A DNA stretch of 64,000 nt from Thermodesulfovibrionales bacterium (GCA_049302065.1 JBAQLU010000249.1:18539-82538); one strand, 5' to 3'. Counted from the first letter of the stretch, positions 1 through 64,000 are shown. The notes: generated by a model not told the origin, from the letters alone. A program made the numbers and translations.

Positions 1-428
1 GTAAAGAAAGAGAATTCCAGGAGATTCATTCTGCAGAGCCCTGCGGGAAACGATATATAATGCCTGACCCCAAGTATGAGTCTCCCGATAAAGGTACTTA
101 TATGCCCATGCTTCAGAAAAAAAGTCTCCCCTTTCTCAAAATGGTTCTGAGAAACACCGAAATATTTCCCATATTTCAGAATGAACGGTCTGCCGAAAAA
201 GACTGCAATTGCATAGTTGAATAGCGCCCCCAAAACACTGCCCATGGTACCGGACAGGATCACCCCTGCCCAGCTCATCTGGTTCTGTGAGATAAGATAT
301 CCGGCAGGTGGTATCACAAGTTCTGAGGGCAATGGAATGAAAGTGCTTTCTATAAACATCAGAAGCACTATACCGGGATAACCTACAGTGCCAATTGTAT
401 CAATCAACCAGTTTAGAAATGCGTGCAT
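1..428 (-). CDS. DedA/SNARE-associated family inner-membrane protein (3' end runs off the window)
   Basis: Hand translation of the minus strand from the ATG at 428-426 gives MHAFLNWLIDTIGTVGYPGIVLLMFIESTFIPLPSELVIPPAGYL...FFGRPFILKYGKYFG. The (F)xES..PxPxE...PxG motif and hydrophobic pattern are typical of DedA. It is absent from the ORF track because there is no stop inside the window. Confidence 0.75.
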   Translation of the reverse strand, partial: MHAFLNWLIDTIGTVGYPGIVLLMFIESTFIPLPSELVIPPAGYLISQNQMSWAGVILSGTMGSVLGALFNYAIAVFFGRPFILKYGKYFGVSQNHFEKGETFFLKHGHISTFIGRLILGVRHYISFPAGLCRMNLLEFSFF

Positions 429-680
429 TTACCTTCCATAACAAATCTTTTCAGAAATTGTGCCTACAGACATAAATCAAAATAACTTTGTAGTGTACCT
501 TTAAGCAAAGTATTTTGAAAAGTTATTTCGGGTAATTTGATTCCTGTTATTTGCATTTGACACATTATTTTAGCAAATGCTGATATTAATTATATGGCAG
601 TACAAAAAGGAATCTCGACAAAACCAGGCCATTCGAGAAGGAGGTAAAAATTAGCGGTTTTTTTAATTAATTTCTTATGG

Positions 681-3600
681 TTACCACGCCTGATACTGAA
701 ATTCTCTCAACACATCTGCTTGTGGTCCACCTGTCTCCAAATTGAATCTCATGTATCTTCCGGTCATTGGAGTGGCTGGTATTTCTGTCCACTGACCGAC
801 AGCAGGGTGCCAACCAGTCTTGATAGCAGGCCAATCAGTGCCACAAGATGTCAGACCATCACCGATTCTCAATCCCCATTGGCGGTCAATATTTTCCCAC
901 ACACGTATGAACCGAACTTTCTTGCTTGATCCCATATCGAATACTATAATGCCGCCCCCCCATAAATTACCTGTAGCCGTATTCCTATCAATGACATTTG
1001 CAGCTCCGTTCAAATCCGTACATGCAGCGTAAATTATCGGACTCTGCCAGTGAATTACCCAGATATACTTACTATCTGTAGCCGCAACAGTCGAGCCACC
1101 GTCAATCGAAAGCTGTAAGTGGTTCTTGAACGATTGATTAGAAAAATTCTTAAAACTCAACCCTGATATGGAGAGGGTGTCGCCTGCTGAAAAATTCTCG
1201 GTCACATTGATCAACAAAGTCTTATTGTCAGGATAACTTACTATGCTGCTTACCTTTGATGCTGCGCTGCCTCCGAAAGTGGCAGTTGTGTCCGTCGTAT
1301 CCCATGTCATGTTGAAAGAAGCTGGAATCTTGATCCGTATGTCGTTTACTGTTGTAATTGTTCCATTTGTAGGATAATATTTAATGTTTATCGGCTGAAT
1401 TGGCGTTGCAGACTGATCCTTTTCAAAGGTCTGATCAGCAAACGAAGAAATTGTCAGGTTTCTGTTCTCTGAGTTTTTATACCCCTGAAAATCAAATTCT
1501 CTGATAGTCATATTAGCTAAGCCTCCGCCAACCCCGAGAGCGTTAATCCTAATGTATCTGCCGGATACAGTGGGGTTGATTGCAGTCGCATGCCATGCAG
1601 AGTCACCAGGCGATGTCCATGAAAATTTGACTTGTGTCCCCATAGTACCAGTGCAGCCATCCAAATTATCACTCACATAGATATCCCAACCGTACTGAAC
1701 AGTGGTAAACATACGGATGCCAGTTACTGTATATGTGTCTCCAAGGTCAAAAACAACATAGCTACCAGCCACCCCTGTATTCCCAGTAGCTGTATTATTG
1801 TCAACTAAGTATCTTGAATTATTAAGGTTACAACAGTCAGGAGCGCTTACTGCGATTGTCTCATCGCCGCCTCCATTGAGAGGGGCAAAGTCTGCTGTAA
1901 CAATAGAGTCAATAGTTTCAAATATCTTATTCCCGACATGATACCCGGCGCCGGCAGAGCAGTCTATCACCTCTATCTGTCCCGGGCCGTCTGCAGTAGT
2001 GCCGGTAATTGTTACCGTTCCAGAATTGATTTTCGGCGCTATTGTATCAACAATTTTTACAGCTATAAATGTCGGATAATCCGGCTGATTTGCAAGTGTA
2101 AGCGTTGTGTTGGTCAGGTTTACAGTGTCAATTATGCTTTTTGGACTTTCTTCAGCAACATCTACCGGTGAGATCCAGTCCCAGATTTGTATGGACTTTG
2201 CATCAGTAGCTGCCAGGCTCATTCCTCCGTCCACAGAAAGACCAAGGTTGGCTGTATATGATTGCCCTAAAAAGTTCTTGAAACTCAAACCTTCCACAGT
2301 CAGAGTATCACCAGCGGCAAAATTTGATGTAACGTCAATCAGTAGTGTCTTATCGTCAGGATAGCTAACCGTTGAGCTTACCTTTCCTGAGGCTGTCCCG
2401 CCAATTGTAGCCACAGTATCACTCGTATCCCAGGACATATATAATGAGTATGGGATGACGATGCGGATATCGTTAGATGCGGTAATAGTCGGGCTGGTCG
2501 AGCTTTCAGTTATGGTAATCGGTGAAATGGAAGCAGCAGCCTGGCCAACCTCAAAGTCCTGGCCGGCCGCTGAAGACATTTTAACGTAATTATCTAAGGG
2601 TATCCCTAAGAACTCAACCTCCATAATTCCGTTATCAGGTGCATTCCCGGCATCAGCATATTGAATACGCATATATCTGCCGCTTGCCTGAGTTACTGCC
2701 TTTTCATACCACCCAGGGCCGACATATCCTACTTTCCATTTTCCGGTAACATCAATCCCGTCAGATAAACAATCGGAAAGTGTGTTGCCTACTTTGAAAT
2801 ACCAATTGTTATTTGTATTTGCATAAACTCTAATGTGGGTTACAAGATATTCCCTTCCAAGGTCAAGTATTCCATTGATTCCTCGAGCCAAGTTGCCGGT
2901 GGTCAGATCGTTGTCAATCAAGTAATCATAGCACCCCAACTCATTGCTGCAATATCCTCGGACAATAGCTATCGGTGTCATCCAGTGTTTGTCTTCAATA
3001 ATAATTGTTTTATCATCCAATGCGTCAGCCGTTGCGTCGAGGGCGCCATCTACGTACAGCTCTAAATTATCTGCAGCCGCTGACACATAAAAGTTCCTGA
3101 ATTTGAGACCTGATACGGTTATCTCATCCCCTTCGGAAAAGTCAGTGATTACAGTGAGAAGGAGCGTCTTGGTATCAGGATAACTTACCGTAGTACTCAC
3201 CTTAGCTGCAGCACTTCCACTAATTATGGCTGATATATCACTCGTATCCCATTCCATAGGGAATGCAGATGGTATTTTGATACGGATATCGTTGCCACTT
3301 TTAATATCAGCATCATCTGTTATTGCTTTGATCGTTATAGGGCTTATTGCAGTTGACCAGTCACCTATAGCAAAGGTCTGATCAGCAGTTGAAGAAATTA
3401 TCGCCTTTGTACCTATAAGTATTGTTTTGGCATTCTCAGTACAAAGGGTATGGCCGCCGTCTATATACAGCTCAAGGTTATCCTGTCCTGAGACGGCAGA
3501 AAAGTTAGTAAAGCTTAAACCTTCAACAGTAAGTGTATCTCCCGCTGCAAAATCACTGGTTACATCAATAAGCAAGGTCTTATTGTCTGGAAAACTTACT

Positions 3601-6128
3601 GTACTGTTTACCTTTGTTGCTGCGCTGCCTCCGAATGTGGCAGTCATATCCGTTGTATCCCAGGTCATGTTGAAGTTTCCCGGAATTCTTATGCGGATGT
3701 TGTTAGCAGCAGTGATGCTCGCGGTCTGAGGGTTGTCAGTAATTGTTATAGTGCTGATTGTCGTTGGAGGGTCGGCAACAGAAAAGTATTGATCTGCATC
3801 AGAAGAGAATGTCACAGTTCCCTTTGCCACACGGCTGTAAGTGCCGGAACTTGAATGACACGGACCGCAAACAGACTGACTCCAACGGCCGCCATCGCTG
3901 TCAGGAAGCTTTGTGGAGTTCGGGTAGCTGTATGGCGGCACATAGTAAAAACCGAGACTCCGCCCGCTAACCAGATTGCCGTCCCTTGCCATTCTGGGAA
4001 GTGTAGAGCCGTGGACATTGTGACAGGTCGGGCAACTGACAGTGCTGTCAAAGATTGAACCTGTCCAAGGAGGGGGACAGACGAGTGCATTATCATAGTC
4101 AGAATCCCATTTGCCGCAGTTGCCAAAGGGGTTCCATGACCCTCCATCAGTAGACTGGAGATGAGTCCAATGAGAGTTCACCTCCACCCGGTAATTGTTA
4201 CCTGGCTGAGCCCCATCTGAGAGCATCGATCCGTTCACTGTAATCGTAGTTGCGGTGTTGGAAATGATCAGGTAGACATTCCACGGCTTTTCTATATCGG
4301 GAATCAATGCTGAACCAGCAAGACCACCCCATGCTTTGGTAGTATCAGTCAGTATGGTTTCCGACAAGCCTGTTGAGGTACCACTGGTCTTTACAGATCG
4401 CAGATTCGTAGTCAGATTCGTTTGATCGAGGAACAGATCGAGATCATGGCACTGTCCGCACAAGGCAAAATCGGATTTTGGCATGCCAACATCGTTTCGA
4501 GGGATATCCATCGGAGGAGCTCCATTAACACTGTTAAGCCTATATCCTGCCTGATAATTATTTCTGGCCGCTACATAGGTTCTTGAATCATGATCAATGT
4601 GTGCATATGTAGTATTATGACAATCTGTGCATTTTGCATTAGCAGCAGGGCCGCCTGAAGCAGGATATGACCCGGTGGCAAGTCCGTGCCCGGTCTTATA
4701 AAAGCCGTATCCGGTACCATATTGAGTTGCGGCATCTTCGTCTCCGATTACATTTGGAGCAGCAACTCCTGAGCCGTCGGCTTTGCTGTTGGCGGGATTC
4801 TCGTCATGGCATCCGGCGCACCATTTTTCCTTGCCTGAACGAAGAAAGTTTCCACTATAAACTCCAAGGTTCCAGTTATTCTTGGCTCCTATTACTGGAT
4901 CACTTACTCCGTTATATGTCCCATTCGGGCTGTGGCATGTATTACAGACATCGGTTTCTGAGAGATCATATTTCCCATCTCCATTGCTATCAGTTCCTGT
5001 TTTGAAATATGGATAATTATTTGTATCATGACAGCCGCTACAGCCTATATTTGGCCCCTTCAGATCATCGCTGTCGTTCTCGGTATGTGTAGAATGACTC
5101 TTAAATGTACCTTCCCCCTGGTTGAAATTGCCGGTTTCATATTCATATCCGGCATCATGACCGTGACAAGCTTTACAGTTTGGCTTGAAGCCTTCCGTAT
5201 GAGGATGACAGGTTATGCAATTTGTGCCGGCTACTGCAACTCCGTTATGATTTACATGATTCGGGTCTGAACCTCCGCCATCATTCCTGAAGTGTTTTGT
5301 CTGTGTGTGGCACACCTCACATATGCCGTTGTATGTTGTATCCCCGTCTGCAAACGAGTTTGTTCCTGTCTGATCGAAAAACTTTACTGCCTTATATATA
5401 CTCTCAGGAGGTGGAGAAACAGAAGGATCTGCTTTAATGTCTATTGAATTTTTGATGTACTGACCATACATCACTGCAAAGGTGTTTGGAAGACTGAGAT
5501 TTGTACATGCATTACCTTTGACTGTTATTGCACCCGAATCCACTGCTGTGATTGGATAGTCATAGTTAAGATTATCTACATTGGGGAACAATACTGTACG
5601 TCGATAATCTGATGTCTTTTTTGTTAATTTCGTAGCATCCCACCCCGTCTTATACGTTATTGACGAATAGTTTAAAGTACTTGTACCATCGACGCCGTTG
5701 TACACACACGATGTGATTGTGCCCTGGGCAAGATATAGATTGCCTGCATCTGTACTTTTGTAATTCTTCTGTAGTTGGAAATGGGGGTTATGACAAGTAC
5801 GGCATTCTCTTGTCCATTCCCCATATTTATTGCTTATGCTCACACTTGAATGCGTCTTTACCCGAGGTGCAGTCCCGAAGTACGGACCAGATGAAGCAAC
5901 GTGACAGCTTAGACAGAGCATGTTGAAAGGAGTGTCATCTATGGTGTGTGGTGTAAAGATGGGAAACCAATAGAGTACCATAGGCCAGTCCGGTCCAATA
6001 TGACACTCTTGACAGGATACGTTATTGCTTTCATTGTGTGGAGTATCAATGGCAACACCGAACTGCGAACTGATTGCAACAATAAATCCTACGATGAATA
6101 CAATGATTACATGTGCCTTTATCCTCAT
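681..6128 (-). CDS. Giant multiheme c-type cytochrome (13 CXXCH) with a C-terminal tail of four ~140-aa repeats, one extra Ig-like module and three discoidin/F5-8-type-C-like jelly-roll modules
   Basis: Track ORF 681..6146 (1821 aa). I prefer the ATG at 6128 (MRIKAHVIIVFIVGF...), which has AGGAG about 9 nt upstream and lies 20 nt after the upstream stop. I counted 13 CXXCH in the first ~780 aa. The repeats share NDIRIKIPxxFxMxWDTxD...SYPDxKTLLIxVTxxFxAGDTLxVxGLSFxNF. The jelly-roll modules share YLxDNxxxTGN...GRYMRI/GRYIRI. Confidence 0.9.
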   Translation of the reverse strand: MRIKAHVIIVFIVGFIVAISSQFGVAIDTPHNESNNVSCQECHIGPDWPMVLYWFPIFTPHTIDDTPFNMLCLSCHVASSGPYFGTAPRVKTHSSVSISNKYGEWTRECRTCHNPHFQLQKNYKSTDAGNLYLAQGTITSCVYNGVDGTSTLNYSSITYKTGWDATKLTKKTSDYRRTVLFPNVDNLNYDYPITAVDSGAITVKGNACTNLSLPNTFAVMYGQYIKNSIDIKADPSVSPPPESIYKAVKFFDQTGTNSFADGDTTYNGICEVCHTQTKHFRNDGGGSDPNHVNHNGVAVAGTNCITCHPHTEGFKPNCKACHGHDAGYEYETGNFNQGEGTFKSHSTHTENDSDDLKGPNIGCSGCHDTNNYPYFKTGTDSNGDGKYDLSETDVCNTCHSPNGTYNGVSDPVIGAKNNWNLGVYSGNFLRSGKEKWCAGCHDENPANSKADGSGVAAPNVIGDEDAATQYGTGYGFYKTGHGLATGSYPASGGPAANAKCTDCHNTTYAHIDHDSRTYVAARNNYQAGYRLNSVNGAPPMDIPRNDVGMPKSDFALCGQCHDLDLFLDQTNLTTNLRSVKTSGTSTGLSETILTDTTKAWGGLAGSALIPDIEKPWNVYLIISNTATTITVNGSMLSDGAQPGNNYRVEVNSHWTHLQSTDGGSWNPFGNCGKWDSDYDNALVCPPPWTGSIFDSTVSCPTCHNVHGSTLPRMARDGNLVSGRSLGFYYVPPYSYPNSTKLPDSDGGRWSQSVCGPCHSSSGTYSRVAKGTVTFSSDADQYFSVADPPTTISTITITDNPQTASITAANNIRIRIPGNFNMTWDTTDMTATFGGSAATKVNSTVSFPDNKTLLIDVTSDFAAGDTLTVEGLSFTNFSAVSGQDNLELYIDGGHTLCTENAKTILIGTKAIISSTADQTFAIGDWSTAISPITIKAITDDADIKSGNDIRIKIPSAFPMEWDTSDISAIISGSAAAKVSTTVSYPDTKTLLLTVITDFSEGDEITVSGLKFRNFYVSAAADNLELYVDGALDATADALDDKTIIIEDKHWMTPIAIVRGYCSNELGCYDYLIDNDLTTGNLARGINGILDLGREYLVTHIRVYANTNNNWYFKVGNTLSDCLSDGIDVTGKWKVGYVGPGWYEKAVTQASGRYMRIQYADAGNAPDNGIMEVEFLGIPLDNYVKMSSAAGQDFEVGQAAASISPITITESSTSPTITASNDIRIVIPYSLYMSWDTSDTVATIGGTASGKVSSTVSYPDDKTLLIDVTSNFAAGDTLTVEGLSFKNFLGQSYTANLGLSVDGGMSLAATDAKSIQIWDWISPVDVAEESPKSIIDTVNLTNTTLTLANQPDYPTFIAVKIVDTIAPKINSGTVTITGTTADGPGQIEVIDCSAGAGYHVGNKIFETIDSIVTADFAPLNGGGDETIAVSAPDCCNLNNSRYLVDNNTATGNTGVAGSYVVFDLGDTYTVTGIRMFTTVQYGWDIYVSDNLDGCTGTMGTQVKFSWTSPGDSAWHATAINPTVSGRYIRINALGVGGGLANMTIREFDFQGYKNSENRNLTISSFADQTFEKDQSATPIQPINIKYYPTNGTITTVNDIRIKIPASFNMTWDTTDTTATFGGSAASKVSSIVSYPDNKTLLINVTENFSAGDTLSISGLSFKNFSNQSFKNHLQLSIDGGSTVAATDSKYIWVIHWQSPIIYAACTDLNGAANVIDRNTATGNLWGGGIIVFDMGSSKKVRFIRVWENIDRQWGLRIGDGLTSCGTDWPAIKTGWHPAVGQWTEIPATPMTGRYMRFNLETGGPQADVLREFQYQAW

Positions 6129-6148
6129 ATACCTGACTCCTGACATCG

Positions 6149-8893
6149 TTAATACCCTAATTCACCTGCCGATACAGCTATACCATACTGTACATTGTTA
6201 AAGGCAGTAAAGGTATTCATAAGGGTACCGTCTGCCTTATAAATTCTTACTATGGCCTGGTTCTTTGCATATGAGACAATTCCTGCTACGATCTCTGCTA
6301 TACCATCGCTGTTAAGGTCTGCTGATGCAATATTAAGACTATAACCTGCTGGAAGATCTTTTATCAGAAGACCAAACTCGGTCCCGTTTCCATAGAATGC
6401 CTTAATGATGTTTGTACCATTTCTTGTGTATGCACTGCTTACGATTATTTCGCTTATACCATCACCATTGAGGTCACCCGTTGTTACGTTAGCACTATAT
6501 AAACCGGGAAACAGAAAACGAATACCTGTATCGATGATTGACCATGAAGGCCCTGTTGTATTTATCTTCCATACCCTTATCTCCGGACTTGCAAAAGAGC
6601 CTGCACCAGATATAGTAATAAGCTCCGGTATACCGTCTCCATCTATATCGGCAGTTGCTACATTGACACCACCTTTTGACTTAGAGGCAATAAAGTCAAT
6701 GCCTGTATCTTTAATAACACCGCTGTCGTACTTGAATATCCTGACCTGTGCCGGGTTTTTAGGACCTGGACCAGCGCTTACCACTATCTCTGCTTTTCCA
6801 TCTCCGTCAAAATCAGCTGCAGCCACCTTTGCTCCGTACATTGTGTTCATGGCTATAAAATTACTCCCGGGTATTACTGTGCCGTCTGCCCTGTATACTA
6901 CAACTGCTGCAGGATTCTTCGATGATGCTCCAAGAGCAGCAACAATATCTGCTTTACCATCACCATCAATGTCTCCTACTGCAGTGTTTACAGCGTAATC
7001 AAAGTTGTATCTGCTCCCTGCTAAGGGTATAAGTGAGCCCAATAAAGCGCCACTCTTATTGAATATCCCTATCGTTTGGGGAGTCATTCGATTAGCGCCC
7101 CTGCTTACTACTATCTCTGCAGACATTGCAAGGCTGGTGTAATTTCCGGTAAAACTGATTGTTTTCTCCTGACTGCTGAGAACCTTTGTCTCAGCCTGAG
7201 GAGTTTTATACTTCCCTACAGGATTGTAAGTTATGGTGTATTCCCCATCAGGAACCTCGGTTGCTGTCCAGGTTTCACCACTCCCTTCATATCTACGAGG
7301 ACCTGTTATCGCAAAGGATGCCTCTGGAATACTACAGCTTACCTGAATAGTCCCACTGTATTTAACAGTTAGATTAACTTCTATATTTACTGGTGAACCG
7401 TCTGCCTTCGGCGCATCTATTGTGATATTGCCTTTATAGACTCCGGCCTCAAGGCCTGCCGGATTAATCCTCACCACTGCATATGTGGTTGTGTTGCCTG
7501 ACCCGGTTGTGGGTATAATGCTTAACCATGGAGAATCACTCGTAGCTGTCCATGTTGCCGTGCCATTTGATATTTCGACTGTTACTGTCTGTGAAGAAGG
7601 TTCAGGATCACCTATACTGTATGTGTAATTCAGTATTTGTGGTGTGACGGAAAGAAGAGGTGGCTCAGGCGGCGCTGTTATCTCAAGGGTTACTGTTACA
7701 ACTTCACTTATTCCCGAATTGTCAGTTATTGTTATCTCTCCGCTGTATGTCCCGGCGCTGAGCCCCGATATATTGACCCCGACAGGAAGAATCCCTGAGC
7801 CTCCAGCCCCGACTGTCCCGGATGGCCCATTGATCACTATCCAGCTTTCAGTACTTGTTACTTTATATGTCAATGTGCCTGTGCCTGAATTGCTTATGGT
7901 TATATCCTGAGGAGAAGGATTGGACTCGCCCTGCTGTGCTTCATATGATAGAGAAGAAGGTAATACATCCATGCTTATATATCCTTCAAGCCCAAATACA
8001 TATACGCTCGCTGTATTCATTGAGGCTGCAAATAGCCTCCTGTCTTGCCCTAATGCTATACCCATCGTTGTGAGCATCGGATTTGTTGGCGTCTGGATCG
8101 TCCCAAGAGAACTGCCGTCTTTATCAAAACATATCACTGCATTAAGAAATGAGTCGGTGATGTAAAGAATGCCTCCGCTATCTGATGTTATCCCCCGTGG
8201 CCGTATCATTTGCCCTGGGCCCGTGCCATAAAAACTAAATGTCCTCTGGAGAAGGCCATTCATGTCAAAAACACTGACCTGTACACCCCGTATTTTCTGC
8301 CCCCATTGGTTCGTGATCAATGGTTGGTCTAATACATATATTTCATTATTTATGAGCGTTACATCCTGAATGAGGTTCGGATAATCGTTTATCTTTAAAG
8401 GTATATTTTGATTTGTTAGTATAGGTTCGCCGTTTGACGTGTAAACCTTTATGGAATAATCAATCTGGTCAACAACATATACATTTCCCGTTGCCTTATC
8501 AACAGTTACGTTCCTTGGCAACTGGAATTCTCCGGCCCCTTTGCCCAGTGAGCCAATAATAGTATGAGATGAATTTAATATCTTTACAGAGAGGTCGTCA
8601 TTAGTGCTTATATAAATAGTGCCGTTATTATTTACAGCTACTGATGTGGGTTTCTGTATCGGGATACTGCCTGCTGACTGGCCTTTTCTGTCGTATATAA
8701 AAACTTTATTTTGATAACCATCTACGACATAAATCTTCCCATCTGAAGATACAGCCACATCCTCAGGGGCCTTCAGTCCATTCTTGATCGGATCTAATAC
8801 GTCATAGGTTATCTCAGAGTATCCGATACCAGGAATCAATAGGAAGATTACTATAGTAATAAGGTACAACAGCTTTATCCTGTTAACCATCAT
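6149..8893 (-). CDS. Secreted NHL-repeat beta-propeller / Ig-like (BACON-like) / PEGA-like / FG-GAP (VCBS) repeat protein
   Basis: 914-aa ORF with an N-terminal signal/anchor (LLYLITIVIFLLIPGIG). NHL-like blades are YVVDGYQNKVFIYDRKG, YVVDQIDYSIKVYTSNG and LYITDSFLNAVICFDKDG. C-terminal repeats are GDIDGDGKADIV, ADFDGDGKAEIVV, ADIDGDGIPELIT, GDLNGDGISEIIV and ADLNSDGIAEIVA. Confidence 0.85.
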   Translation of the reverse strand: MMVNRIKLLYLITIVIFLLIPGIGYSEITYDVLDPIKNGLKAPEDVAVSSDGKIYVVDGYQNKVFIYDRKGQSAGSIPIQKPTSVAVNNNGTIYISTNDDLSVKILNSSHTIIGSLGKGAGEFQLPRNVTVDKATGNVYVVDQIDYSIKVYTSNGEPILTNQNIPLKINDYPNLIQDVTLINNEIYVLDQPLITNQWGQKIRGVQVSVFDMNGLLQRTFSFYGTGPGQMIRPRGITSDSGGILYITDSFLNAVICFDKDGSSLGTIQTPTNPMLTTMGIALGQDRRLFAASMNTASVYVFGLEGYISMDVLPSSLSYEAQQGESNPSPQDITISNSGTGTLTYKVTSTESWIVINGPSGTVGAGGSGILPVGVNISGLSAGTYSGEITITDNSGISEVVTVTLEITAPPEPPLLSVTPQILNYTYSIGDPEPSSQTVTVEISNGTATWTATSDSPWLSIIPTTGSGNTTTYAVVRINPAGLEAGVYKGNITIDAPKADGSPVNIEVNLTVKYSGTIQVSCSIPEASFAITGPRRYEGSGETWTATEVPDGEYTITYNPVGKYKTPQAETKVLSSQEKTISFTGNYTSLAMSAEIVVSRGANRMTPQTIGIFNKSGALLGSLIPLAGSRYNFDYAVNTAVGDIDGDGKADIVAALGASSKNPAAVVVYRADGTVIPGSNFIAMNTMYGAKVAAADFDGDGKAEIVVSAGPGPKNPAQVRIFKYDSGVIKDTGIDFIASKSKGGVNVATADIDGDGIPELITISGAGSFASPEIRVWKINTTGPSWSIIDTGIRFLFPGLYSANVTTGDLNGDGISEIIVSSAYTRNGTNIIKAFYGNGTEFGLLIKDLPAGYSLNIASADLNSDGIAEIVAGIVSYAKNQAIVRIYKADGTLMNTFTAFNNVQYGIAVSAGELGY

Positions 8894-9106
8894 CGTTAAT
8901 GCTTTCCTTGTCCGATAATTAATACTGCAATAGCTGATTATTTCTATTATAAATTACGCAATTATCATGCCATAAATCGCTTGAGAAAATAGTAATAAAA
9001 TCAATTTTTTAAACACAATTTTCCGCAAAGCTCTTGCATTTAAAAATTAATGACTGACATTTTTTGGCATTTTTTATGGCAATTTGAGAATTTCAACAAC
9101 CATCCC

Positions 9107-9385
9107 CTATTTTTTTAATGGACTAATACTTTCTATACCTTTTTGGCCCGGAAGGTTTCCTTTGAGTAACTCTTGATGGCAGTCGGTACACTGAGTGACA
9201 TTCCCACCTGCTCTTTCTATCATAAATTGATGTTTTTGAGGGTTCTTAAGTTTCATTTTTTCGATATGGGCATTCATTTTCTGTTTAAATTCTTCCTGGC
9301 TTTTCATTGGTCCGGCGTGCACATTAGCCACCGCACTCAAAACCATGATTAAACAAGCAATTATAATATATAAACCTTTTGTCAT
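9107..9385 (-). CDS. Small secreted monoheme c-type cytochrome
   Basis: 92-aa ORF with a signal peptide (IIIACLIMVLSAVANVHA) and a single CTDCH motif. Confidence 0.65.
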   Translation of the reverse strand: MTKGLYIIIACLIMVLSAVANVHAGPMKSQEEFKQKMNAHIEKMKLKNPQKHQFMIERAGGNVTQCTDCHQELLKGNLPGQKGIESISPLKK

Positions 9386-9497
9386 ATTTACTGTACTCCT
9401 TTTAATTTTGTTATTTTGTCACAAAAATTTTTTAAATACTATTATTAATCATTTACCTGTTCAGCCAAAACACCTTCTTTTTTAAGCGAAAATAAAT

Positions 9498-10829
9498 TTA
9501 GAATGTTCGTTTGCTGAGAGTACCGTCAGTAACAACTGCGCCGTGATAGTGACATCTGCTACAGGTACGACATGCCCAATCATCAGCTAATATTCCATGA
9601 CACATCATGGCTGTGCCTCCGCAACCTTGGGCTAAAGTAACATCAGCATGATGAGTGTTCCACCAATTATTTGACCCAGGAGTATTCTCCTGATGACAGC
9701 GCCGGCAGAGGTATCCTAATTCTTTATTAAGTAGTGTGGTAAGTGTAGTTATTTGTCCGCTAAGTGCCCCTCCGTTTACCTCTTGCCTGATTAAAACAAC
9801 ATTCGGAGCGCCATGAGGCTCATGGCAATCTGTACACGCAAGCACTTTATTTGTCGTAGAATAAGGACTTAATATTCTTGCCGCACCATCATCCCCATCA
9901 GATACACCTATTCCATGTTTTTCAACATTCCAGTCAACGGGCCTCAACCATCTACTAAGTGTAGTGCTCCACACACTATTGGCAGTGCTGGTATGGCAAT
10001 CTGTACAAAATGTAACATAGTCTGGTAGTATTGATGGATCTGAGGAAGGAGAGTTATTTGGCTCATAGTTTGTCGAAGCATACCAATATGGAGCCTGATA
10101 GCCGCCTGTATAATCACTCATCTTCTCACCATCGCCCCACAGATTACCGTGATCGCTCGGTCTTGATATTGCAGACTTAGTTGTGTCGAAAGAACCAGAA
10201 GGTTTGCCACAGCTTCTTCGTGCAATATGGATATTATGGCAGCCAGAACATGGATTGCTGTCAGATGGGAAGTTGGTGAATGTTTTGGTACCAGAAAGGC
10301 CAGTGATGAGCCTCCATATATCATACAAATTATGGTAAGACAAACCATTAAATGCATCGAAGATATTATTTGGGGTAGCATCTGGATTTCCTCCAAACGT
10401 AATACTATAGCTGTAATTGCTAAAAGAAGGACTCTGGAGGGTACCTATACTGATATGGCAGTAAAAGCAGACACTGTCATTTTGGATATAAGGGTTCATA
10501 GTTTTTGACGTATTAAAATTATTTGCTAAAAGGCAGTATTTATCAGGGCCTCCAGTTGGGTTAGGCTCAGATCCTCCTATGCTCGCATGCTGCTCATGGC
10601 AGTGGACACAGTTCCCTTTTGAATAACCAAAAGAAGTAAGGCTTGTACGGTTGACCCCATAGGTGCTATTCCCGTGGGAGGAATTGAGATAAGGACCTGA
10701 TATGGCCTTGTCAGGATACAATAACCAGATAAAAGAGCAGATAGCTAAGAGCAGAGAGCTAAAAGCCAAGAGCTTAGAGCTCAGAGTGAATTTCTGAGAT
10801 TTTTTATTAAACCACTTATTCTTCAACAT
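9498..10829 (-). CDS. Multiheme c-type cytochrome (7 canonical CXXCH plus a possible atypical C-X6-CH)
   Basis: 443-aa ORF. Motifs are CVHCH, CFYCH, CSGCH, CTDCH x2, CRRCH and CSRCH, plus CGGTAMMCH. The h-region of the signal peptide (LSSKLLAFSSLLLAICS) is encoded by the heptamer array at 10743-10786. Confidence 0.85.
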   Translation of the reverse strand: MLKNKWFNKKSQKFTLSSKLLAFSSLLLAICSFIWLLYPDKAISGPYLNSSHGNSTYGVNRTSLTSFGYSKGNCVHCHEQHASIGGSEPNPTGGPDKYCLLANNFNTSKTMNPYIQNDSVCFYCHISIGTLQSPSFSNYSYSITFGGNPDATPNNIFDAFNGLSYHNLYDIWRLITGLSGTKTFTNFPSDSNPCSGCHNIHIARRSCGKPSGSFDTTKSAISRPSDHGNLWGDGEKMSDYTGGYQAPYWYASTNYEPNNSPSSDPSILPDYVTFCTDCHTSTANSVWSTTLSRWLRPVDWNVEKHGIGVSDGDDGAARILSPYSTTNKVLACTDCHEPHGAPNVVLIRQEVNGGALSGQITTLTTLLNKELGYLCRRCHQENTPGSNNWWNTHHADVTLAQGCGGTAMMCHGILADDWACRTCSRCHYHGAVVTDGTLSKRTF

Positions 10830-10909
10830 AAATCCTCTTTTTTATCAAAATTTGTTTATTTAAAATGATTTTGTCCTTATTCTCTCTTTCGTTTGCTCTA
10901 TGCTCTTTT
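10743..10909 (-). repeat. Heptamer-array inverted pair (AGAGCNN at 10743-10786; NNGCTCT at 10881-10909) flanking the start of cytochrome gene 9498..10829
   Basis: Read directly. The first arm is agctaag agcagag agctaaa agccaag agcttag agctcag. The opposite arm, tctctctttcgtttgctctatgctctttt, begins right after the stop of the upstream gene. Confidence 0.8.
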
Positions 10910-12088
10910 CTAATTCTTTGATGTATGACATACATTGCATCCATTTGTCTGACCGTTTCCCGGCCAGCCTTTATAATCCCATCTCATCATTTTGCAATAT
11001 GGCGATGCATGTGCCCGATGGCATGAAAGGCACGTAACCAGGTCTGTACCCAGCGTCACGGTACCGCTTGGTCCTGTCCAGCCACTCAAGCTAGGTCTTG
11101 CCACTGGAACTAATGGGTCATATGTACCTGTTCCACCGGAAGCACCGAAAGCGCTGGCGTATTCACCGGAATTTGGTATCAGCGCATCTGAAGGATGGCG
11201 AAACCATGGGCTCTGACCGCTTACTGTGTTGTCCTGTATATGAAAGTTCCTGTGGCATCCACAGCAAAAAGCTGTCATCGTATGATTCGTAAGACTTACT
11301 TGAGTAATCTTGCTAACAGAACCATCCCCTAAATACTCATTATGATCGCTTGCATTATAGGTGTATTGCCAGTCTTTATCTTCAATCCCTTCAACTCCGT
11401 GGCCATAAGTCGGCAGAGGTTCATGTCCCGCCAGAAAACGATACCATCCACCTGCTTCTCCTACCACCGTTGCCGAATCGTCTGCGTGATGATGTGGATA
11501 TACATGACAACCCTGACAACCGTACGTTCCAGCCAATACTCCAGCATCACTTTTTTCAGCTAAAGATTTATGGCAATTTTTTGTACTGCAGTTTTCCTCG
11601 CCAGATTTTCCCGGAGCAGCGGTAAGAGCTGGGTCTTTTTCATTCAAAAAAACATTATGACCTTTTGTGTCATCGGTCTTCACCCAGTAGAAATTGCCTG
11701 CGGCAAGCCCTTTTGTCGCATTATAGGATGGCTCAGTACTGTTGTAGACAATAGGAGCCATTGTGATAGGATCTTGCCAGGTAGTTCCGTCTGTCTTCGA
11801 ATGGCAACCTAAACATGATCCGCGCAGGAGGGATCGCTTAGTGTCTGTATCAGTCTCACTAGGAGCCAGATATTGCATATGGGCACCATTCTGACTGTTA
11901 TGCATGGTGTGGCATTTGAAACATTCACCGGTAACTTTTGCTTCTAATGGCAAGGTGTAACCCAACAAAACCATAATTATCGAGCACAAAGCAAGGCATA
12001 AAGAAGAAAAATGAAAAGTGCGTAACCTTTTTGCGTTTTTTTGCTCATGTTCTGCTTTCAGACACATTTTTTTTATGTTATGCTCCAC
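10910..12088 (-). CDS. OmcS-like multiheme cytochrome, paralog 1 (6 CXXCH + 1 CX4CH)
   Basis: 392-aa ORF. Motifs CFKCHTMHNSQNG, AAGNFYWVKTDDTKGHNV, FCCGCHRNFH..WFRHP, CLSCHRAHASPY and GCNVCHTSKN resemble my memory of G. sulfurreducens OmcS (CEGCHTMHNS, GGDFGWVK, KGHNIV, CLSCHRAHASGF, CNKCHAKD). The protein is paralogous to 25409-28939. Confidence 0.8.
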   Translation of the reverse strand: MEHNIKKMCLKAEHEQKNAKRLRTFHFSSLCLALCSIIMVLLGYTLPLEAKVTGECFKCHTMHNSQNGAHMQYLAPSETDTDTKRSLLRGSCLGCHSKTDGTTWQDPITMAPIVYNSTEPSYNATKGLAAGNFYWVKTDDTKGHNVFLNEKDPALTAAPGKSGEENCSTKNCHKSLAEKSDAGVLAGTYGCQGCHVYPHHHADDSATVVGEAGGWYRFLAGHEPLPTYGHGVEGIEDKDWQYTYNASDHNEYLGDGSVSKITQVSLTNHTMTAFCCGCHRNFHIQDNTVSGQSPWFRHPSDALIPNSGEYASAFGASGGTGTYDPLVPVARPSLSGWTGPSGTVTLGTDLVTCLSCHRAHASPYCKMMRWDYKGWPGNGQTNGCNVCHTSKN

Positions 12089-12367
12089 TCCCTATTCTCA
12101 TTCAATTTCAATAATCTTCTTTTCATATTATGCAAAAGATATACCATATATTTGTTTATATAAATATTAAGCATCAGATATAGATATGTTAATATTATCA
12201 AAAATTGCTCACCAGATACAATCGAAAACTTTACATTTATTATGAGTAAATGTTTATAAAATTAGGGGGTTAGATGTTGGAAGAAAAGATAATCAGTTTA
12301 AGTCAAGTAATTTGAAATGTAACAAATGCTAACATTTTGAATAATAGAATAGTCTCATTCTTATCTT

Positions 12368-13687
12368 TTACTTCTTATGACATTGGATACAAAGCTGTCT
12401 CTTTCTGTCAAAATAGAGCATAAATTCAGCCTTTGATGAATGCATGCTGTGACAGGTAATGCAGGTAATTGGCTGACCATTTCGTGGATCTTTCACATCC
12501 TGTCCGAGCGGATGCGTTACTTTATGCTGCTGAGTATGGCATCTTGAACATGTCTGAATCTTATCTGCTTTAAAATAAAGGGGATTAAGAGAATGAGGAG
12601 GAATATGACATTCAAAGCATCTTCTGTCTTTCACAGGAACGCACTTGATCGATTTCAATGCCTTCTCCATGAGGATCGTCCTCTTCTCCGTATCTTTGTG
12701 ACAGGTATAGCACAGTTGAGATTCCTTCACTGTCAGGTTCTTCCTTTTTGACGCATGGTAGCTATGACACAGCGAGCATCCACCTTTTTCATCATTGATA
12801 TGAACATCACCCTCTTTGAGTTTGGTAGTGTCCTTCTTATGACAACTAAAGCATAAATCCTTGCCTGATATCTTAGTAGTTATCTTCTTATCAGCTACAA
12901 TCGGGTTATGGCATTGTTCACATTTTTTATCCAAAAAAGCTGTGTGGCCATATGGGCCGAGAAGTCCGCTGGTGTTGGAGGAATGTCCACTGTGGCATTC
13001 ATCGCATTTCAGCTTTTCAATAGCTAAGGTTATGGAGACGTTACCCGCCTTACACTTCGCTGCATGACAGCTTTTACATAATTTGTTGGGGTTATCACGG
13101 ATCTGGTTCTCTTCTGAAGATGCATGTGGATCATGACAAGATGAACATTCACCATTCTTGAAAGGAACATGCACATAAGATTTCTTTAATTGCTCTTTTA
13201 AAGCATCGTGACAATCCCAGCAGAGATCCTTTTGCACCTTTACCAAAAGACGTTTATTATCTCCACTGTGTGCAAAATGGCAATCTGTGCACACCCCTTT
13301 TTTGATTGCAAGATGTACAAAATCCTTCTTGAGTGCTTTTTTGATCCCCTCGTGGCAACCGAGGCACAAGGAATTGATATCTTCCTTTACCAGTCCCTTC
13401 ATATTACCTGCATGTATGTTATGACAGGCGATACATTTACCGTCCTTGAAGGGGAAATGGACATAACTGCGGGACAGGCTTTCCTTTAATTTTACATGGC
13501 ATCGGTAGCAAAGATCCGGAGCTTTTTCCTTAAGATCGCCCTGAGCGGATGCGAAAACAGCGAATAGCGTAGAGCTAAGAGCAAAGAGTACGAAGCATAT
13601 AGCATATAGCATATAGCGTAGAGCGTAGATTTTTTGCTCCGTGCTCTTTGCTCTCTGCTCTCTGCTCTCTGCTTTTTGCTTATTCAT
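12368..13687 (-). CDS. Hexadecaheme c-type cytochrome (c7/c3-type repeated CXXCH-pair architecture)
   Basis: I counted 16 CXXCH, with repeated (Y/F)VHxPFKxGxCxxCH units. I prefer the ATG at 13687 (MNKQKAESREQRAKS...), which overlaps the upstream stop as cATGAATAA, over the track start at 13714. Confidence 0.9.
   Translation of the reverse strand: MNKQKAESREQRAKSTEQKIYALRYMLYAICFVLFALSSTLFAVFASAQGDLKEKAPDLCYRCHVKLKESLSRSYVHFPFKDGKCIACHNIHAGNMKGLVKEDINSLCLGCHEGIKKALKKDFVHLAIKKGVCTDCHFAHSGDNKRLLVKVQKDLCWDCHDALKEQLKKSYVHVPFKNGECSSCHDPHASSEENQIRDNPNKLCKSCHAAKCKAGNVSITLAIEKLKCDECHSGHSSNTSGLLGPYGHTAFLDKKCEQCHNPIVADKKITTKISGKDLCFSCHKKDTTKLKEGDVHINDEKGGCSLCHSYHASKRKNLTVKESQLCYTCHKDTEKRTILMEKALKSIKCVPVKDRRCFECHIPPHSLNPLYFKADKIQTCSRCHTQQHKVTHPLGQDVKDPRNGQPITCITCHSMHSSKAEFMLYFDRKRQLCIQCHKK
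13558..13680 (-). repeat. Heptamer-array hairpin element (arm 13558-13629, T6 loop, arm 13636-13680), fully inside the N-terminal coding region of the 16-heme gene
   Basis: The sequence reads ...agcgtagagctaagagcaaagagtacgaagcatatagcatatagcatatagcgtagagcgtaga tttttt gctccgtgctctttgctctctgctctctgctctctgctttttgct. It includes two perfect 3-unit runs (gcatata x3 and gctctct x3). Confidence 0.85.
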
Positions 13688-15650
13688 GACAAGCCCTGCA
13701 ATCACCTTTTGCAAAAGGACTATGTTTAATCTTTCTTAAAAGACCCTGCTTTTCTGTAACATGGGGTTCATGACAGTTGAGACAATGGTTGATTTTAGCT
13801 ATGGGTTTTATGTGCGCCTTCAAAAGAGCATCTGTATCAGTTGAATGACATTTGATACATAATGCCGGGTCTTTAGCGGTTATCAAATATTTAGATTCAG
13901 AAAAGTGGGCGACATGACAACCCAGGCAGTCTCCTTTTTCCATCTCAATATGCCCTTTTCTTACAGTTGTAGTTACTATTCTTTCATGGCATGAAAGACA
14001 GAGCTCCTTTGGCCTGCTTAGAAGGAGATTCTTCATTTTCGTTCCATGAGGACTATGACAGACTGAACATTTTCCTTCTTCAACAGGCAGATGTCTATTG
14101 TTGCTGGTCTTAACGTCGTTATCCATTTTCTTATGGCAGCTGTAACATAGCCCTGGCATTGAAATAACCGTGTGAGCAGTATATTCACTGGCATGAGCAT
14201 CATGACATATTCCACACGTCTTTTCTTTAAACGGCTTATGGATATCAGCGTCTTTCAGCTCAAGAAACATATTGCCATGGCAGCTCATACAGAGCTGATC
14301 AGGCGCATTATTCAATAAATTCTTGTAAGCGGAAGCATGCGGACTGTGACACGAGATACATTTTTTATTATTTACAGGGGTATGTATGTATGTTTTAAAG
14401 AATTCTTTTTGTTCTTTCTTATGACAGGTATAACAGAGATCTGTAATGGCAACTTTCATCATGCGTGGGTTATTGCTGCCATGCGAATCATGACACTTTT
14501 TGCATTCAAATTTCGAAAATGGTATATGTGAATACTTTTCCTTCGATTCCTTTTCAGTCTTGACATGGCAGGTAAAACAGATCTGCTTCTCGGATGCTTT
14601 CAAGTAAAATGGATTTGGAGAAGCATGAGGATTATGGCAGGCAGTGCAGCCTTTATCCTTAATTGGCGCATGTAAACTGCTCACCTTTAATAAATCTGCC
14701 TTTTTCTTATGGCAGTTTATGCACAGGTCGTTTTTGTCCATGAGGGTGACCTTTGCATAATCAGTTGCATGGGGGCTGTGGCAGCTCAGACATTTATCTT
14801 CATCAACGGGGCGATGTCTGTGTGCCTCTTTAAATCCTTTCTCCTCCTTTTTATGACAGGTATAGCAGAGCTTTCCATCCGGCGCAATAACAGCAAGCGG
14901 ATTGGGGTCGGTCACAGATTTATGGCATGAAGAGCATTGCCCGAGTTTAAGCGGCGGATGTACCGATTCCCTGAGTAACTTATCATTTGTTGAACTATGG
15001 GCTGTATGGCAACCTGTACACTTTCCTTTCTGAACAGGATAGTCTTTATGTGCCGTCCTGAATTTGTCTGCCGTGAAATTGTGACACGACTGGCAGAGTT
15101 CTAATTCCTGCTTTATAAGATTATTTTTATATTGCGAACCGTGTGCTGAATGGCACGTAAGGCATCCGTCTGACATCGGTTTATGCCGTTTGGCACGCAT
15201 GAAAGGCGTTTGATTGTGACAGGTAAAGCACTGTTCACTCCCCGTCTTTTTCTGGAGGAACTTATTATCTGAAGCATGAGGATTATGGCATGGAAGACAT
15301 TTACCTTGCTTAAGTGCAGTATGGACATTTGCAGTCTTATCCATATTTAAAGCCATCTGCTTATGGCAGATGTAACAGAGTTTTCTTTCTTCTCTTTCCT
15401 TTAAAGATAAAACCGCAATCTTTCCATGACGCAAATGACATGCCTCGCAGTCCTTTTTAGCCATCGGTGAATGGATATACTTCTTCTGGAACTCGTTCAA
15501 TTTTACTTTGTGGCAATCCAGGCAGGGTTTTGCCTCAAAACCTCTTCGCACTGTTTGTTCAGGTGCACAGGTAAAAAAAAGAATACCGAAGATGAAGAGC
15601 ATCAAAAAAAGGTTAATCAATCTTTTCATAATCTTTTCCATGAGTTCCAA
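13680..15650 (-). CDS. 26-heme c-type cytochrome (polymer of c7/c3-like units)
   Basis: 656-aa ORF with an N-terminal signal/anchor (LINLFLMLFIFGILFFTCA). I counted 26 CXXCH at regular spacing. Confidence 0.9.
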   Translation of the reverse strand: MELMEKIMKRLINLFLMLFIFGILFFTCAPEQTVRRGFEAKPCLDCHKVKLNEFQKKYIHSPMAKKDCEACHLRHGKIAVLSLKEREERKLCYICHKQMALNMDKTANVHTALKQGKCLPCHNPHASDNKFLQKKTGSEQCFTCHNQTPFMRAKRHKPMSDGCLTCHSAHGSQYKNNLIKQELELCQSCHNFTADKFRTAHKDYPVQKGKCTGCHTAHSSTNDKLLRESVHPPLKLGQCSSCHKSVTDPNPLAVIAPDGKLCYTCHKKEEKGFKEAHRHRPVDEDKCLSCHSPHATDYAKVTLMDKNDLCINCHKKKADLLKVSSLHAPIKDKGCTACHNPHASPNPFYLKASEKQICFTCHVKTEKESKEKYSHIPFSKFECKKCHDSHGSNNPRMMKVAITDLCYTCHKKEQKEFFKTYIHTPVNNKKCISCHSPHASAYKNLLNNAPDQLCMSCHGNMFLELKDADIHKPFKEKTCGICHDAHASEYTAHTVISMPGLCYSCHKKMDNDVKTSNNRHLPVEEGKCSVCHSPHGTKMKNLLLSRPKELCLSCHERIVTTTVRKGHIEMEKGDCLGCHVAHFSESKYLITAKDPALCIKCHSTDTDALLKAHIKPIAKINHCLNCHEPHVTEKQGLLRKIKHSPFAKGDCRACHE

Positions 15651-15702
15651 AATTATTAGATAATTATCAATAAGCGTATGCTATATGTCAAGCAAAAATA
15701 TT

Positions 15703-17379
15703 TTACTGCTTAAATTTTTTTTCAATAGCCCGAATCTCTTCTTCATTTATCTTTATCTCAGCATCTTTCTTCAGTTTATCTATATACCTGTTTAATGTGG
15801 TGTTCACCTGTTCATTTACGTATGCTTTATGCACGTTATTCTTAACCTTGGCATATTCTTCGATCACTTCGCCTGTTATATCCTGTATTCTGAATATTTT
15901 ATAAAGTGATTCAATCTCGATTATCGGGCTTGTATCTCCTGCTTTCATGGAATCTATAATCTCCCCAAGAGGTTTAGGAAGTTCAGCCTTTGTAAACAAT
16001 CCCGCATCTCCGCCCTTTTCAGTTGCTGAATCTGCAGACTTTCTTTTTGCCAGCCATAAAAAATCAGCGCCTTTCTGCAAGCTGTCTAATATTTCCTGAG
16101 CCTCTTCTCGAGATTTTACTGTAATCTGTTGGATCTTATAACGGACAGGTTTGATAAAGCTTTTCTGATGTGTTGCATAGTACTCTTCTAAATTCTTACC
16201 TGTTACAACGATCTGAGGGATTATTACTCTCTTAATAAACGTATTCTTGAGAAGTTGATTCTCATAACGATATGCCATTTTCTTTAAGCCGGGCTTCATT
16301 TCGTAATGTCTGCTGAGTGCCTCATTGTCTATCACCTTGCGGTCAATCCAGCTCTCAAGGATATTCTCTTTCGATATTTTGGGAGAAGGTTTAATCATAG
16401 CCATAAAATCTTCAACAGTTAAAACAGCGCCATTTACCTCGACTAAATGTCTTTTATCCTTAGACCATTTTTCCCTCTCGCTATCACCATCCAGTTTAAT
16501 AGCAGAGAGAAGCTTCTCATCAATCTTTATGTTTGCCTTCTCACGAAGGTATTTCAGATATTCATCACTACGCTCTTTTTCCCTTTGTTTCCTGATGGCT
16601 TTCTGCAGGCTGCCTTTTACCTTTTCGAATTCCTCGTCCGGCGCCTCTTTTCTGCTCATTAACTTTACTATGTAAAATTTTTCTGACAATTTGATAATAT
16701 CACTGACTTCATCAGGTTTTAAAGGGGAAACAGCTTTTTGTATTTCAGTCGATAGAGAACCTCTTGTAAAAACAACTTCACTCTCATCTTTCTTGGATGG
16801 ATAGGTTGAGTATTTCTGAGCAAGCTCCTTGAAATTTTTTCCATTCTTAATTTGTTCTAAGATTTCTATAGCTTTCTCCTCCAATGATATTTCTATGATG
16901 CCCAGGGTAAACCGCTCATAATTTCTCTTGTAATAGTCTTTAATTTCTTCTTCTGTTATGAAAACCTTTTGCACAATCTCCTCATCATGAAGTATGACAA
17001 CAGATTCCCTCAGGATATATGCCTCAATGGCCTGTTTCACCTCAGGATACTGATCCATACCTGCATTGCGGGCCTCATGAATAATTAATCTATCATCTAT
17101 TAGCTTTTGAACATATTGTGATAAATTTAAGGCGCCTGCTGATGAAAGGTCTTCTCTGCGGTGAGCTATATTTAAAGCATATTTAAGATCTTCTTCTGTT
17201 ACAGGTTCACCATCAACAACCGCCAGTACTGCCTCCTTTTGTGAAAGCGATGCACAGCCACCCCAAAAAATCAGCAAACAGCATAGAGCGCAGAGCATAG
17301 AGCTTAAAACATAGAATTTTTTACTCTTAGCTCTTAGCTCTTTGCTCTTAGCTCTTTGCTCTTTGCTCTTTATCTCCAT
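15703..17379 (-). CDS. Peptidyl-prolyl cis-trans isomerase, SurA/PrsA/PpiD-like lipoprotein with two parvulin-type domains
   Basis: 558-aa ORF with a lipobox-like LIFWGGC. Two parvulin-like segments are present (...NGKNFKELAQKYSTYPSKKDE... and ...KGADFLWLAKRKSADSATEKGGDAGLF...). The ATG overlaps the upstream stop (aaATGGAGATAA). Confidence 0.85.
   Translation of the reverse strand: MEIKSKEQRAKSKELRAKSKKFYVLSSMLCALCCLLIFWGGCASLSQKEAVLAVVDGEPVTEEDLKYALNIAHRREDLSSAGALNLSQYVQKLIDDRLIIHEARNAGMDQYPEVKQAIEAYILRESVVILHDEEIVQKVFITEEEIKDYYKRNYERFTLGIIEISLEEKAIEILEQIKNGKNFKELAQKYSTYPSKKDESEVVFTRGSLSTEIQKAVSPLKPDEVSDIIKLSEKFYIVKLMSRKEAPDEEFEKVKGSLQKAIRKQREKERSDEYLKYLREKANIKIDEKLLSAIKLDGDSEREKWSKDKRHLVEVNGAVLTVEDFMAMIKPSPKISKENILESWIDRKVIDNEALSRHYEMKPGLKKMAYRYENQLLKNTFIKRVIIPQIVVTGKNLEEYYATHQKSFIKPVRYKIQQITVKSREEAQEILDSLQKGADFLWLAKRKSADSATEKGGDAGLFTKAELPKPLGEIIDSMKAGDTSPIIEIESLYKIFRIQDITGEVIEEYAKVKNNVHKAYVNEQVNTTLNRYIDKLKKDAEIKINEEEIRAIEKKFKQ
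17276..17371 (-). repeat. Heptamer-array hairpin element (arm 17276-17316, T6 loop, arm 17323-17371) encoding the N-terminus of the PPIase
   Basis: The sequence reads gcatagagcgcagagcatagagcttaaaacatagaa tttttt actcttagctcttagctctttgctcttagctctttgctctttgctcttta. In sense orientation it translates to KSKEQRAKSKELRAKSKK-FYVLSSMLCALCCLL. Confidence 0.85.
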
Positions 17380-18398
17380 TTTGCCTTTCTCATTCCTTTT
17401 ACTAAGTTTGCTATTGCTTTATATGATACACTTTCTGCTGAATACATTCTTCCCCAATCAAGCATAAATATATTGTCGTCGCCTTTTAACTGGAAGCTAT
17501 CACTCCATAAGATTTTATTTTTATGGGCGTCTATGAGTCTCGCACTGATAGAAGCTTCAGGTGGTGCAGTGCCCTCACCCTCTTTGTAAACTTCAACAGT
17601 GCCTACTATAATTCCATCTACTCCTGTAGTCCCTGATATAGCTTCTGTTTTTTCGAAGTCCAGTTCTCCTTTATCTCTGATCCTTAAATTCACTATTAAA
17701 AACCTGACGTCACCATATTCAAGGGGAACAAATTTTTTATTCTTGAATAATTCGTCTATAAACATATATGTTGCTATCATACCCACATCTTTCATCTTGC
17801 TTTTGTTCTGAAATGGCATTACAGCAATCCTGTAAGTCGACTCCGTCTCTTTTCCTGATGGAGCGGTATTAAAGGAGTCAAATAACTTATCTATGACCTT
17901 GGAGATAAGTCTGTCAATAGTTGTTATCCTGCCAAGTCCTAAGATTGTCGTAAAATCTTCTACCGTAGCAGCGGCATGATTTGCCCATAAAATAGTGTTA
18001 TCTGAAGAATCAACAAGACGGGCTGAAAAACCTACACGTGGATTCTCTCCTGAGGTAAATGAATTAACAGATCCTACTAAGATTGCCTTTACATTCAGCT
18101 CTTCACCTATTTTTTTTGCAATATCTTTTGAAATATATCCTGTTGATCTGATTCTTTCCTTAAGCAAAAATTTATTCAAACTATCATCATCCAGCACCTC
18201 AAACCCTTTTTCTTCTAATTTACTTCTTATCAAAGGCATAACCGTTGGTAGGGCATTCCTGTCTTCGCTGAAGTTTTCAAAAGGGAACAGGGCAATTTTT
18301 ACCTTCTGGTGTGTCTGAGAGGCACAACATACACTGGTGGCATAGAGTAAAAAACAAAAAGCTAAAATTAAAAAGTTTCTTGGGTTTCTTGGGTTCAT
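17370..18398 (-). CDS. Secreted protein with two tandem domains related to the two small lipoproteins downstream (motif-level resemblance to FlgO/CsgG/LpoB-type envelope lipoproteins)
   Basis: 342-aa ORF with a signal peptide. The two halves start with KIALFPFENFSED and RIAVMPFQNKSKM, the same (V/I)A(V/I)(L/M)PFxN motif as ORFs 18568 and 19205. The family assignment rests on this motif only. Confidence 0.6.
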   Translation of the reverse strand: MNPRNPRNFLILAFCFLLYATSVCCASQTHQKVKIALFPFENFSEDRNALPTVMPLIRSKLEEKGFEVLDDDSLNKFLLKERIRSTGYISKDIAKKIGEELNVKAILVGSVNSFTSGENPRVGFSARLVDSSDNTILWANHAAATVEDFTTILGLGRITTIDRLISKVIDKLFDSFNTAPSGKETESTYRIAVMPFQNKSKMKDVGMIATYMFIDELFKNKKFVPLEYGDVRFLIVNLRIRDKGELDFEKTEAISGTTGVDGIIVGTVEVYKEGEGTAPPEASISARLIDAHKNKILWSDSFQLKGDDNIFMLDWGRMYSAESVSYKAIANLVKGMRKAKWR

Positions 18399-18566
18399 TG
18401 GGTTTCTTGAGTTTGCTGTGTCAATTTTCTTTTTTTATAACGTTTTTCGTTTTTAACATTGCCCATATTTACCAGAATTCTTGCTTCCTTCCAACACTCT
18501 AAATCTTCAAACCTTTCAATTTTCATAACCCGATACACTGTGTAAACTCAAGAAACTCAAGAAACT
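18376..18566 (-). repeat. Inverted arrays of a 9-mer (TTTCTTGGG x5 degenerate at 18376-18420; CTCAAGAAA x2 at 18545-18566) around the start of gene 17370..18398
   Basis: One array reads tttcttggg tttcttggg ttcattggg tttcttgag tttgctgtg. The other reads aaactcaag aaactcaag aaac. About 120 nt of spacer separates them. The proximal array is translated as NPRNPRN. Confidence 0.75.
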
Positions 18567-18567
18567 T

Positions 18568-19149
18568 TTAATATTTATAAAGCGTCTTGATCGCTTCTCT
18601 TACAACCTTTAACATAGCCTCACTCATCGTATCTGCCCGTGCACCAAAATGTCTTGCCCAGAAACCAGCACCTCCGCGTGTCTTTGTAACTGACCAAATA
18701 ATACTGCCAGAGCCTGTATCTGCCATCATCAGTGTAATAGAAACTTCGGGCGCAGATACGTTTCCTTCCCTAATCTCTCCGTATTTACTAACCGCGCCGA
18801 TAATAACAGCCTGTACCTTAAGGGCTTTCCCTATAGCCTTTATCTGGTCTGCATTTGGAGATTGACCTGTTTTAAGCTTAAGGGTTTCGAGTGCAGCTAC
18901 CGCATCTCCGGGGCATACTACATCAACAAGACCCGAGGCTAAAAGCTCACTGATTACCACCTGTCTTACAGCATCACCTGCAAATTTATCGTTCGTCAGA
19001 TTATCCAGAGGCAATACCGCTACCCTTTTTATAAAACTTAAGTCTATATCCTGACTTACATAATGGGAAGGAGAGGCTTTTCCACCACAGCCCGTCAAAA
19101 AATATAATAAAAGCATCCAAATTATGAAAAATATCTTCAGCATTCTCAT
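18568..19149 (-). CDS. Small lipoprotein (VAVLPLDNLT motif; FlgO/CsgG/LpoB-like class)
   Basis: 193-aa ORF with lipobox LTGC. It is paralogous to 19205..19846, sharing the C-terminal G(G/P)xFWxRHFGxxxxxxSEA motif. Confidence 0.65.
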   Translation of the reverse strand: MRMLKIFFIIWMLLLYFLTGCGGKASPSHYVSQDIDLSFIKRVAVLPLDNLTNDKFAGDAVRQVVISELLASGLVDVVCPGDAVAALETLKLKTGQSPNADQIKAIGKALKVQAVIIGAVSKYGEIREGNVSAPEVSITLMMADTGSGSIIWSVTKTRGGAGFWARHFGARADTMSEAMLKVVREAIKTLYKY

Positions 19150-19204
19150 CTTTTCTTACCTCTCAAAAACTTTCTGTTAGTAATGTTCACAACAATAAAC
19201 AACA

Positions 19205-19846
19205 TTAAAATAATGAACCGATAGACTCCCTTACTACCTTCCCGGCAGCTTCACTCAGTGAAGGTCCTTCTGAACCAAAATGTCTGGTCCAGAAGTCAGG
19301 GCCGCCGGTTGTATGACGCACCGACCAGACAATATTTCCTGAATTTACCTCAATCATTCTTAAATTTATGGTAACCTCCGGATAACTGACCGAAATACCC
19401 CTGCCTGTCCCGAATGCCTCTACAGATCCTAATATTACTGCTTCTACATTTAAAGCTTTTCCGATCTCCTGGATTTCTGAAACTTTTACAGATCCGAGGG
19501 ACTTGATCTTCATTTCCCTAAAAAGTCTTGTTACCTCACCCGGCTCAATCACATCAACATCCCTTGAAAGAAGTTCTGTAATTGCTATTCTCCTTATCTT
19601 TTCACCAGCATAATCATCCTGAGTAAAGTTTTCAAAAGGTAAAATAGCTACTTTTTTGACGCTTTCAACATCAGTTTTTGGACGGACAAAATGTGTGGGT
19701 CCACATCCTTGTATAAAAAACAGCAAAAAACATATGGCATAGAGCATAGAGCATAGAGCTAATCCCCCCACCCCCCCTTTTGTAAAGGGGGGTAAGGGGG
19801 GATTAACGTATAGAGTTTTTTTCATTTTGTTCTTTGCTATTTTCAT
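19205..19846 (-). CDS. Small lipoprotein, paralog of 18568..19149
   Basis: 213-aa ORF with lipobox IQGC and motifs VAILPFENFTQDDYAG and GGPDFWTRHFGSEGPSLSEA. The N-terminal ~33 codons run through a heptamer array and a GC palindrome. The true start is uncertain (ATG at 19846, 19825 or 19747). Confidence 0.6.
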   Translation of the reverse strand: MKIAKNKMKKTLYVNPPLPPFTKGGVGGLALCSMLYAICFLLFFIQGCGPTHFVRPKTDVESVKKVAILPFENFTQDDYAGEKIRRIAITELLSRDVDVIEPGEVTRLFREMKIKSLGSVKVSEIQEIGKALNVEAVILGSVEAFGTGRGISVSYPEVTINLRMIEVNSGNIVWSVRHTTGGPDFWTRHFGSEGPSLSEAAGKVVRESIGSLF

Positions 19847-19887
19847 TTTACTCTCTACTCTTAGCCCTTTGCTCTTCGCTCTTTGCT
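19731..19887 (-). repeat. Heptamer-array inverted pair (19731-19761 and ~19850-19887) with a nested GC-rich palindrome (19761-19803)
   Basis: The first arm is catatggcatagagcatagagcatagagcta. The palindrome is aatcccccccaccccccctttt g taaaggggggtaaggggggatt. The second arm is actctctactcttagccctttgctcttcgctctttgct, beginning just after the OMP stop codon. Confidence 0.8.
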
Positions 19888-19891
19888 ATTG

Positions 19892-22216
19892 TTACCAGAA
19901 TCTGCACGTCAGATTACCTCCGATATTATATGTCTTCAACTTTTTTTCTTTCTCATCACGTGTATAGATATAGTTTAACTGAAGATCTGAAAATTTCGTT
20001 ATGTACCACATTACATAGCTGCTCAGTGAATGAACAGTATTTGGTCCTGGTTCTGTTTTACTATGCTGGTAGCTTAAATTCATCCTGATTGCCGGCAAAA
20101 AAAGCCAGTCAATAATCATTCCTTCCGAGATATTTGTATCTCCATCCGTATCTGATACCTTAATATTACCCGAAAGATTGATAAACCTTCCAGGTCGATA
20201 GGTTAAAATAAAATAACCGTCCTTTGAAGTTGTGGAAGTGGTGCCTGATGTTCGTGTAAGACCAAACGAAAGATTTCCTGATAGTTTTTGGGTAAGGCGG
20301 GCGTCAAGCGTATTTCTTATATATTTTGTAGAAGTTCCGGTCTTTTCAGTAATTGTTGTTTCAGAAATTTGACGTTCTGTCGGAAAACTCTCTGATCGTG
20401 TATAACCAATATCAGTAATCATGTTGACATCCCTGTATAAGCGGGAACCGATTGTCAGGAAATACAGGGTATTCATGGATTGTTTCTCATCGAAACTGTA
20501 ACTGTAGGTTCTGATGAAAGATAAGTTTGTATTAAGTGTCGGCAGAGGAGATGAATTAAAGGTTAAGGAATATGTATCAGACACGATATCGGTTTTACTG
20601 ATATCCGTTTCGTCTTTATTGTCAAATGCTTCATTCCTTTGAAAACGCACTGTTGTTGTCAGCAGCCTGTGGGTAAGCCATGTTGAGCTTATCCCGTAGG
20701 TCCTTGTTATATTGCTTCTTAATTTATTGTCTTCTTCATTTGTAGGTTTTTTGAATATGCTTTGAAATGCACTCCCGATGGAACCCAAAACTGAATCGGG
20801 GTTTTCGTCTGCCTTGTTTAAAAAGTAATTAAGCGAAAAGGTGAGTCTGTTGAAGGGTCTTAAGTTAGCTAACAGGTTAATACCATGCGTAAAGAATGTG
20901 GTGACGTCCGTAATCTTTCCTGACTGTGGTATTACATCCGTACCGAATGCCTCGATTTCCGTCACTAAGACATCATTTATCGAAGCATTTTCCCTATTGA
21001 TCACTCTGAAATATGAACCACTTTGTGGATTAAAAAATCGTATCTCATACCGATAAACCGTATTCAGGATATCAAATGCAGATACTGTTACAGTCTGGAC
21101 AGGTATTTCCGTCCATGTAGCAGGCAGATTAAAGTCACTCAGGTATACCCTCCAGTTGTTTACATTGATGAGATTTGTATCTGATCTAACATCTTTATTT
21201 ACATAAATAAATAGTGTATCTACAGGTTTTGTTGTTGAAAATAATTGAATACCTATGTTATGGAATTTATTTCCGTTCTGGCCGATATTAATCGTACCTG
21301 CAGCAGTAGTTACCGGGACATTGTAAATATTATCAATCAGTGCATTGGCGGGGATCAATGTATCAACGTCTGGTTGGAGTTGTGTCCCCAGTCCATACCT
21401 GCCGGATGAGGGTGTACGCTCAAAAGGCACATTGCCGGTCTGAGTAGCATACTGGTCATTTTTGTTCCGGACATAATTTCCCTGATAGCCGGCTGATACA
21501 TTGGCTCTGCCGCTCCAGAAAGACTTATTGTAACCAAGGCTGTATAATGCATTAAGGCTGTTGTTGATTGTTTTTGAAATTGTACCTATCGGTGTTTTAC
21601 TCTCATTTCGTGTGTATGTGAGGTTATATGATATTTTTATATCTTTGTACAATACATCATACCAGGAACTACCTGAAAATCTATTATTAGTGGTATCAAT
21701 TTTCCTTTCTGAAAGATGGTCGTAATCCTTCTGCCTGTCAAACTGAAGTGACAGGGAAGGTAAATCATAAGGTCTCACATTCAAGCGTGCATAATAAAAT
21801 TCAGTGGTTTTTCTGCTGTCATCACTCAGATTTGCCGTTGACCACTGCTCCAGGCGCCGCGTTCCGACATCCAGACCATAAATAGGGTTTCGAAAAGAAA
21901 GATCTAATGCAGGCTCTATCGCCCTCTGGTAAGTCTTTGTTGTTTTATCCTGAGAATCGGTAGTATGCGAGTTTGTAAGATTAGTCCTGAGATATAGCTG
22001 ATAAGAGATCAGCGGGGTGATTGATTTGTCCAAACGAAGATAATAATTCTGATTAAGATTATCTGAGGTCTGACTCCTTTTGTCATCTTCGAACTGTTTC
22101 ATATAAGTATAATTTATATTAAACCATGCACTTGGGCCTTCAGCATAAGCTGATGAACAAAAAAAAAGCATAAAGCATAGAGCGAAGAGCATAGAGCGAA
22201 GAGCATAGAGTTTCAT
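19892..22216 (-). CDS. Large outer-membrane beta-barrel protein with an inserted discoidin-like jelly-roll domain
   Basis: 774-aa ORF with a signal peptide ending AYA/EG. Alternating amphipathic strands run throughout and the C-terminus is ...NLTCRFW (aromatic terminal residue typical of OMPs). Residues ~262-427 (ALIDNIYNVP...NWRVYLSD...GSYFRVIN...VLVTEIEAFG) look like the jelly-roll modules of the giant cytochrome. Confidence 0.75.
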   Translation of the reverse strand: MKLYALRSMLFALCFMLFFCSSAYAEGPSAWFNINYTYMKQFEDDKRSQTSDNLNQNYYLRLDKSITPLISYQLYLRTNLTNSHTTDSQDKTTKTYQRAIEPALDLSFRNPIYGLDVGTRRLEQWSTANLSDDSRKTTEFYYARLNVRPYDLPSLSLQFDRQKDYDHLSERKIDTTNNRFSGSSWYDVLYKDIKISYNLTYTRNESKTPIGTISKTINNSLNALYSLGYNKSFWSGRANVSAGYQGNYVRNKNDQYATQTGNVPFERTPSSGRYGLGTQLQPDVDTLIPANALIDNIYNVPVTTAAGTINIGQNGNKFHNIGIQLFSTTKPVDTLFIYVNKDVRSDTNLINVNNWRVYLSDFNLPATWTEIPVQTVTVSAFDILNTVYRYEIRFFNPQSGSYFRVINRENASINDVLVTEIEAFGTDVIPQSGKITDVTTFFTHGINLLANLRPFNRLTFSLNYFLNKADENPDSVLGSIGSAFQSIFKKPTNEEDNKLRSNITRTYGISSTWLTHRLLTTTVRFQRNEAFDNKDETDISKTDIVSDTYSLTFNSSPLPTLNTNLSFIRTYSYSFDEKQSMNTLYFLTIGSRLYRDVNMITDIGYTRSESFPTERQISETTITEKTGTSTKYIRNTLDARLTQKLSGNLSFGLTRTSGTTSTTSKDGYFILTYRPGRFINLSGNIKVSDTDGDTNISEGMIIDWLFLPAIRMNLSYQHSKTEPGPNTVHSLSSYVMWYITKFSDLQLNYIYTRDEKEKKLKTYNIGGNLTCRFW

Positions 22217-22282
22217 GCTCTTTTTCCTTTGCTCTTAGCTCTTAGCTCATTGCTCATTGCTCTTTGCTCATTGCTCTTCGCT
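22167..22282 (-). repeat. Heptamer-array hairpin with the OMP start codon in the loop (arm 22167-22210, loop tttcat = ATGAAA, arm 22217-22282)
   Basis: The sequence reads agcataaagcatagagcgaagagcatagagcgaagagcatagag tttcat gctctttttcctttgctcttagctcttagctcattgctcattgctctttgctcattgctcttcgct. Confidence 0.85.
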
Positions 22283-23936
22283 AATAAGGAAACATCGCTA
22301 TCCCATACGGTTTTTTCCCTACAGGGATAACCTTTTCTTCCCTGCTCGTAGTTTTATCTATTACCGAGACATTATCCGAACCCCTATTGACTACGTAAAT
22401 CTTTCTACCTTCGGGATCTAAGATTAAGGATCTTGGAGAATTCCCTACCGTGATTGTTCCCATTACCGGTGCTATGGTTGTTTTAACCGTGCTTAATGCT
22501 TCGGAAAATGGCCTAATGATCATTATCTCGCCGGAGATCTCCTTTAATAAATAGATTCTGTCAAGATCAGGGTCAGAGATAATCCCTACAACAGAAGTCC
22601 CGACATTTGTAATAGAACTGACAGCTCCGGGTCTATTAATAATCTGAATAATATCAATAACCGAGAGATTGTCATAATTATAATTACCTACATAAACCTT
22701 TGCCCTTTGATAATCGGCTGCAATCGCTATTGGTCTCCAGTCAACACTTAATTGCATAATTCCATCAACCCTGCTGTTATGAATATCCATTCTTATAATC
22801 GAGACATCCCTGGAATTCTTATTCGCAACATATACATTGAAAAACTTCTCACGATAATTTCTTAATAAAAGGAGATCATCAAAGCTGAGAAATCTTGAAC
22901 CTGACAGACTCTCAATCGGTGGGTCTGCGGCGATTGCGATAGGTCCACTCCCTACATTTATTTTTTCAATCTCCTGATAGGTTGAGGTATCAATAACAGA
23001 GACGTTGTCAGAACCATAATTTGTTACAAATATAAGTTCTTTTTTAGGAGATATCTTTGTAACAGCTACCCCTTCTGGTTCCCTGCCAAACCTTATCGGT
23101 ATTTCCATCTCAACCTTATGGACAGTAGGGTCTATAACGGAAATACTGTTTGAGCCTGAATTAGCCACATAAACCCGTGGATATTCTTTAACCTGGCTCA
23201 CTGCAACGCCCCTCGGTTTCTTTCCCACCATTATAGTTGCAACGATTTCACCTGATTGTCTGTTAATGACAGAGACATTATTTGAACCTTCATTCGTCAC
23301 ATAGATAAGCAAAGTACTTAATTCCGGGACCTGACCTTTGACAGCGAATACAGGATTGAAAAGGTATCCGTCTGCAACGGAAGCATCGGCGTTCCAGTTT
23401 AAAAATAATGACGTGTTCTGGTTTCTTGTTATCGTAATATCTATACTTATCTCTATCCCTTCGGGTGGAAGCGCCAGATTTGCTGTTTTGTCTTTTTTCC
23501 GGATCAAAGCTTGTTTCACTATGAGCTGAAGTTTCTTGTATCTGCCCTCGGGCAGATATCTCTCACCCAGACGCACCTGACGACCCGTAAGAGATATTGA
23601 ATTTATATTCACCGGGGTATTCATAATCTCTCTGTATGTACCGTCTTCTGACAGAATATTGACTGCTGCAAGTTCAAATGTTAAATCCGTTGAGGTTATA
23701 TCAGGCCCTTTCAGAAGAACAGTAATCTGCCCATTGGTTGTACCCGGAGACTCAATGTACTCCTGAACAGATGCACACCCCACCCCGAAAACAAGCAAAG
23801 AGCAAAGAGCTAATAGCAAAGAGTTCTTAGCAAAGAGCTTAGAGCGAAGAGCAAAAAGTTTAGAGCCGCCGACTAAAAGCCTAAAGCGAATAACTAAATT
23901 TTGAGATTTTTTATAAAGCCGCTCATCATTCGACAT
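22281..23936 (-). CDS. Lipoprotein with an N-terminal DUF4382-like domain and a YVTN-family beta-propeller
   Basis: 551-aa ORF with lipobox VFGVGC. Six YVTN-type blades are visible: YVTNEGSNNVSVI, YVANSGSNSISVID, FVTNYGSDNVSVID, YVANKNSRDVSII, YVGNYNYDNLSVID and YVVNRGSDNVSVID. Confidence 0.85.
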   Translation of the reverse strand: MSNDERLYKKSQNLVIRFRLLVGGSKLFALRSKLFAKNSLLLALCSLLVFGVGCASVQEYIESPGTTNGQITVLLKGPDITSTDLTFELAAVNILSEDGTYREIMNTPVNINSISLTGRQVRLGERYLPEGRYKKLQLIVKQALIRKKDKTANLALPPEGIEISIDITITRNQNTSLFLNWNADASVADGYLFNPVFAVKGQVPELSTLLIYVTNEGSNNVSVINRQSGEIVATIMVGKKPRGVAVSQVKEYPRVYVANSGSNSISVIDPTVHKVEMEIPIRFGREPEGVAVTKISPKKELIFVTNYGSDNVSVIDTSTYQEIEKINVGSGPIAIAADPPIESLSGSRFLSFDDLLLLRNYREKFFNVYVANKNSRDVSIIRMDIHNSRVDGIMQLSVDWRPIAIAADYQRAKVYVGNYNYDNLSVIDIIQIINRPGAVSSITNVGTSVVGIISDPDLDRIYLLKEISGEIMIIRPFSEALSTVKTTIAPVMGTITVGNSPRSLILDPEGRKIYVVNRGSDNVSVIDKTTSREEKVIPVGKKPYGIAMFPY

Positions 23937-24289
23937 AATTCCTCGAGTTTTAACAAGATTGTTTGTTTAACGTGATTTTGTATATATTCTCTTTTTTCGA
24001 AAAGAATCATCATGTTTGCATTTTCGAAACAAGATCTTTTAGCAATATTTAAAAATTGAACAAATTCCTTTTTGGAATTACTTCCCGAACCTTCTGCTAT
24101 ATTATTTGATATTGATAGAGCAGCTCCTCTTAACTGCTCAGCAAATTTATATAACTTTTTCCTTTCAAGATCATCAGAAATATCAAACAAATTTCCCGCA
24201 ATCTCTATTGATTTTTTCCATATCTCTAAATTCTCAAATCTAAACATCTGTATTTCCTACTCTTTGCTCTATGCTCTTTGCTCTTCGCT
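23793..24289 (-). repeat. Split heptamer-array pair (long arm 23793-23892, short opposite arm 24259-24289) bracketing the four-helix-bundle gene
   Basis: The long arm is aagcaaagagcaaagagctaatagcaaagagttcttagcaaagagcttagagcgaagagcaaaaag.... The opposite arm is actctttgctctatgctctttgctcttcgct. The 354-nt ORF 23894..24247 lies between them. Confidence 0.75.
23894..24247 (-). CDS. Four-helix-bundle protein (23S rRNA intervening-sequence protein family)
   Basis: 117-aa ORF: FENLEIWKKSIEIAGNLFDIS...FAEQLRGAALSISNNIAEGSGSNSKKEFVQFLNIAKRSCFE. The FxxLxVWQKA...QLxRAAxSIxxNIAEG...FL..A.GS..E pattern is diagnostic of this family. Confidence 0.85.
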   Translation of the reverse strand: MFRFENLEIWKKSIEIAGNLFDISDDLERKKLYKFAEQLRGAALSISNNIAEGSGSNSKKEFVQFLNIAKRSCFENANMMILFEKREYIQNHVKQTILLKLEELCRMMSGFIKNLKI

Positions 24290-25271
24290 ATTCATTTGCT
24301 TTAAACACCTGTATCCTGTCATTAAAGGTATCGGCAACAAGTACCCTGCCCTGAGAGTCAACAGCTATATCCCTCGGATACTGAAACCATCCTTCACCCC
24401 AGCCCAGGCCGCCAAATTCAAATAAATATTTCCCATCCTTATCATAGGCAGATACAGTATGACGCATATAATCTACCACATACATCCTGCCATTGCGATT
24501 ATCCACACCAACTGCCCGAGCCCGGCTTAGCTTACCCTTGCTTCCTCCCTTTTGCCCGAATTTAAAAAGAAATTTTCTATTTTCATCATATACATAGATG
24601 TGTCCTTCCTCCTCGCTTACAAGATATATCCTGCCTTCTTTATCCACAGTCACGTAGTCTAATTTCACCTTCTTCCCTTCTTCCTCGGGTGATAAGATCT
24701 CCAATAGCTCCCCCTGATTATTCAGAATCAGAATGCCTGAAAAGTATGACCCGGCTACGTAAATATTTCCATTTTTATCCGTAGACAGGCGATAGGGCAT
24801 AAATGAATCGGCTCCCTCAAAACCCTTTAAATAGATATCACGCTCCCATTTAAAACATGCATTAAAAACCGAAATCTTATGTCTGGGATTCTCCTTTGTT
24901 GCGCTATGAGCAACATAAAGGTTACCTTCAGCATCTACAGTCAAGCCCTGTGGTGTTTCAATACCGTACTTTTTGCTAAGGGTAAAGACGGGGAAAAAAT
25001 CTGATGTATATATTATTATCTTAGTTTGACTAATAACATAAATCTCATTACTGATCGGGTCTGAGAACACAAAAGAAGGGAAGTGTATCTTACCCCCTTC
25101 CTCATCCTCAGTTATAACATCAAGATAGGTTACCGAGGTAACGGCCTGCTGTGCAACGAGTTTGTGAGGAATACATAGCACATAGCAAAGAGCAAGGAGC
25201 AAACAGCTAAAAGCTAACAAAGTAGCACGTTTTTTTCTCTCAAGATCATTTAAATTCTCAAACCTAAACAT
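24288..25271 (-). CDS. Secreted NHL-repeat six-bladed beta-propeller protein
   Basis: 327-aa ORF. NHL blades include LYVAHSATKENP, IYVAGSYFSGILILNNQG, IYLVSEEEGHIYVYDENRKFLFKFG, MYVVDYMRHTVSAYDKDGKYLFEFG and VLVADTFNDRIQVF. The first 14 codons are a remnant of a four-helix-bundle gene. Confidence 0.85.
   Translation of the reverse strand: MFRFENLNDLERKKRATLLAFSCLLLALCYVLCIPHKLVAQQAVTSVTYLDVITEDEEGGKIHFPSFVFSDPISNEIYVISQTKIIIYTSDFFPVFTLSKKYGIETPQGLTVDAEGNLYVAHSATKENPRHKISVFNACFKWERDIYLKGFEGADSFMPYRLSTDKNGNIYVAGSYFSGILILNNQGELLEILSPEEEGKKVKLDYVTVDKEGRIYLVSEEEGHIYVYDENRKFLFKFGQKGGSKGKLSRARAVGVDNRNGRMYVVDYMRHTVSAYDKDGKYLFEFGGLGWGEGWFQYPRDIAVDSQGRVLVADTFNDRIQVFKANE
25173..25226 (-). repeat. Single heptamer array encoding the h-region of the NHL protein signal peptide
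   Basis: The array reads acatagcacatagcaaagagcaaggagcaaacagctaaaagctaacaaagtagc. In sense orientation it translates to ATLLAFSCLLLALCYVLC. Confidence 0.75.
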
Positions 25272-25408
25272 CTTAATCTCCTATATGCCATTTACTATCC
25301 TTAGCTTGGACAGGTATGATCAATTATGTCAATTATTTGCTCTTAAAAAAATAAGATAAGGAGAGCAGAAATTTCTGCTCTCCTTATCTTCAGTGTCTCA
25401 AGTTCTAA

Positions 25409-26422
25409 CTACCGCTGAGCAACATGGCAGGTTTCACAGCCATTGTTGTTTGTTGAATTCCCTGCATTCATAGTACTGTAGGTAAACCTCAGGATGTCTT
25501 TCTGGGTAGTACCGTGGGCCCTGTGGCAGCTCATGCACGAGGCCTTCCCATTAGCTGTTGTGTATGCCGTACCGGTAGTCATGTCCGTAGTCAACATGCC
25601 GGCAATCTGTGCAGTTGTAAATGCGAACGGGGTCTCATTAAGCTCTGCGTTTGTTGGTGTAAATAATGTAGCCACAATATTGGTTATCAAAGCTTCTTCG
25701 TCAGTCGGATGGCGTTTGAAGGGACTTGTTCCAGTGTCAGTTGTATTGGCCGACCCGTGGAAGTTCCCGTGGCAGTTGCCGCAGAAGGCGCTTATACTAT
25801 CAGTGCCGTCGCCGTCGTATACGTTGTGGTTGCCAGATGTAGCGCCGCCCGCTTCATAAATAGAAGACTCCTTACCACCTACTAAAGTTCCGGCTGCACC
25901 GGTATTGCCTGCTTGTACATACAGCCATCTGAAGGCAGTGGAAGTACCGTGATGCATACCATGTACACCCAGGTCCGGGGAGGTACCATGTTTGCCGTGG
26001 CATCCGTATGTGCCCTCACATGTCACCTTGTTTGAAGCCCAGGTTAATCCGGCAGTGTAGCCGGGCGGAGTCTTAACCCAGACATCACCAGCGACAATAT
26101 CGTGTCTCGTGTCTTGATCAGCAGCACCAACATCGTAATCCCCACCTGCTGTAGAAAGGGCACCGGCACCAACACCACTAGCATTGGCAGTTCCATCGAT
26201 CTTGGGAGCAAGCGCTGCGCCGCCACTGACATGACAGGCCAAACAAGAGTACAATGTGAGATAGGGTTGCTGGCCAGTGGTACCCAAGTCGCTCACCCCA
26301 TTTTGGCTATCGTGCATAGTGTGGCAGGTGACGCATGTTCCGGTAACCGCAGCATTAGCAAAGCCATACGTTAGGACAAGAGAAAGAAGAGCAATAACAC
26401 CTACGATTAATATCTTTTTCAT
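25409..26422 (-). CDS. OmcS-like multiheme cytochrome, paralog 2 (5 CXXCH + 1 CX5CH)
   Basis: 337-aa ORF with a normal signal peptide (ANA/AV). Motifs are CVTCHTMHDSQNG, CLACH, CEGTYGCHG, FCGNCHGNFH..FKRHP, CMSCHRAHG and GCETCH. Confidence 0.8.
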   Translation of the reverse strand: MKKILIVGVIALLSLVLTYGFANAAVTGTCVTCHTMHDSQNGVSDLGTTGQQPYLTLYSCLACHVSGGAALAPKIDGTANASGVGAGALSTAGGDYDVGAADQDTRHDIVAGDVWVKTPPGYTAGLTWASNKVTCEGTYGCHGKHGTSPDLGVHGMHHGTSTAFRWLYVQAGNTGAAGTLVGGKESSIYEAGGATSGNHNVYDGDGTDSISAFCGNCHGNFHGSANTTDTGTSPFKRHPTDEEALITNIVATLFTPTNAELNETPFAFTTAQIAGMLTTDMTTGTAYTTANGKASCMSCHRAHGTTQKDILRFTYSTMNAGNSTNNNGCETCHVAQR

Positions 26423-26759
26423 CTCTTTTCACCTCCTTTCTTTTTGTATTAGCAAAAAAGCTTGCCAGTTTTAGAAAACTTCTAATTTATCATTTGATAA
26501 TTTTTAATTGCTTAATATTAGGATTATATGACCTGTCTTTTACCTATTATTAACATATAAATGCAATATCCGTTCCACTATACTAAGTATTTGATTCTAC
26601 TAAAATTTAAGTGCCATTACTAAGCAATTGCTTAATATAATATATTTACTATACTACTTGTCAAGATAAAATTATTATTTGCTTAATATTGTAAAGTATC
26701 CTGCATTCTCAAAAATGAGAATGAGAATGAGACGGAAATGAGAATGGCAGGAAAGCTGG

Positions 26760-27896
26760 CTATTGGTTTTTTTTGGTATGACAGGCAAGGCAGCCCTTTT
26801 TTGTCACATTCCGAGTATCCATTTTTGAATAATCCCATCTCAGGATATCAGAATATTGGCTTGCATGTGACCTGTGACAGGAAAGGCACATAAGTATACT
26901 GTTTGAATCAACAACTTCTTCTCCACCTGTGGGCTGTCCAAAAGCAACAGGGGCTTCGAGACTGTACGTAACATAACCCTGATACTCAGAACTTGCAAAA
27001 CCACCATGTACAGTTGCAAAGGCAATATCAGCAGGATGCCTGCGCCATATGGAGTTATAAGCTTGCCCAACCTCCCTGCTGCCGCCAAGATTGGGATTGG
27101 GATGGAACTTGGCATGACATTCGCCGCAGAGATAACTTATGGTATCCATGGTATCATGAGCGATATCACCCTTGTAGCCGTTATGATTATTGATAGTGGC
27201 CAGATATTCCCAGTCTCTATGTTCCGTGCCTTTTATTCCGTAAAGAAAGCGATAACTTTTGCCAACTGTTGAGCCATCGATAATACGGTCATCTGAATGG
27301 TGCGCCCCATATAGAGATTGATAAAGGTTTTCAATTGTCCTGTTCCCATGACATCCCCATGTTCCTGCACAGGTAAGCTGCTGCTGGCCAGGCCAATATG
27401 CAGGCCCGGTTCCTCCCGGTATCAGTACATTCTTCATAAATCCAGGAGGGACATCCATTGGAGGGTTTTCCTGGCGGGAGATGCCTTTGATATTGTGCCC
27501 CTTTGAATAATCAGGATTATATTCATCTGCAACGTAATAAAAATTCCCGCCTGCCAGATCATCGTTTTGCAGATGATGCAGTATCTGAGGAATCCTGGTC
27601 TTTCCAGTGGTGATGATGCTTTTTGTGCCGTTCGGATTCCGGCCATGACAGCCGATACAGCCGCCTTGCGTGAGGGCAGGAAATGGTCCCTGACGATCTC
27701 CATAGGTAACCTCCTTGCCTTCATAACTGTAATGCATGCTATGGCAATCTTTGCATTTCCCTTTTACCCTTGCATCAACAACAGAAGCAAAGAGCATATA
27801 GCATAGAGCAAAGAGTAAAATATAGAAAACCCTTGCTCCTTGTTCTTTGCTCTTTGCTCTTAGCTCTTTGCTCTTGGCTATTTTCCTGTATGGCAT
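26760..27896 (-). CDS. OmcS-like multiheme cytochrome, paralog 3 (5 CXXCH + 1 CX5CH)
   Basis: Track ORF 26760..27905. I prefer the ATG at 27896 (MPYRKIAKSKELRAKSKEQ...). Motifs are CKDCHSMH, CIGCH, AGGNFYYV..KGHNI, CAGTWGCHG, YRFL, CGECHAKFH..WRRHP, CLSCHRSHAS, ILRWDY and GCLACHT. Confidence 0.8.
   Translation of the reverse strand: MPYRKIAKSKELRAKSKEQGARVFYILLFALCYMLFASVVDARVKGKCKDCHSMHYSYEGKEVTYGDRQGPFPALTQGGCIGCHGRNPNGTKSIITTGKTRIPQILHHLQNDDLAGGNFYYVADEYNPDYSKGHNIKGISRQENPPMDVPPGFMKNVLIPGGTGPAYWPGQQQLTCAGTWGCHGNRTIENLYQSLYGAHHSDDRIIDGSTVGKSYRFLYGIKGTEHRDWEYLATINNHNGYKGDIAHDTMDTISYLCGECHAKFHPNPNLGGSREVGQAYNSIWRRHPADIAFATVHGGFASSEYQGYVTYSLEAPVAFGQPTGGEEVVDSNSILMCLSCHRSHASQYSDILRWDYSKMDTRNVTKKGCLACHTKKNQ
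27783..27879 (-). repeat. Heptamer-array hairpin element (arm 27783-27826, loop aaaccct, arm 27834-27879) encoding the N-terminus of OmcS-like paralog 3
   Basis: The sequence reads agaagcaaagagcatatagcatagagcaaagagtaaaatataga aaaccct tgctccttgttctttgctctttgctcttagctctttgctcttggct. It translates to AKSKELRAKSKEQGARVFYILLFALCYMLFA. Confidence 0.85.
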
Positions 27897-28939
27897 ATCA
27901 AACAACCACCTTTTCCATCTTCCCCCGTATAAATATTGTCATAATCCCATCTTAAGACAGAATCATACGGACTTGAATGTGCTACATGACATGAGAGACA
28001 GATAACAATATCTTCGCCGGGTCTGACCTCTTCACCCGGCGATGCAGGAACCTTTACTCGCCCAACCGGGGCATCGATGCTATAAATCCTGATATCATCC
28101 CTATCAGATGGAGGAGGAATATCAGGATTATAATTCGCATACTCGCCTCTCTTTGGGAGAATGATGCCTGCCGGATGCCTAAACCATGGGCTCGGTTCTT
28201 TATCCATTTTCATATCCTTCTTGTGAAAGTCTGCATGACAGCTTGCACAGAGAAAATCCATTGTTGGAGAATATTCATTATGCTTTGTTGAAGAACTATC
28301 TTGATTCCAGTCTCTATCCTCAAGCCCCAGAACACCTTTTATTTTATCCGTATTTTTTAAAAACCTGTAACTCTTTGCTGTTGTGCTTCCATCCAGTGGT
28401 TTATCAACCGCATGATGAGTGCCGTAAACTGCTTCAAAGGGGTCTTCAATATTTCTATTTCCATGGCAGCCGTTAGAACCTGCGCATGTCAGAGGATTCT
28501 CAGGATTATAGCCGATACTTGAAATATCTGATGCCCTTACATATCCTGGAGGGGATCCTTTGAATTTTGCATCCATAGAAGATATACCATTTACATTATG
28601 TCCCTTTCTATCACCAAAATCCTTAGCTACATAATAAAAATTGCCACCCGCTAAGGGACGGACCGGCTTAACATTGCTGAAAACCACCGGAACCCTATTC
28701 CCACCAAGCATCTTTATAGTATCACTTGTATTATTTGAGTGACAATTTACGCAGAAAGTGTCTTTTAAGACATACTCAAATGGTTTGGCACGATAGGTTT
28801 TCTCCATCATGCCCGGGTAAACGGTATGGCATGCATCACAGTCTCCACCCACTTCAGCGATACTAATACCTGAGTATAAGATTATGACTAATAGACATAG
28901 AAACAGAATATTGATTATAAGTCTTGTCTTTTTTTGCAT
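27878..28939 (-). CDS. OmcS-like multiheme cytochrome, paralog 4 (5 CXXCH + 1 CX5CH)
   Basis: 353-aa ORF with a signal peptide. Motifs are CDACHT, CVNCH, AGGNFYYV..KGHNV, CAGSNGCHG, YRFL, CASCHADFH..WFRHP, CLSCHVAHSSPY, VLRWDY and GCLICHT. Confidence 0.8.
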   Translation of the reverse strand: MQKKTRLIINILFLCLLVIILYSGISIAEVGGDCDACHTVYPGMMEKTYRAKPFEYVLKDTFCVNCHSNNTSDTIKMLGGNRVPVVFSNVKPVRPLAGGNFYYVAKDFGDRKGHNVNGISSMDAKFKGSPPGYVRASDISSIGYNPENPLTCAGSNGCHGNRNIEDPFEAVYGTHHAVDKPLDGSTTAKSYRFLKNTDKIKGVLGLEDRDWNQDSSSTKHNEYSPTMDFLCASCHADFHKKDMKMDKEPSPWFRHPAGIILPKRGEYANYNPDIPPPSDRDDIRIYSIDAPVGRVKVPASPGEEVRPGEDIVICLSCHVAHSSPYDSVLRWDYDNIYTGEDGKGGCLICHTGK

Positions 28940-29168
28940 ACTCTACTACATAGCATTTGCACAAATTATGCCATCATTCGAATATTTTATGAAAACAGAA
29001 TGTTCATTTTTAATAAAGTTTTACTTTTATTATTATGCTTTAAATACATATTATAATTATATTTATTTAATATGTTTATTATTCCCACCCAGTTACTATT
29101 ATTAGCTTTAGCTTAATTTATCAATAATAAATCACTTAACCAATAAAATGCAATTCTTAATATAATAT

Positions 29169-29455
29169 GGCAGGTATGTATGCAGAAAAACCTTTACTTT
29201 CCACCTCGGCGGATCCGCTGTGGCGGACGCCACCTTTGCAAGACAACTGCAAACAATGATAAAAATGTCTGGATTCCCGCCTCCGCGGGAATGACTATAA
29301 AAATGCACTTAAGAATGTCATTCCCCGACTTGCCTGCCCTCGACTCCGATCGGGGGATCGGGGAATCCAGGGTTCCTCCAACTTAAATACGAAAGACATA
29401 TACTTTTTAAAGCCAGATTGCGATTTGTAAAGGTTTTTCTGTATGCATACCTGCC
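29169..29455. mobile_element. MITE-like non-autonomous element with 28-bp terminal inverted repeats and internal REP-type hairpins
   Basis: The left end is ggcaggtatgtatgcagaaaaaccttta (29169-29196). The reverse complement of the right end (29428-29455) is ggcaggtatgcatacagaaaaaccttta, a 26/28 match. The interior has ggattcccgc-ctcc-gcgggaatgac and gtcattccccga...tcggggaatcc hairpins. It has no protein-coding capacity and I saw no clear target-site duplication. Confidence 0.5.
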
Positions 29456-29514
29456 AACAACTGCATTGGGGGACAAGTAAATCTATGTCTAATATTTTAC
29501 TTTAATATTCGGCG

Positions 29515-30288
29515 CTAACTGGTCGGAGATAAAGGAGTAATTTCTGAGGTCTGCTCTGCTGCAGCTGACTGTTTTGCAGGGTTAATTACCCATATTTTTC
29601 CGAATGTTTTTTCCTGATAAACCCTGACAAGACCGAGTCTGATGAGCTCAAGAAGCGCCACAAAGGTCACGATAAGCTGAACCCTTGTTATTTCGTCCTT
29701 AAAAAGCTCTTCAAATCTGACCGAATCATGTCCTTCGATGATCTCCATTATTACCGATATCTTATCCTTTACAGTCAGGGTCTCTTTAGTAATCGAAACC
29801 ATTTCTGGTGGAACCTTATCGAGTATTTTTTTAAAGGCATTGATAAGATCGAAAAGGCTGAGATCAAAGAGGTACAGTTCTCCGCCTTCTTCTTCATCTG
29901 CCTCAGATAACGGGTCACGGTGAAATACCCTTAACCACTCATCTTCTCTTTTTCTGAAGTCGCCTGCTGCTTCCTTGTATTTCTGGTATTCAATAAGCCT
30001 CTGAACAAGTTCACGCCTTGGGTCCTCAGGCTCTTCTGAAGGAGTTTCTTCGTCAGGCGGAAGCAGCATCCTCGATTTGATTTGGATAAGGGTTGCTGCC
30101 ATGACGATAAAATCCCCTGCTATTTCGAGGTTAAGCTCTTTCATCATGTCGATATACTGGAGGTACTGGCCTGTGATTACAGCAATGGGTATATCATAGA
30201 TATCAAGCTTGTTTTCCCTTATGAGGTGGAGAAGAAGATCAAACGGCCCTTCAAAGACAGGGATTTTTATGTTAATGCTTTCTTCCAT
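29515..30288 (-). CDS. scpA: Segregation and condensation protein A (kleisin of the SMC complex)
   Basis: The sequence MEESINIKIPVFEGPFDLLLHLIRENKLDIYDIPIAVITGQYLQYI is a classic ScpA N-terminus. I prefer the ATG at 30288. The track start at 30408 reads through a REP element (AAAFRLRQTTQAKACGYK). Confidence 0.85.
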   Translation of the reverse strand: MEESINIKIPVFEGPFDLLLHLIRENKLDIYDIPIAVITGQYLQYIDMMKELNLEIAGDFIVMAATLIQIKSRMLLPPDEETPSEEPEDPRRELVQRLIEYQKYKEAAGDFRKREDEWLRVFHRDPLSEADEEEGGELYLFDLSLFDLINAFKKILDKVPPEMVSITKETLTVKDKISVIMEIIEGHDSVRFEELFKDEITRVQLIVTFVALLELIRLGLVRVYQEKTFGKIWVINPAKQSAAAEQTSEITPLSPTS

Positions 30289-30342
30289 TTTTCCATGAAT
30301 ATTATACACCAAAAGTAACCTTTCATTAGCAGGTGTAATTTT

Positions 30343-30396
30343 GTAGCCGCAGGCTTTAGCCTGCGTTGTTTGGCGCAGCCTAAAGGCTGCGGCTAC
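30343..30396. repeat. Structured REP-like palindrome (outer stem GTAGCCGC/GCGGCTAC enclosing two small hairpins), copy 1
   Basis: The sequence reads gtagccgc aggctttagcct gcgttgtttggcgc agcctaaaggct gcggctac. A second copy is at 39675-39728. Confidence 0.8.
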
Positions 30397-30482
30397 CTCG
30401 TGACTCAAAGGTTATCACCAAAAAAGGAGAATGATAATGTTGCCCAAATGCTTTTTTTCCTGTATAGTCTTAATGAAAAAGC

Positions 30483-31328
30483 ATGAAGAATGCAGAACGA
30501 TTCAAAACATTATTGCTTTCATTACTGAGGATTATGGTTGGAATTTTAATTGGTTTATTGGCTTTACTGGCTCTCCTGTATTTTCTTCAGGATAAGTTAA
30601 TCTTTTTCCCGCAGAAACTTCCAAAAGAAGAAGCAGACAGACTCTCGATAAGATATTCTCACATTGAGAATGTAAATCTCAAAACCGGGAATAACATCAG
30701 CATTAAAGGATGGCTTGTAAAAAATTCAACCCTGCTGAAATCTCCACTTATCATTTATTTTGGCGGCAATGCAGAGGAATTGTCATATCTGATTTATTAT
30801 GCAGATAAGGTCAAAGGCTGGTCACTGGCTTTGATAAATTACAGGGGCTATGGCTTGAGTGAAGGAAAACCCTCTGAAAAGGATTTATATACTGATGCAG
30901 TTTCTATCTATGATTATTTTTCAAAAAGAGATGATATTGATAATACAAGAATAGTTCTTATTGGAAGGAGCCTCGGCACCGGCGTTGCCACATACCTTGC
31001 ACAGATGAGACCTGTAAAGGCACTGATACTCGTCTCTCCTTATGACAGCATTATAAGTATAGGGAAACATCATTATCCTCTTCTGCCTGTTAATCTTCTC
31101 CTCCGGCACCGGTTTGATTCACTCTCAAGGGCGCCCCTGATATCAGCGCCATTGCTTGTGATAACTGCAGCAGACGATACGATAATCCCTCTTAAGCACT
31201 CAAAAAAACTTTTGGAGAAATGGGGAGGACCGCATTCTTTCAAAATCATAGAAGGCGAAGACCATAACACAATCCATGATAATGCAGAGTACTGGAAAAC
31301 GATAAATGAATTCTTAGAGAAGTTTTAA
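30483..31328 (+). CDS. Alpha/beta-fold hydrolase with an N-terminal membrane anchor
   Basis: 281-aa ORF with an N-terminal TM helix, a nucleophile elbow GRSLGTG, and later D and H residues (AADDTIIP, EDHNTI) spaced as expected for a Ser-Asp-His triad. Confidence 0.8.
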   Translation: MKNAERFKTLLLSLLRIMVGILIGLLALLALLYFLQDKLIFFPQKLPKEEADRLSIRYSHIENVNLKTGNNISIKGWLVKNSTLLKSPLIIYFGGNAEELSYLIYYADKVKGWSLALINYRGYGLSEGKPSEKDLYTDAVSIYDYFSKRDDIDNTRIVLIGRSLGTGVATYLAQMRPVKALILVSPYDSIISIGKHHYPLLPVNLLLRHRFDSLSRAPLISAPLLVITAADDTIIPLKHSKKLLEKWGGPHSFKIIEGEDHNTIHDNAEYWKTINEFLEKF

Positions 31329-31448
31329 TCTTGCTAAATGTCATGCTGAATTTATTTCAGCATCTCTTCAGTTTCTTATAATACCGAATTATTATGAGAC
31401 CCTGAAACAACTTCAGGATGACAAAACATACTTTTGCAGCAGTATTTT

Positions 31449-33503
31449 CTAAACCGCCACAGCCTTTTCAGTCTCCTTAAGCCATAAGAGTCTTGATCCA
31501 TTGATCAATGATGCATTGATGGATTCGATGAATTCATTGGGTGCAACATCAAGGCCTTCTTTTTTAGCAAAAGGACTGAATGAGAGTTTGGTTTTTATCC
31601 TGACCGCCTTATTAACCTCAGCCTCTGTGGGCAGTTTTATTGTCGTGCCCATAACCTTCGCAAGAGCGATGAAAATCTCTCTGTGGCTTTTTGATTCACC
31701 CTGAGGCTCGATTACTTTGGGTAAATATTTCAGCCTTCCCATGTAATCAACTATAGTGCCGGCAGCTTCGAGGAATGTTGCTGAAGGCAGAACAATATCA
31801 GCCTGCCTTGCGAGTCCGGATAGATGTGAGTTCTGCACAATAAGAAATTCAAGTCCCTCAGGCCTTGTCTGCAATGGCACTTCTCCAAGTGTATAAAGGA
31901 CTTTAACAGCGCTCTTTGCGCCCTGCCCTTTTCCCGATTCTATGCCGGCCATCTCTTTATACGTTTTATCTTCGGTTGTCAGACCCATCAATACGACACC
32001 ACGCACATTGCTTTCAAGCCCGACAGATATCACTTTTCCTTTGATCAGTGCAATATTGGCGGATGCTTCAAACAGGGAAGGAGAAGAAAAGATAAGTGGT
32101 TTATTTGCTTTGGAAATAAGATCAGCTGCCTTTTCAATATCTTCCGTAATCTCTTCATCTTTTACAGCAGCCAGGATCTTCTTATCTGCCTTATGTCCTT
32201 TTCCTGTTAAAGCCTTTGCAATACGTTTCAGATTGGATGTGATATTTCCTTTGAGAGTTACTGCTGCGACCTCTTCTATTTTTGTATCAGATGAATTAAT
32301 GATAATGAGTTTCGCTCCCCTGTTAACCCTCCTTCTCACAGATGCATCGAGAGCAGGCAAAGCCCTCTCCCACTGTGAAGGGTTCAGATCAACAAGTAAA
32401 ATAAGGTCAGCCTTATCAATATCTGTTTTTTGGGAGTTCCTGAAAGACTCACTATCTCCATACAGACTTAATGTTGTATCAAGGTTCTTTGTTTTCACAA
32501 CGTTTTTAGCAATCTTTTTTAATATCAGCGCATCTTCGTTTTCTATGCCTGCAACGCTTATAAAACCCGCTTCTTTACCGGCCTTCGTGAGTTTATCAGC
32601 AGCTATGGTGAGTGCGTCTTCCCAGGTAGTCTCTTTGAGTTCACCGTCTATCCTTTTCATGGGAACTCTAAGCCTCGACTCTGCCTCAATAGAGTCAAAG
32701 CCGAATCTCCCGTAGGCGCAGATATACTTTTCAGCTGAACCTGCCTCTGCTCCTGAATTTATCTTCTGTATTCTGCCGTCTTTGGTACTTACACTAATCT
32801 CACAGCCGTTTCCGCATAAAAGGCAGACAGAGTTTACCTTCTCATATTCCCATTCCCTTCCCTTGCGCCTCCTGTCCGACTCAAGGAGAGCATTCACAGG
32901 ACAGGCGTCGACACAGCTTCCGCAGAATGTGCATCCCGATTCCTGAAGCGGACTGTCAATTGCGGTAATAACCTTTGATTCAATGCCCCTGCCCATGAAT
33001 TCAAGGATATTCGTCCCCTGTTCCTTGCAGACCCTGACACACCTGCCGCACAGTATGCAGTAGTCTGGGTCTCTCTTGATAAAGGGGTTTGCTTCATCAA
33101 CAGGATAGCCAAACTTTTTCCTTGTAAAGCTCGATTCTTTAAGATCAAATTCATATGCATATTTCTGAAGATTGCATATCCCTGCCTTTGTACAGGTCAT
33201 ACAGTCAAGCGGATGCATGGAAAGGATAAGGTCTATAATGAATTTCCTTATCTCCAGGACTTTTTCTGTCTTCGTATTTATGACCATCCCCTCCCTGGCC
33301 TTTGTATTGCATGCTATCATCGGCGCTTTCAACCCCTCTATTTCTACAAGGCAAAGCCTGCATGCCCCGATGCCCTTCATGCCTTTGAGGTAACAGAGAT
33401 TCGGTATATAAACGCCAGCAAGCTCCGCTGCATCTATGAGATTCATGCCTTCGGGAGCCTGAACCATTGTGCCATCTATTGTAAGCTTAACCGTCTTTTC
33501 CAT
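31449..33503 (-). CDS. NuoG/FdhA-like iron-sulfur subunit (2Fe-2S ferredoxin domain, His/Cys 4Fe-4S, 2x[4Fe-4S], molybdopterin-oxidoreductase-like domain)
   Basis: 684-aa ORF. The N-terminus KLTIDGTMVQAPEGMNLIDAAELAGVYIPNLCY...GACRLCLVEIEG is the NuoG/HydA-type 2Fe-2S fold. It also has CILCGRCVRVC and CTFCGSCVDACP clusters and a MopB-type CLLCGNGC motif. I cannot tell from sequence whether the pterin site is catalytic. Confidence 0.85.
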   Translation of the reverse strand: MEKTVKLTIDGTMVQAPEGMNLIDAAELAGVYIPNLCYLKGMKGIGACRLCLVEIEGLKAPMIACNTKAREGMVINTKTEKVLEIRKFIIDLILSMHPLDCMTCTKAGICNLQKYAYEFDLKESSFTRKKFGYPVDEANPFIKRDPDYCILCGRCVRVCKEQGTNILEFMGRGIESKVITAIDSPLQESGCTFCGSCVDACPVNALLESDRRRKGREWEYEKVNSVCLLCGNGCEISVSTKDGRIQKINSGAEAGSAEKYICAYGRFGFDSIEAESRLRVPMKRIDGELKETTWEDALTIAADKLTKAGKEAGFISVAGIENEDALILKKIAKNVVKTKNLDTTLSLYGDSESFRNSQKTDIDKADLILLVDLNPSQWERALPALDASVRRRVNRGAKLIIINSSDTKIEEVAAVTLKGNITSNLKRIAKALTGKGHKADKKILAAVKDEEITEDIEKAADLISKANKPLIFSSPSLFEASANIALIKGKVISVGLESNVRGVVLMGLTTEDKTYKEMAGIESGKGQGAKSAVKVLYTLGEVPLQTRPEGLEFLIVQNSHLSGLARQADIVLPSATFLEAAGTIVDYMGRLKYLPKVIEPQGESKSHREIFIALAKVMGTTIKLPTEAEVNKAVRIKTKLSFSPFAKKEGLDVAPNEFIESINASLINGSRLLWLKETEKAVAV

Positions 33504-33560
33504 TTATCCCTCCATGTATAAATCATCAAATATCTTAAAGGTTGTTACGTTTTTTAATTC

Positions 33561-33678
33561 TGTCATTCTCCGGCTTGACCCCCGTATCAAGTACGGGGCA
33601 GGCTCCAAATCCAGTTCCTTTCTCTGGATTGCCCGATCAAGCATGCCCTCGACTGCGATCGGGGGTCAGGCAATGACG
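33561..33678. repeat. REP/MITE-like palindromic intergenic element (GTCATT...AATGAC family)
   Basis: The outer inverted repeat pairs tgtcattctccggcttgacccccg with cgggggtcaggcaatgacg. Inner hairpins are ccccgta-tcaag-tacgggg and aatccag-N9-ctggatt. Confidence 0.7.
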
Positions 33679-33708
33679 ATTGTTGGATAATTTCATGCAA
33701 CATTTAGT

Positions 33709-36048
33709 TTAATATACTTCCTTTGCAATATAGCAGATCTCCGGCAAGAGGTATGAGACTAAATCTCTGAAAGTAACCATCCCAATAATCTTTTCCCCTT
33801 CAACAATAGGCAGATGTCTGATATTCTTTCTTAATACGATAGCTATTGCCGAACTTATCTCTGTTGATGGGTCAAAGGTTGTGAGATCGGTTCTCATGAT
33901 ATTCCGTATGACTTCGTCCTCTAAAGATATGCCTTTCACAACACAACGCACGATGTCCCTCTCGGTAAATATCCCCACCAATTTATCATTCTCATCAACA
34001 ATGAATACCCCGCTAACATTCTTTTCACCCATAACTTTTACCGCATCAGAGATCTTCTGATCCTTATGTACGGTTACTACTATTAATGGTTTCGATTTTA
34101 TAATATTTCCCAATATCATCTTGAATCTCCTTTCAAATATGTCTATACTTTTAAAAGATAACTTCAGTTCTTCTTTAAGCCTTACCTGTCTTGGGCTCAT
34201 AAGCATAACTGCATTGACAGGACAGGCACGATAGCATGCCTTGCATTTCGTGCAGTAATCGCGGGCGATAAAGTATTTATCCTTTGTTTCAATAACAGCG
34301 CCAATGGCACATGCGTCTTTGCAGAGTCCACATTTGATGCATTCAGCCTGATTAATCACAAAAATGCCCATGCCGCTGCAGACCTTCGCCCTGCAGTATT
34401 TATCCTTCACATGCTCCTCGTATTCGTCACGGAAATATCGTATCGTTGTAAGAACAGGATTCGGTGCGCTCTGGCCAAGACCGCAGAGAGAGCCTGCTTC
34501 TATAAGCCTTCCAAGCCTATCGAGTCTTTCTATATCCCCTTCCTCACCCTTTCCCGTTGTTATCCTTTCGAGTATCTGCAGCATCTGGTATGTGCCTATT
34601 CTGCAGGGTGGACACTTCCCGCAGGATTCGGACTTGGTGAATGAAAGGAAGAATTTGGCAATATCAACCATGCAGTTGTCTTCATCCATGACAACCATGC
34701 CGCCCGAGCCCATCATCGAACCGACCTTCCGGAGTGAATCGAAATCTACCGGGAGATCAAGGTACTGCGATGGAATGCAGCCTCCGGAAGGACCACCCGT
34801 TTGTACTGCCTTGAATTTCTTATTGTCAATGATACCTCCGCCGATATCAAAAATAATCTCTTTGAGGGTTATCCCCATGGGAACCTCAACAAGCCCTGTA
34901 TTTTTAACCTTGCCTGTAAGGGCGAATACTTTTGTTCCAGGCGAGCCTTCAGTTCCTATACTCCTGAACCAGTCAGCGCCTTTCTCAATAATCGGTGGCA
35001 CACATACATAGGTCTCCACATTATTCAGATTTGCCGGATAGCCCCATGGACCGCCGCCGGGTTCAGAAACCCTTGGAGGACGTGCATGAGGGAAACCCCT
35101 GTTGCCCTCGATAGATGCAATAAGTGCGGTAGCCTCACCACAGACAAACGCACCAGCCCCTTCCTTGATATGAATGATAAAATCAAATCCTGTACCAAGG
35201 ATATTTTTTCCTAAAAGGCCGATCTCCTCTGCTTGCTTGATAGCCGTATTTAAATTCTTGACCGCAAGCGGATACTCATGACGCACATAAATAAAACCGT
35301 AATGTGCGTCAATTGTATAGGCACAGATTATCATGCCTTCAAGCAGGCTGTGCGGGTCGCCTTCCATGATCGACCTGTCCATAAAAGCACCAGGGTCGCC
35401 CTCATCACCATTGGCAATGACCATCTTAATGTTACCTGGAGCCTTTTTCGTATGCGCCCACTTGATGCCGGCAGGGAATCCTGCGCCGCCCCGTCCCCTG
35501 AGATTTGCCTCTTTTACCTCTTCAAGCACCTGTTCAGGACTCATAGAGGAAAATATCTTCTCAACAGCATTATATCCGCCGACAGCAATGTAATGATAGA
35601 TATTACATGGATCTATGTTTCCATTGTTCCTGAGAGCAATCCTCATCTGTTTTTTGTAAAACGGTATACCGTCCATTACTTCAACAGGCTTTTCAAGAAA
35701 AGTGCCTCTGTAGAGTAAATTCCTTACCGGGTAACCTGCCTTATAGGTAATCGGAATAACTCCCTTTATGTTTTCCCGATTTACCTTCTGATAGAAATAA
35801 CCATGGGGCTCAATCTTCATAACCGGACCTTTCTGGCAAATCCCCTGGCAACCTGTTTTTACAACTTCAAGATCAAGGCCATGTTTTACAATCTCTTCCT
35901 CAAGCACATGAACAACATCTCCAGAGCCTGAAGCCGTACAGGCGGTCCCGCAACATATCCTGACCCTGTTTTTTTCCGGATCGAATGTTTCACTGCTTAC
36001 CCGTGACCTCAGCTTCCGGAGATCATCTAAATTGTTAAGCCTCTCCAT
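33709..36048 (-). CDS. NuoF/HydB-like NAD(P)H-FMN iron-sulfur flavoprotein with an N-terminal thioredoxin-like 2Fe-2S domain, a C-terminal 2x[4Fe-4S] ferredoxin domain and a terminal CBS-domain pair (copy 2)
   Basis: 779-aa ORF with RGRGGAGFPAGIKW (NADH/FMN site), ANGDEGDPGAFMDR, ESCGKCPPCRIGT (N3 cluster) and CIKCGLCKDAC/CTKCKACYRACP. The C-terminus is VSGVFIVDENDKLVGIFTERDIVR...IRHLPIVEGEKIIGMVTFRDLV (CBS pair). Confidence 0.88.
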   Translation of the reverse strand: MERLNNLDDLRKLRSRVSSETFDPEKNRVRICCGTACTASGSGDVVHVLEEEIVKHGLDLEVVKTGCQGICQKGPVMKIEPHGYFYQKVNRENIKGVIPITYKAGYPVRNLLYRGTFLEKPVEVMDGIPFYKKQMRIALRNNGNIDPCNIYHYIAVGGYNAVEKIFSSMSPEQVLEEVKEANLRGRGGAGFPAGIKWAHTKKAPGNIKMVIANGDEGDPGAFMDRSIMEGDPHSLLEGMIICAYTIDAHYGFIYVRHEYPLAVKNLNTAIKQAEEIGLLGKNILGTGFDFIIHIKEGAGAFVCGEATALIASIEGNRGFPHARPPRVSEPGGGPWGYPANLNNVETYVCVPPIIEKGADWFRSIGTEGSPGTKVFALTGKVKNTGLVEVPMGITLKEIIFDIGGGIIDNKKFKAVQTGGPSGGCIPSQYLDLPVDFDSLRKVGSMMGSGGMVVMDEDNCMVDIAKFFLSFTKSESCGKCPPCRIGTYQMLQILERITTGKGEEGDIERLDRLGRLIEAGSLCGLGQSAPNPVLTTIRYFRDEYEEHVKDKYCRAKVCSGMGIFVINQAECIKCGLCKDACAIGAVIETKDKYFIARDYCTKCKACYRACPVNAVMLMSPRQVRLKEELKLSFKSIDIFERRFKMILGNIIKSKPLIVVTVHKDQKISDAVKVMGEKNVSGVFIVDENDKLVGIFTERDIVRCVVKGISLEDEVIRNIMRTDLTTFDPSTEISSAIAIVLRKNIRHLPIVEGEKIIGMVTFRDLVSYLLPEICYIAKEVY

Positions 36049-36114
36049 TCTTATTCCTCTTCTACAATTTTATTACTAAGACGGCTATAAGTAAAACAAC
36101 ATGCTTAGTAAATT

Positions 36115-36178
36115 TCTGTCATTCTGGCTTGTCCAGAATCCTTCTGAAGAAAGATTCCCGACAAGCGGGAATGACAGA
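36115..36178. repeat. REP-like long hairpin (GTCATTC...GAATGAC family)
   Basis: The sequence reads tctgtcattctggcttgtccagaatc cttctgaagaaa gattcccgacaagcgggaatgaca ga. It lies between the ferredoxin gene and NuoF-like copy 2. Confidence 0.75.
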
Positions 36179-36229
36179 CGAGTGTCCTTATTAATGACCG
36201 CATTATTAACTCGTCAAATCTATATTTCC

Positions 36230-36823
36230 CTAAACCTTAACCTCAGCCTCAGCCTTAGCCTTTACATCTACTATCTCGATCGCCCCGGTTGGGCATACAT
36301 TAATACATTCACCGCATTTGGTACATCTCTTCAGTCTTATTTCAAAAGGCAGATAACCGCTGAGATACGGTTTTCTCTTTTCCCCGATAATCGCATCATA
36401 TTTACAGACAACCTTACATTCACCGCATATGATACATTTTTCAGGATCAATTCTGTACTCTATAAAGGCAAAGCATTCCTTTTCACGGCATACACCTTCT
36501 ACGTGATTATAAAAGTCATCCGTATCCATCCACCCAAGGATAAACTTTGCCGTGTCTTTACCTTTCTTGCACCGGGAGGCTTCGATCATCCCATGCGCAA
36601 TCCGCTTAAGAGCAAAAAAATCATCTTTCGTACCTCTACCGGACAAAATCTCCTTGAGCCTTATTTTTGCCTCGTAGGCGCCAAATGAGCATGGAAAGCA
36701 CTTTCCACACATGGGATCTGCAAGAAACTGCTCTATATAATACATTGCCTTTTGAACGGGACAACGCTTCTCTTCCGCCTCATTTTTTATGTCTTCCACC
36801 TTTACCTCTTTGTGATCTGACAT
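36230..36823 (-). CDS. Iron-sulfur protein: NuoF-C-terminal-like 4Fe-4S module plus 2x[4Fe-4S] ferredoxin domain
   Basis: 197-aa ORF. MCGKCFPCSFGAYEA resembles the NuoF ESCGxCxPCR cluster motif. CIICGECKVVC and CTKCGECINVCP are classic ferredoxin motifs. Confidence 0.75.
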   Translation of the reverse strand: MSDHKEVKVEDIKNEAEEKRCPVQKAMYYIEQFLADPMCGKCFPCSFGAYEAKIRLKEILSGRGTKDDFFALKRIAHGMIEASRCKKGKDTAKFILGWMDTDDFYNHVEGVCREKECFAFIEYRIDPEKCIICGECKVVCKYDAIIGEKRKPYLSGYLPFEIRLKRCTKCGECINVCPTGAIEIVDVKAKAEAEVKV

Positions 36824-36839
36824 GCTCTCTCCATTAAAT

Positions 36840-39170
36840 TTATTTCGACATGTAGAGAATCTCTGGCAAGAGATAGGAGATCAAATCTCTAAAAGTGATC
36901 ATCCCCACGATCTCACCATGCTCAACAATGAGCAGATGTCTGATATTCTTTCTTAATGCGATAGCTATTGCCGAACTCAACACCATCGAGGGATCAAATG
37001 TTATAAGATCGGTTCTCATAATATTCTGTATTACTTCGTTCTCTAAAGATATGCCTTTCACAACACAACGCACGATGTCCCTCTCGGTAAATATCCCTAC
37101 TAATTTATCCTTCTCATCAACAACGAATACCCCGCTGACATTCTTCTTGCCCATAACCTTTACCGTATCAGAGACCGTCTGATCCTTATGGACGGTTACT
37201 ACTATTAACGGTTTCGATTTTATGATATTCTGTAACGTCATCTTACACCTTCGATCGATCATATCCAGACTTTCGAGCGGCAATTTTAATTCCTCCTCAA
37301 GCCTTATAAGTTTCGGGCTCAGAAGCTTGACTGCATTGACAGGGCAGACATAGTAGCATGCCTTACATCTGGTGCAGTAATCGCGGGCGATGGAGTATTT
37401 ATCCTTTGTTTCAATAATGGCATCAAAGGCACATGCCTCTTTGCAGAGTCCACATTCGATGCATTCAGCCTGGTTGATTTCAAAAATGCCCATGCCGCTG
37501 CAGATCTTCGCTCTGCAGTATTTATCCTTCACATGCTCCTCGTATTCTTCACGGAAATATCGTATCGTTGTAAGAACAGGGTTCGGTGCACTCTGGCCAA
37601 GACCGCAGAGAGAGCCTGCTGCTACGATCTTCCCAAGCCTCTCGAGTCTTTCTATATCCCCTTCCTCACCCTTTCCCGTTGTTATCCTTTCAAGTATCTG
37701 CAGCATCTGGTATGTGCCTATTCTGCAAGGCGGACACTTCCCGCAGGATTCGGACTGGGTGAATGAAAGGAAGAATTTGGCAATATCAACCATGCAGTTG
37801 TCTTCATCCATGACAACCATGCCGCCAGAGCCCATAATGGAACCGACCTTCCGGAGTGAATCGAAATCAACCGGCAGATCGAGATATTGTGTTGGTATGC
37901 ATCCTCCCGAAGGACCACCCGTTTGCACTGCCTTGAATTCCTTATTGTCAATGATACCCCCGCCGATATCAAAAATAATCTCTCTTAGGGTTATCCCCAT
38001 GGGAACCTCGACAAGCCCTGTATTTTTAACCTTGCCGGCGAGGGAAAAAACCTTCGTGCCCGGTGAGCCTTCAGTCCCGATACTCAGAAACCACTCAGCG
38101 CCCTTCTCTATAATGGACGGGACACAGGCATACGTTTCGATATTGTTTAGATTCGAAGGGTATCCCCAGGCCCCACCACCTTTTTCAGAAAGTCGTGGAG
38201 GCCTTGGGTTTGGGAATCCTCGGCCGCCCTCTACAGATGCAACCAGTGCGGTAGATTCACCACATACAAACGCACCTGCACCTTCTCTGATACCAACAGT
38301 AAAATCAAATCCTGTACCAAGGATATTTTTTCCTAAAAGGCCGCTCTCCTCTGCTTGCTCGATAGCCGTTTTCAGAGTTTTAATGGCAAGTGGATATTCA
38401 TGACGGACATAGATAAAACCATAATGTGCGTCAATTACATATGCGCAGATTAGCATGCCTTCAAGCAGGCTATGCGGGTCGCCTTCCATGATCGATCTGT
38501 CCATAAAAGCGCCTGGATCGCCCTCGTCACCATTGGCAATGACCATCTTGATCGCACTTTGAGCCTTTTTCGTATGTGCCCACTTGATGCCGGCAGGGAA
38601 TCCTGCGCCGCCCCGTCCCCTGAGATTTGCCTTTTTTATCTCCTCCAGCACCTGTTCAGGACTCATAGAGGAAAACATCTTCTCAACAGCATTATATCCG
38701 CCTACAGCAATGTAATGATAGATATTAAAGGGATCTATGTTGCCTGTATTTCTGAGTGCAATCTTCAACTGCTTTTTATAAAAGGGCAGTTCTTCCATCA
38801 CCTCAACAGGTTCTTCAAGAAAAGTGCCTCTATAGAGAAGCTCTCTTACCGGATAGCCTGCCTTATATGTGGTCAGAACAATGTCCTTTACATATTTTTG
38901 TTTGACTCTCTGGTAAAAATAACCATGCGGTTCAACCTTCATAACAGGACCGCTTTGACAAAGACCCTGACAACCCGTCTTTACCACTTCAATATCCATA
39001 CCGCTTTTGGAGATGTCTTCTTCTAAGACCTTAATAATTTTATGAGAACCTAAGACACTACAGGGAAGGCCACAGCAGACCCTCAATCTGTCTTTTTTCG
39101 GGTTGAATACTTCTTCGCTCAACCGTGATCTCAGGTTCTTAAGATCGTCTATGCTTTGAAGCCTCCCCAT
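36840..39170 (-). CDS. NuoF/HydB-like NAD(P)H-FMN iron-sulfur flavoprotein with a C-terminal CBS-domain pair (copy 1, tandem paralog of 33709..36048)
   Basis: 776-aa ORF, collinear with copy 2 over its full length and with long stretches of identical residues. It has the same motifs and the same CBS pair. Confidence 0.88.
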   Translation of the reverse strand: MGRLQSIDDLKNLRSRLSEEVFNPKKDRLRVCCGLPCSVLGSHKIIKVLEEDISKSGMDIEVVKTGCQGLCQSGPVMKVEPHGYFYQRVKQKYVKDIVLTTYKAGYPVRELLYRGTFLEEPVEVMEELPFYKKQLKIALRNTGNIDPFNIYHYIAVGGYNAVEKMFSSMSPEQVLEEIKKANLRGRGGAGFPAGIKWAHTKKAQSAIKMVIANGDEGDPGAFMDRSIMEGDPHSLLEGMLICAYVIDAHYGFIYVRHEYPLAIKTLKTAIEQAEESGLLGKNILGTGFDFTVGIREGAGAFVCGESTALVASVEGGRGFPNPRPPRLSEKGGGAWGYPSNLNNIETYACVPSIIEKGAEWFLSIGTEGSPGTKVFSLAGKVKNTGLVEVPMGITLREIIFDIGGGIIDNKEFKAVQTGGPSGGCIPTQYLDLPVDFDSLRKVGSIMGSGGMVVMDEDNCMVDIAKFFLSFTQSESCGKCPPCRIGTYQMLQILERITTGKGEEGDIERLERLGKIVAAGSLCGLGQSAPNPVLTTIRYFREEYEEHVKDKYCRAKICSGMGIFEINQAECIECGLCKEACAFDAIIETKDKYSIARDYCTRCKACYYVCPVNAVKLLSPKLIRLEEELKLPLESLDMIDRRCKMTLQNIIKSKPLIVVTVHKDQTVSDTVKVMGKKNVSGVFVVDEKDKLVGIFTERDIVRCVVKGISLENEVIQNIMRTDLITFDPSMVLSSAIAIALRKNIRHLLIVEHGEIVGMITFRDLISYLLPEILYMSK

Positions 39171-39173
39171 TTT

Positions 39174-39659
39174 TTATTCCTCTTTTATAAGTTTTATTAA
39201 CCTGTCCAGTTTCTTTGTACTTATTTCCCCTTTCACTTCATCGTTTACAGTTGCAACAGGTGCGAGGCCGCAGCATCCGATGCAGCCGACTGTTTCCAGG
39301 GTCATAGCAAAATCTTCAGTTGTTTCACCGGCTTTCACATTGAACCTTTCCTCAACCGTGTTCAGGATCTCCTTAGCACCCCTTACATAACATGCCGTCC
39401 CCATACAAATCTTAACAATCTTTCTTCCCCGCGGTTTGAAATGAAATAGTTTGTAAAAACTCGCGACGCTATAAATTTCTGCGAGCGGGAGATTGAGTTT
39501 CTTCGAAAGATTCCTCAGGACATCCTCGGGTAAATACCCATTGTCCTCCTGAATTTTCTGAAGGACATGTATCAGGATTCCCCTTTTCTTTTCGTCGTTA
39601 CGAAGGATTCGGCCTACCTCACCTATCTGTTCGTTGACGTTAATCTCTTCTACTATCAT
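39174..39659 (-). CDS. NuoE/HydC-like thioredoxin-fold 2Fe-2S subunit
   Basis: The sequence is MIVEEINV...ILIHVLQKIQEDNGYLPEDVLRNLSKKLNLPLAEIYSVASFYKLFHFKPRGRKIVKICMGTACYVRG...CIGCCGLAP. I prefer the ATG at 39659, which has GGAGG 8 nt upstream. The track start at 39827 overlaps cooS and reads through a REP element. Confidence 0.85.
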   Translation of the reverse strand: MIVEEINVNEQIGEVGRILRNDEKKRGILIHVLQKIQEDNGYLPEDVLRNLSKKLNLPLAEIYSVASFYKLFHFKPRGRKIVKICMGTACYVRGAKEILNTVEERFNVKAGETTEDFAMTLETVGCIGCCGLAPVATVNDEVKGEISTKKLDRLIKLIKEE

Positions 39660-39674
39660 TGTGCCTCCAAAATT

Positions 39675-39728
39675 GTAGCCGCAGGCTTCAGCCTGCGATA
39701 ATACACGCACCCTAAAGGGTGCGGCTAC
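39675..39728. repeat. Structured REP-like palindrome, copy 2 (same family as 30343-30396)
   Basis: The sequence reads gtagccgc aggcttcagcct gcgataatacacgc accctaaagggt gcggctac. It fills the cooS-nuoE-like intergenic gap. Confidence 0.8.
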
Positions 39729-39729
39729 A

Positions 39730-41715
39730 CTAATAAATTCCGATATGCGGTTTTGCTGCCCTTTCAATTTCGCGGCGTGCAGCCATATCCATGAGGACCC
39801 TTTCGGCACCGAATTTTCCGGGTTCATACTTTTTCAGTTTCAGTGCCTCCCTCGCCTCATCGATATATTTGAGAGTAAGATCGAGGATTTTTTCAGGATC
39901 CGGCTCAAAGTGAAGTGCTCCCTTGAACCGTTCAAGCCACACCTCCGTTATGATCTTCGTTACTTCTTCACTTGCTCCAACCGGGGACTCACCACCAAAT
40001 ATGACGGGAACACCTGAGGCTGCAAAATAGCAACCGATAGCAATAGCCTTTTCACTCATCCATTCAGGAGCGATACCAACAGCCGGCATCCCACCTATCT
40101 CGTCAGAAAGCCCCCCTTCTTCAGCCATAGCGGTTACTATGGTCAAAATCCTCGAATTATCCACACATGAACCAACGTGAAGGATTGGAGGAATACCTAT
40201 TGCCTCACAAACTTCCTTTAATCCAGGCCCTGCATTCTCCAATGCCATCTCAGGTGTCAGATACCCGGCAGTACTACACGCAGCAGAGCCACAGCCGGTA
40301 GAAACGACCAGTACATCATGCTTGATCAATTCGAGTGCAAGAAAACGGTGAAGTCCCTGCGAAGGGACCCTTGGATTATCACAACCTGCAAGGCCAACAA
40401 CCCCTCGAATTCTCCCTGCTATAATCGCATCATTGAGCGGTCTGAACGATGCCCTCCAAGAACCACCCTGCATGTATTCGATATATTCGTGCGAAAACCC
40501 TGCTATTAACGGAAACTTATCTGAAATATGGCTACCTTCTGCTTTTCTGTTGGCATAGTTGTCAATAGCGAGCTTGACAATCTCCCGAGCGATTTCTTTT
40601 GCTCTATGCTCATCATATTGAATATGAATAGCGCCTGGGATTTTTGCTTTATAAGAAGTAGTTATTACCTTTGTATGGAACTTTTTTGAAAGTTCTGCTA
40701 TAGCAGGCATTATGCACTGCACATCAACTGTTATTGCATCAACAAGTCCTGTCAAAATTGCCAGTTCCTGATTTGTAAAACCTCCTGCCGTTGGAATGCC
40801 GTGCCTCATCAACAATTCATTTGCAGTACAACACATTCCCCCAAGATTGATGCCTTTTGCACCTTTTGATTTCGCATATTCGATCATCTCCGGTTCATTG
40901 ACTACATTTACGATTACCTCTGCCAGTGAAGGCTCATGTCCATGAACCACGAGGTTGACTTCATCTTCTTTGAATATTCCAAAACCTGCCTCTGCCTTTA
41001 CAGGTTTAGGAGTTCCAAAGAGGATATCGGTAATATCTGACGAGATCATGGACCCGCCCCACCCATCAGCGAGGGAAACCTTGAGCGCACTCAGAAGAAG
41101 ATTGTCAGGGTCATGGTCAACACCCATGTTCGTACGGTGCATTGACTCTGCTATTTCTCGATCTATGCCTCTTGGAGTTATCCCCCACTTCTTCCACCTT
41201 TCCTGCGTCTTCTTGGGCGCCCGTTTTATATAATTCAGCTCACCTTTCTGACGTCTGAAATCCTCAAGGAGTTTCATTGCTACATCCCTGGCAACATCAT
41301 TGACAGAACGACCTTCGAACTCTATTTCAAGGATTCCTGCGATCTTATATAGCTTTTTTACATCGGTTATCCTAAAATCACTTGCTTCTCCATTTGCAAC
41401 TGCAAGTAATGTAAAAGCCATATCCCGAGCGTGGTCTGAATGTGCTGCTGCACCTGCTACAGCCATTCGCACAAGATTTCTTGAAGCAACTGTCGGGAGC
41501 GTTGCTCCACATACCCCCCTTGCTTCCTCCTCTGCGTTCTGGCCAACAAACCTGCATGGTCCTATATGGCATGTCCTGCAACATGCACCACTAGATCCGA
41601 TAGGGCACGGTTTCATTTTTTGTGCCCTGTCAAAGCACGTCTCTATCTCTTGGGATTCGCTCCACTCGATAATCTTCTCTGCAGCCTCGTTTGCACTTTT
41701 TATAATCTTATCCAT
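39730..41715 (-). CDS. cooS: Anaerobic Ni-Fe carbon monoxide dehydrogenase catalytic subunit
   Basis: 661-aa ORF. It has the N-terminal cluster motifs CPIGSSGACCRTCHIGPCR and GVCGA and is collinear with the CooS/AcsA family. It sits directly downstream of acsB. Confidence 0.9.
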   Translation of the reverse strand: MDKIIKSANEAAEKIIEWSESQEIETCFDRAQKMKPCPIGSSGACCRTCHIGPCRFVGQNAEEEARGVCGATLPTVASRNLVRMAVAGAAAHSDHARDMAFTLLAVANGEASDFRITDVKKLYKIAGILEIEFEGRSVNDVARDVAMKLLEDFRRQKGELNYIKRAPKKTQERWKKWGITPRGIDREIAESMHRTNMGVDHDPDNLLLSALKVSLADGWGGSMISSDITDILFGTPKPVKAEAGFGIFKEDEVNLVVHGHEPSLAEVIVNVVNEPEMIEYAKSKGAKGINLGGMCCTANELLMRHGIPTAGGFTNQELAILTGLVDAITVDVQCIMPAIAELSKKFHTKVITTSYKAKIPGAIHIQYDEHRAKEIAREIVKLAIDNYANRKAEGSHISDKFPLIAGFSHEYIEYMQGGSWRASFRPLNDAIIAGRIRGVVGLAGCDNPRVPSQGLHRFLALELIKHDVLVVSTGCGSAACSTAGYLTPEMALENAGPGLKEVCEAIGIPPILHVGSCVDNSRILTIVTAMAEEGGLSDEIGGMPAVGIAPEWMSEKAIAIGCYFAASGVPVIFGGESPVGASEEVTKIITEVWLERFKGALHFEPDPEKILDLTLKYIDEAREALKLKKYEPGKFGAERVLMDMAARREIERAAKPHIGIY

Positions 41716-41731
41716 AAAACCTCCAAAATCT

Positions 41732-41812
41732 AATCAGGATTTGAGGAGTCAAGGGGCCCAGGGTTCAAGTGTTCATTTCTCTTTTAACTCGAAACCTTGA
41801 ATCCTTGACCAC
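41732..41812. repeat. Inverted short-repeat array (CAAGG-type units) in the acsB-cooS intergenic gap
   Basis: The sequence reads aatcaggatttgaggagtcaaggggcccagggttcaagtg ...loop... ctcgaaaccttgaatccttgaccac. Confidence 0.75.
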
Positions 41813-41818
41813 TATTCT

Positions 41819-44017
41819 TTATAAAATCGGTTCCATTTCCAATGCCGGATGTCCGGCGCTGGCGAGGAACTCGAGTAATTTCTCGGAATCTTCACATACG
41901 GTCTCATCAGCAATCTTGGCTAAAAGGTCCGGCACCCCTTCCTCGGCTGCTCTCTTATCAAAAGCTTCTTTAAGGCTTTCTTTCAGATTTTTGGTCATCC
42001 AGACAATTCTCTTAATCCCTCCATCACCGGCAAGAAATTTCTTGCTGACAATAAAAATCCTGCCAACGCCCATAAATCCGGGGTTTTGGGTGCCTCCACC
42101 TACAGTTCCCGCTAATGTAGAAAACTTCATCCCTGCAGGTGTCATTCCGGTATGACCGCGGTTAACGATCATTACACCATTAGCTTCCGGAATGATCGCT
42201 ACGATACACTCGAAGCAGCCGCATGAGGTCATGGGATTCTCCATAATCGTATAAAGGTTCAACGTCTCTAACGCACCGCCTGATGCCTTTTTGAGATATT
42301 CATCGATACCGGTATACCTCCCGTATTTTGTATCGATAAGGTCTCCCTTGAGTATGGGCTGGTTCCCTCCTGTTGGGTCTATCTCAAAGGCCGCCTTACA
42401 GTCGAGCCAGTTATATGCTCCACAGAGACCGAGACGTTCGGGGCTGATGACGCAAACATGACTCGGAGCAAAGGACTGGCAGAGAAGACAGGAATAAAAT
42501 GTGTCCACCGCATCGTCGACAAGTCCGCCCAGTCTCCGGTCGCGTTCTTTGTATGCCGCCCTCGCCTCCTCCTGCAATCTCAGCACATCTTTCTCATCGG
42601 TATAGATCGTCACCTGAACCTTATCCACAATCGACTTGAACCTGTGGTGTGTCATCGTAGCATTGAGTATTCCGAGATGCTCAAGGGTGAATCCGTCCTT
42701 TTTTGCGTTTTGGTTGATCCTTATCCAGTTGATATCGCGCTGGCCCATGTGCCAGATGCCCTGGGCCTCATTGATATTATGATGCACTTTCCTTTCTATG
42801 ACAGACTCAAAATCCTTCTGCATCTTTCTGCCTGCCACATCAATGACAATGGCCAAAGGCATCTTCCCGCCTTTCTCATACTGTTCCTGCCAGTTATTGC
42901 CAATCAGGGTGACCTTGCCATCCTCGATATCTTCCATTTCACGCATCCTTACCCACTCAAACGAAGGGGTACGCGCACCACCGAATTCTATGAACATATC
43001 TTCTTTCCGTATCCGCTCACCTTCGAATGCCGGGCCGTAGGAAACGGGTATAGGAGGTTTATCAACAACGATTTTCAAACCCCTCACCTCTATCGCCTTC
43101 TGAACAATCTTATTATGGTCAAATTCTTTATCGACCGCTTCATAAATACACACACCTGTCGGATGTATAACCGGAACATCAGTATCACAAATAGCAGGAA
43201 AGCCCATATTTATAGCGCCGGCTCCTGTTGACCATTTAATGTCATCAAAATCTCCGAGGGCAATTGCAAATGCAAAGACCCTATCTTTTTGGTACTTTAG
43301 ATGCTCCTTAAAATCTCCTGGTTTTTTGCCTCCAAATATAAGTGACGCCCTTATCGCCCAATCAAGGGCGTAAAGGGTATGTTCCGTATCAGGACCGAGG
43401 GGGACGATTCTTGTATCCCAGCCCAGTTCAACACCTTTTCTCTGAAGCTGTTTCGTTACACTATTACCATTGGTGTGGCCTGAAAGAAAGGTAAGGATAT
43501 TCTTCTCCTGAAGTTCTCGTATTATCTTTACTGCAGTATCATCATCAGGCGCTGCTCCGATAACTGCAGCAAAACCCGGCATTGTCCCATCGACAAGCTG
43601 GATGCCCAGATTCCTCTGAATAGTATCTGTTACAAAACCATTATAGACATATCCTGTTTCAGGATCTGTTACAGGTTCAAGGCCATTTATATAACGTAAT
43701 GCCATGATAATCTCTTCAGCAAAGAGCGTAGCCATCCCTGAATCAAGTGCTTCACCCAAATATGGTTTCCAGAGGTGTTCCTCAGGTTCCGGATGGAGTA
43801 ATTCTCTTGCCATACCGAGAGCCACCTTCATATCCGACAGCGTTTTAACAGGAAAACCTGTCATGGCATATATCATGGGAAGATAATATGCTGTATCAGG
43901 GAATTCAAATGGAAAACTTAATCCCTTTTCAGTAATAGTTTTTTCGAGCATTTCCTCAGCCTGCCTGACAAGCCTGTGTGCGCCTCTTATAGCTGCTGAG
44001 GCTATTAACTTAGACAT
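41819..44017 (-). CDS. acsB: CO-methylating acetyl-CoA synthase (ACS, A-cluster subunit)
   Basis: 732-aa ORF. It has the A-cluster motif region ...MTSCGCFECIVAI... and is AcsB/CdhC-like over its full length. Confidence 0.9.
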   Translation of the reverse strand: MSKLIASAAIRGAHRLVRQAEEMLEKTITEKGLSFPFEFPDTAYYLPMIYAMTGFPVKTLSDMKVALGMARELLHPEPEEHLWKPYLGEALDSGMATLFAEEIIMALRYINGLEPVTDPETGYVYNGFVTDTIQRNLGIQLVDGTMPGFAAVIGAAPDDDTAVKIIRELQEKNILTFLSGHTNGNSVTKQLQRKGVELGWDTRIVPLGPDTEHTLYALDWAIRASLIFGGKKPGDFKEHLKYQKDRVFAFAIALGDFDDIKWSTGAGAINMGFPAICDTDVPVIHPTGVCIYEAVDKEFDHNKIVQKAIEVRGLKIVVDKPPIPVSYGPAFEGERIRKEDMFIEFGGARTPSFEWVRMREMEDIEDGKVTLIGNNWQEQYEKGGKMPLAIVIDVAGRKMQKDFESVIERKVHHNINEAQGIWHMGQRDINWIRINQNAKKDGFTLEHLGILNATMTHHRFKSIVDKVQVTIYTDEKDVLRLQEEARAAYKERDRRLGGLVDDAVDTFYSCLLCQSFAPSHVCVISPERLGLCGAYNWLDCKAAFEIDPTGGNQPILKGDLIDTKYGRYTGIDEYLKKASGGALETLNLYTIMENPMTSCGCFECIVAIIPEANGVMIVNRGHTGMTPAGMKFSTLAGTVGGGTQNPGFMGVGRIFIVSKKFLAGDGGIKRIVWMTKNLKESLKEAFDKRAAEEGVPDLLAKIADETVCEDSEKLLEFLASAGHPALEMEPIL

Positions 44018-44030
44018 CCCGACCTCCTAT

Positions 44031-44140
44031 ATAATCAGAATACAGAACTCAGAATACAGAGCACAGATTACAGAACACAGATTTTAATTTCTTATTAGAC
44101 TTCTTTGGTCTATGCTCTGTGTTCTGTCTTCTGTGATCTC
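44031..44140. repeat. Inverted heptamer arrays (CAGANNN x7 / NNNTCTG x4) in the acsC-acsB intergenic gap
   Basis: The sequence reads cagaata cagaact cagaata cagagca cagatta cagaaca cagattt ...loop... tctatgc tctgtgt tctgtct tctgtga tct. Confidence 0.85.
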
Positions 44141-44146
44141 TTTAAT

Positions 44147-45490
44147 TTATGCTGCTCTCGATTTCAGGAATGCAGGCAACCCGTTTGCTTCCCGGGGACC
44201 GACTGTTATCTTCCATCCCTCAAGTTTATCTTCTATTGCTCCGCTCAGTATCGAAACATAACCAGGGATAATAAGCTCCCGGTGTTTTATATTGTTCTCA
44301 ACTCCGCTTTCTTTAATAAATTGTGCGATCTTTGATGCTGTAAATTTCCCTGCTGCCCATGCTGTAAGCACAGACAGGCCTTCGCAGTCCATGACAGCGA
44401 GATAACCCGGCACCCTGCTGTTTTCAATCTCACCGGAGACGATAAAATATGTAAGTGAGAAGTTTGTTGTAATCATGAGCGGCGATTCCGGATTCGGCTC
44501 TCCTATCTTATATATCTTTTGCTCGACCTGCATCGGCACCTGGGGGTCTGTGTAGATATTCTGTCTTAAGGTGAACAGAGAAAGATTCTTCCATTTTTCT
44601 ATACTGCTCAGGACGACTATTGAAGAATATTTTGCGACACCTATGGATGCAATAAGTGATTCAACAAGACTGTCTTCACGCTGTGCAAAAGTTATCACCG
44701 GATATCCGAGAGGCTTAAAATTCTTCTTGACAGCAGCCCTCCTGATTAATGTATTGTGCTCTAAAATTTCCTTCGCCTTTCTTGCGCCGGAATCCATTAC
44801 CATATCTTCAACACCGAGTGATTTGATCTTTTCAGTAAGGTTAGCAAGTTCATCCAGCCCATTCGCCATAATCCCGAGTGCTGTTTTATATGTCTTTGCA
44901 ATGCCTGTCATTGCTTCTGCATTTTCTGAATTCACTCCGTAAATGACTGGTTTCTTGTTTGAGAATATTATTGCTGCGGTCTCGGCAGACCGGGGGTCTG
45001 TCGCGCAGATAATAACAGGGACTTCAGGCGCCTTTGCCGCAACAGTTTTTGCAAGAGACTCAAATCTGCCTGTATCATTTGAAGTATTCTTCAGTGCAAT
45101 TGCATCAATCCTCAGCTTCTGACCTACCCTGTCGATCTCAGAATCAAGAACCTCCTTAATCTTAAGATCGATTTCAGAATCCGAAAGCGTATCCTGTATC
45201 TCAAGCGCAAAAACACACGGATTGACAAAACGCTTGTCATGCCTGAAAAGCACTGTCTCTTCTCCGAGTTTGACTGCCTTCTCACCTGTCCCCATGATAA
45301 TTGGTCTTACAGGCGGAGCTGAGGCCTCACCGAGTTTCTGTTTTGCCTCTTCAGAGACATCAGGACATGCGTCAAGAGTTACCTGTCTCTGAGCAAGTTT
45401 CATAGCAAAGGCAAGACAGGTAGGGAAGCCGCATTTCTTACAATTTGTCTTTGGCAGGAGTTTGAATATTTCTACACCGGTTAAAGCCAT
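44147..45490 (-). CDS. acsC: Corrinoid iron-sulfur protein, large subunit
   Basis: 447-aa ORF. The N-terminus MALTGVEIFKLLPKTNCKKCGFPTCLAFAMKLA carries the characteristic 4Fe-4S motif of AcsC/CdhE. Confidence 0.9.
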   Translation of the reverse strand: MALTGVEIFKLLPKTNCKKCGFPTCLAFAMKLAQRQVTLDACPDVSEEAKQKLGEASAPPVRPIIMGTGEKAVKLGEETVLFRHDKRFVNPCVFALEIQDTLSDSEIDLKIKEVLDSEIDRVGQKLRIDAIALKNTSNDTGRFESLAKTVAAKAPEVPVIICATDPRSAETAAIIFSNKKPVIYGVNSENAEAMTGIAKTYKTALGIMANGLDELANLTEKIKSLGVEDMVMDSGARKAKEILEHNTLIRRAAVKKNFKPLGYPVITFAQREDSLVESLIASIGVAKYSSIVVLSSIEKWKNLSLFTLRQNIYTDPQVPMQVEQKIYKIGEPNPESPLMITTNFSLTYFIVSGEIENSRVPGYLAVMDCEGLSVLTAWAAGKFTASKIAQFIKESGVENNIKHRELIIPGYVSILSGAIEDKLEGWKITVGPREANGLPAFLKSRAA

Positions 45491-45509
45491 TTCTAAACCT
45501 CCAAGATCT

Positions 45510-45600
45510 AAAGGATTCCAGGATTTAAGTGGTCAAGGGTTCAAGCGATTAAACTTTCATTTATATGAACCCTCGAATCCTTGAATCCTCGACCCCTTAT
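45510..45600. repeat. Inverted short-repeat array (CAAGG-type) in the acsD-acsC intergenic gap
   Basis: The sequence reads aaaggattccaggatttaagtggtcaagggttcaagcg ...loop... gaaccctcgaatccttgaatcctcgaccccttat. Confidence 0.8.
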
Positions 45601-45610
45601 GTTTTTCAGC

Positions 45611-46552
45611 TTAAGTCAGTTCTTCTATTACTTTTTCCACTGCATCGATTGCCTTTGGGTGTCTCATGATGAGAAGCTCAGTTCCAGCCATAAGCAGGGC
45701 CATGGCAGTAGTTGCCTCCCATGCTATACCTCTTTCTTCCAGACTTCCCCATTGCGGGACATCTGATTCAGCAGCCTGGGTCTCCTTAACCTTCCAGACG
45801 TACATGCCTACATCACCCAGCAGCGGCTGCTGCATGGTAGAATCATTCTGTGTAAGCGCAGCAAGCCGTATCCGCTCCATAACCGAATACGTATATTCAA
45901 GACCATACCCGAGAGCAGAACACATAGGGTCTGTAATGATTCTTTCTTTATCAAACCCCATCTGTGAAATAAGAATATTCAGCTGCTTCGAGAGGTTGAT
46001 ATCAAGCTCTGACATTGCGATCAGTTTATGGTTGTTAGCCATTGCAGCAGCAGCGATCGTCTTATAATTCGCTTCCTGTGCTTTGCCGATAATACAATTC
46101 CTGTCTTTGGCAGCCTCTGCTGCAGAGATTAAAACAGAAGCATCTTTCTCTGCGTGATTGCTTCCAAGAATAATCAGGGGGAGATCAGTCGCTGAAATTA
46201 CATCCCTGACGGTTTTTGCTGCGTCTTCCGGTGAGCGATTCTCTCTGTCGGGGTGCGTACCTGTGAGCCTGAGTGCGATAGCCTTTGCCTTTAATGTTTC
46301 CTGACAGAATTTGGCCCATGAGACAGGATTATGCGATACATCCTTATAAGGCTTCTGTACTTCCTCAGGCCAGTCATCCGGTGGAACATCCTGTATTTCG
46401 CAGGCTATAACCGGACTGTTTGGCGATGAACCTTCAAAGGTATGGAATGGAAGAACATTTTCACCCCCGAAGGTAAGCGCCCGGGGACCGGTACCGATTG
46501 TTACAGAATAGACCTTACCTGAATAAGTTTCTTTCGGCAGTGCCAAAGCCAT
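45611..46552 (-). CDS. acsD: Corrinoid iron-sulfur protein, small subunit
   Basis: 313-aa ORF of the size and position expected for AcsD/CdhD, between acsE and acsC. A good SD (GGAGGAG) precedes the ATG. Confidence 0.8.
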   Translation of the reverse strand: MALALPKETYSGKVYSVTIGTGPRALTFGGENVLPFHTFEGSSPNSPVIACEIQDVPPDDWPEEVQKPYKDVSHNPVSWAKFCQETLKAKAIALRLTGTHPDRENRSPEDAAKTVRDVISATDLPLIILGSNHAEKDASVLISAAEAAKDRNCIIGKAQEANYKTIAAAAMANNHKLIAMSELDINLSKQLNILISQMGFDKERIITDPMCSALGYGLEYTYSVMERIRLAALTQNDSTMQQPLLGDVGMYVWKVKETQAAESDVPQWGSLEERGIAWEATTAMALLMAGTELLIMRHPKAIDAVEKVIEELT

Positions 46553-46570
46553 GTCTCCTCCTTTACATTT

Positions 46571-46641
46571 AAGGATTCAAGGGGCCAAGGGGTCAAGGGG
46601 TCGGGAGTTTTTTTACTTGAACCCTCGAATCCTTGAACCCT
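46571..46641. repeat. Inverted short-repeat array (CAAGGGGN units) in the acsE-acsD intergenic gap
   Basis: The sequence reads aaggattcaaggggccaaggggtcaaggggtcggg agttttttta cttgaaccctcgaatccttgaaccc. Confidence 0.85.
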
Positions 46642-46646
46642 ATCTG

Positions 46647-47429
46647 TTACATTTCTAAGTACGAATGGGCATACAGTGTTTTACCCAGCAGCACATCTAT
46701 CGTTTTAACTGTTGGTGATATCTCATGCGCATCTGCTATCGCAGCAGTAAGACCTTCATAGATTAAGAGAGAAAGATAATAATTGTTCAGGACAGGTCTC
46801 AGGTGTTTCGGGCAGCCATTTGAGACATTACTGAGACCAACAACCGTTTTCATAGGCGGATCATTCAGTTCCTGAAACATCTTTACTGCCTTTATGACCT
46901 TTAATGCATGGTCCTGGGAAGTCGCTATCTGAAGGACAAGAGGGTCGAGGAATAAATCTTCGAGCGGCACTCCATATTCTGCAGCCCTTGCCATGATATC
47001 CGCAGCAATGGCAGCCCTTTCTTCTGCATCTGCAGGCAATCCACCCTTGCCTACTGTAAGGCCGATTATCTGAGAATTATATCTGGCTGCAAGTTCAAGC
47101 ATTGCAAATCTCTCAGGATCATTTGATGTAGAATTTATCAAAGGCCTCCCCCATTGATTGTTATGAATTTGGAGACCGGCCTCTACCGCTTTATAGTTTG
47201 TTGTATCAAGACAAACCGGCAGCGGGACAACCTCCTGTATGGCAGTAACCATCCATTGCATCAAATCCTCACCGCCATCTTCAGCCGGTCCTATGTTAGC
47301 GTCTATCATCCCTGCGCCTGATTTCCATTGAGAAATTGCGATATCCTGTATAGGGCCTTTATCTTTTCTCATCATGGCTTCCCTTACTTTTTTTGCTATT
47401 ATGCTTAACTTTTCACCGATGATTAACAT
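46647..47429 (-). CDS. acsE: Methyltetrahydrofolate:corrinoid/iron-sulfur protein methyltransferase
   Basis: 260-aa ORF. The N-terminus MLIIGEKLSIIAKKVREAMMRKD...DANIGPA resembles the Moorella AcsE N-terminus as I remember it (MLIIGERING...LDLNVGPA). It has a pterin-binding-domain pattern. Confidence 0.88.
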   Translation of the reverse strand: MLIIGEKLSIIAKKVREAMMRKDKGPIQDIAISQWKSGAGMIDANIGPAEDGGEDLMQWMVTAIQEVVPLPVCLDTTNYKAVEAGLQIHNNQWGRPLINSTSNDPERFAMLELAARYNSQIIGLTVGKGGLPADAEERAAIAADIMARAAEYGVPLEDLFLDPLVLQIATSQDHALKVIKAVKMFQELNDPPMKTVVGLSNVSNGCPKHLRPVLNNYYLSLLIYEGLTAAIADAHEISPTVKTIDVLLGKTLYAHSYLEM

Positions 47430-47455
47430 TTTTCTGATGCTCCTTTCCGACTATA

Positions 47456-47489
47456 AGGGGCGATTCGAGGATCTTCGATAATCGCCCCT
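47456..47489 (-). promoter_or_regulatory. Stable hairpin in the acsE 5' leader
   Basis: aggggcgatt (47456-65) pairs perfectly with aatcgcccct (47480-89), and the interior is partly self-complementary. It lies ~26 nt upstream of the acsE ATG and just upstream of the SD (GGAAAGGAG). Confidence 0.55.
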
Positions 47490-47705
47490 GTAATTTATTT
47501 CATCTAAAAAACTTTTCATCTCTCACCCTTCCTCAAATTAAAGAGATGAGTTTGCATAATAGCATAATTATATTTTTCAGGTAAAGAGCTTTTTTTAGCA
47601 TTCGTTATTTTTTGCAATAATTTGCAATAAAATACACTTAATGATATCATTATACGAAAAATTATCTTGATTTTTAAAAAAGATACGTTATAAAATTTCT
47701 TGTAT

Positions 47706-47736
47706 TTGACATTTGATAAAGATTCGCTGTTATAAT
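47706..47736 (+). promoter_or_regulatory. Sigma-70-type promoter candidate for the small lipoprotein gene
   Basis: TTGACA (47706-11), a 19-nt spacer, then TATAAT (47731-36), ~50 nt upstream of the ATG at 47786. Confidence 0.5.
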
Positions 47737-47785
47737 ATCTTTTTAAGATATTAAGTAAGTATTCTTGGAAGGAGGTGATATTTTT

Positions 47786-47971
47786 ATGAAGAAGATTATA
47801 GCATTAGTTTTATCATTAATGTTATTGGTGGCATTTACCGTTGGTTGCAAGCCGGCAGAAACACCAAAACCTGAGGCACCAGCACCGGCACCGGCAACAG
47901 CACCAGCACCGGAGAAGCCAGCTGAGGCACCAGCACCGGCACCAGCACCGGAGAAACCAGCACATAAATAA
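47786..47971 (+). CDS. Small Pro/Ala-rich lipoprotein
   Basis: The sequence is MKKIIALVLSLMLLVAFTVGC (lipobox VGC) followed by PEAPAPAPATAPAPEKPAEAPAPAPAPEKP. A strong SD (GGAAGGAGGTG) precedes the ATG at 47786, and a terminator follows. Confidence 0.6.
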   Translation: MKKIIALVLSLMLLVAFTVGCKPAETPKPEAPAPAPATAPAPEKPAEAPAPAPAPEKPAHK

Positions 47972-47984
47972 TTTATGTGTAGAT

Positions 47985-48032
47985 ATTCAGGGGATAGGTA
48001 ATACTTACTTATCCCCTGAATTTGCTTTTTTT
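47985..48032 (+). terminator. Rho-independent terminator
   Basis: The stem pairs attcaggggatagg with cttatcccctgaat (13/14 bp) and is followed by ttgcttttttt. Confidence 0.8.
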
Positions 48033-48050
48033 ATAAAAATCTGGTATATT
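48022..48050 (+). promoter_or_regulatory. Sigma-70-type promoter candidate for rimP-nusA
   Basis: TTGCTT (48022-27), a 17-nt spacer, then TATATT (48045-50). Confidence 0.45.
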
Positions 48051-48079
48051 TTTTAAAATCCTATTATTAGTTTAATCGA

Positions 48080-48108
48080 AGAGTGGGTCGTCCCACTCTT
48101 TTGTTTTA
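48080..48108 (+). terminator. Leader hairpin with a weak U-tract immediately upstream of rimP (possible attenuator)
   Basis: The sequence reads agagtggg tcgt cccactct followed by tttgtttta, between the candidate promoter and the rimP ATG at 48131. Confidence 0.5.
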
Positions 48109-48130
48109 TAGGGCTTTTTCAGGTTTCTAT

Positions 48131-48586
48131 ATGAACGACAGTATTAAGAAAAAGGTTTTTATGTTTGCTGAACAAGTTGCTGATGAGCAGGGTGTAGAAA
48201 TTTTCGATATTGAGCTGTTAGGAAAGGGGAAGCTGTTGCTCAGAGTCAGAATAGATAGAGAGGGAGGCGTTACTCTCGATGACTGTGAAAATTTCAGCAG
48301 AGCTTTTGGGGCTCTGCTCGATGTCGGAGACATTTTCCCCGGGCGATATAACCTTGAGGTTTCTTCTCCTGGAATCGACAGACCTTTGAGAAGCTTACAG
48401 GAGTTTGAAAAACATAAGGGAAAACTGGCACGAATTGTTACCGTGGAAAAAATTAATAATCAGAATTTCTTCACCGGCAGGATATCAGCAGTCAGCAGCA
48501 ATTTTGTAAAAATCCTGGTGAACAACCAGGAAATAGATATACCATTTGACAGGATATCAAAGGCAAAACTGGAGATAGAGATCTAA
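48131..48586 (+). CDS. rimP: Ribosome maturation factor RimP
   Basis: The sequence is ...GVEIFDIELLGKGKLLLRVRIDREGGVTLDDCENFSRAFGALLD...YNLEVSSPGIDRPL. This is the conserved RimP pattern, immediately upstream of nusA. I prefer the ATG at 48131 to the track's non-ATG start at 48083. Confidence 0.85.
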   Translation: MNDSIKKKVFMFAEQVADEQGVEIFDIELLGKGKLLLRVRIDREGGVTLDDCENFSRAFGALLDVGDIFPGRYNLEVSSPGIDRPLRSLQEFEKHKGKLARIVTVEKINNQNFFTGRISAVSSNFVKILVNNQEIDIPFDRISKAKLEIEI

Positions 48587-49674
48587 TGTCCAAAGAACTC
48601 TGTTATGTAGTAGACCAGATCAGCAGAGAGAAAGGTATAACAAGAGATGTGCTTCTTGAAACCTTACGCTCCGCCTTGCTCTCCGCTGCAAGGAAAAAGT
48701 TCGGTGGCAGAACGAATATCGACCTCACAATTGATCCCAGGACATGTGATATATCAGCATTTGAGATAAAAAAGATTGTGTCAGTGGTATCAAATAAAGA
48801 TGAAGAAATTTCCCTTGATAAGGCAAGAAAGATTTCTCCTGAGGCAGCAGAGGGTGATACAGTCAATATTCCCTTAGATCTGCATGACTTCAGCAGAATC
48901 GCCGCCCAAACAGCAAAACAGGTTATTTTTCAGAGGGTACGCGAGGCGGAAAGGGATGTAATTTACAATGAATTCAAGGGCAAGGTCGGTCAGGTTGTCG
49001 GTGGTACAATCATGAGAAAAGAAAAAGGAATATACTTCCTGAATATCGGCAAAACAGAGGCATTACTTCCGGTAAAAGATATCCTTCCGAATGAAAACCT
49101 GAAGAGAGGCGACACGATCAGGGCATATATAGAAGCCGTCAGGATTACCCCAAGGGGACCGGCTATTATGGTGACAAGGTCAAGCCCGCAATTTGTTGCT
49201 GCCTTATTCAAAATGGAGGTTCCGGAAATCAATGACGGACTTGTTATTATTAAAGATACTGTCAGAGAACCCGGTGAGAGGACAAAACTCGCTGTATTTT
49301 CAAAAAATCCGTCTATTGATCCAGTAGGCGCATGTGTCGGTATGAAAGGTACAAGGGTTCAGTCAATAGTTCGTGAACTCAGGGGAGAAAGGATCGATAT
49401 CATCCCATGGACTGATGACCCAAGACAGCTTGTTTCGAGGGCGCTGAGCCCGGCAACAGTGGACAAAGTAGGAATTAATGAAGAATCCAAGACAGCGATG
49501 GTTGTTGTGAATGACCAGCAACTTTCCCTCGCTATAGGCAAAAGAGGTCAGAATGTCAGACTTGCGATGAAACTTACAGGCTGGGATATCGATATACTTA
49601 GTGAATCCGAATATTCCAAGATGCGCATAGAAGAAGCAGACAAGACATTCTCTCCTCCTTCTGCTGATGGCTAA
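48586..49674 (+). CDS. nusA: Transcription termination/antitermination factor NusA (short form, no acidic C-terminal repeats)
   Basis: 362-aa ORF with the N-terminal domain, S1 domain and two KH domains (GACVGMKGTRVQSIVRELRGERIDII; AIGKRGQNVRLAMKLTGWDIDI). Confidence 0.92.
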   Translation: MSKELCYVVDQISREKGITRDVLLETLRSALLSAARKKFGGRTNIDLTIDPRTCDISAFEIKKIVSVVSNKDEEISLDKARKISPEAAEGDTVNIPLDLHDFSRIAAQTAKQVIFQRVREAERDVIYNEFKGKVGQVVGGTIMRKEKGIYFLNIGKTEALLPVKDILPNENLKRGDTIRAYIEAVRITPRGPAIMVTRSSPQFVAALFKMEVPEINDGLVIIKDTVREPGERTKLAVFSKNPSIDPVGACVGMKGTRVQSIVRELRGERIDIIPWTDDPRQLVSRALSPATVDKVGINEESKTAMVVVNDQQLSLAIGKRGQNVRLAMKLTGWDIDILSESEYSKMRIEEADKTFSPPSADG

Positions 49675-51757
49675 AGACCTATCAGATTTTCAAATCCAAT
49701 ATATAAAAGGCGTAGGACCTCACAGGGCAAAACTTCTCAACCGGCTCGGTATTCAATCAGTTAAAGACGCTCTCTATTACCTTCCTTACAGATATGAAGA
49801 CAGAAGTAATATCAAAAAAATCAGCGACCTCACATACGGCAATCTTGAAACCGCATATGGAAAAGTAATTTCTGCTGAAGTCATCAAATTGCCGGGCAGG
49901 AACCTGAAGATATTTGAGCTCACCGTTAACGACGGCAGCGCTCTTTTAAAGGGCAAATGGTTCAATCAGCCTTTTATGAAAAAGAACTTCAAGACAGGGC
50001 AGGAAGTTTTGCTCTGCGGAACTGTCAGGAGAAATCCTTACCAGGGAATCGGACTCGAGATGGACAACCCTGAGTACGAGATCATCAGTAATGCCGGTGA
50101 TTCTTTTATTCATATGAACAGAATTGTTCCTGTATACAGGGTGACCAGTGGTCTTACCTCAAGACAGATGCGGTCAATAATGCACAACATGGTACATACC
50201 TGTATTAAGGATGTCTGCGAGACAATACCCGGAGAGATTCTGAAAAGGCACGCATTGCCGGATATCTCCGCAAGTCTTGCACAGGTCCACTTCCCTGAAA
50301 TAAATGTCGATGTCGAACTTCTCAACAGGGGAGCGACTGAATTTCATAAAAGGCTCTCGTTTGATGAGCTTTTTATGCTCGAGCTCGGCCTTGCCGCACT
50401 GAAAAAGGGAAACGTACTCGAGAAAGGAATCGCTTTTAATCCTGACAGAAGGCTTTTGAAACAACTCCTCAGCATACTTCCATTCAGATTGACCGGCGCC
50501 CAGGAGAGAGTCTTCAATGACATACTGATTGATATGAAAAGGCCCCACCCTATGAACAGGCTCATACAAGGTGATGTTGGTTGCGGGAAGACTGTTGTTG
50601 CATTGATGGCGATGATGATAGCAGCCGAATGCGGTTATCAATCAGCCCTCATGGCGCCCACAGAAATACTCGCAGAACAGCACTTCATTAATATATACAG
50701 GGTCGTAGAGGATATGGGTTTGAAAATCTGTATTTTGACAGGAAGCAAAAAAGAAAGGCCCCTCGACAGTATTGCTTCAGGAGAGATTGATCTGATTGTC
50801 GGAACCCATGCCCTGATACAGGAAGGAGTGGTATTCAAAAACCTCGGCCTTGCCATCATAGATGAACAACACCGGTTTGGTGTCATGCAGAGGGCATTGC
50901 TCAAGAAAAAGGCAATGAACCCTGATGTCCTTGTCATGACAGCAACTCCTATACCGAGGACACTTGCACTTACACTTTATGGTGACCTCGATTACTCTGT
51001 TATCGACGAACTGCCTCCTGACAGAAGACCTGTGACTACTCTTTTGTTTCATGAAAAACAGAAGGAATCTATCTACCGTCTTATCAGAGAAGAAGTACAA
51101 AAGGGAAGACAGGTTTATGTGGTTTATCCGGTCATCGAGGAATCTGAAAAGACTGATCTAAGGTCAGCAACAACAGGCAAGAGCGCCCTGGAAAAACTGT
51201 TTCCTGAATTCAGGATAGGTCTCATTCACGGCAGAATGAAGCCACAGGAAAGAGAAAATATCATGGCATCTTTTAAACAGGGAGAGATGGATATACTTGT
51301 AAGTACGACGGTAATTGAGGTCGGCGTAGACGTGCCAAATGCCACACTTATGATTATAATACATGCAGAGAGGTTTGGCCTCTCACAGCTTCATCAGCTG
51401 AGGGGAAGGATTGGCAGGGGAGCATATCAATCATATTGTATATTGCTGGCATATGAACACTACGGAGATGAAGCGCGCAGAAGACTTGATATAATGGCAA
51501 AGAGCAATGACGGTTTCAGGATAGCCGAAGAAGACCTGAATATCAGGGGGCCCGGAGAATTCTTCGGAACCCGTCAATCCGGCATTCCGGACCTGAGAAT
51601 TGCAAATATTGTCAGAGATGCTATACTCCTGAATGAAGCAAGGAAAGAGGCCTTTACCTTAATTGACAAAGACCCGGACCTTAAGGGATATCCCCTCCTG
51701 AGGGAATCTCTCGAGAATTTCTGGGCAGGAAAGATCGAACTCTTCAAGACCGGTTGA
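49667..51757 (+). CDS. recG: ATP-dependent DNA helicase RecG
   Basis: 696-aa ORF with an N-terminal wedge domain. Helicase motifs are GDVGCGKT, DEQHRFG, MTATPIPRT and LHQLRGRIGRG. Confidence 0.92.
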   Translation: MAKDLSDFQIQYIKGVGPHRAKLLNRLGIQSVKDALYYLPYRYEDRSNIKKISDLTYGNLETAYGKVISAEVIKLPGRNLKIFELTVNDGSALLKGKWFNQPFMKKNFKTGQEVLLCGTVRRNPYQGIGLEMDNPEYEIISNAGDSFIHMNRIVPVYRVTSGLTSRQMRSIMHNMVHTCIKDVCETIPGEILKRHALPDISASLAQVHFPEINVDVELLNRGATEFHKRLSFDELFMLELGLAALKKGNVLEKGIAFNPDRRLLKQLLSILPFRLTGAQERVFNDILIDMKRPHPMNRLIQGDVGCGKTVVALMAMMIAAECGYQSALMAPTEILAEQHFINIYRVVEDMGLKICILTGSKKERPLDSIASGEIDLIVGTHALIQEGVVFKNLGLAIIDEQHRFGVMQRALLKKKAMNPDVLVMTATPIPRTLALTLYGDLDYSVIDELPPDRRPVTTLLFHEKQKESIYRLIREEVQKGRQVYVVYPVIEESEKTDLRSATTGKSALEKLFPEFRIGLIHGRMKPQERENIMASFKQGEMDILVSTTVIEVGVDVPNATLMIIIHAERFGLSQLHQLRGRIGRGAYQSYCILLAYEHYGDEARRRLDIMAKSNDGFRIAEEDLNIRGPGEFFGTRQSGIPDLRIANIVRDAILLNEARKEAFTLIDKDPDLKGYPLLRESLENFWAGKIELFKTG

Positions 51758-52074
51758 AGGAGACCATGATAAAGAGACTAAAAACTAATTTCGACACCGG
51801 AGTAGAAAAGATAAAGTGGTTTTCATCGATACTCTCGGACAGACTGAAGATAGAGTTTTCCTTAATAAAACTGCTCTATCAGTCAGATCAGCTTGAGAAA
51901 AAAAGAGATGAACTGATGAAAAACATAGGCCGTCGGGTTTATGAGCTGAAAGAAACATCTGATAGGTCCATACTTAAAGACAGAGTCATCATGGATGCCC
52001 TGAATGAGATCGCAAAGATCGACAGTGATATAGAATCGACCAAAAAGAAGGCCTCAGAAATAAGCAGCACGTAA
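51754..52074 (+). CDS. Hypothetical coiled-coil protein
   Basis: 106-aa ORF whose start overlaps the recG stop. I recognise no motif. Confidence 0.45.
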   Translation: MKETMIKRLKTNFDTGVEKIKWFSSILSDRLKIEFSLIKLLYQSDQLEKKRDELMKNIGRRVYELKETSDRSILKDRVIMDALNEIAKIDSDIESTKKKASEISST

Positions 52075-52087
52075 GCTATTCTGAATA

Positions 52088-52864
52088 ATGCAGAATATAA
52101 TTCCATATATAATATTTTTTATATTTGGTTCTGCTATTGGTTCATTTCTGAATGTATGCATTTACAGACTGCCCAGAAATCTCTCAATAATCTCACCGTC
52201 TTCACGGTGTCCTTCATGCAATATCCCAATAAAACCCTATGATAATATCCCAATGCTAAGCTATATCTTTCTTGGCGGCAGATGCAGGGTATGCAAGGCC
52301 GGGATATCACTCAGATATCCACTGGTCGAGACTCTGAATGCATTGCTTTATGTATTCGTCTTATGGAGGTTCGGTTTCGGGTTGCAGACTATCGTCTATT
52401 CCATGTTTTGTTCTGGGCTTATTGTAATAACCTTCATTGATCTGGACTTTCAGATAATCCCTGACAGAATTACCCTTCCGGGGATATTGATAGGACTTAT
52501 TACAGGATCATTCCTGATGCCTGACCCGTTTATGAGGTATTCTCTCCTTGGAATAAAGGCATCTATCATCGGGTTATTGGCCGGCGGAGGACTCTTCTAT
52601 GCTATAGCTGTTCTCAGCAGGGGTGGAATGGGCGGCGGGGACATAAAGATGATGGCAATGGTCGGCTCCTTAATGGGATGGAAATCTGTACTTCTGACAA
52701 CATTTCTCGGCAGTCTGTCCGGGGCTGTCCTGGGAATATTCCTCATGATTGCTAAGGGCAAAGGCCGGAAGACCAAGGTTCCATTCGGACCATTTCTTGC
52801 CCTCGGCACACTGATTACGCTCTTTTACGGTCAGGAAATACTTTACTGGTATTTTAACAGATGA
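52088..52864 (+). CDS. pilD: Prepilin peptidase / N-methyltransferase (peptidase A24)
   Basis: 258-aa polytopic ORF with the N-terminal CPSC...C..C zinc motif (SSRCPSCNIPI...GGRCRVC) and the catalytic-Asp regions FIDLDFQIIPD and GGGDIKMMAMVG. Confidence 0.88.
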   Translation: MQNIIPYIIFFIFGSAIGSFLNVCIYRLPRNLSIISPSSRCPSCNIPIKPYDNIPMLSYIFLGGRCRVCKAGISLRYPLVETLNALLYVFVLWRFGFGLQTIVYSMFCSGLIVITFIDLDFQIIPDRITLPGILIGLITGSFLMPDPFMRYSLLGIKASIIGLLAGGGLFYAIAVLSRGGMGGGDIKMMAMVGSLMGWKSVLLTTFLGSLSGAVLGIFLMIAKGKGRKTKVPFGPFLALGTLITLFYGQEILYWYFNR

Positions 52865-54114
52865 ATAATTCGTTGGATACCGGAATAATATTTTTCTATT
52901 CGATCCTGTTCCTTATTGTACTCATCATTCTTTTATATCTCATCAGGCTGTTCATCGGCTTTTACCGGACAAGTAAAAATCTGAAACAAAAGGACGCATC
53001 TCAGGTCGGTTTTGTAGTTGATACATTTCATGAACTGGTATCGCAACTAAAAGAAAAAGAGAAAGAACTTGAGATCCTGGGAAAAAAGGCAGAAGACAGA
53101 GCGATAGCAATCGAAGGGTATAATGAAAATATCCTGCAGAGTGTTCCAAGCGGGGTGATCAGCTTTGACCAGGAGATGAGAATAACAAAAATCAATCTCG
53201 CTGCTGAAAAGATACTGGAGGTAAGAGGAGAGAATATTATCGGTGAATATCATACAGATGTATTGAACAAACCGATAATTGATTTTTTAAACGACAGGAA
53301 GATAATTGAAAGAGGTGAGATAGCGTATACAACCCCGTCAGGGAAGAGGATATGGTTAGGTCTCACACTCTCCCCTTTAAAAGACAGGGAGGGCATGATA
53401 ATCGGCCAGATACTCGTTTTTACAGACCTTACCCATCTCAAGGCTGTCGAGTCACAGATAAAGCTCAGAGACAAACTTTCGAGCCTCGGTGAGATATCAG
53501 CAGGGATCGCACATGAGCTCAGAAACCCTATGGGTGTTATTGCAGGGTACACAAAACTACTCTCAAAAAAGGCTGATAACTCTCTCAAACCTACTGTAGA
53601 AGCCATATCAAAGGAAATCGTTGTCATGGACAGGATTATCTCTGATTTCCTCTCTTTCGCAAAACCTGCTGAACTAAATATAGCCAGAAGCAATCTTAAG
53701 GCAATCATAGAAAACTGTGTTGCATCAGTCGCGGTGAAAAGAACAGATATTAGTCTTAATATCGATATAAATGCCCTGCCTGCCCTCAAAGGGGATGAAG
53801 TGCTTTTAAGGCAGGCTTTTATAAACCTTATACAGAATGCTGTCGATGCAATGCCTCAGGGAGGTAATCTGAAGATTAAGGCTTTGCCTTCAACAGGGGA
53901 TTTTATGGATATACTGATATCTGATACAGGTCATGGTATTTCAGAAAATATAAAAGATAAGATCTTTCTTCCATTTTTTACTACCAAAGAACAGGGAACA
54001 GGCCTCGGCCTTGCAATAGTCCACAAGATAGTTATATCTCACGGAGGGAGTATTTCTGTTGACAGCAGTGAGAAAGGAACAACATTCAGCATACGTCTGC
54101 CGTTGAGTAATTAA
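52861..54114 (+). CDS. PAS-domain sensor histidine kinase
   Basis: 417-aa ORF with an N-terminal TM helix, a PAS region, the H-box [11 protein letters not shown], the N-box LIQNAVDAM and the G-boxes DTGHGI and GTGLGLAIV. Confidence 0.88.
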
Positions 54115-54115
54115 A

Positions 54116-55441
54116 CTATTTCTTATCCACCGCAAATCCAACCTTCTGAGCACCTATTTTATCCAGAGGCTTGCAGCTGTTTTTAATCTGATCTTTTAGT
54201 CTTTCCAGTGCATGGAACAAATCATCTTCAGAAGGGACAGAAGATTTCTCATTCAGAGCAATCATAGCCGAATATATGTAAAGCTCTTTTAAATACGCCA
54301 TGGTAAAATCAGCAGTTACAGAAGCGATATCTTTTAGGGTATTTTCAGCAAACAAATTTCCCATGTATTTCTTCAACATGAGCAGCCTGCAGTTATAATC
54401 CGGATTCGGTATCCTGAAAACCCTGTCGAACCTGCTCGGCCTGTTGCATAACGCTGGATCGATCTTCTCAGGCTTGTTTGTCGTCGCAAGAATCAGAATG
54501 CCTTCCAATGGTTCAAATCCATCCAGTTTATTGAGGAAATTGCTGAGAGTCTGACGGGAATTGCCTATTGAATCCATATCCTCAAAACAGATAATAGCCG
54601 GCGAGAGTTCCTCTGCTTTTTCAAAAGCCCGCTCAATATCATAATCCATTGATTCATCATCAAAGTTGAATAAAATAAAGGGAAGGCAACTCTCTTTTGC
54701 AATAATCTTGCACAGCATGGTTTTACCATTGCCCGGCATCCCAGTGAAAATCAGCCCTCTTTTGTAGGGGATGCCCATTTTTTGATAGATTTGCCTTCCT
54801 TTAAGAAAATTTTCTGCACACAAACGTATGTCATTTTTCAGGGCATCAGGTAATATAATATCGTCCCAGCATATATTTTCCTTGATCATTTCCTTTTTAC
54901 CCTGGAAAATGATTTTATTTCCGTTACGCTTGGCTTTCCTGTAATACCCTTTCATCCCCGTAAGAATATTTTGAAGAGACTCAGCTTTTTTGTATGCAAC
55001 AAAAACGAGCGTTTCCTTATGGAAATCGCCTGATTCACAAAAATAGAAAAAGAGTTCGTTATCCGAGAGAGGGAAAAGACAATAAAAACCATAACTCTGC
55101 TCTTTCTTCAATTCAGCATCCTTGTTGATACTAAGTGAGCAGCGGAGCGGTATCTCTCTCCGGTTAGGGATATCAAACCCTTTGGCAATAAAATGCATAT
55201 CGTTATCCTGAAGAAAATCTTCAAAACAATCGATATGAACATGTTTTGTGTTGAGAGTCGCTAAAGAATAATCTCTTATATCCCTGACGAAAATCTTCTC
55301 GATTCCCTGAATAAAATAGCTGAACATAACTTCGTTTGTTTCACCAAGAAAATTGTCAAAAATAAGTTTGTTAGAAATGCACATGCTGAATCTGCTCCTC
55401 CATCCTGTTAGTCCCCATACCCGCCCTCGCCAAACTGTCAT
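54116..55441 (-). CDS. AAA+ ATPase with an unrecognised N-terminal domain
   Basis: Walker A is GMPGNGKT, Walker B is AIICFEDMD, and sensor/second-region motifs include LATTNKPEKIDPALCNRPSRFDR. An alternative start at 55384 (MCISNK...) is possible. Confidence 0.8.
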   Translation of the reverse strand: MTVWRGRVWGLTGWRSRFSMCISNKLIFDNFLGETNEVMFSYFIQGIEKIFVRDIRDYSLATLNTKHVHIDCFEDFLQDNDMHFIAKGFDIPNRREIPLRCSLSINKDAELKKEQSYGFYCLFPLSDNELFFYFCESGDFHKETLVFVAYKKAESLQNILTGMKGYYRKAKRNGNKIIFQGKKEMIKENICWDDIILPDALKNDIRLCAENFLKGRQIYQKMGIPYKRGLIFTGMPGNGKTMLCKIIAKESCLPFILFNFDDESMDYDIERAFEKAEELSPAIICFEDMDSIGNSRQTLSNFLNKLDGFEPLEGILILATTNKPEKIDPALCNRPSRFDRVFRIPNPDYNCRLLMLKKYMGNLFAENTLKDIASVTADFTMAYLKELYIYSAMIALNEKSSVPSEDDLFHALERLKDQIKNSCKPLDKIGAQKVGFAVDKK

Positions 55442-55619
55442 ATCTGAATGCTGGTGGTAACAGTAACATTAAACCGGTTTTTCACCTGCTCTTGTAACAG
55501 TAAACTGTCACAGTAAAAGGAGTTGAACCTTGCTCCGATTATCAGTCGGGTCCCTAATGTAGTTTCAAGCTACTTGGGATGCATTCCACAATATAACAGC
55601 AAGCTACCTACTATCATTA

Positions 55620-56081
55620 TCACTTAAATTCTACTTCAATACCCCAGTTTCCTGCCTGAATTTTATTATCGATTTCTCTCCCTTTTTTAGAATAAGTATC
55701 AGCCTCTTTCCTCAATTCTTTTATGTTCACTGCGGCAATAAAACGGATTTCATTTCTTGAGAACCTTGCTTCCTTAGGTGTAGCATCTTCTGCCAGCCCA
55801 TGAAGTGCCGCAGCAACAGCGATATTTTTGTCCCGCTCTGCTATCATTTCCATAAGGCTCTTCCCTTCAATCAGGACATCAACATTTGTGCGGTTTATTT
55901 TGACGATTAGTTTTCTAAGCTTTTCAAATAACTGGATCAATGACTGTTTTAGTTCTTCCGGTGATTCTGCGGGGTCTTTATCGCCTTCCTGAACTTTGGC
56001 TGACAGCTCCAACCTTTGTTTCGTCTTTTTAATTTCCTCCTTTACTGCTTTTCTCTCGTTCAACAGTTCAGCAAGTTTCAT
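55620..56081 (-). CDS. DIP1984-family-like small helical protein
   Basis: 153-aa ORF. The sequence MKLAELLNERKAVKEEIKKTKQRL...IAERDKNI... resembles the DIP1984/septicolysin-like family as I remember it. This is an assignment from memory only. Confidence 0.5.
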   Translation of the reverse strand: MKLAELLNERKAVKEEIKKTKQRLELSAKVQEGDKDPAESPEELKQSLIQLFEKLRKLIVKINRTNVDVLIEGKSLMEMIAERDKNIAVAAALHGLAEDATPKEARFSRNEIRFIAAVNIKELRKEADTYSKKGREIDNKIQAGNWGIEVEFK

Positions 56082-56176
56082 AGCTGTTATACCTCCTCGA
56101 ATGAAATTAGGATTTAATTATACATCTATGTATTTTATATGTCAAGTATATTATTCATGTATGATATTGATTAAGT

Positions 56177-56821
56177 ATGCTTTTACATGTGAATCTATTG
56201 GCAATAGTGAATATCGGGAAGCGTCTGAAAGAATTACGAACAAAACATGGCCTCTCACAGCTTGAGCTATGCCAGAGAAGCGGGATCTCTCAGGCAAGTA
56301 TTGCCCGTATAGAGGCAAACAAGCAAAAGAATCTGAAATCAGAAACTATTCAAAAATTGGCGGAAGCCCTTGATATTCCTCTTTTGGGGTTCCTCGAAAA
56401 GCCCCAATATATTAAAGAAGAAACTCCGCCTTACGGTGCAATCAGAATGCTGCCTGTTATCAGCCTTCAAGACCTCCTTTCAAATAAAATCCCTTCTCTT
56501 TTAAAGGAAATCGCAATCACATTTGAACCTGTTTTAACTCATGCTGAGAATGCTTTTTTCCTGAAGGGAACTGTTCCCCTTGTATGTTCCCCCTATATCA
56601 ATGAGGGGGATTTGCTTCTTGTCGAGCCGCATGCTCAAATACAGGACAGCGATCTTGTTCTCGTCCTTTCTTATAATGAAGTTTTTATTGGTAAAATATT
56701 TTTCGACCTCCCGTTATATATCCTTCAGCCTCTTAACCAATTGCAAAAACCTGTTGTGTTCACCAGAAAAAAACGTTATGTAAAAATAATGCGAATCGGA
56801 GAAATGAGGAAAAAGTTTTAA
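56177..56821 (+). CDS. XRE-family HTH regulator with a C-terminal S24/LexA-like peptidase-fold domain (CI-type repressor architecture)
   Basis: The HTH is IGKRLKELRTKHGLSQLELCQRSGISQASIARIE. The C-terminal GDLLLVEPHAQIQDSDLVLV...FIGKI resembles an S24 domain. The start codon is uncertain. Confidence 0.7.
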   Translation: MLLHVNLLAIVNIGKRLKELRTKHGLSQLELCQRSGISQASIARIEANKQKNLKSETIQKLAEALDIPLLGFLEKPQYIKEETPPYGAIRMLPVISLQDLLSNKIPSLLKEIAITFEPVLTHAENAFFLKGTVPLVCSPYINEGDLLLVEPHAQIQDSDLVLVLSYNEVFIGKIFFDLPLYILQPLNQLQKPVVFTRKKRYVKIMRIGEMRKKF

Positions 56822-56905
56822 TACTCTTCTTGCAAACGGTCGGCTATTCAGATGGACATTGGGAATCAGCAAATGCTGAAAGGGGATCAGGCGATTTCGC
56901 TGAGG

Positions 56906-57673
56906 TCAACCAACTATCTTCAGCATCTTTCTAAAAAGCACGTCAAAAGATTCCAGCGCCTCTTTTGCGGTCTTTTTAAATGAGCAGAGAGACAATTCTG
57001 ACAACTGGCTCATCAAATAGTCTTCGAAAATGGCCGATCTGTCTATTTCCGCCAATTCTATACCATCCTTCTTCATCCTTATGATTCTATCAACATATCT
57101 GCGTATTTCGTCTCCTGTGTCAGGCAGAAATACAAGCAATAAGTCATCGATAAGTATCGGAGGCTGACTATCAAACATCCTTATCCATTTACAGCAGAGC
57201 ATTGGTCTCAGGGCATAAAGATATGATTTTATTCCTGGCGTCTCAGTATCCTGGACCTTGGATAGGTTGTTCCTTGACATTGACAAGTAATGGTGGAAAG
57301 AGGATTCAGGAAGAAATGCCTTTTTTAACAGTACAAGTAAAGGGTTGACAGCGGCCTCTATAAAACGGTATTTAATCGGCGACACCAGCCATTCCATTAA
57401 GGGGGAGTTTGATCTCCTGAGAAGCTGCAATGCCTTACGGATGTCCCAGCCGTTAATATCAAGAAGTTTGTCTACAGGCATTTCGATCACATCCCTTTTA
57501 TCAGCTATGGATAGATACCAGTCGCTGGGATGTACATAAATGAATCTAACATCAAAATCACTGTCTTGAGACGCAAACCCCCATGCCCTGCTTCCCGATT
57601 CACAGGCGTAGATTATCCTGACATTGTGCTCATCTTCAATCTGAAGAAGCGCCTCAGATATTCTTTTTTCCAT
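56906..57673 (-). CDS. Pol-beta-superfamily nucleotidyltransferase (PF10127-type)
   Basis: It has the motif IIYACESGSRAWGFASQDSDFDVRFIYV. I prefer the ATG at 57673 (MEKRISE...), a 20-nt overlap with the upstream gene, to the track start at 57775. Confidence 0.75.
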   Translation of the reverse strand: MEKRISEALLQIEDEHNVRIIYACESGSRAWGFASQDSDFDVRFIYVHPSDWYLSIADKRDVIEMPVDKLLDINGWDIRKALQLLRRSNSPLMEWLVSPIKYRFIEAAVNPLLVLLKKAFLPESSFHHYLSMSRNNLSKVQDTETPGIKSYLYALRPMLCCKWIRMFDSQPPILIDDLLLVFLPDTGDEIRRYVDRIIRMKKDGIELAEIDRSAIFEDYLMSQLSELSLCSFKKTAKEALESFDVLFRKMLKIVG

Positions 57674-58706
57674 ATTTTCCAAACAACTCCCGTTCAAGAG
57701 TATCACAGATGAACCTTTCCCAATAGGCTGTATCAACTTTTTCAGGCAAATTGCTGCCAGATGCCAATTCTTCAACCTCGGTCATAAGCCCTTCAAGGAC
57801 AGGCGCTACCTCATTTAAATAATCAAGTTTTCCTTCTTTCACCTTTACCAGAAAAGCTGCTTCTTTTAAAGGAAACGTGATTGTACGTTGGGTAAATATT
57901 TCTTTCACCTGAAAGGCTGCCCTAAGGGCATGAGATATGGCTTTCCAGTCGATATTTTTGTTTTCAGCCGCTTGTTTTGCCCTGGCTCCGTAATCATCAT
58001 AGAACTTCTCTAAAATTGGAATCACATAGCCTATTTCGGCAGACTCTTGAAAATGCTTTCCGCATACCTGATACTGCCGCATGCCGTTTGGATCGGTTTC
58101 GGCCACATAACAATGTTCCATTTGCGGCAGTTTATCCCACACAGAGCGAAGCTTCTGTGTGATAACCGCTGATTTCAGGACATTCAATACATCTGATACG
58201 GCATTCAGACGGGACCCCTTAATGCCGTATTTACTTGCCTGACGCCTCGCATAATTTATAAACGATTTCAGGTTCTTTGTATAAAATCTGTCCCGTTCGC
58301 CGACTATTGTTCTCCATATTTCTGAACTTACTTCAATGACCGAATCAGGTGCGTGGAGCATATCAAGAGCCACTGTCTGCCCCTCGCACGCAAGGTTGAT
58401 GAAATAATGCAATGAATAAATCTCCACATCAATATCATGGGGCGTGTTCTTTGCTTTGCAATTGCTGGAAGAATAATTATGGCATTTCGGGATTCTTCCC
58501 AATAGCACCTCATTCTTTGAAGGCAAAAAAACTCCCTTATAGTCAACATCGGATTTCGATGTGCTCGTTCCATAAAGATAAGAACCGAATTTCATTTTTA
58601 CGATAAGGTCCATGCCTAATCTGTCCTCGCTGAAAAAATGGTATTTCAATAATATAACATTAGCTCTCGTGAATGAAAATTCACCGGTGCAATTTGGCGG
58701 GTGCAT
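57654..58706 (-). CDS. Pol-beta-superfamily nucleotidyltransferase (PF10127-type), second tandem copy
   Basis: It has the motif MKFGSYLYGTSTSKSDVDYKGVFLP. The true start is possibly at 58613 (MDLIVKMKFGS...). Confidence 0.7.
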   Translation of the reverse strand: MHPPNCTGEFSFTRANVILLKYHFFSEDRLGMDLIVKMKFGSYLYGTSTSKSDVDYKGVFLPSKNEVLLGRIPKCHNYSSSNCKAKNTPHDIDVEIYSLHYFINLACEGQTVALDMLHAPDSVIEVSSEIWRTIVGERDRFYTKNLKSFINYARRQASKYGIKGSRLNAVSDVLNVLKSAVITQKLRSVWDKLPQMEHCYVAETDPNGMRQYQVCGKHFQESAEIGYVIPILEKFYDDYGARAKQAAENKNIDWKAISHALRAAFQVKEIFTQRTITFPLKEAAFLVKVKEGKLDYLNEVAPVLEGLMTEVEELASGSNLPEKVDTAYWERFICDTLERELFGKYGKKNI

Positions 58707-59082
58707 AGAACATGCGTAAACTGTCTCCAGTTGCGTGCTGTTACAATATTGTAACTCGCCTTCCTAACTATCTTCTCATCATTAACCCAAGGTAATCCCG
58801 AAAGCTTTCGTGCCTGCAACTACCAATTTTCAACCCTCCTGAATGGTTGCAAACGGAAAATTAGTAGTATTGTATTCCTATTAATTTTCTTTTACGATAG
58901 TAACGTATTACTAACAGGAGGATAATATGCTGGAAGAATTAGTCCGTCCCAGCCATAATCTTATCAAAATAAACATCAGGGATTAAATAAGGTATTTTCT
59001 GAAATCGCATCCCTTGAGAAACCGCTTTTCTATTGTTGTTGGCAGCAGAGCATCGAGGAATTTCTTGATTAAAATGTGCATT

Positions 59083-59369
59083 TCAGATAAGGGTATATTG
59101 CTTTGGCCTATTTGCTATATACCGCCTTTTAGCTTCTTCAATATCATATAGTGATTGCAGATTCATCCAGAACTCGGGTCCAGTATTAGGAAGCACCCGA
59201 TCTTGATGGCAGCTTCAGCTGTGACACCACAGCTCCCCCTGATGATATGACCGATCCGCGTCGGCGATAGGCCCGTTTCCTTGGCAATCCGGTACTCAGA
59301 TATCCCCATCGATACCAGGAACTCTTCCTGCAAAACCTCTCACGGGTGAATGTTCTTTAACTGTCTCAT
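59083..59369 (-). pseudogene. higA: HigA-type antitoxin (XRE HTH) pseudogene
   Basis: Hand translation gives MRQLKNIHP*EVLQEEFLVSMGISEYRIAKETGLSPTRIGHIIRG...AAIKIG. After a frameshift it continues NTGPEFWMNLQSLYDIEEAKRRY. There is an in-frame TGA where Gly is expected (IHPGE) and one frameshift. Confidence 0.7.
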
Positions 59370-59382
59370 TTTTGCGCTTCTC

Positions 59383-59535
59383 TTAATGATAATCGGCTAT
59401 CTCACTGTTATAGGCGCTTCCATGTTGCCATTCAAAGCAAATACGCCGCTGGTCGTTCATGCGAATGCTCCTCTGCTGCTCTTTCCTATCTCCCTTTAAA
59501 GCTTCGAGCCTGTTGGATTGTGCTGATTTTGATCG
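59383..59535 (-). pseudogene. higB: HigB/RelE-type toxin remnant (N-terminally truncated)
   Basis: Hand translation gives ...SAQSNRLEALKGDRKEQQRSIRMNDQRRICFEWQHGSAYNSEIADYH*. This matches the C-terminal consensus of HigB 'killer' proteins. A stop codon lies immediately upstream and no N-terminus is present. Confidence 0.65.
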
Positions 59536-59613
59536 CTACTCTGCTTTATGGTTTTTAGTATCTTATATTGATATTTTTTTGCGGTTCGGAATATCAAAGC
59601 TGAGGGGACATCT

Positions 59614-59991
59614 TTATTTTTTCTTGAGGGAATCGATTATCTTGGCGATATACGATTTCTTCTTGGCCTCATAGTCCTTATTATAATCGATAATCTCTAT
59701 GGGGCCGTCGGGAATCTCTTCGCCTGCTTTAAGACTGGAAATCATTTCCCGGTTGACAATGGCAGGCTCATAACGAGGGTTTATCTCAAGCGCCATGTCG
59801 AGTGCGGCTATTGCCTCTCCTTTTTCCCCTAATTTGGCGTAACAGAGACCCATATTGCCGCAAGACTGGTAGTGCCCTTTTACAATATTCAGGCAATCTT
59901 TAAAGCACGATATCGCCTCTTTCCACTTTTCTGATTCCATATAGTCGCAGGCCTTCCCGAAAATATCCATCCCTTTTAGATATGCATCCAA
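59614..59991 (-). CDS. TPR-repeat protein (possibly the C-terminal half of a frameshifted gene)
   Basis: 125-aa ORF with a non-ATG (TTG) start. TPR-like helices include WKEAISCFKDCLNI, GNMGLCYAKLGEKGEAIAALDMALEINP. Confidence 0.5.
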   Translation of the reverse strand: MDAYLKGMDIFGKACDYMESEKWKEAISCFKDCLNIVKGHYQSCGNMGLCYAKLGEKGEAIAALDMALEINPRYEPAIVNREMISSLKAGEEIPDGPIEIIDYNKDYEAKKKSYIAKIIDSLKKK

Positions 59992-60440
59992 GCCGATTCC
60001 ATGATCCTTCCGAATTTGCTTATATCCATATCAGAAAGGAAGTCCCGTGATTGCCTCACTAAAGCGTCATCGGGAGAGCCGATATCTACAACTCTTTGAT
60101 AGGCCCTTATGCTATTCCCAACGTCCAGTTTCTTCTGGTATGAAACTGCCAGGTTGAATTGAGCATCGAGAAAATAGGGAAATATATCCACCGCCTTCTT
60201 GAAGCATTTTATTGCTTCATCATACTGCTTCCTAAAACCCCATACAACGCCCATGGCGAATTGTACGGTATGATAATCTGAATGGCTCACCATTAGTTCC
60301 TCTATAGTAGATGCTCCTTTATCAATGAAACCCCTTTCGACCATCATCAGCGCCTCGTCGATCTTCTTGTCTATCTCATCGTTGAGAGCTATTATGAACG
60401 GCTTTTTAGCAGCTTTTTTAAATTTCTTTATCTTCTTCAT
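59976..60440 (-). CDS. TPR-repeat protein (possibly the N-terminal half of a frameshifted gene)
   Basis: 154-aa ORF with the TPR-like stretch YDEAIKCFKKAVDIFPYFLDAQFNLAVSYQKKLDVGNSIRAYQRVVDI. It overlaps the next ORF by 16 nt in a different frame. Confidence 0.55.
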   Translation of the reverse strand: MKKIKKFKKAAKKPFIIALNDEIDKKIDEALMMVERGFIDKGASTIEELMVSHSDYHTVQFAMGVVWGFRKQYDEAIKCFKKAVDIFPYFLDAQFNLAVSYQKKLDVGNSIRAYQRVVDIGSPDDALVRQSRDFLSDMDISKFGRIMESAWMHI

Positions 60441-60525
60441 TTATCAACCTTTAATAGAGAGAAGGGGGACATATTCTCCCCTTTGGCGGGCTGAGGTTCC
60501 AAACCTGCTTCCTCCAGATCGAGTA

Positions 60526-60837
60526 TTAGGCGGCTTCACAGGTATGCGGCTCAGCTTCTATGGCAAGTCTCAACCCCATGGCATGAAGAAGAGTGTAAAG
60601 GCTCTTGATCTCTGGGTTGCCTTTTTTTGAAAGCATCCGGTAGAGACTTTCGCGGCTAAGATTTGCCTTTTCCGCAAGAGCTGCCATCCCGCCGCACGCC
60701 TCTGCCACATTACGCAAAGCCAGTAAGAAAACGGAGCGGTCTCCCTCCTCAATGGCTGCGTTGAGATAGGCCGCTGCCTCGCACGGGTCTTTTAGCGACT
60801 CGATCAGATCTTTTTGATAGGAAGATATTCTAGGCAT
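60526..60837 (-). CDS. Addiction-module antidote protein (HTH; partner of a RelE/ParE-type killer protein)
   Basis: The sequence is [91 protein letters not shown], the family pattern for this antidote. The ATG is at 60837. Confidence 0.8.
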
Positions 60838-61170
60838 GTCTTTCCCTCCTTTTGTGGTCATTCCAGTATTCCTTTGCCGTTTCAATATCCTCCTCCTGAC
60901 TTGACTTGTCACCCCCAAGGAGAAGAAGGATGATATTGGTGCCTTCTTGAGCAAAATATATCCGATAGCCGGGGCATAGTCTACCTTCAGTTCACGCACG
61001 CCTTCGCCGACAGCACGGTTTTTACCCAAATTGCCGAGCCTCACACGATCAAGTCTGACGCGGATATTAGCTCTGGGAGAAACATCCCGAAGCCCTTCCA
61101 ACCATTCCTTAAAAGGTATCTTGCCCATATCGTTAACATAATATTCAAGCTCAAAGGGAAAGGCTATCAT
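60830..61170 (-). pseudogene. RelE/ParE-superfamily 'addiction module killer' toxin with a 1-nt frameshift
   Basis: The N-terminal part is in frame: MIAFPFELEYYVNDMGKIPFKEWLEGLRD...[22 protein letters not shown]. After tatgccccggctat the expected continuation [42 protein letters not shown] appears only in another frame. This artificially fuses the track ORF 60526..61206. Confidence 0.75.
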
Positions 61171-61273
61171 TGTATTTATTGTAACTTTTAAGCTACATAA
61201 TGTCAATTGACTAATTGATACAGTAAGACGTTGACAAGGTAAGCATCCGCCAATTTTGTGATCAGTTGATCGC

Positions 61274-61303
61274 GGTTCGACTCGACTCCCACCACCAGCA
61301 CCA
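61274..61303 (+). other. tRNA/tmRNA 3'-end-like fragment (possible integration-site remnant)
   Basis: The sequence is ggttcgactcgactcccaccaccagcacca. It has a T-loop-like GGTTCGACTC, a 5-nt internal duplication, and an acceptor-like end terminating in CCA. I could not find a matching 5' half upstream, so this is not a complete tRNA. Confidence 0.4.
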
Positions 61304-61309
61304 TTTAGG

Positions 61310-62449
61310 CTACTTCTCCAGAAACTGCTTCCAGTTCATAACAAGTATATTCCCAAGCCTGTAAGGCTCATCAGCATTGCACACGACATAACACGGAACA
61401 TCCGGATAGTCTTGCTGAAAAGATTTCAAGCCGGTAAGCTGCGCTGTGGTAATTGTCCTGGACCATTTGATTTCATAAGCACCAGTGAGCTTTCCTGATT
61501 GCTCCATCAGCAGATCTACCTCTGCTCCGGTGTTTGTCCGCCAGTAGTATAGATTGATCAGCTTCTGCGATGTCTTTATCCGTTTTATTGTTTCTACGAT
61601 GATAAACTGCTCAAATAATCTGCCGAGGAGATACGGGTCTGAAATGGCATGATCATAACGGTTAATGATGTTTGTAACGCCGTTATCGAACAGGTAAAAT
61701 TTGGGATGTCCTGAAAGGCGTTTCCTAACGCTCTTTCTCCATGGCTCAAGGCGAAAACCGATGAGGGTGTCAACGAGTATTTCATAGTATGTCTTGACGG
61801 TCATGACTGCCTGCCGGCACTCTCGTGCAACTGTCGAATAGTTAACGATCTCCCCGAACTGACTGGCCGCCATATCGAGAAATCTCGAAAATGCTCCTAT
61901 CTGGCGGACAATGCCCTCGGCCTGGATTTCTTCACGTAAATAAATATCGACGTATGCGTTTAGAAGGTCGATCTTGTCTGCCTCTGTTTTAGCAAGAAAA
62001 ACGGGAGGAAGCGACCCAAAACGCAGGAAATGCATGAGATGAGCATTCCTGGAGACTTCATTCCACAGAAAGGGAAACAGAAAACGCTGCACTGCCCGTC
62101 CGCCGAGAAGATTTGCATAGCCTCGCCTGAGTTTTCTTGCGCTCGAACCGGACATGAGGAAATTTAGTGAGGTGCTGTCAATAAGATATTGGACCTCGTT
62201 GAGAAGTTCAGGGACGCGTTGTATCTCATCTATAAATACGTGCTTTATGCTCTTCTTTTTTTCAATGACTTCTCTTCTCAGAAGTGAAGGGTCTTTTGAA
62301 TATTTAAAGAATTGATCGCTCAGCAGCAGATTGATCCCATAGACCTTATCCTTGAAGACACTGTTGATCAGGGTGGTCTTCCCTGTTTGCCTGGGACCAA
62401 AGAGGAAAAATGATTTGTTCACCGGCAGCTTCAGGGTTCTCTTTACCAT
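61310..62449 (-). CDS. AAA-family ATPase with a C-terminal DUF4143-type domain
   Basis: 379-aa ORF. Walker A is FLFGPRQTGKTTL and Walker B is VFIDEIQ. The overall pattern is that of the common 'ATP-binding protein, DUF4143' family. Confidence 0.8.
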   Translation of the reverse strand: MVKRTLKLPVNKSFFLFGPRQTGKTTLINSVFKDKVYGINLLLSDQFFKYSKDPSLLRREVIEKKKSIKHVFIDEIQRVPELLNEVQYLIDSTSLNFLMSGSSARKLRRGYANLLGGRAVQRFLFPFLWNEVSRNAHLMHFLRFGSLPPVFLAKTEADKIDLLNAYVDIYLREEIQAEGIVRQIGAFSRFLDMAASQFGEIVNYSTVARECRQAVMTVKTYYEILVDTLIGFRLEPWRKSVRKRLSGHPKFYLFDNGVTNIINRYDHAISDPYLLGRLFEQFIIVETIKRIKTSQKLINLYYWRTNTGAEVDLLMEQSGKLTGAYEIKWSRTITTAQLTGLKSFQQDYPDVPCYVVCNADEPYRLGNILVMNWKQFLEK

Positions 62450-62632
62450 AATGTAAAAGTGTAAAGTATAATTACAGCTATGTCAATAGATTGCACGGAG
62501 GAATTTTAATTTTTTATCAAACATATGCGAATTACTTTTTCCATATTTGGACTAATTATGGAAATAATAATACCAAATTAAGTGCAACAAGCTCACAATA
62601 TTCTTTAAGTCTCAACCTTATAGGGGCTCCCA

Positions 62633-62938
62633 TTATATCAGTATTTCTTCAGTTTCAGGATTCTGTGCAATTTTATCGATTCTTTTTTTCTGCCCAGAAT
62701 ATAAAGGTTCGTCCAATGAATATTCAGTTATTGGTCTTAATCCTTTGCCTGCATATTCAAGTGTTTTGAATAAATAACCCATGAACGATCCCGAATAGCG
62801 ATAGCATCGTATGCAGCCTTCAATACGCTTTTTAATCAAATACTCATATCCTTTCCAACGAGAAATTTTGGGACAATGTTCGATCCACTCATCAATAGTG
62901 AACCTTACCAACTTGATAATTTCTTGTTTGGCTGTCAC
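62633..62938 (-). CDS. Hypothetical protein (possibly a 5'-truncated gene)
   Basis: 101-aa ORF with a GTG start. The frame stays open ~170 nt further upstream without any ATG, so the gene may be truncated or use an unusual start. Confidence 0.3.
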   Translation of the reverse strand: MTAKQEIIKLVRFTIDEWIEHCPKISRWKGYEYLIKKRIEGCIRCYRYSGSFMGYLFKTLEYAGKGLRPITEYSLDEPLYSGQKKRIDKIAQNPETEEILI

Positions 62939-63367
62939 ATTTCCTTTTTGAGCAATTCTTACTAACGCAATACTAATAATATCTCGTATAGAATTATTAT
63001 CTTTATCATCCGGAGTCAGAAAGGTATAAAGTTTGCCATCGTATTTATGAAGAATAATTTTAACCTCAGTTTTACACCGATATAGTTTTGTTCCCTTGCG
63101 CAGGTCAGGAACTGATGCTTGATTGCTTCTTTATCAATGAGCTTAGGTCAGAAGCTCATACCGGAATTGGAAGCTACCAAAGAACACCCCGCCAGTCATT
63201 GGGGAAGCATTGTGTTCATTTATTTTATAAGTTCATTTTTAGTGAACAGTACATATTACTGAACATGGCAAAAAGTTTACATGTAAACCTTCAGGGTTGG
63301 TTGACTCTCTTAGAAGGTACAAATATTACCTATTGGATTGAAAAATAATTCTCACATAGAAGATTTT

Positions 63368-63460
63368 CGTTCAAGAAGTGACAATTTTTGTTCAAGAAGT
63401 TGACTTTTGTTCATTATTTTGCTATGTTCATAGTAAATGAACATAATAAATAAGTGAACA
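63368..63460 (+). promoter_or_regulatory. Cluster of GTTCA/TGAAC repeats (two 16-nt direct repeats plus a palindrome) overlapping a promoter candidate
   Basis: The direct repeats are cgttcaagaagtgaca and tgttcaagaagttgac. The palindrome is tgttcat-agtaa-atgaaca, with an extra gtgaaca. The promoter candidate is TTGACT-17 nt-TATGTT at 63399-63427, just upstream of the ATG at 63466. Confidence 0.5.
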
Positions 63461-63465
63461 AAACT

Positions 63466-64000
63466 ATGGACAGAAACAATATAGATACACAAGAAGAAAT
63501 CTTCAACCTTGCCATTGAGGCGTTTCGAAAAAACGTCCCGGTCCAGATCGAGATTGAGATTTTAGCTCAGGAGCCTGCCTGTGCAATAGGATTTCGGACA
63601 GACCGGCGAATAAAGATGATGGTGCAGGGGAAGGCCCTGGATTATTATGCCGAAATAAAAACAATCGTTACGAAACCACACAAGCTCTTATTACTGATGC
63701 ATAGAGAGAAATTAAACTACCCTCTTTTATTGGTTGCAAAATATGTAAATGCGCAGATGGCAGAGCAGCTTAGGCTTGATGGCATAGAATTTATCGACAC
63801 AGCCGGTAATGCCTTTATAAACCAGCCGCCAATATATATTTTCCTCAAGGGTAACAGACCCCCTGAGAATGTCAGAAAAGCTCCACTCAAAAGAGCATTT
63901 AAACCCGCAGGTCTCAAAATCATTTATGCTTTCCTGTGCAACCCCGGCTTTGAGAATAAGGCATACCGTGAGATAGCTGCTGCTACAGATGTAGCCCTCG
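63466..64000 (+). CDS. Hypothetical protein, 3' end runs off the window
   Basis: Hand translation gives MDRNNIDTQEEIFNLAIEAFRKNVPVQIEIEILAQEPACAIGFRTDRRIKMMVQGKALDYYAEIKTIVTKPHKLLLLMHREKLNYPLLLVAKYVNAQMAEQLRLDGIEFIDTAGNAFINQ.... The frame is open to the window end. It is absent from the track because there is no stop. Confidence 0.55.
   Translation, partial: MDRNNIDTQEEIFNLAIEAFRKNVPVQIEIEILAQEPACAIGFRTDRRIKMMVQGKALDYYAEIKTIVTKPHKLLLLMHREKLNYPLLLVAKYVNAQMAEQLRLDGIEFIDTAGNAFINQPPIYIFLKGNRPPENVRKAPLKRAFKPAGLKIIYAFLCNPGFENKAYREIAAATDVAL

Follow-up and report, generated by a model that had tools for sequence, protein, structure and literature searches.

Zipper hairpins of opposed short-tandem arrays in the acs operon spacers of a Thermodesulfovibrionales bacterium

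All four intergenic spacers from acsE to cooS in the 64-kb stretch of DNA analysed here (the window) carry a hairpin built from two opposed arrays of short tandem units, one to each arm. Such periodic-arm or 'zipper' hairpins are a structure-defined class common in Thermodesulfovibrionales (Nitrospirota), and they lie only in transcribed spacers of same-strand genes, between the stop codon and the next Shine-Dalgarno site. Since the design recurs in same-strand junctions throughout the order, we regard it as a general, little-described repeat class rather than an acs-specific control device. We tentatively favor the reading that these are sequence-agnostic repeat hairpins generated by slippage and tolerated in transcribed spacers; a putative role in mRNA stability or as an RNase III target is plausible.

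The acs spacers and their hairpins

The operon has the following gene order:

46647-47429, minus strand: acsE-like gene (Pfam Pterin_bind)
45611-46552, minus strand: acsD-like gene (Pfam CdhD)
44147-45490, minus strand: acsC-like gene (Pfam CdhD+FeS)
41819-44017, minus strand: acsB-like gene (Pfam CdhC/ACS)
39730-41715, minus strand: cooS-like gene (Pfam Prismane)

The operon layout and a single upstream promoter-like site suggest that the spacers are transcribed. They measure 94 nt (acsE-acsD), 120 nt (acsD-acsC), 129 nt (acsC-acsB) and 103 nt (acsB-cooS), in agreement with the ~95-130 nt given by the first-pass annotation, and the two opposed arrays which it placed in each gap are present in all four. 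Its further statement that every gap of the operon is filled in this way holds from acsE to cooS; the gap between cooS and the nuoE-like gene has no array, and the two beyond it are merely 3 and 16 nt long. The parts of the four hairpins are:

acsE-acsD
46616-46641, minus strand: 5' arm, in the mRNA three 8-mers, GGGUUCAA GGAUUCGA GGGUUCAA
46598-46615: loop
46572-46597, minus strand: 3' arm, in the mRNA C-rich 8-mers, CCCCUUGA CCCCUUGG CCCCUUGA
46556-46561, minus strand: acsD Shine-Dalgarno site GGAGGA, read from the sequence, outside the stem (ATG at 46552)

acsD-acsC
45566-45598, minus strand: 5' arm, four 8-mers, GGGGUCGA GGAUUCAA GGAUUCGA GGGUUCA
45544-45565: loop
45511-45543, minus strand: 3' arm, CUUGAACC CUUGACCA CUUAAAUC CUGGAAUCC
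45498-45502, minus strand: acsC Shine-Dalgarno site GGAGG

acsC-acsB
44116-44139, minus strand: 5' arm, heptamers CACAGAA GACAGAA CACAGAG CAUAGAC
44031-44081, minus strand: 3' array, seven heptamers (period 7, 6.6 copies)
44023-44027, minus strand: acsB Shine-Dalgarno site GGAGG

acsB-cooS
41787-41810, minus strand: 5' arm, degenerate 8-mers, GGUCAAGG AUUCAAGG UUUCGAG
41771-41786: loop
41747-41770, minus strand: 3' arm, CUUGAACC CUGGGCCC CUUGAC

Folding of the hairpin cores as sense RNA, scored by MFE and z-score, bore out the stem-loops that had been proposed, with values of -21 to -34 kcal/mol and z of -2.5 to -7.1. The acsE-acsD (-30.6 kcal/mol, z -4.7), acsD-acsC (-34.3 kcal/mol, z -4.5) and acsC-acsB (-32.4 kcal/mol, z -7.1) cores are followed by that of acsB-cooS (-20.6 kcal/mol, z -2.5), the weakest and most degenerate of the four; folding of the whole acsB-cooS gap gives a z of only -0.9. 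In this last gap a further, small hairpin is predicted after the 3' arm, in which CUCC pairs with the Shine-Dalgarno site of cooS (GGAGG, 41720-41724).

Two unit families account for these arms: GGRTTCRA 8-mers in three gaps (TRF assigns period 8 to the acsE-acsD array at 46577-46602) and CAGAACA 7-mers in the fourth. The 8-mers had been described as CAAGG(G)-type units, for which the arrays and their coordinates stand, whereas the unit does not, being the octamer GGRTTCRA/TYGAAYCC. The count of seven heptamers against four in the acsC-acsB gap was correct: the plus strand reads CAGAATA CAGAACT CAGAATA CAGAGCA CAGATTA CAGAACA CAGATTT, with four units opposed. Only 44058-44081 of this array pairs with the 5' arm, and the units in 44031-44057 are surplus. 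As had been claimed, the acs-gap arrays are non-coding, because a GGAGG-type Shine-Dalgarno site follows each hairpin, with an A-rich sequence lying between it and the 3' arm.

Placement is tightly constrained. The 5' arm begins a median of 5 nt past the stop codon (IQR 1-6) and the 3' arm ends a median of 18 nt upstream of the start (IQR 15-20); a Shine-Dalgarno motif was found within the last 22 nt in 42/42 cases, and the site never falls within the main stem.

The class in the window and among relatives

A search for inverted repeats with periodic arms recovered 8 in the window, including all four acs gaps, as against none in 5 Markov shuffles of it; strict tandem arrays number 18, as opposed to ~0.1 per shuffle. 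Arms in the window have a period of 7 or 8 with 3-7 units each, and loops span 16-35 nt. The remaining four hairpins belong to the cytochrome/PPIase locus, whose heptamer arrays match the acs arrays in construction and thus uphold the connection drawn in the first-pass annotation:

13555-13681, minus strand: AGAGCAA/TTGCTCT heptamers, periodic-arm hairpin across the start of a multihaem cytochrome gene (12368-13687)
17273-17371, minus strand: periodic-arm hairpin wholly within the signal-peptide coding part of a parvulin-type PPIase gene (15703-17379)
22161-22282, minus strand: periodic-arm hairpin near the start of gene 19892-22216
27782-27883, minus strand: periodic-arm hairpin across the start of a cytochrome gene (26760-27896)

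Arrays of the same kind encode signal peptides at this locus. In the third hairpin, the 5' arm is untranslated, the Shine-Dalgarno site and ATG lie in the loop, and the 3' arm encodes MKLYALRSMLFALCFMLFF of 19892-22216. Window-wide, the hairpins fall into at least three unit families, and same-family copies within one genome are just 73-77% alike.

The acs loci of relatives (n = 80; Nitrospirota, Thermodesulfovibrionales) carry periodic-arm hairpins in the same gaps, 44 of ~280 in all, with differing units; these counts lack phylogenetic independence, and the gene calls in these genomes are crude (ORF-based). The 70 hairpins found resolve into 37 unit families. Filled gaps are clustered by genome (permutation p < 0.0002), and, per junction, the acs operon has ~4 times as many hairpins as its flanks (21 vs 15 strict hits, 55 loci).

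Turnover is rapid and takes two forms. First, the acsE-acsD gaps of the window and a relative (L001) are one exact 8-nt unit apart, and the 5' arm there has 2, 3 or 5 units across six close strains. Second, the acsD-acsC gap holds three unrelated unit families (GGRTTCRA, GGTACA and GGTTGAG) in strains whose AcsD and AcsC are 97-99% identical. Between the window and L001, gaps are 40-75% identical and genes 82-96%. When the conservation of the gaps was checked, as the first-pass annotation had advised, the same junctions proved to hold a strong hairpin in all six very close strains, even where one unit family had given way to another. In the wider comparison, many relatives have gaps of 9-16 nt or unstructured spacers. 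Gaps below 40 nt make up 19/70 at acsE-acsD, 36/77 at acsD-acsC and 16/59 at acsB-cooS, the smallest being 9-16 nt; among longer spacers about half are without a strong hairpin (52% of the 191 that are ≥40 nt fold with z < -2). The hairpins are dispensable for the acs operon, as relatives run it with short gaps or unstructured spacers.

Comparison with known repeats

In E. coli, REP elements are ~35-nt imperfect palindromes with a GTAG head and a linkage to RAYT transposases; classically they shield upstream mRNA from 3'-5' exonucleases, and those of malEFG are described as bringing about selective RNA processing and stabilization. The acs hairpins resemble REP/BIME elements as hairpin-forming repeats in transcribed intergenic operon spacers, and as stable stem-loops in spacers that are probably transcribed they have the form of the mRNA stabilizer/processing class. 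Membership in REP/BIME was nevertheless rejected: in place of one conserved palindrome there are two unit families in the acs hairpins and 37 among the 70 hairpins, the GTAG head is absent from all acs hairpins, and their arms consist of tandem units with no shared sequence; moreover, they are not seen in convergent gaps. MITEs were likewise dismissed, as the arms are tandem arrays up to the loop, and the loops are unrelated between copies. BLAST of the gaps returned no near-identical copies, and no target-site duplication was seen in the window/L001 alignments. A terminator scan called 0/4 acs hairpins, none of which has a T-tail, and this set aside intrinsic terminators. Rfam 15 gave no matches at gathering thresholds in the window; sub-threshold chance matches were confined to plant and animal miRNA precursors, which are generic long hairpins (44027-44151 and 45512-45597).

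Among the closest known systems are the intergenic GGGAATC heptamer arrays of Xanthomonas, paired and convergent, with 70-75 pairs per genome (Rehm et al. 2015, PMC4692102). Both there and here, tandem intergenic heptamers form stem-loop-capable arrays, often on opposite strands close to each other, and their length and sequence vary among close relatives while position is kept; in the acs gaps, too, two opposed arrays of one ~7-nt unit lie close together. Xanthomonas has essentially one unit genome-wide, G-rich and studied for G-quadruplex formation, whereas the zipper hairpins have at least 37 families of 7- or 8-nt units, only some with G-runs (e.g. CAAGGGG, 46577-46602), lie strictly between stop codon and Shine-Dalgarno site of same-strand genes, and include copies translated as signal peptides.

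Tandem short intergenic units are also known in two other groups of bacteria. Mazel et al. reportedly described the STRR heptanucleotide repeats of cyanobacteria in 1990. Like the zipper hairpins, STRR and TAACTGA repeats are abundant intergenic tandem heptamers, mostly just before start codons, with several units per genome and with function and spread unexplained. They are nearly always direct arrays of a few fixed units, whereas an opposed, hairpin-forming pair defines the zipper hairpins, and the units CCCCAGT, TTGGTCA, CAACAGT and TAACTGA are absent here. STRR repeats are mentioned in the Xanthomonas study (PMC4692102), and the Beggiatoaceae TAACTGA repeats include 1 inverted set among 170 in BOGUAY (MacGregor 2015, PMC4679880).

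Origin and possible effects

In the reading we favor, the element would be an opposed pair of tandem arrays of a single 6-9 nt unit, mostly 7 or 8 nt, built and remodeled at the DNA level by replication slippage that gains or loses whole units, and occasionally by replacement of the whole cassette. As one unit is repeated along both arms, these could pair in several registers, and hence a long imperfect stem (~20-30 bp) would survive point mutations without fine tuning. Such a stem would loop out the extra 60-100 nt, so that the stop codon remains ~20-25 nt from the next ribosome-binding site; with the Shine-Dalgarno site left free, a translationally coupled operon would probably bear the insertion without harm. 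A stem of this size should also, incidentally, slow 3'-5' exonucleases and offer a substrate to RNase III, and might stabilize or separate cistrons. Any mRNA stabilization would, on this reading, be a consequence of the elements rather than the reason for their existence, and would not be specific to acs.

The pairing data show no sign of RNA-level tuning and a symmetry at the level of DNA. Sense-strand mismatches comprise 64 G-U and 59 A-C, with no G-U excess; MFE differs by 0.5 kcal/mol between sense and antisense (p = 0.58), indicating no strand preference; and the best stem score is no lower once the units within one arm are permuted (mean z 0.03, n = 46). The order of units is not mirrored between the two arms. 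Nevertheless, several observations count against slippage. First, pure neutral slippage should also yield hairpins in convergent and divergent regions, yet none of ~63 hairpins lies there, although these regions hold ~40% of intergenic bases; all are in same-strand junctions. Second, retention of the structure after replacement of the unit family looks like selection or an active generator. Third, there is the ~4-fold enrichment per junction inside the acs operon. Fourth, ~58/66 hairpins have the G/purine-rich arm on the 5' side, which slippage alone does not explain. Further, a single unit family is common to three of the four acs hairpins; this implies a degree of spread from gap to gap, which slippage would not supply.

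Several of these features suit a selected mRNA punctuation, a general form of the REP-like role proposed in the first-pass annotation, which we consider possible though on balance doubtful. The hairpins would act as 3'-5' exonuclease barriers and/or as protective 5' stems after endonuclease cuts, and the resulting cistron-specific half-lives would set the AcsE:AcsD:AcsC:AcsB:CooS ratios. The stable stems of ~23-30 bp in every acs gap, their confinement to same-strand junctions, their persistence in the six close strains, the enrichment over the flanks and the frequent folding of relatives' longer spacers all accord with it. However, a G-U excess and a sense-strand preference are missing, and the hairpins are wanting at the 3' ends of transcription units and in convergent gaps, where REP-like stabilizers are also common. 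An acs-tuned version is further at odds with the unmirrored unit order and with a design that is genome-wide and order-wide, and the same operon has 9-16 nt gaps or unstructured spacers in many relatives.

An evolvable rheostat, in which RNase III would cut the hairpin and slippage would alter stem length and with it downstream cistron expression and subunit ratios, appears unlikely. It has a precedent in the hmw1A 5'-UTR of Haemophilus influenzae, where a heptamer SSR, (ATCTTTC)n, forms a long hairpin before the start codon that is processed by RNase III, with expression shown experimentally to depend on copy number (Rapun-Araiz et al. 2025, PMC12721329). Like it, the acs hairpins are long and probably transcribed, precede a start codon and have a heptamer SSR for an arm, in which the number of units changes, here putatively, by slippage (2, 3 or 5 units at acsE-acsD); their predicted stems are long enough for double-stranded RNA substrates. 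Yet in hmw1A one arm is the SSR and the other G-rich unique sequence, whereas here both are arrays that pair in any register, so that a change of one unit may hardly affect the stem. Likewise, hmw1A is a single virulence locus under phase variation with an experimental function; the acs hairpins are known from sequence, and phase-variable control would be surprising for enzymes of central metabolism.

Rather improbable, too, is a translation device, gating or insulating initiation at the next cistron through coupling, uncoupling or a block to Rho loading. As the stem begins ~5 nt past the stop codon, each terminating ribosome would have to open it. The tight, conserved geometry, the restriction to positions upstream of genes, the transcription of the G-rich arm first (such that a C-rich stretch is never left unpaired) and the additional predicted anti-SD/SD hairpin before cooS are consistent with this, but the main stem always leaves the Shine-Dalgarno site out, relatives with 10-nt gaps couple without a hairpin, and mere tolerance of insertions between stop codon and Shine-Dalgarno site should give this geometry as well.

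Mobile (REP/REPIN- or MITE-like) elements or DNA-structural sites (cruciform, G-quadruplex or protein-binding), acting on DNA and not RNA, are very unlikely: a few unit families do recur at several loci and genomes, whole cassettes are swapped between close strains, pairing is equally good on either strand, a G-quadruplex of the sort proposed for Xanthomonas and Nostoc repeats (PMC4692102) could arise in the GGGG-bearing arm at 46577-46602, and true REP-like palindromes occupy the same kind of gap, but the 37 families lack a common sequence, a conserved loop, a GTAG head and terminal inverted repeats with target duplication, same-genome copies are as divergent as noted above, most units are without G-runs, and the same-strand-junction restriction is unexpected for a DNA-structural site.

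A different, non-array palindrome lies in the gap between cooS and the nuoE-like gene (39660-39729):

39674-39729, minus strand: GTAG-headed composite palindrome with an outer stem GTAGCCG/CGGCTAC and two inner hairpins

A second copy is present at 30343-30396 and two more occur in another relative's locus (L002), making this palindrome a better candidate for a REP element than the acs hairpins.

Opposed repeat arrays in the acs operon and the cytochrome/PPIase locus

The genes of the acs operon, as assigned by Pfam, are separated by gaps of 94, 120, 129 and 103 nt in the order acsE to cooS:

46647-47429, minus strand, acsE-like
45611-46552, minus strand, acsD-like
44147-45490, minus strand, acsC-like
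41819-44017, minus strand, acsB-like
39730-41715, minus strand, cooS-like

All four gaps contain two opposed arrays of a short unit, as the first-pass annotation had described, and its count of seven heptamers against four in the acsC-acsB gap was likewise correct. Three of the four draw on a single 8-mer family, with GGRTTCRA on the 5' side of the mRNA and TYGAAYCC on the 3' side. Relative to dinucleotide shuffles, the hairpin cores fold as sense RNA at -30.6 kcal/mol (z -4.7) in acsE-acsD, -34.3 kcal/mol (z -4.5) in acsD-acsC, -32.4 kcal/mol (z -7.1) in acsC-acsB and -20.6 kcal/mol (z -2.5) in acsB-cooS, the weakest of the set, and each is followed by a GGAGG-type Shine-Dalgarno site lying outside the stem. 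A terminator scan found no T-tails on these four hairpins, which are therefore not intrinsic terminators; Rfam returned no match at gathering scores and, at E <= 1, only chance miRNA-like hairpin matches, so that they do not represent a known RNA family. The tRNA/tmRNA scan found none, and an exact-protein look-up of AcsC returned no identical protein on record. A resemblance of the 8-mer to the CsrA-binding motif (CAAGGAU) or to the tRNA T-arm was dropped because such motifs are missing from most unit families, and a census of TTCRAGG clusters by strict motif proved too narrow for use.

Local windows in an RNALfold-style scan cover everything, making such a scan uninformative for the whole window; accordingly, we used an ungapped stem finder with a test of arm periodicity, which detects inverted repeats with internally periodic arms. 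It recovered eight periodic-arm hairpins in the window versus none in five shuffles, one from each of the four acs gaps and four from the cytochrome/PPIase locus, and these are not an acs feature. Those of the cytochrome/PPIase locus, made of AGAGCAA/TTGCTCT heptamers, overlap the starts of genes for exported proteins:

13555-13681, periodic-arm hairpin; exported-protein gene 12368-13687, minus strand
17273-17371, periodic-arm hairpin; exported-protein (PPIase) gene 15703-17379, minus strand
22161-22282, periodic-arm hairpin; exported-protein gene 19892-22216, minus strand
27782-27883, periodic-arm hairpin; exported-protein gene 26760-27896, minus strand

The tie drawn earlier between the acs gaps and coding arrays thus holds, the arrays at these gene starts being of the same kind. 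Whichever frame is used, (AGAGCAA)n is read as RAKSKEQ and (TTGCTCT)n as LLFALCS, and with the purine-rich arm first a charged n-region comes ahead of a hydrophobic core. The N-terminus of the PPIase is MEIKSKEQRAKSKELRAKSKKFYVLSSMLCALCCLLIFWGGC followed by ASL, identical to that of the NCBI protein model (558 aa); its orthologues keep the lipobox and the mature N-terminus, while the region upstream is hypervariable and composed of periodic peptides. ORF 17370-18398 also has opposed 9-mer arrays around its start region, separated by about 130 nt (18375-18414 and 18544-18566; GTTTCTTGG / AAACTCAAG), and the inner one reads NPMNPRNPRN on the minus strand, a peptide type with similar counterparts in PPIase orthologues. 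Further operons of the window, for example that at 48161-54114, lack hairpins and space their genes by -8 to 13 nt.

Placement and turnover among relatives

By its AcsC the window belongs to the order Thermodesulfovibrionales of the Nitrospirota, and we located the five acs genes in 80 relatives and classified their gaps.

Gaps of the acs operon in relatives (number of gaps in each class)
Gap; periodic-arm hairpin; plain hairpin; under 40 nt
acsE-acsD; 16; 11; 19
acsD-acsC; 15; 9; 36
acsC-acsB; 4; 18; 6
acsB-cooS; 9; 5; 16

All others are long spacers without a strong hairpin. The first-pass annotation had held that a processing or stability role would be unlikely if close relatives lacked any structure in these gaps; structure is in fact common there, with z < -2 in 52% of the 191 acs spacers of at least 40 nt, and relatives with acs gaps of 9-16 nt are common too. 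Hairpin-filled gaps cluster by genome (permutation p < 0.0002), and the units vary by both genome and gap (CGTGACA, CGTAATG, CAGTGTC, GGGGTTA, GGTTAAG, AGAGCAA, ACGGAGA and others), amounting to 37 unit families among 70 hairpins.

Across 42 acs-gap hairpins the 5' arm begins a median of 5 nt past the stop codon (IQR 1-6) and the 3' arm stops a median of 18 nt short of the start codon (IQR 15-20); a Shine-Dalgarno motif occurs within the final 22 nt in every case. Same-strand junctions hold all of the approximately 63 hairpins that remain once three false positives and two acs gaps with mis-called neighbors are left out, and none of these falls at divergent junctions or at convergent ones, which make up 11% of junctions and 19.5% of intergenic bases. 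Hairpins per junction are about four times as frequent in the acs operon as in its flanks, on junction and context counts that are phylogenetically non-independent and depend on ORF-based gene calls. The three false positives, apparent hairpins in divergent gaps of the relatives' loci L001, L003 and L011, are a (GCACCN)n repeat within the coding sequence of a small Ala/Pro-rich lipoprotein. Its gene, which adjoins acsE in all three, also occurs in the window at about 47785-47975 on the plus strand (TRF repeat 47875-47964), divergent from the acs promoter region and absent from the 80-aa ORF list.

In about 58 of 66 hairpins the arm rich in G or purines comes first, on the 5' side. At a first count of 33 out of 41 this bias had been considered as linked to transcription or replication, with four minus-strand cases hinting at the latter; however, reading the opposite strand of such a hairpin again yields a G-rich 5' arm, and hence the bias reflects topology and is uninformative on the direction of either process.

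Close strains show the turnover directly. L001 is the nearest genome by AcsC (97% identical), and its DNA matches the window at 82-96% in the genes versus only 40-75% in the gaps, with the acsE-acsD gap differing by one exact 8-nt unit. In four further metagenome alleles (L081-L084), whose flanking proteins are 95-99% identical except for the AcsC of L083 (85%), the 5' arm of the acsE-acsD hairpin has 2, 3 or 5 units. The acsD-acsC gap is occupied by three unrelated unit families in these strains, namely GGRTTCRA in the window, GGTACA in L084 and GGTTGAG/CTTAACC in L001 and L083, and the acsC-acsB gap by heptamers of CAGAACA, GTAGACA or GGTAGTA. Yet each of the close strains compared (the window, L001 and L081-L084) retains a strong hairpin at every junction. 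Within the operon, DNA identity to L001 is 94-96% for acsE, acsD and acsC and only 82-85% for acsB and cooS, a drop that suggests a recombination breakpoint near the acsC-acsB gap.

Origin and possible roles of the hairpins

Slippage at the DNA level, with a cassette replaced now and then, is the origin suggested by the anatomy of the hairpins, their indels of whole units, the diversity of the units and the symmetry of the strands, while a filter or use at the transcript level is suggested by their placement, their persistence through replacement and their confinement to same-strand junctions. The reading that we tentatively favor is that these are slippage-built repeat hairpins, which are tolerated because folding loops the insert out. 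This would bring the stop codon near the ribosome-binding site with the Shine-Dalgarno site left accessible; mRNA decay would be hindered only incidentally, if at all.

The main rival, proposed in the first-pass annotation, is that the hairpins are selected as mRNA punctuation, namely REP-like exonuclease barriers that set subunit stoichiometry. On the sense strand the stems of the periodic hairpins contain 64 G-U versus 59 A-C mismatches, the folding energies of the sense and antisense strands lie 0.5 kcal/mol apart (p = 0.58), and the best stem score is no lower after whole units of one arm are permuted (mean z 0.03, n = 46). Together, these results indicate that pairing stems from runs of the same unit in both arms rather than from position-specific complementarity. 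As such stems pair in several registers they are robust to mutation, and for this reason the absence of covariation is weak evidence against function. On balance, we consider selected punctuation somewhat unlikely.

More doubtful is a sequence-agnostic system of zipper hairpins (opposed tandem arrays pairing as arms) in Thermodesulfovibrionales, actively regenerated at junctions of a stop and the next start and serving as both intercistronic RNA element and signal-peptide generator. Under such a system the unit sequence would be free to change or be swapped with the hairpin always kept. In cytoplasmic operons such as acs it would act as a tunable intercistronic RNA element; in exported-protein genes the purine-rich arm would supply the charged n-region and the pyrimidine-rich arm the hydrophobic core of the signal peptide, providing a built-in source of new hypervariable signal peptides along with mRNA structure around the start codon.

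One experimentally studied analog exists in the 5'-UTR of Haemophilus influenzae hmw1A, where a heptamer repeat forms a hairpin arm cleaved by RNase III and repeat number sets expression (PMC12721329). An RNase III-type mechanism modeled on it, by which repeat number would set expression here too, strikes us as improbable. Translation gating and a DNA-level or mobile-element origin are also less likely. By the respective defining tests, the acs hairpins are neither REPs, MITEs nor terminators, and belong to no Rfam family.

The closest described pattern is that of the convergent pairs of intergenic GGGAATC heptamer arrays in Xanthomonas, where, as here, the position stays the same although species differ in array length (PMC4692102). 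The cyanobacterial STRR and Beggiatoaceae TAACTGA repeats resemble the acs hairpins in unit size and position before starts, but unlike them are direct arrays of fixed units. We found no account in the literature of such repeats in Nitrospirota or Thermodesulfovibrio. New features are the large number of unit families, the strict confinement to the stretch between stop codon and Shine-Dalgarno site, the way in which near-identical strains swap units yet keep the hairpin, and the coding use.

Tandem repeats with short units of about 7 nt are over-represented in many bacteria and, to our knowledge, almost without explanation. As a natural experiment this lineage is unusually clean: its hairpins are defined by architecture alone, sit with nucleotide-level regularity between stop codon and ribosome-binding site, and persist through turnover among strains 97-99% identical. 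If the structure is selected, it would be a simple, evolvable means of setting expression ratios within operons for key enzymes of anaerobic carbon fixation and electron transfer, and a ready-made part for operon design. If it is not, the case shows that mutation is capable of filling the spacers of operons and even of producing signal peptides. This would matter for gene calling, since start codons and N-termini are affected in these metagenome-assembled genomes, and would bear on taking 'conserved structure' as evidence of function.

Other palindromes and a single array in the window

The gap between cooS and a nuoE-like gene is filled not by an array hairpin but by a GTAG-headed composite palindrome, with an outer stem GTAGCCG/CGGCTAC around two small hairpins. 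Copies occur at 39674-39729 and 30343-30396 in the window and at 13636 and 19374 in the relative's locus L002, and as a REP/BIME candidate it is stronger than the array hairpins. At 19760-19805, within the signal-peptide region of ORF 19205-19846, lies a C-rich palindrome (AATCCCCCCTTACCCCCCTTT / AAAGGGGGGGTGGGGGGATT) that is in frame and is read as NPPLPPFTKGGVGG; the same palindrome stands in place of the acsB-cooS hairpin in L001 (13633), and more than 10 PPIase orthologues share a peptide motif SNPPxPPFSKGGxGG. A dispersed palindrome family, GTCATTCC...GGAATGAC, found in the window at 36115-36178, has 12 copies across 10 loci and occupies intergenic gaps in several relatives. Finally, an array of 6-7 nt units (CCTAAAC CTTAAC CTCAGC CTCAGC CTTAGCC) stands alone, with no opposed partner, at 36229-36262, at the 3' end of ORF 36230-36823, and shares its unit family with the acsD-acsC hairpins of L001 and L083.
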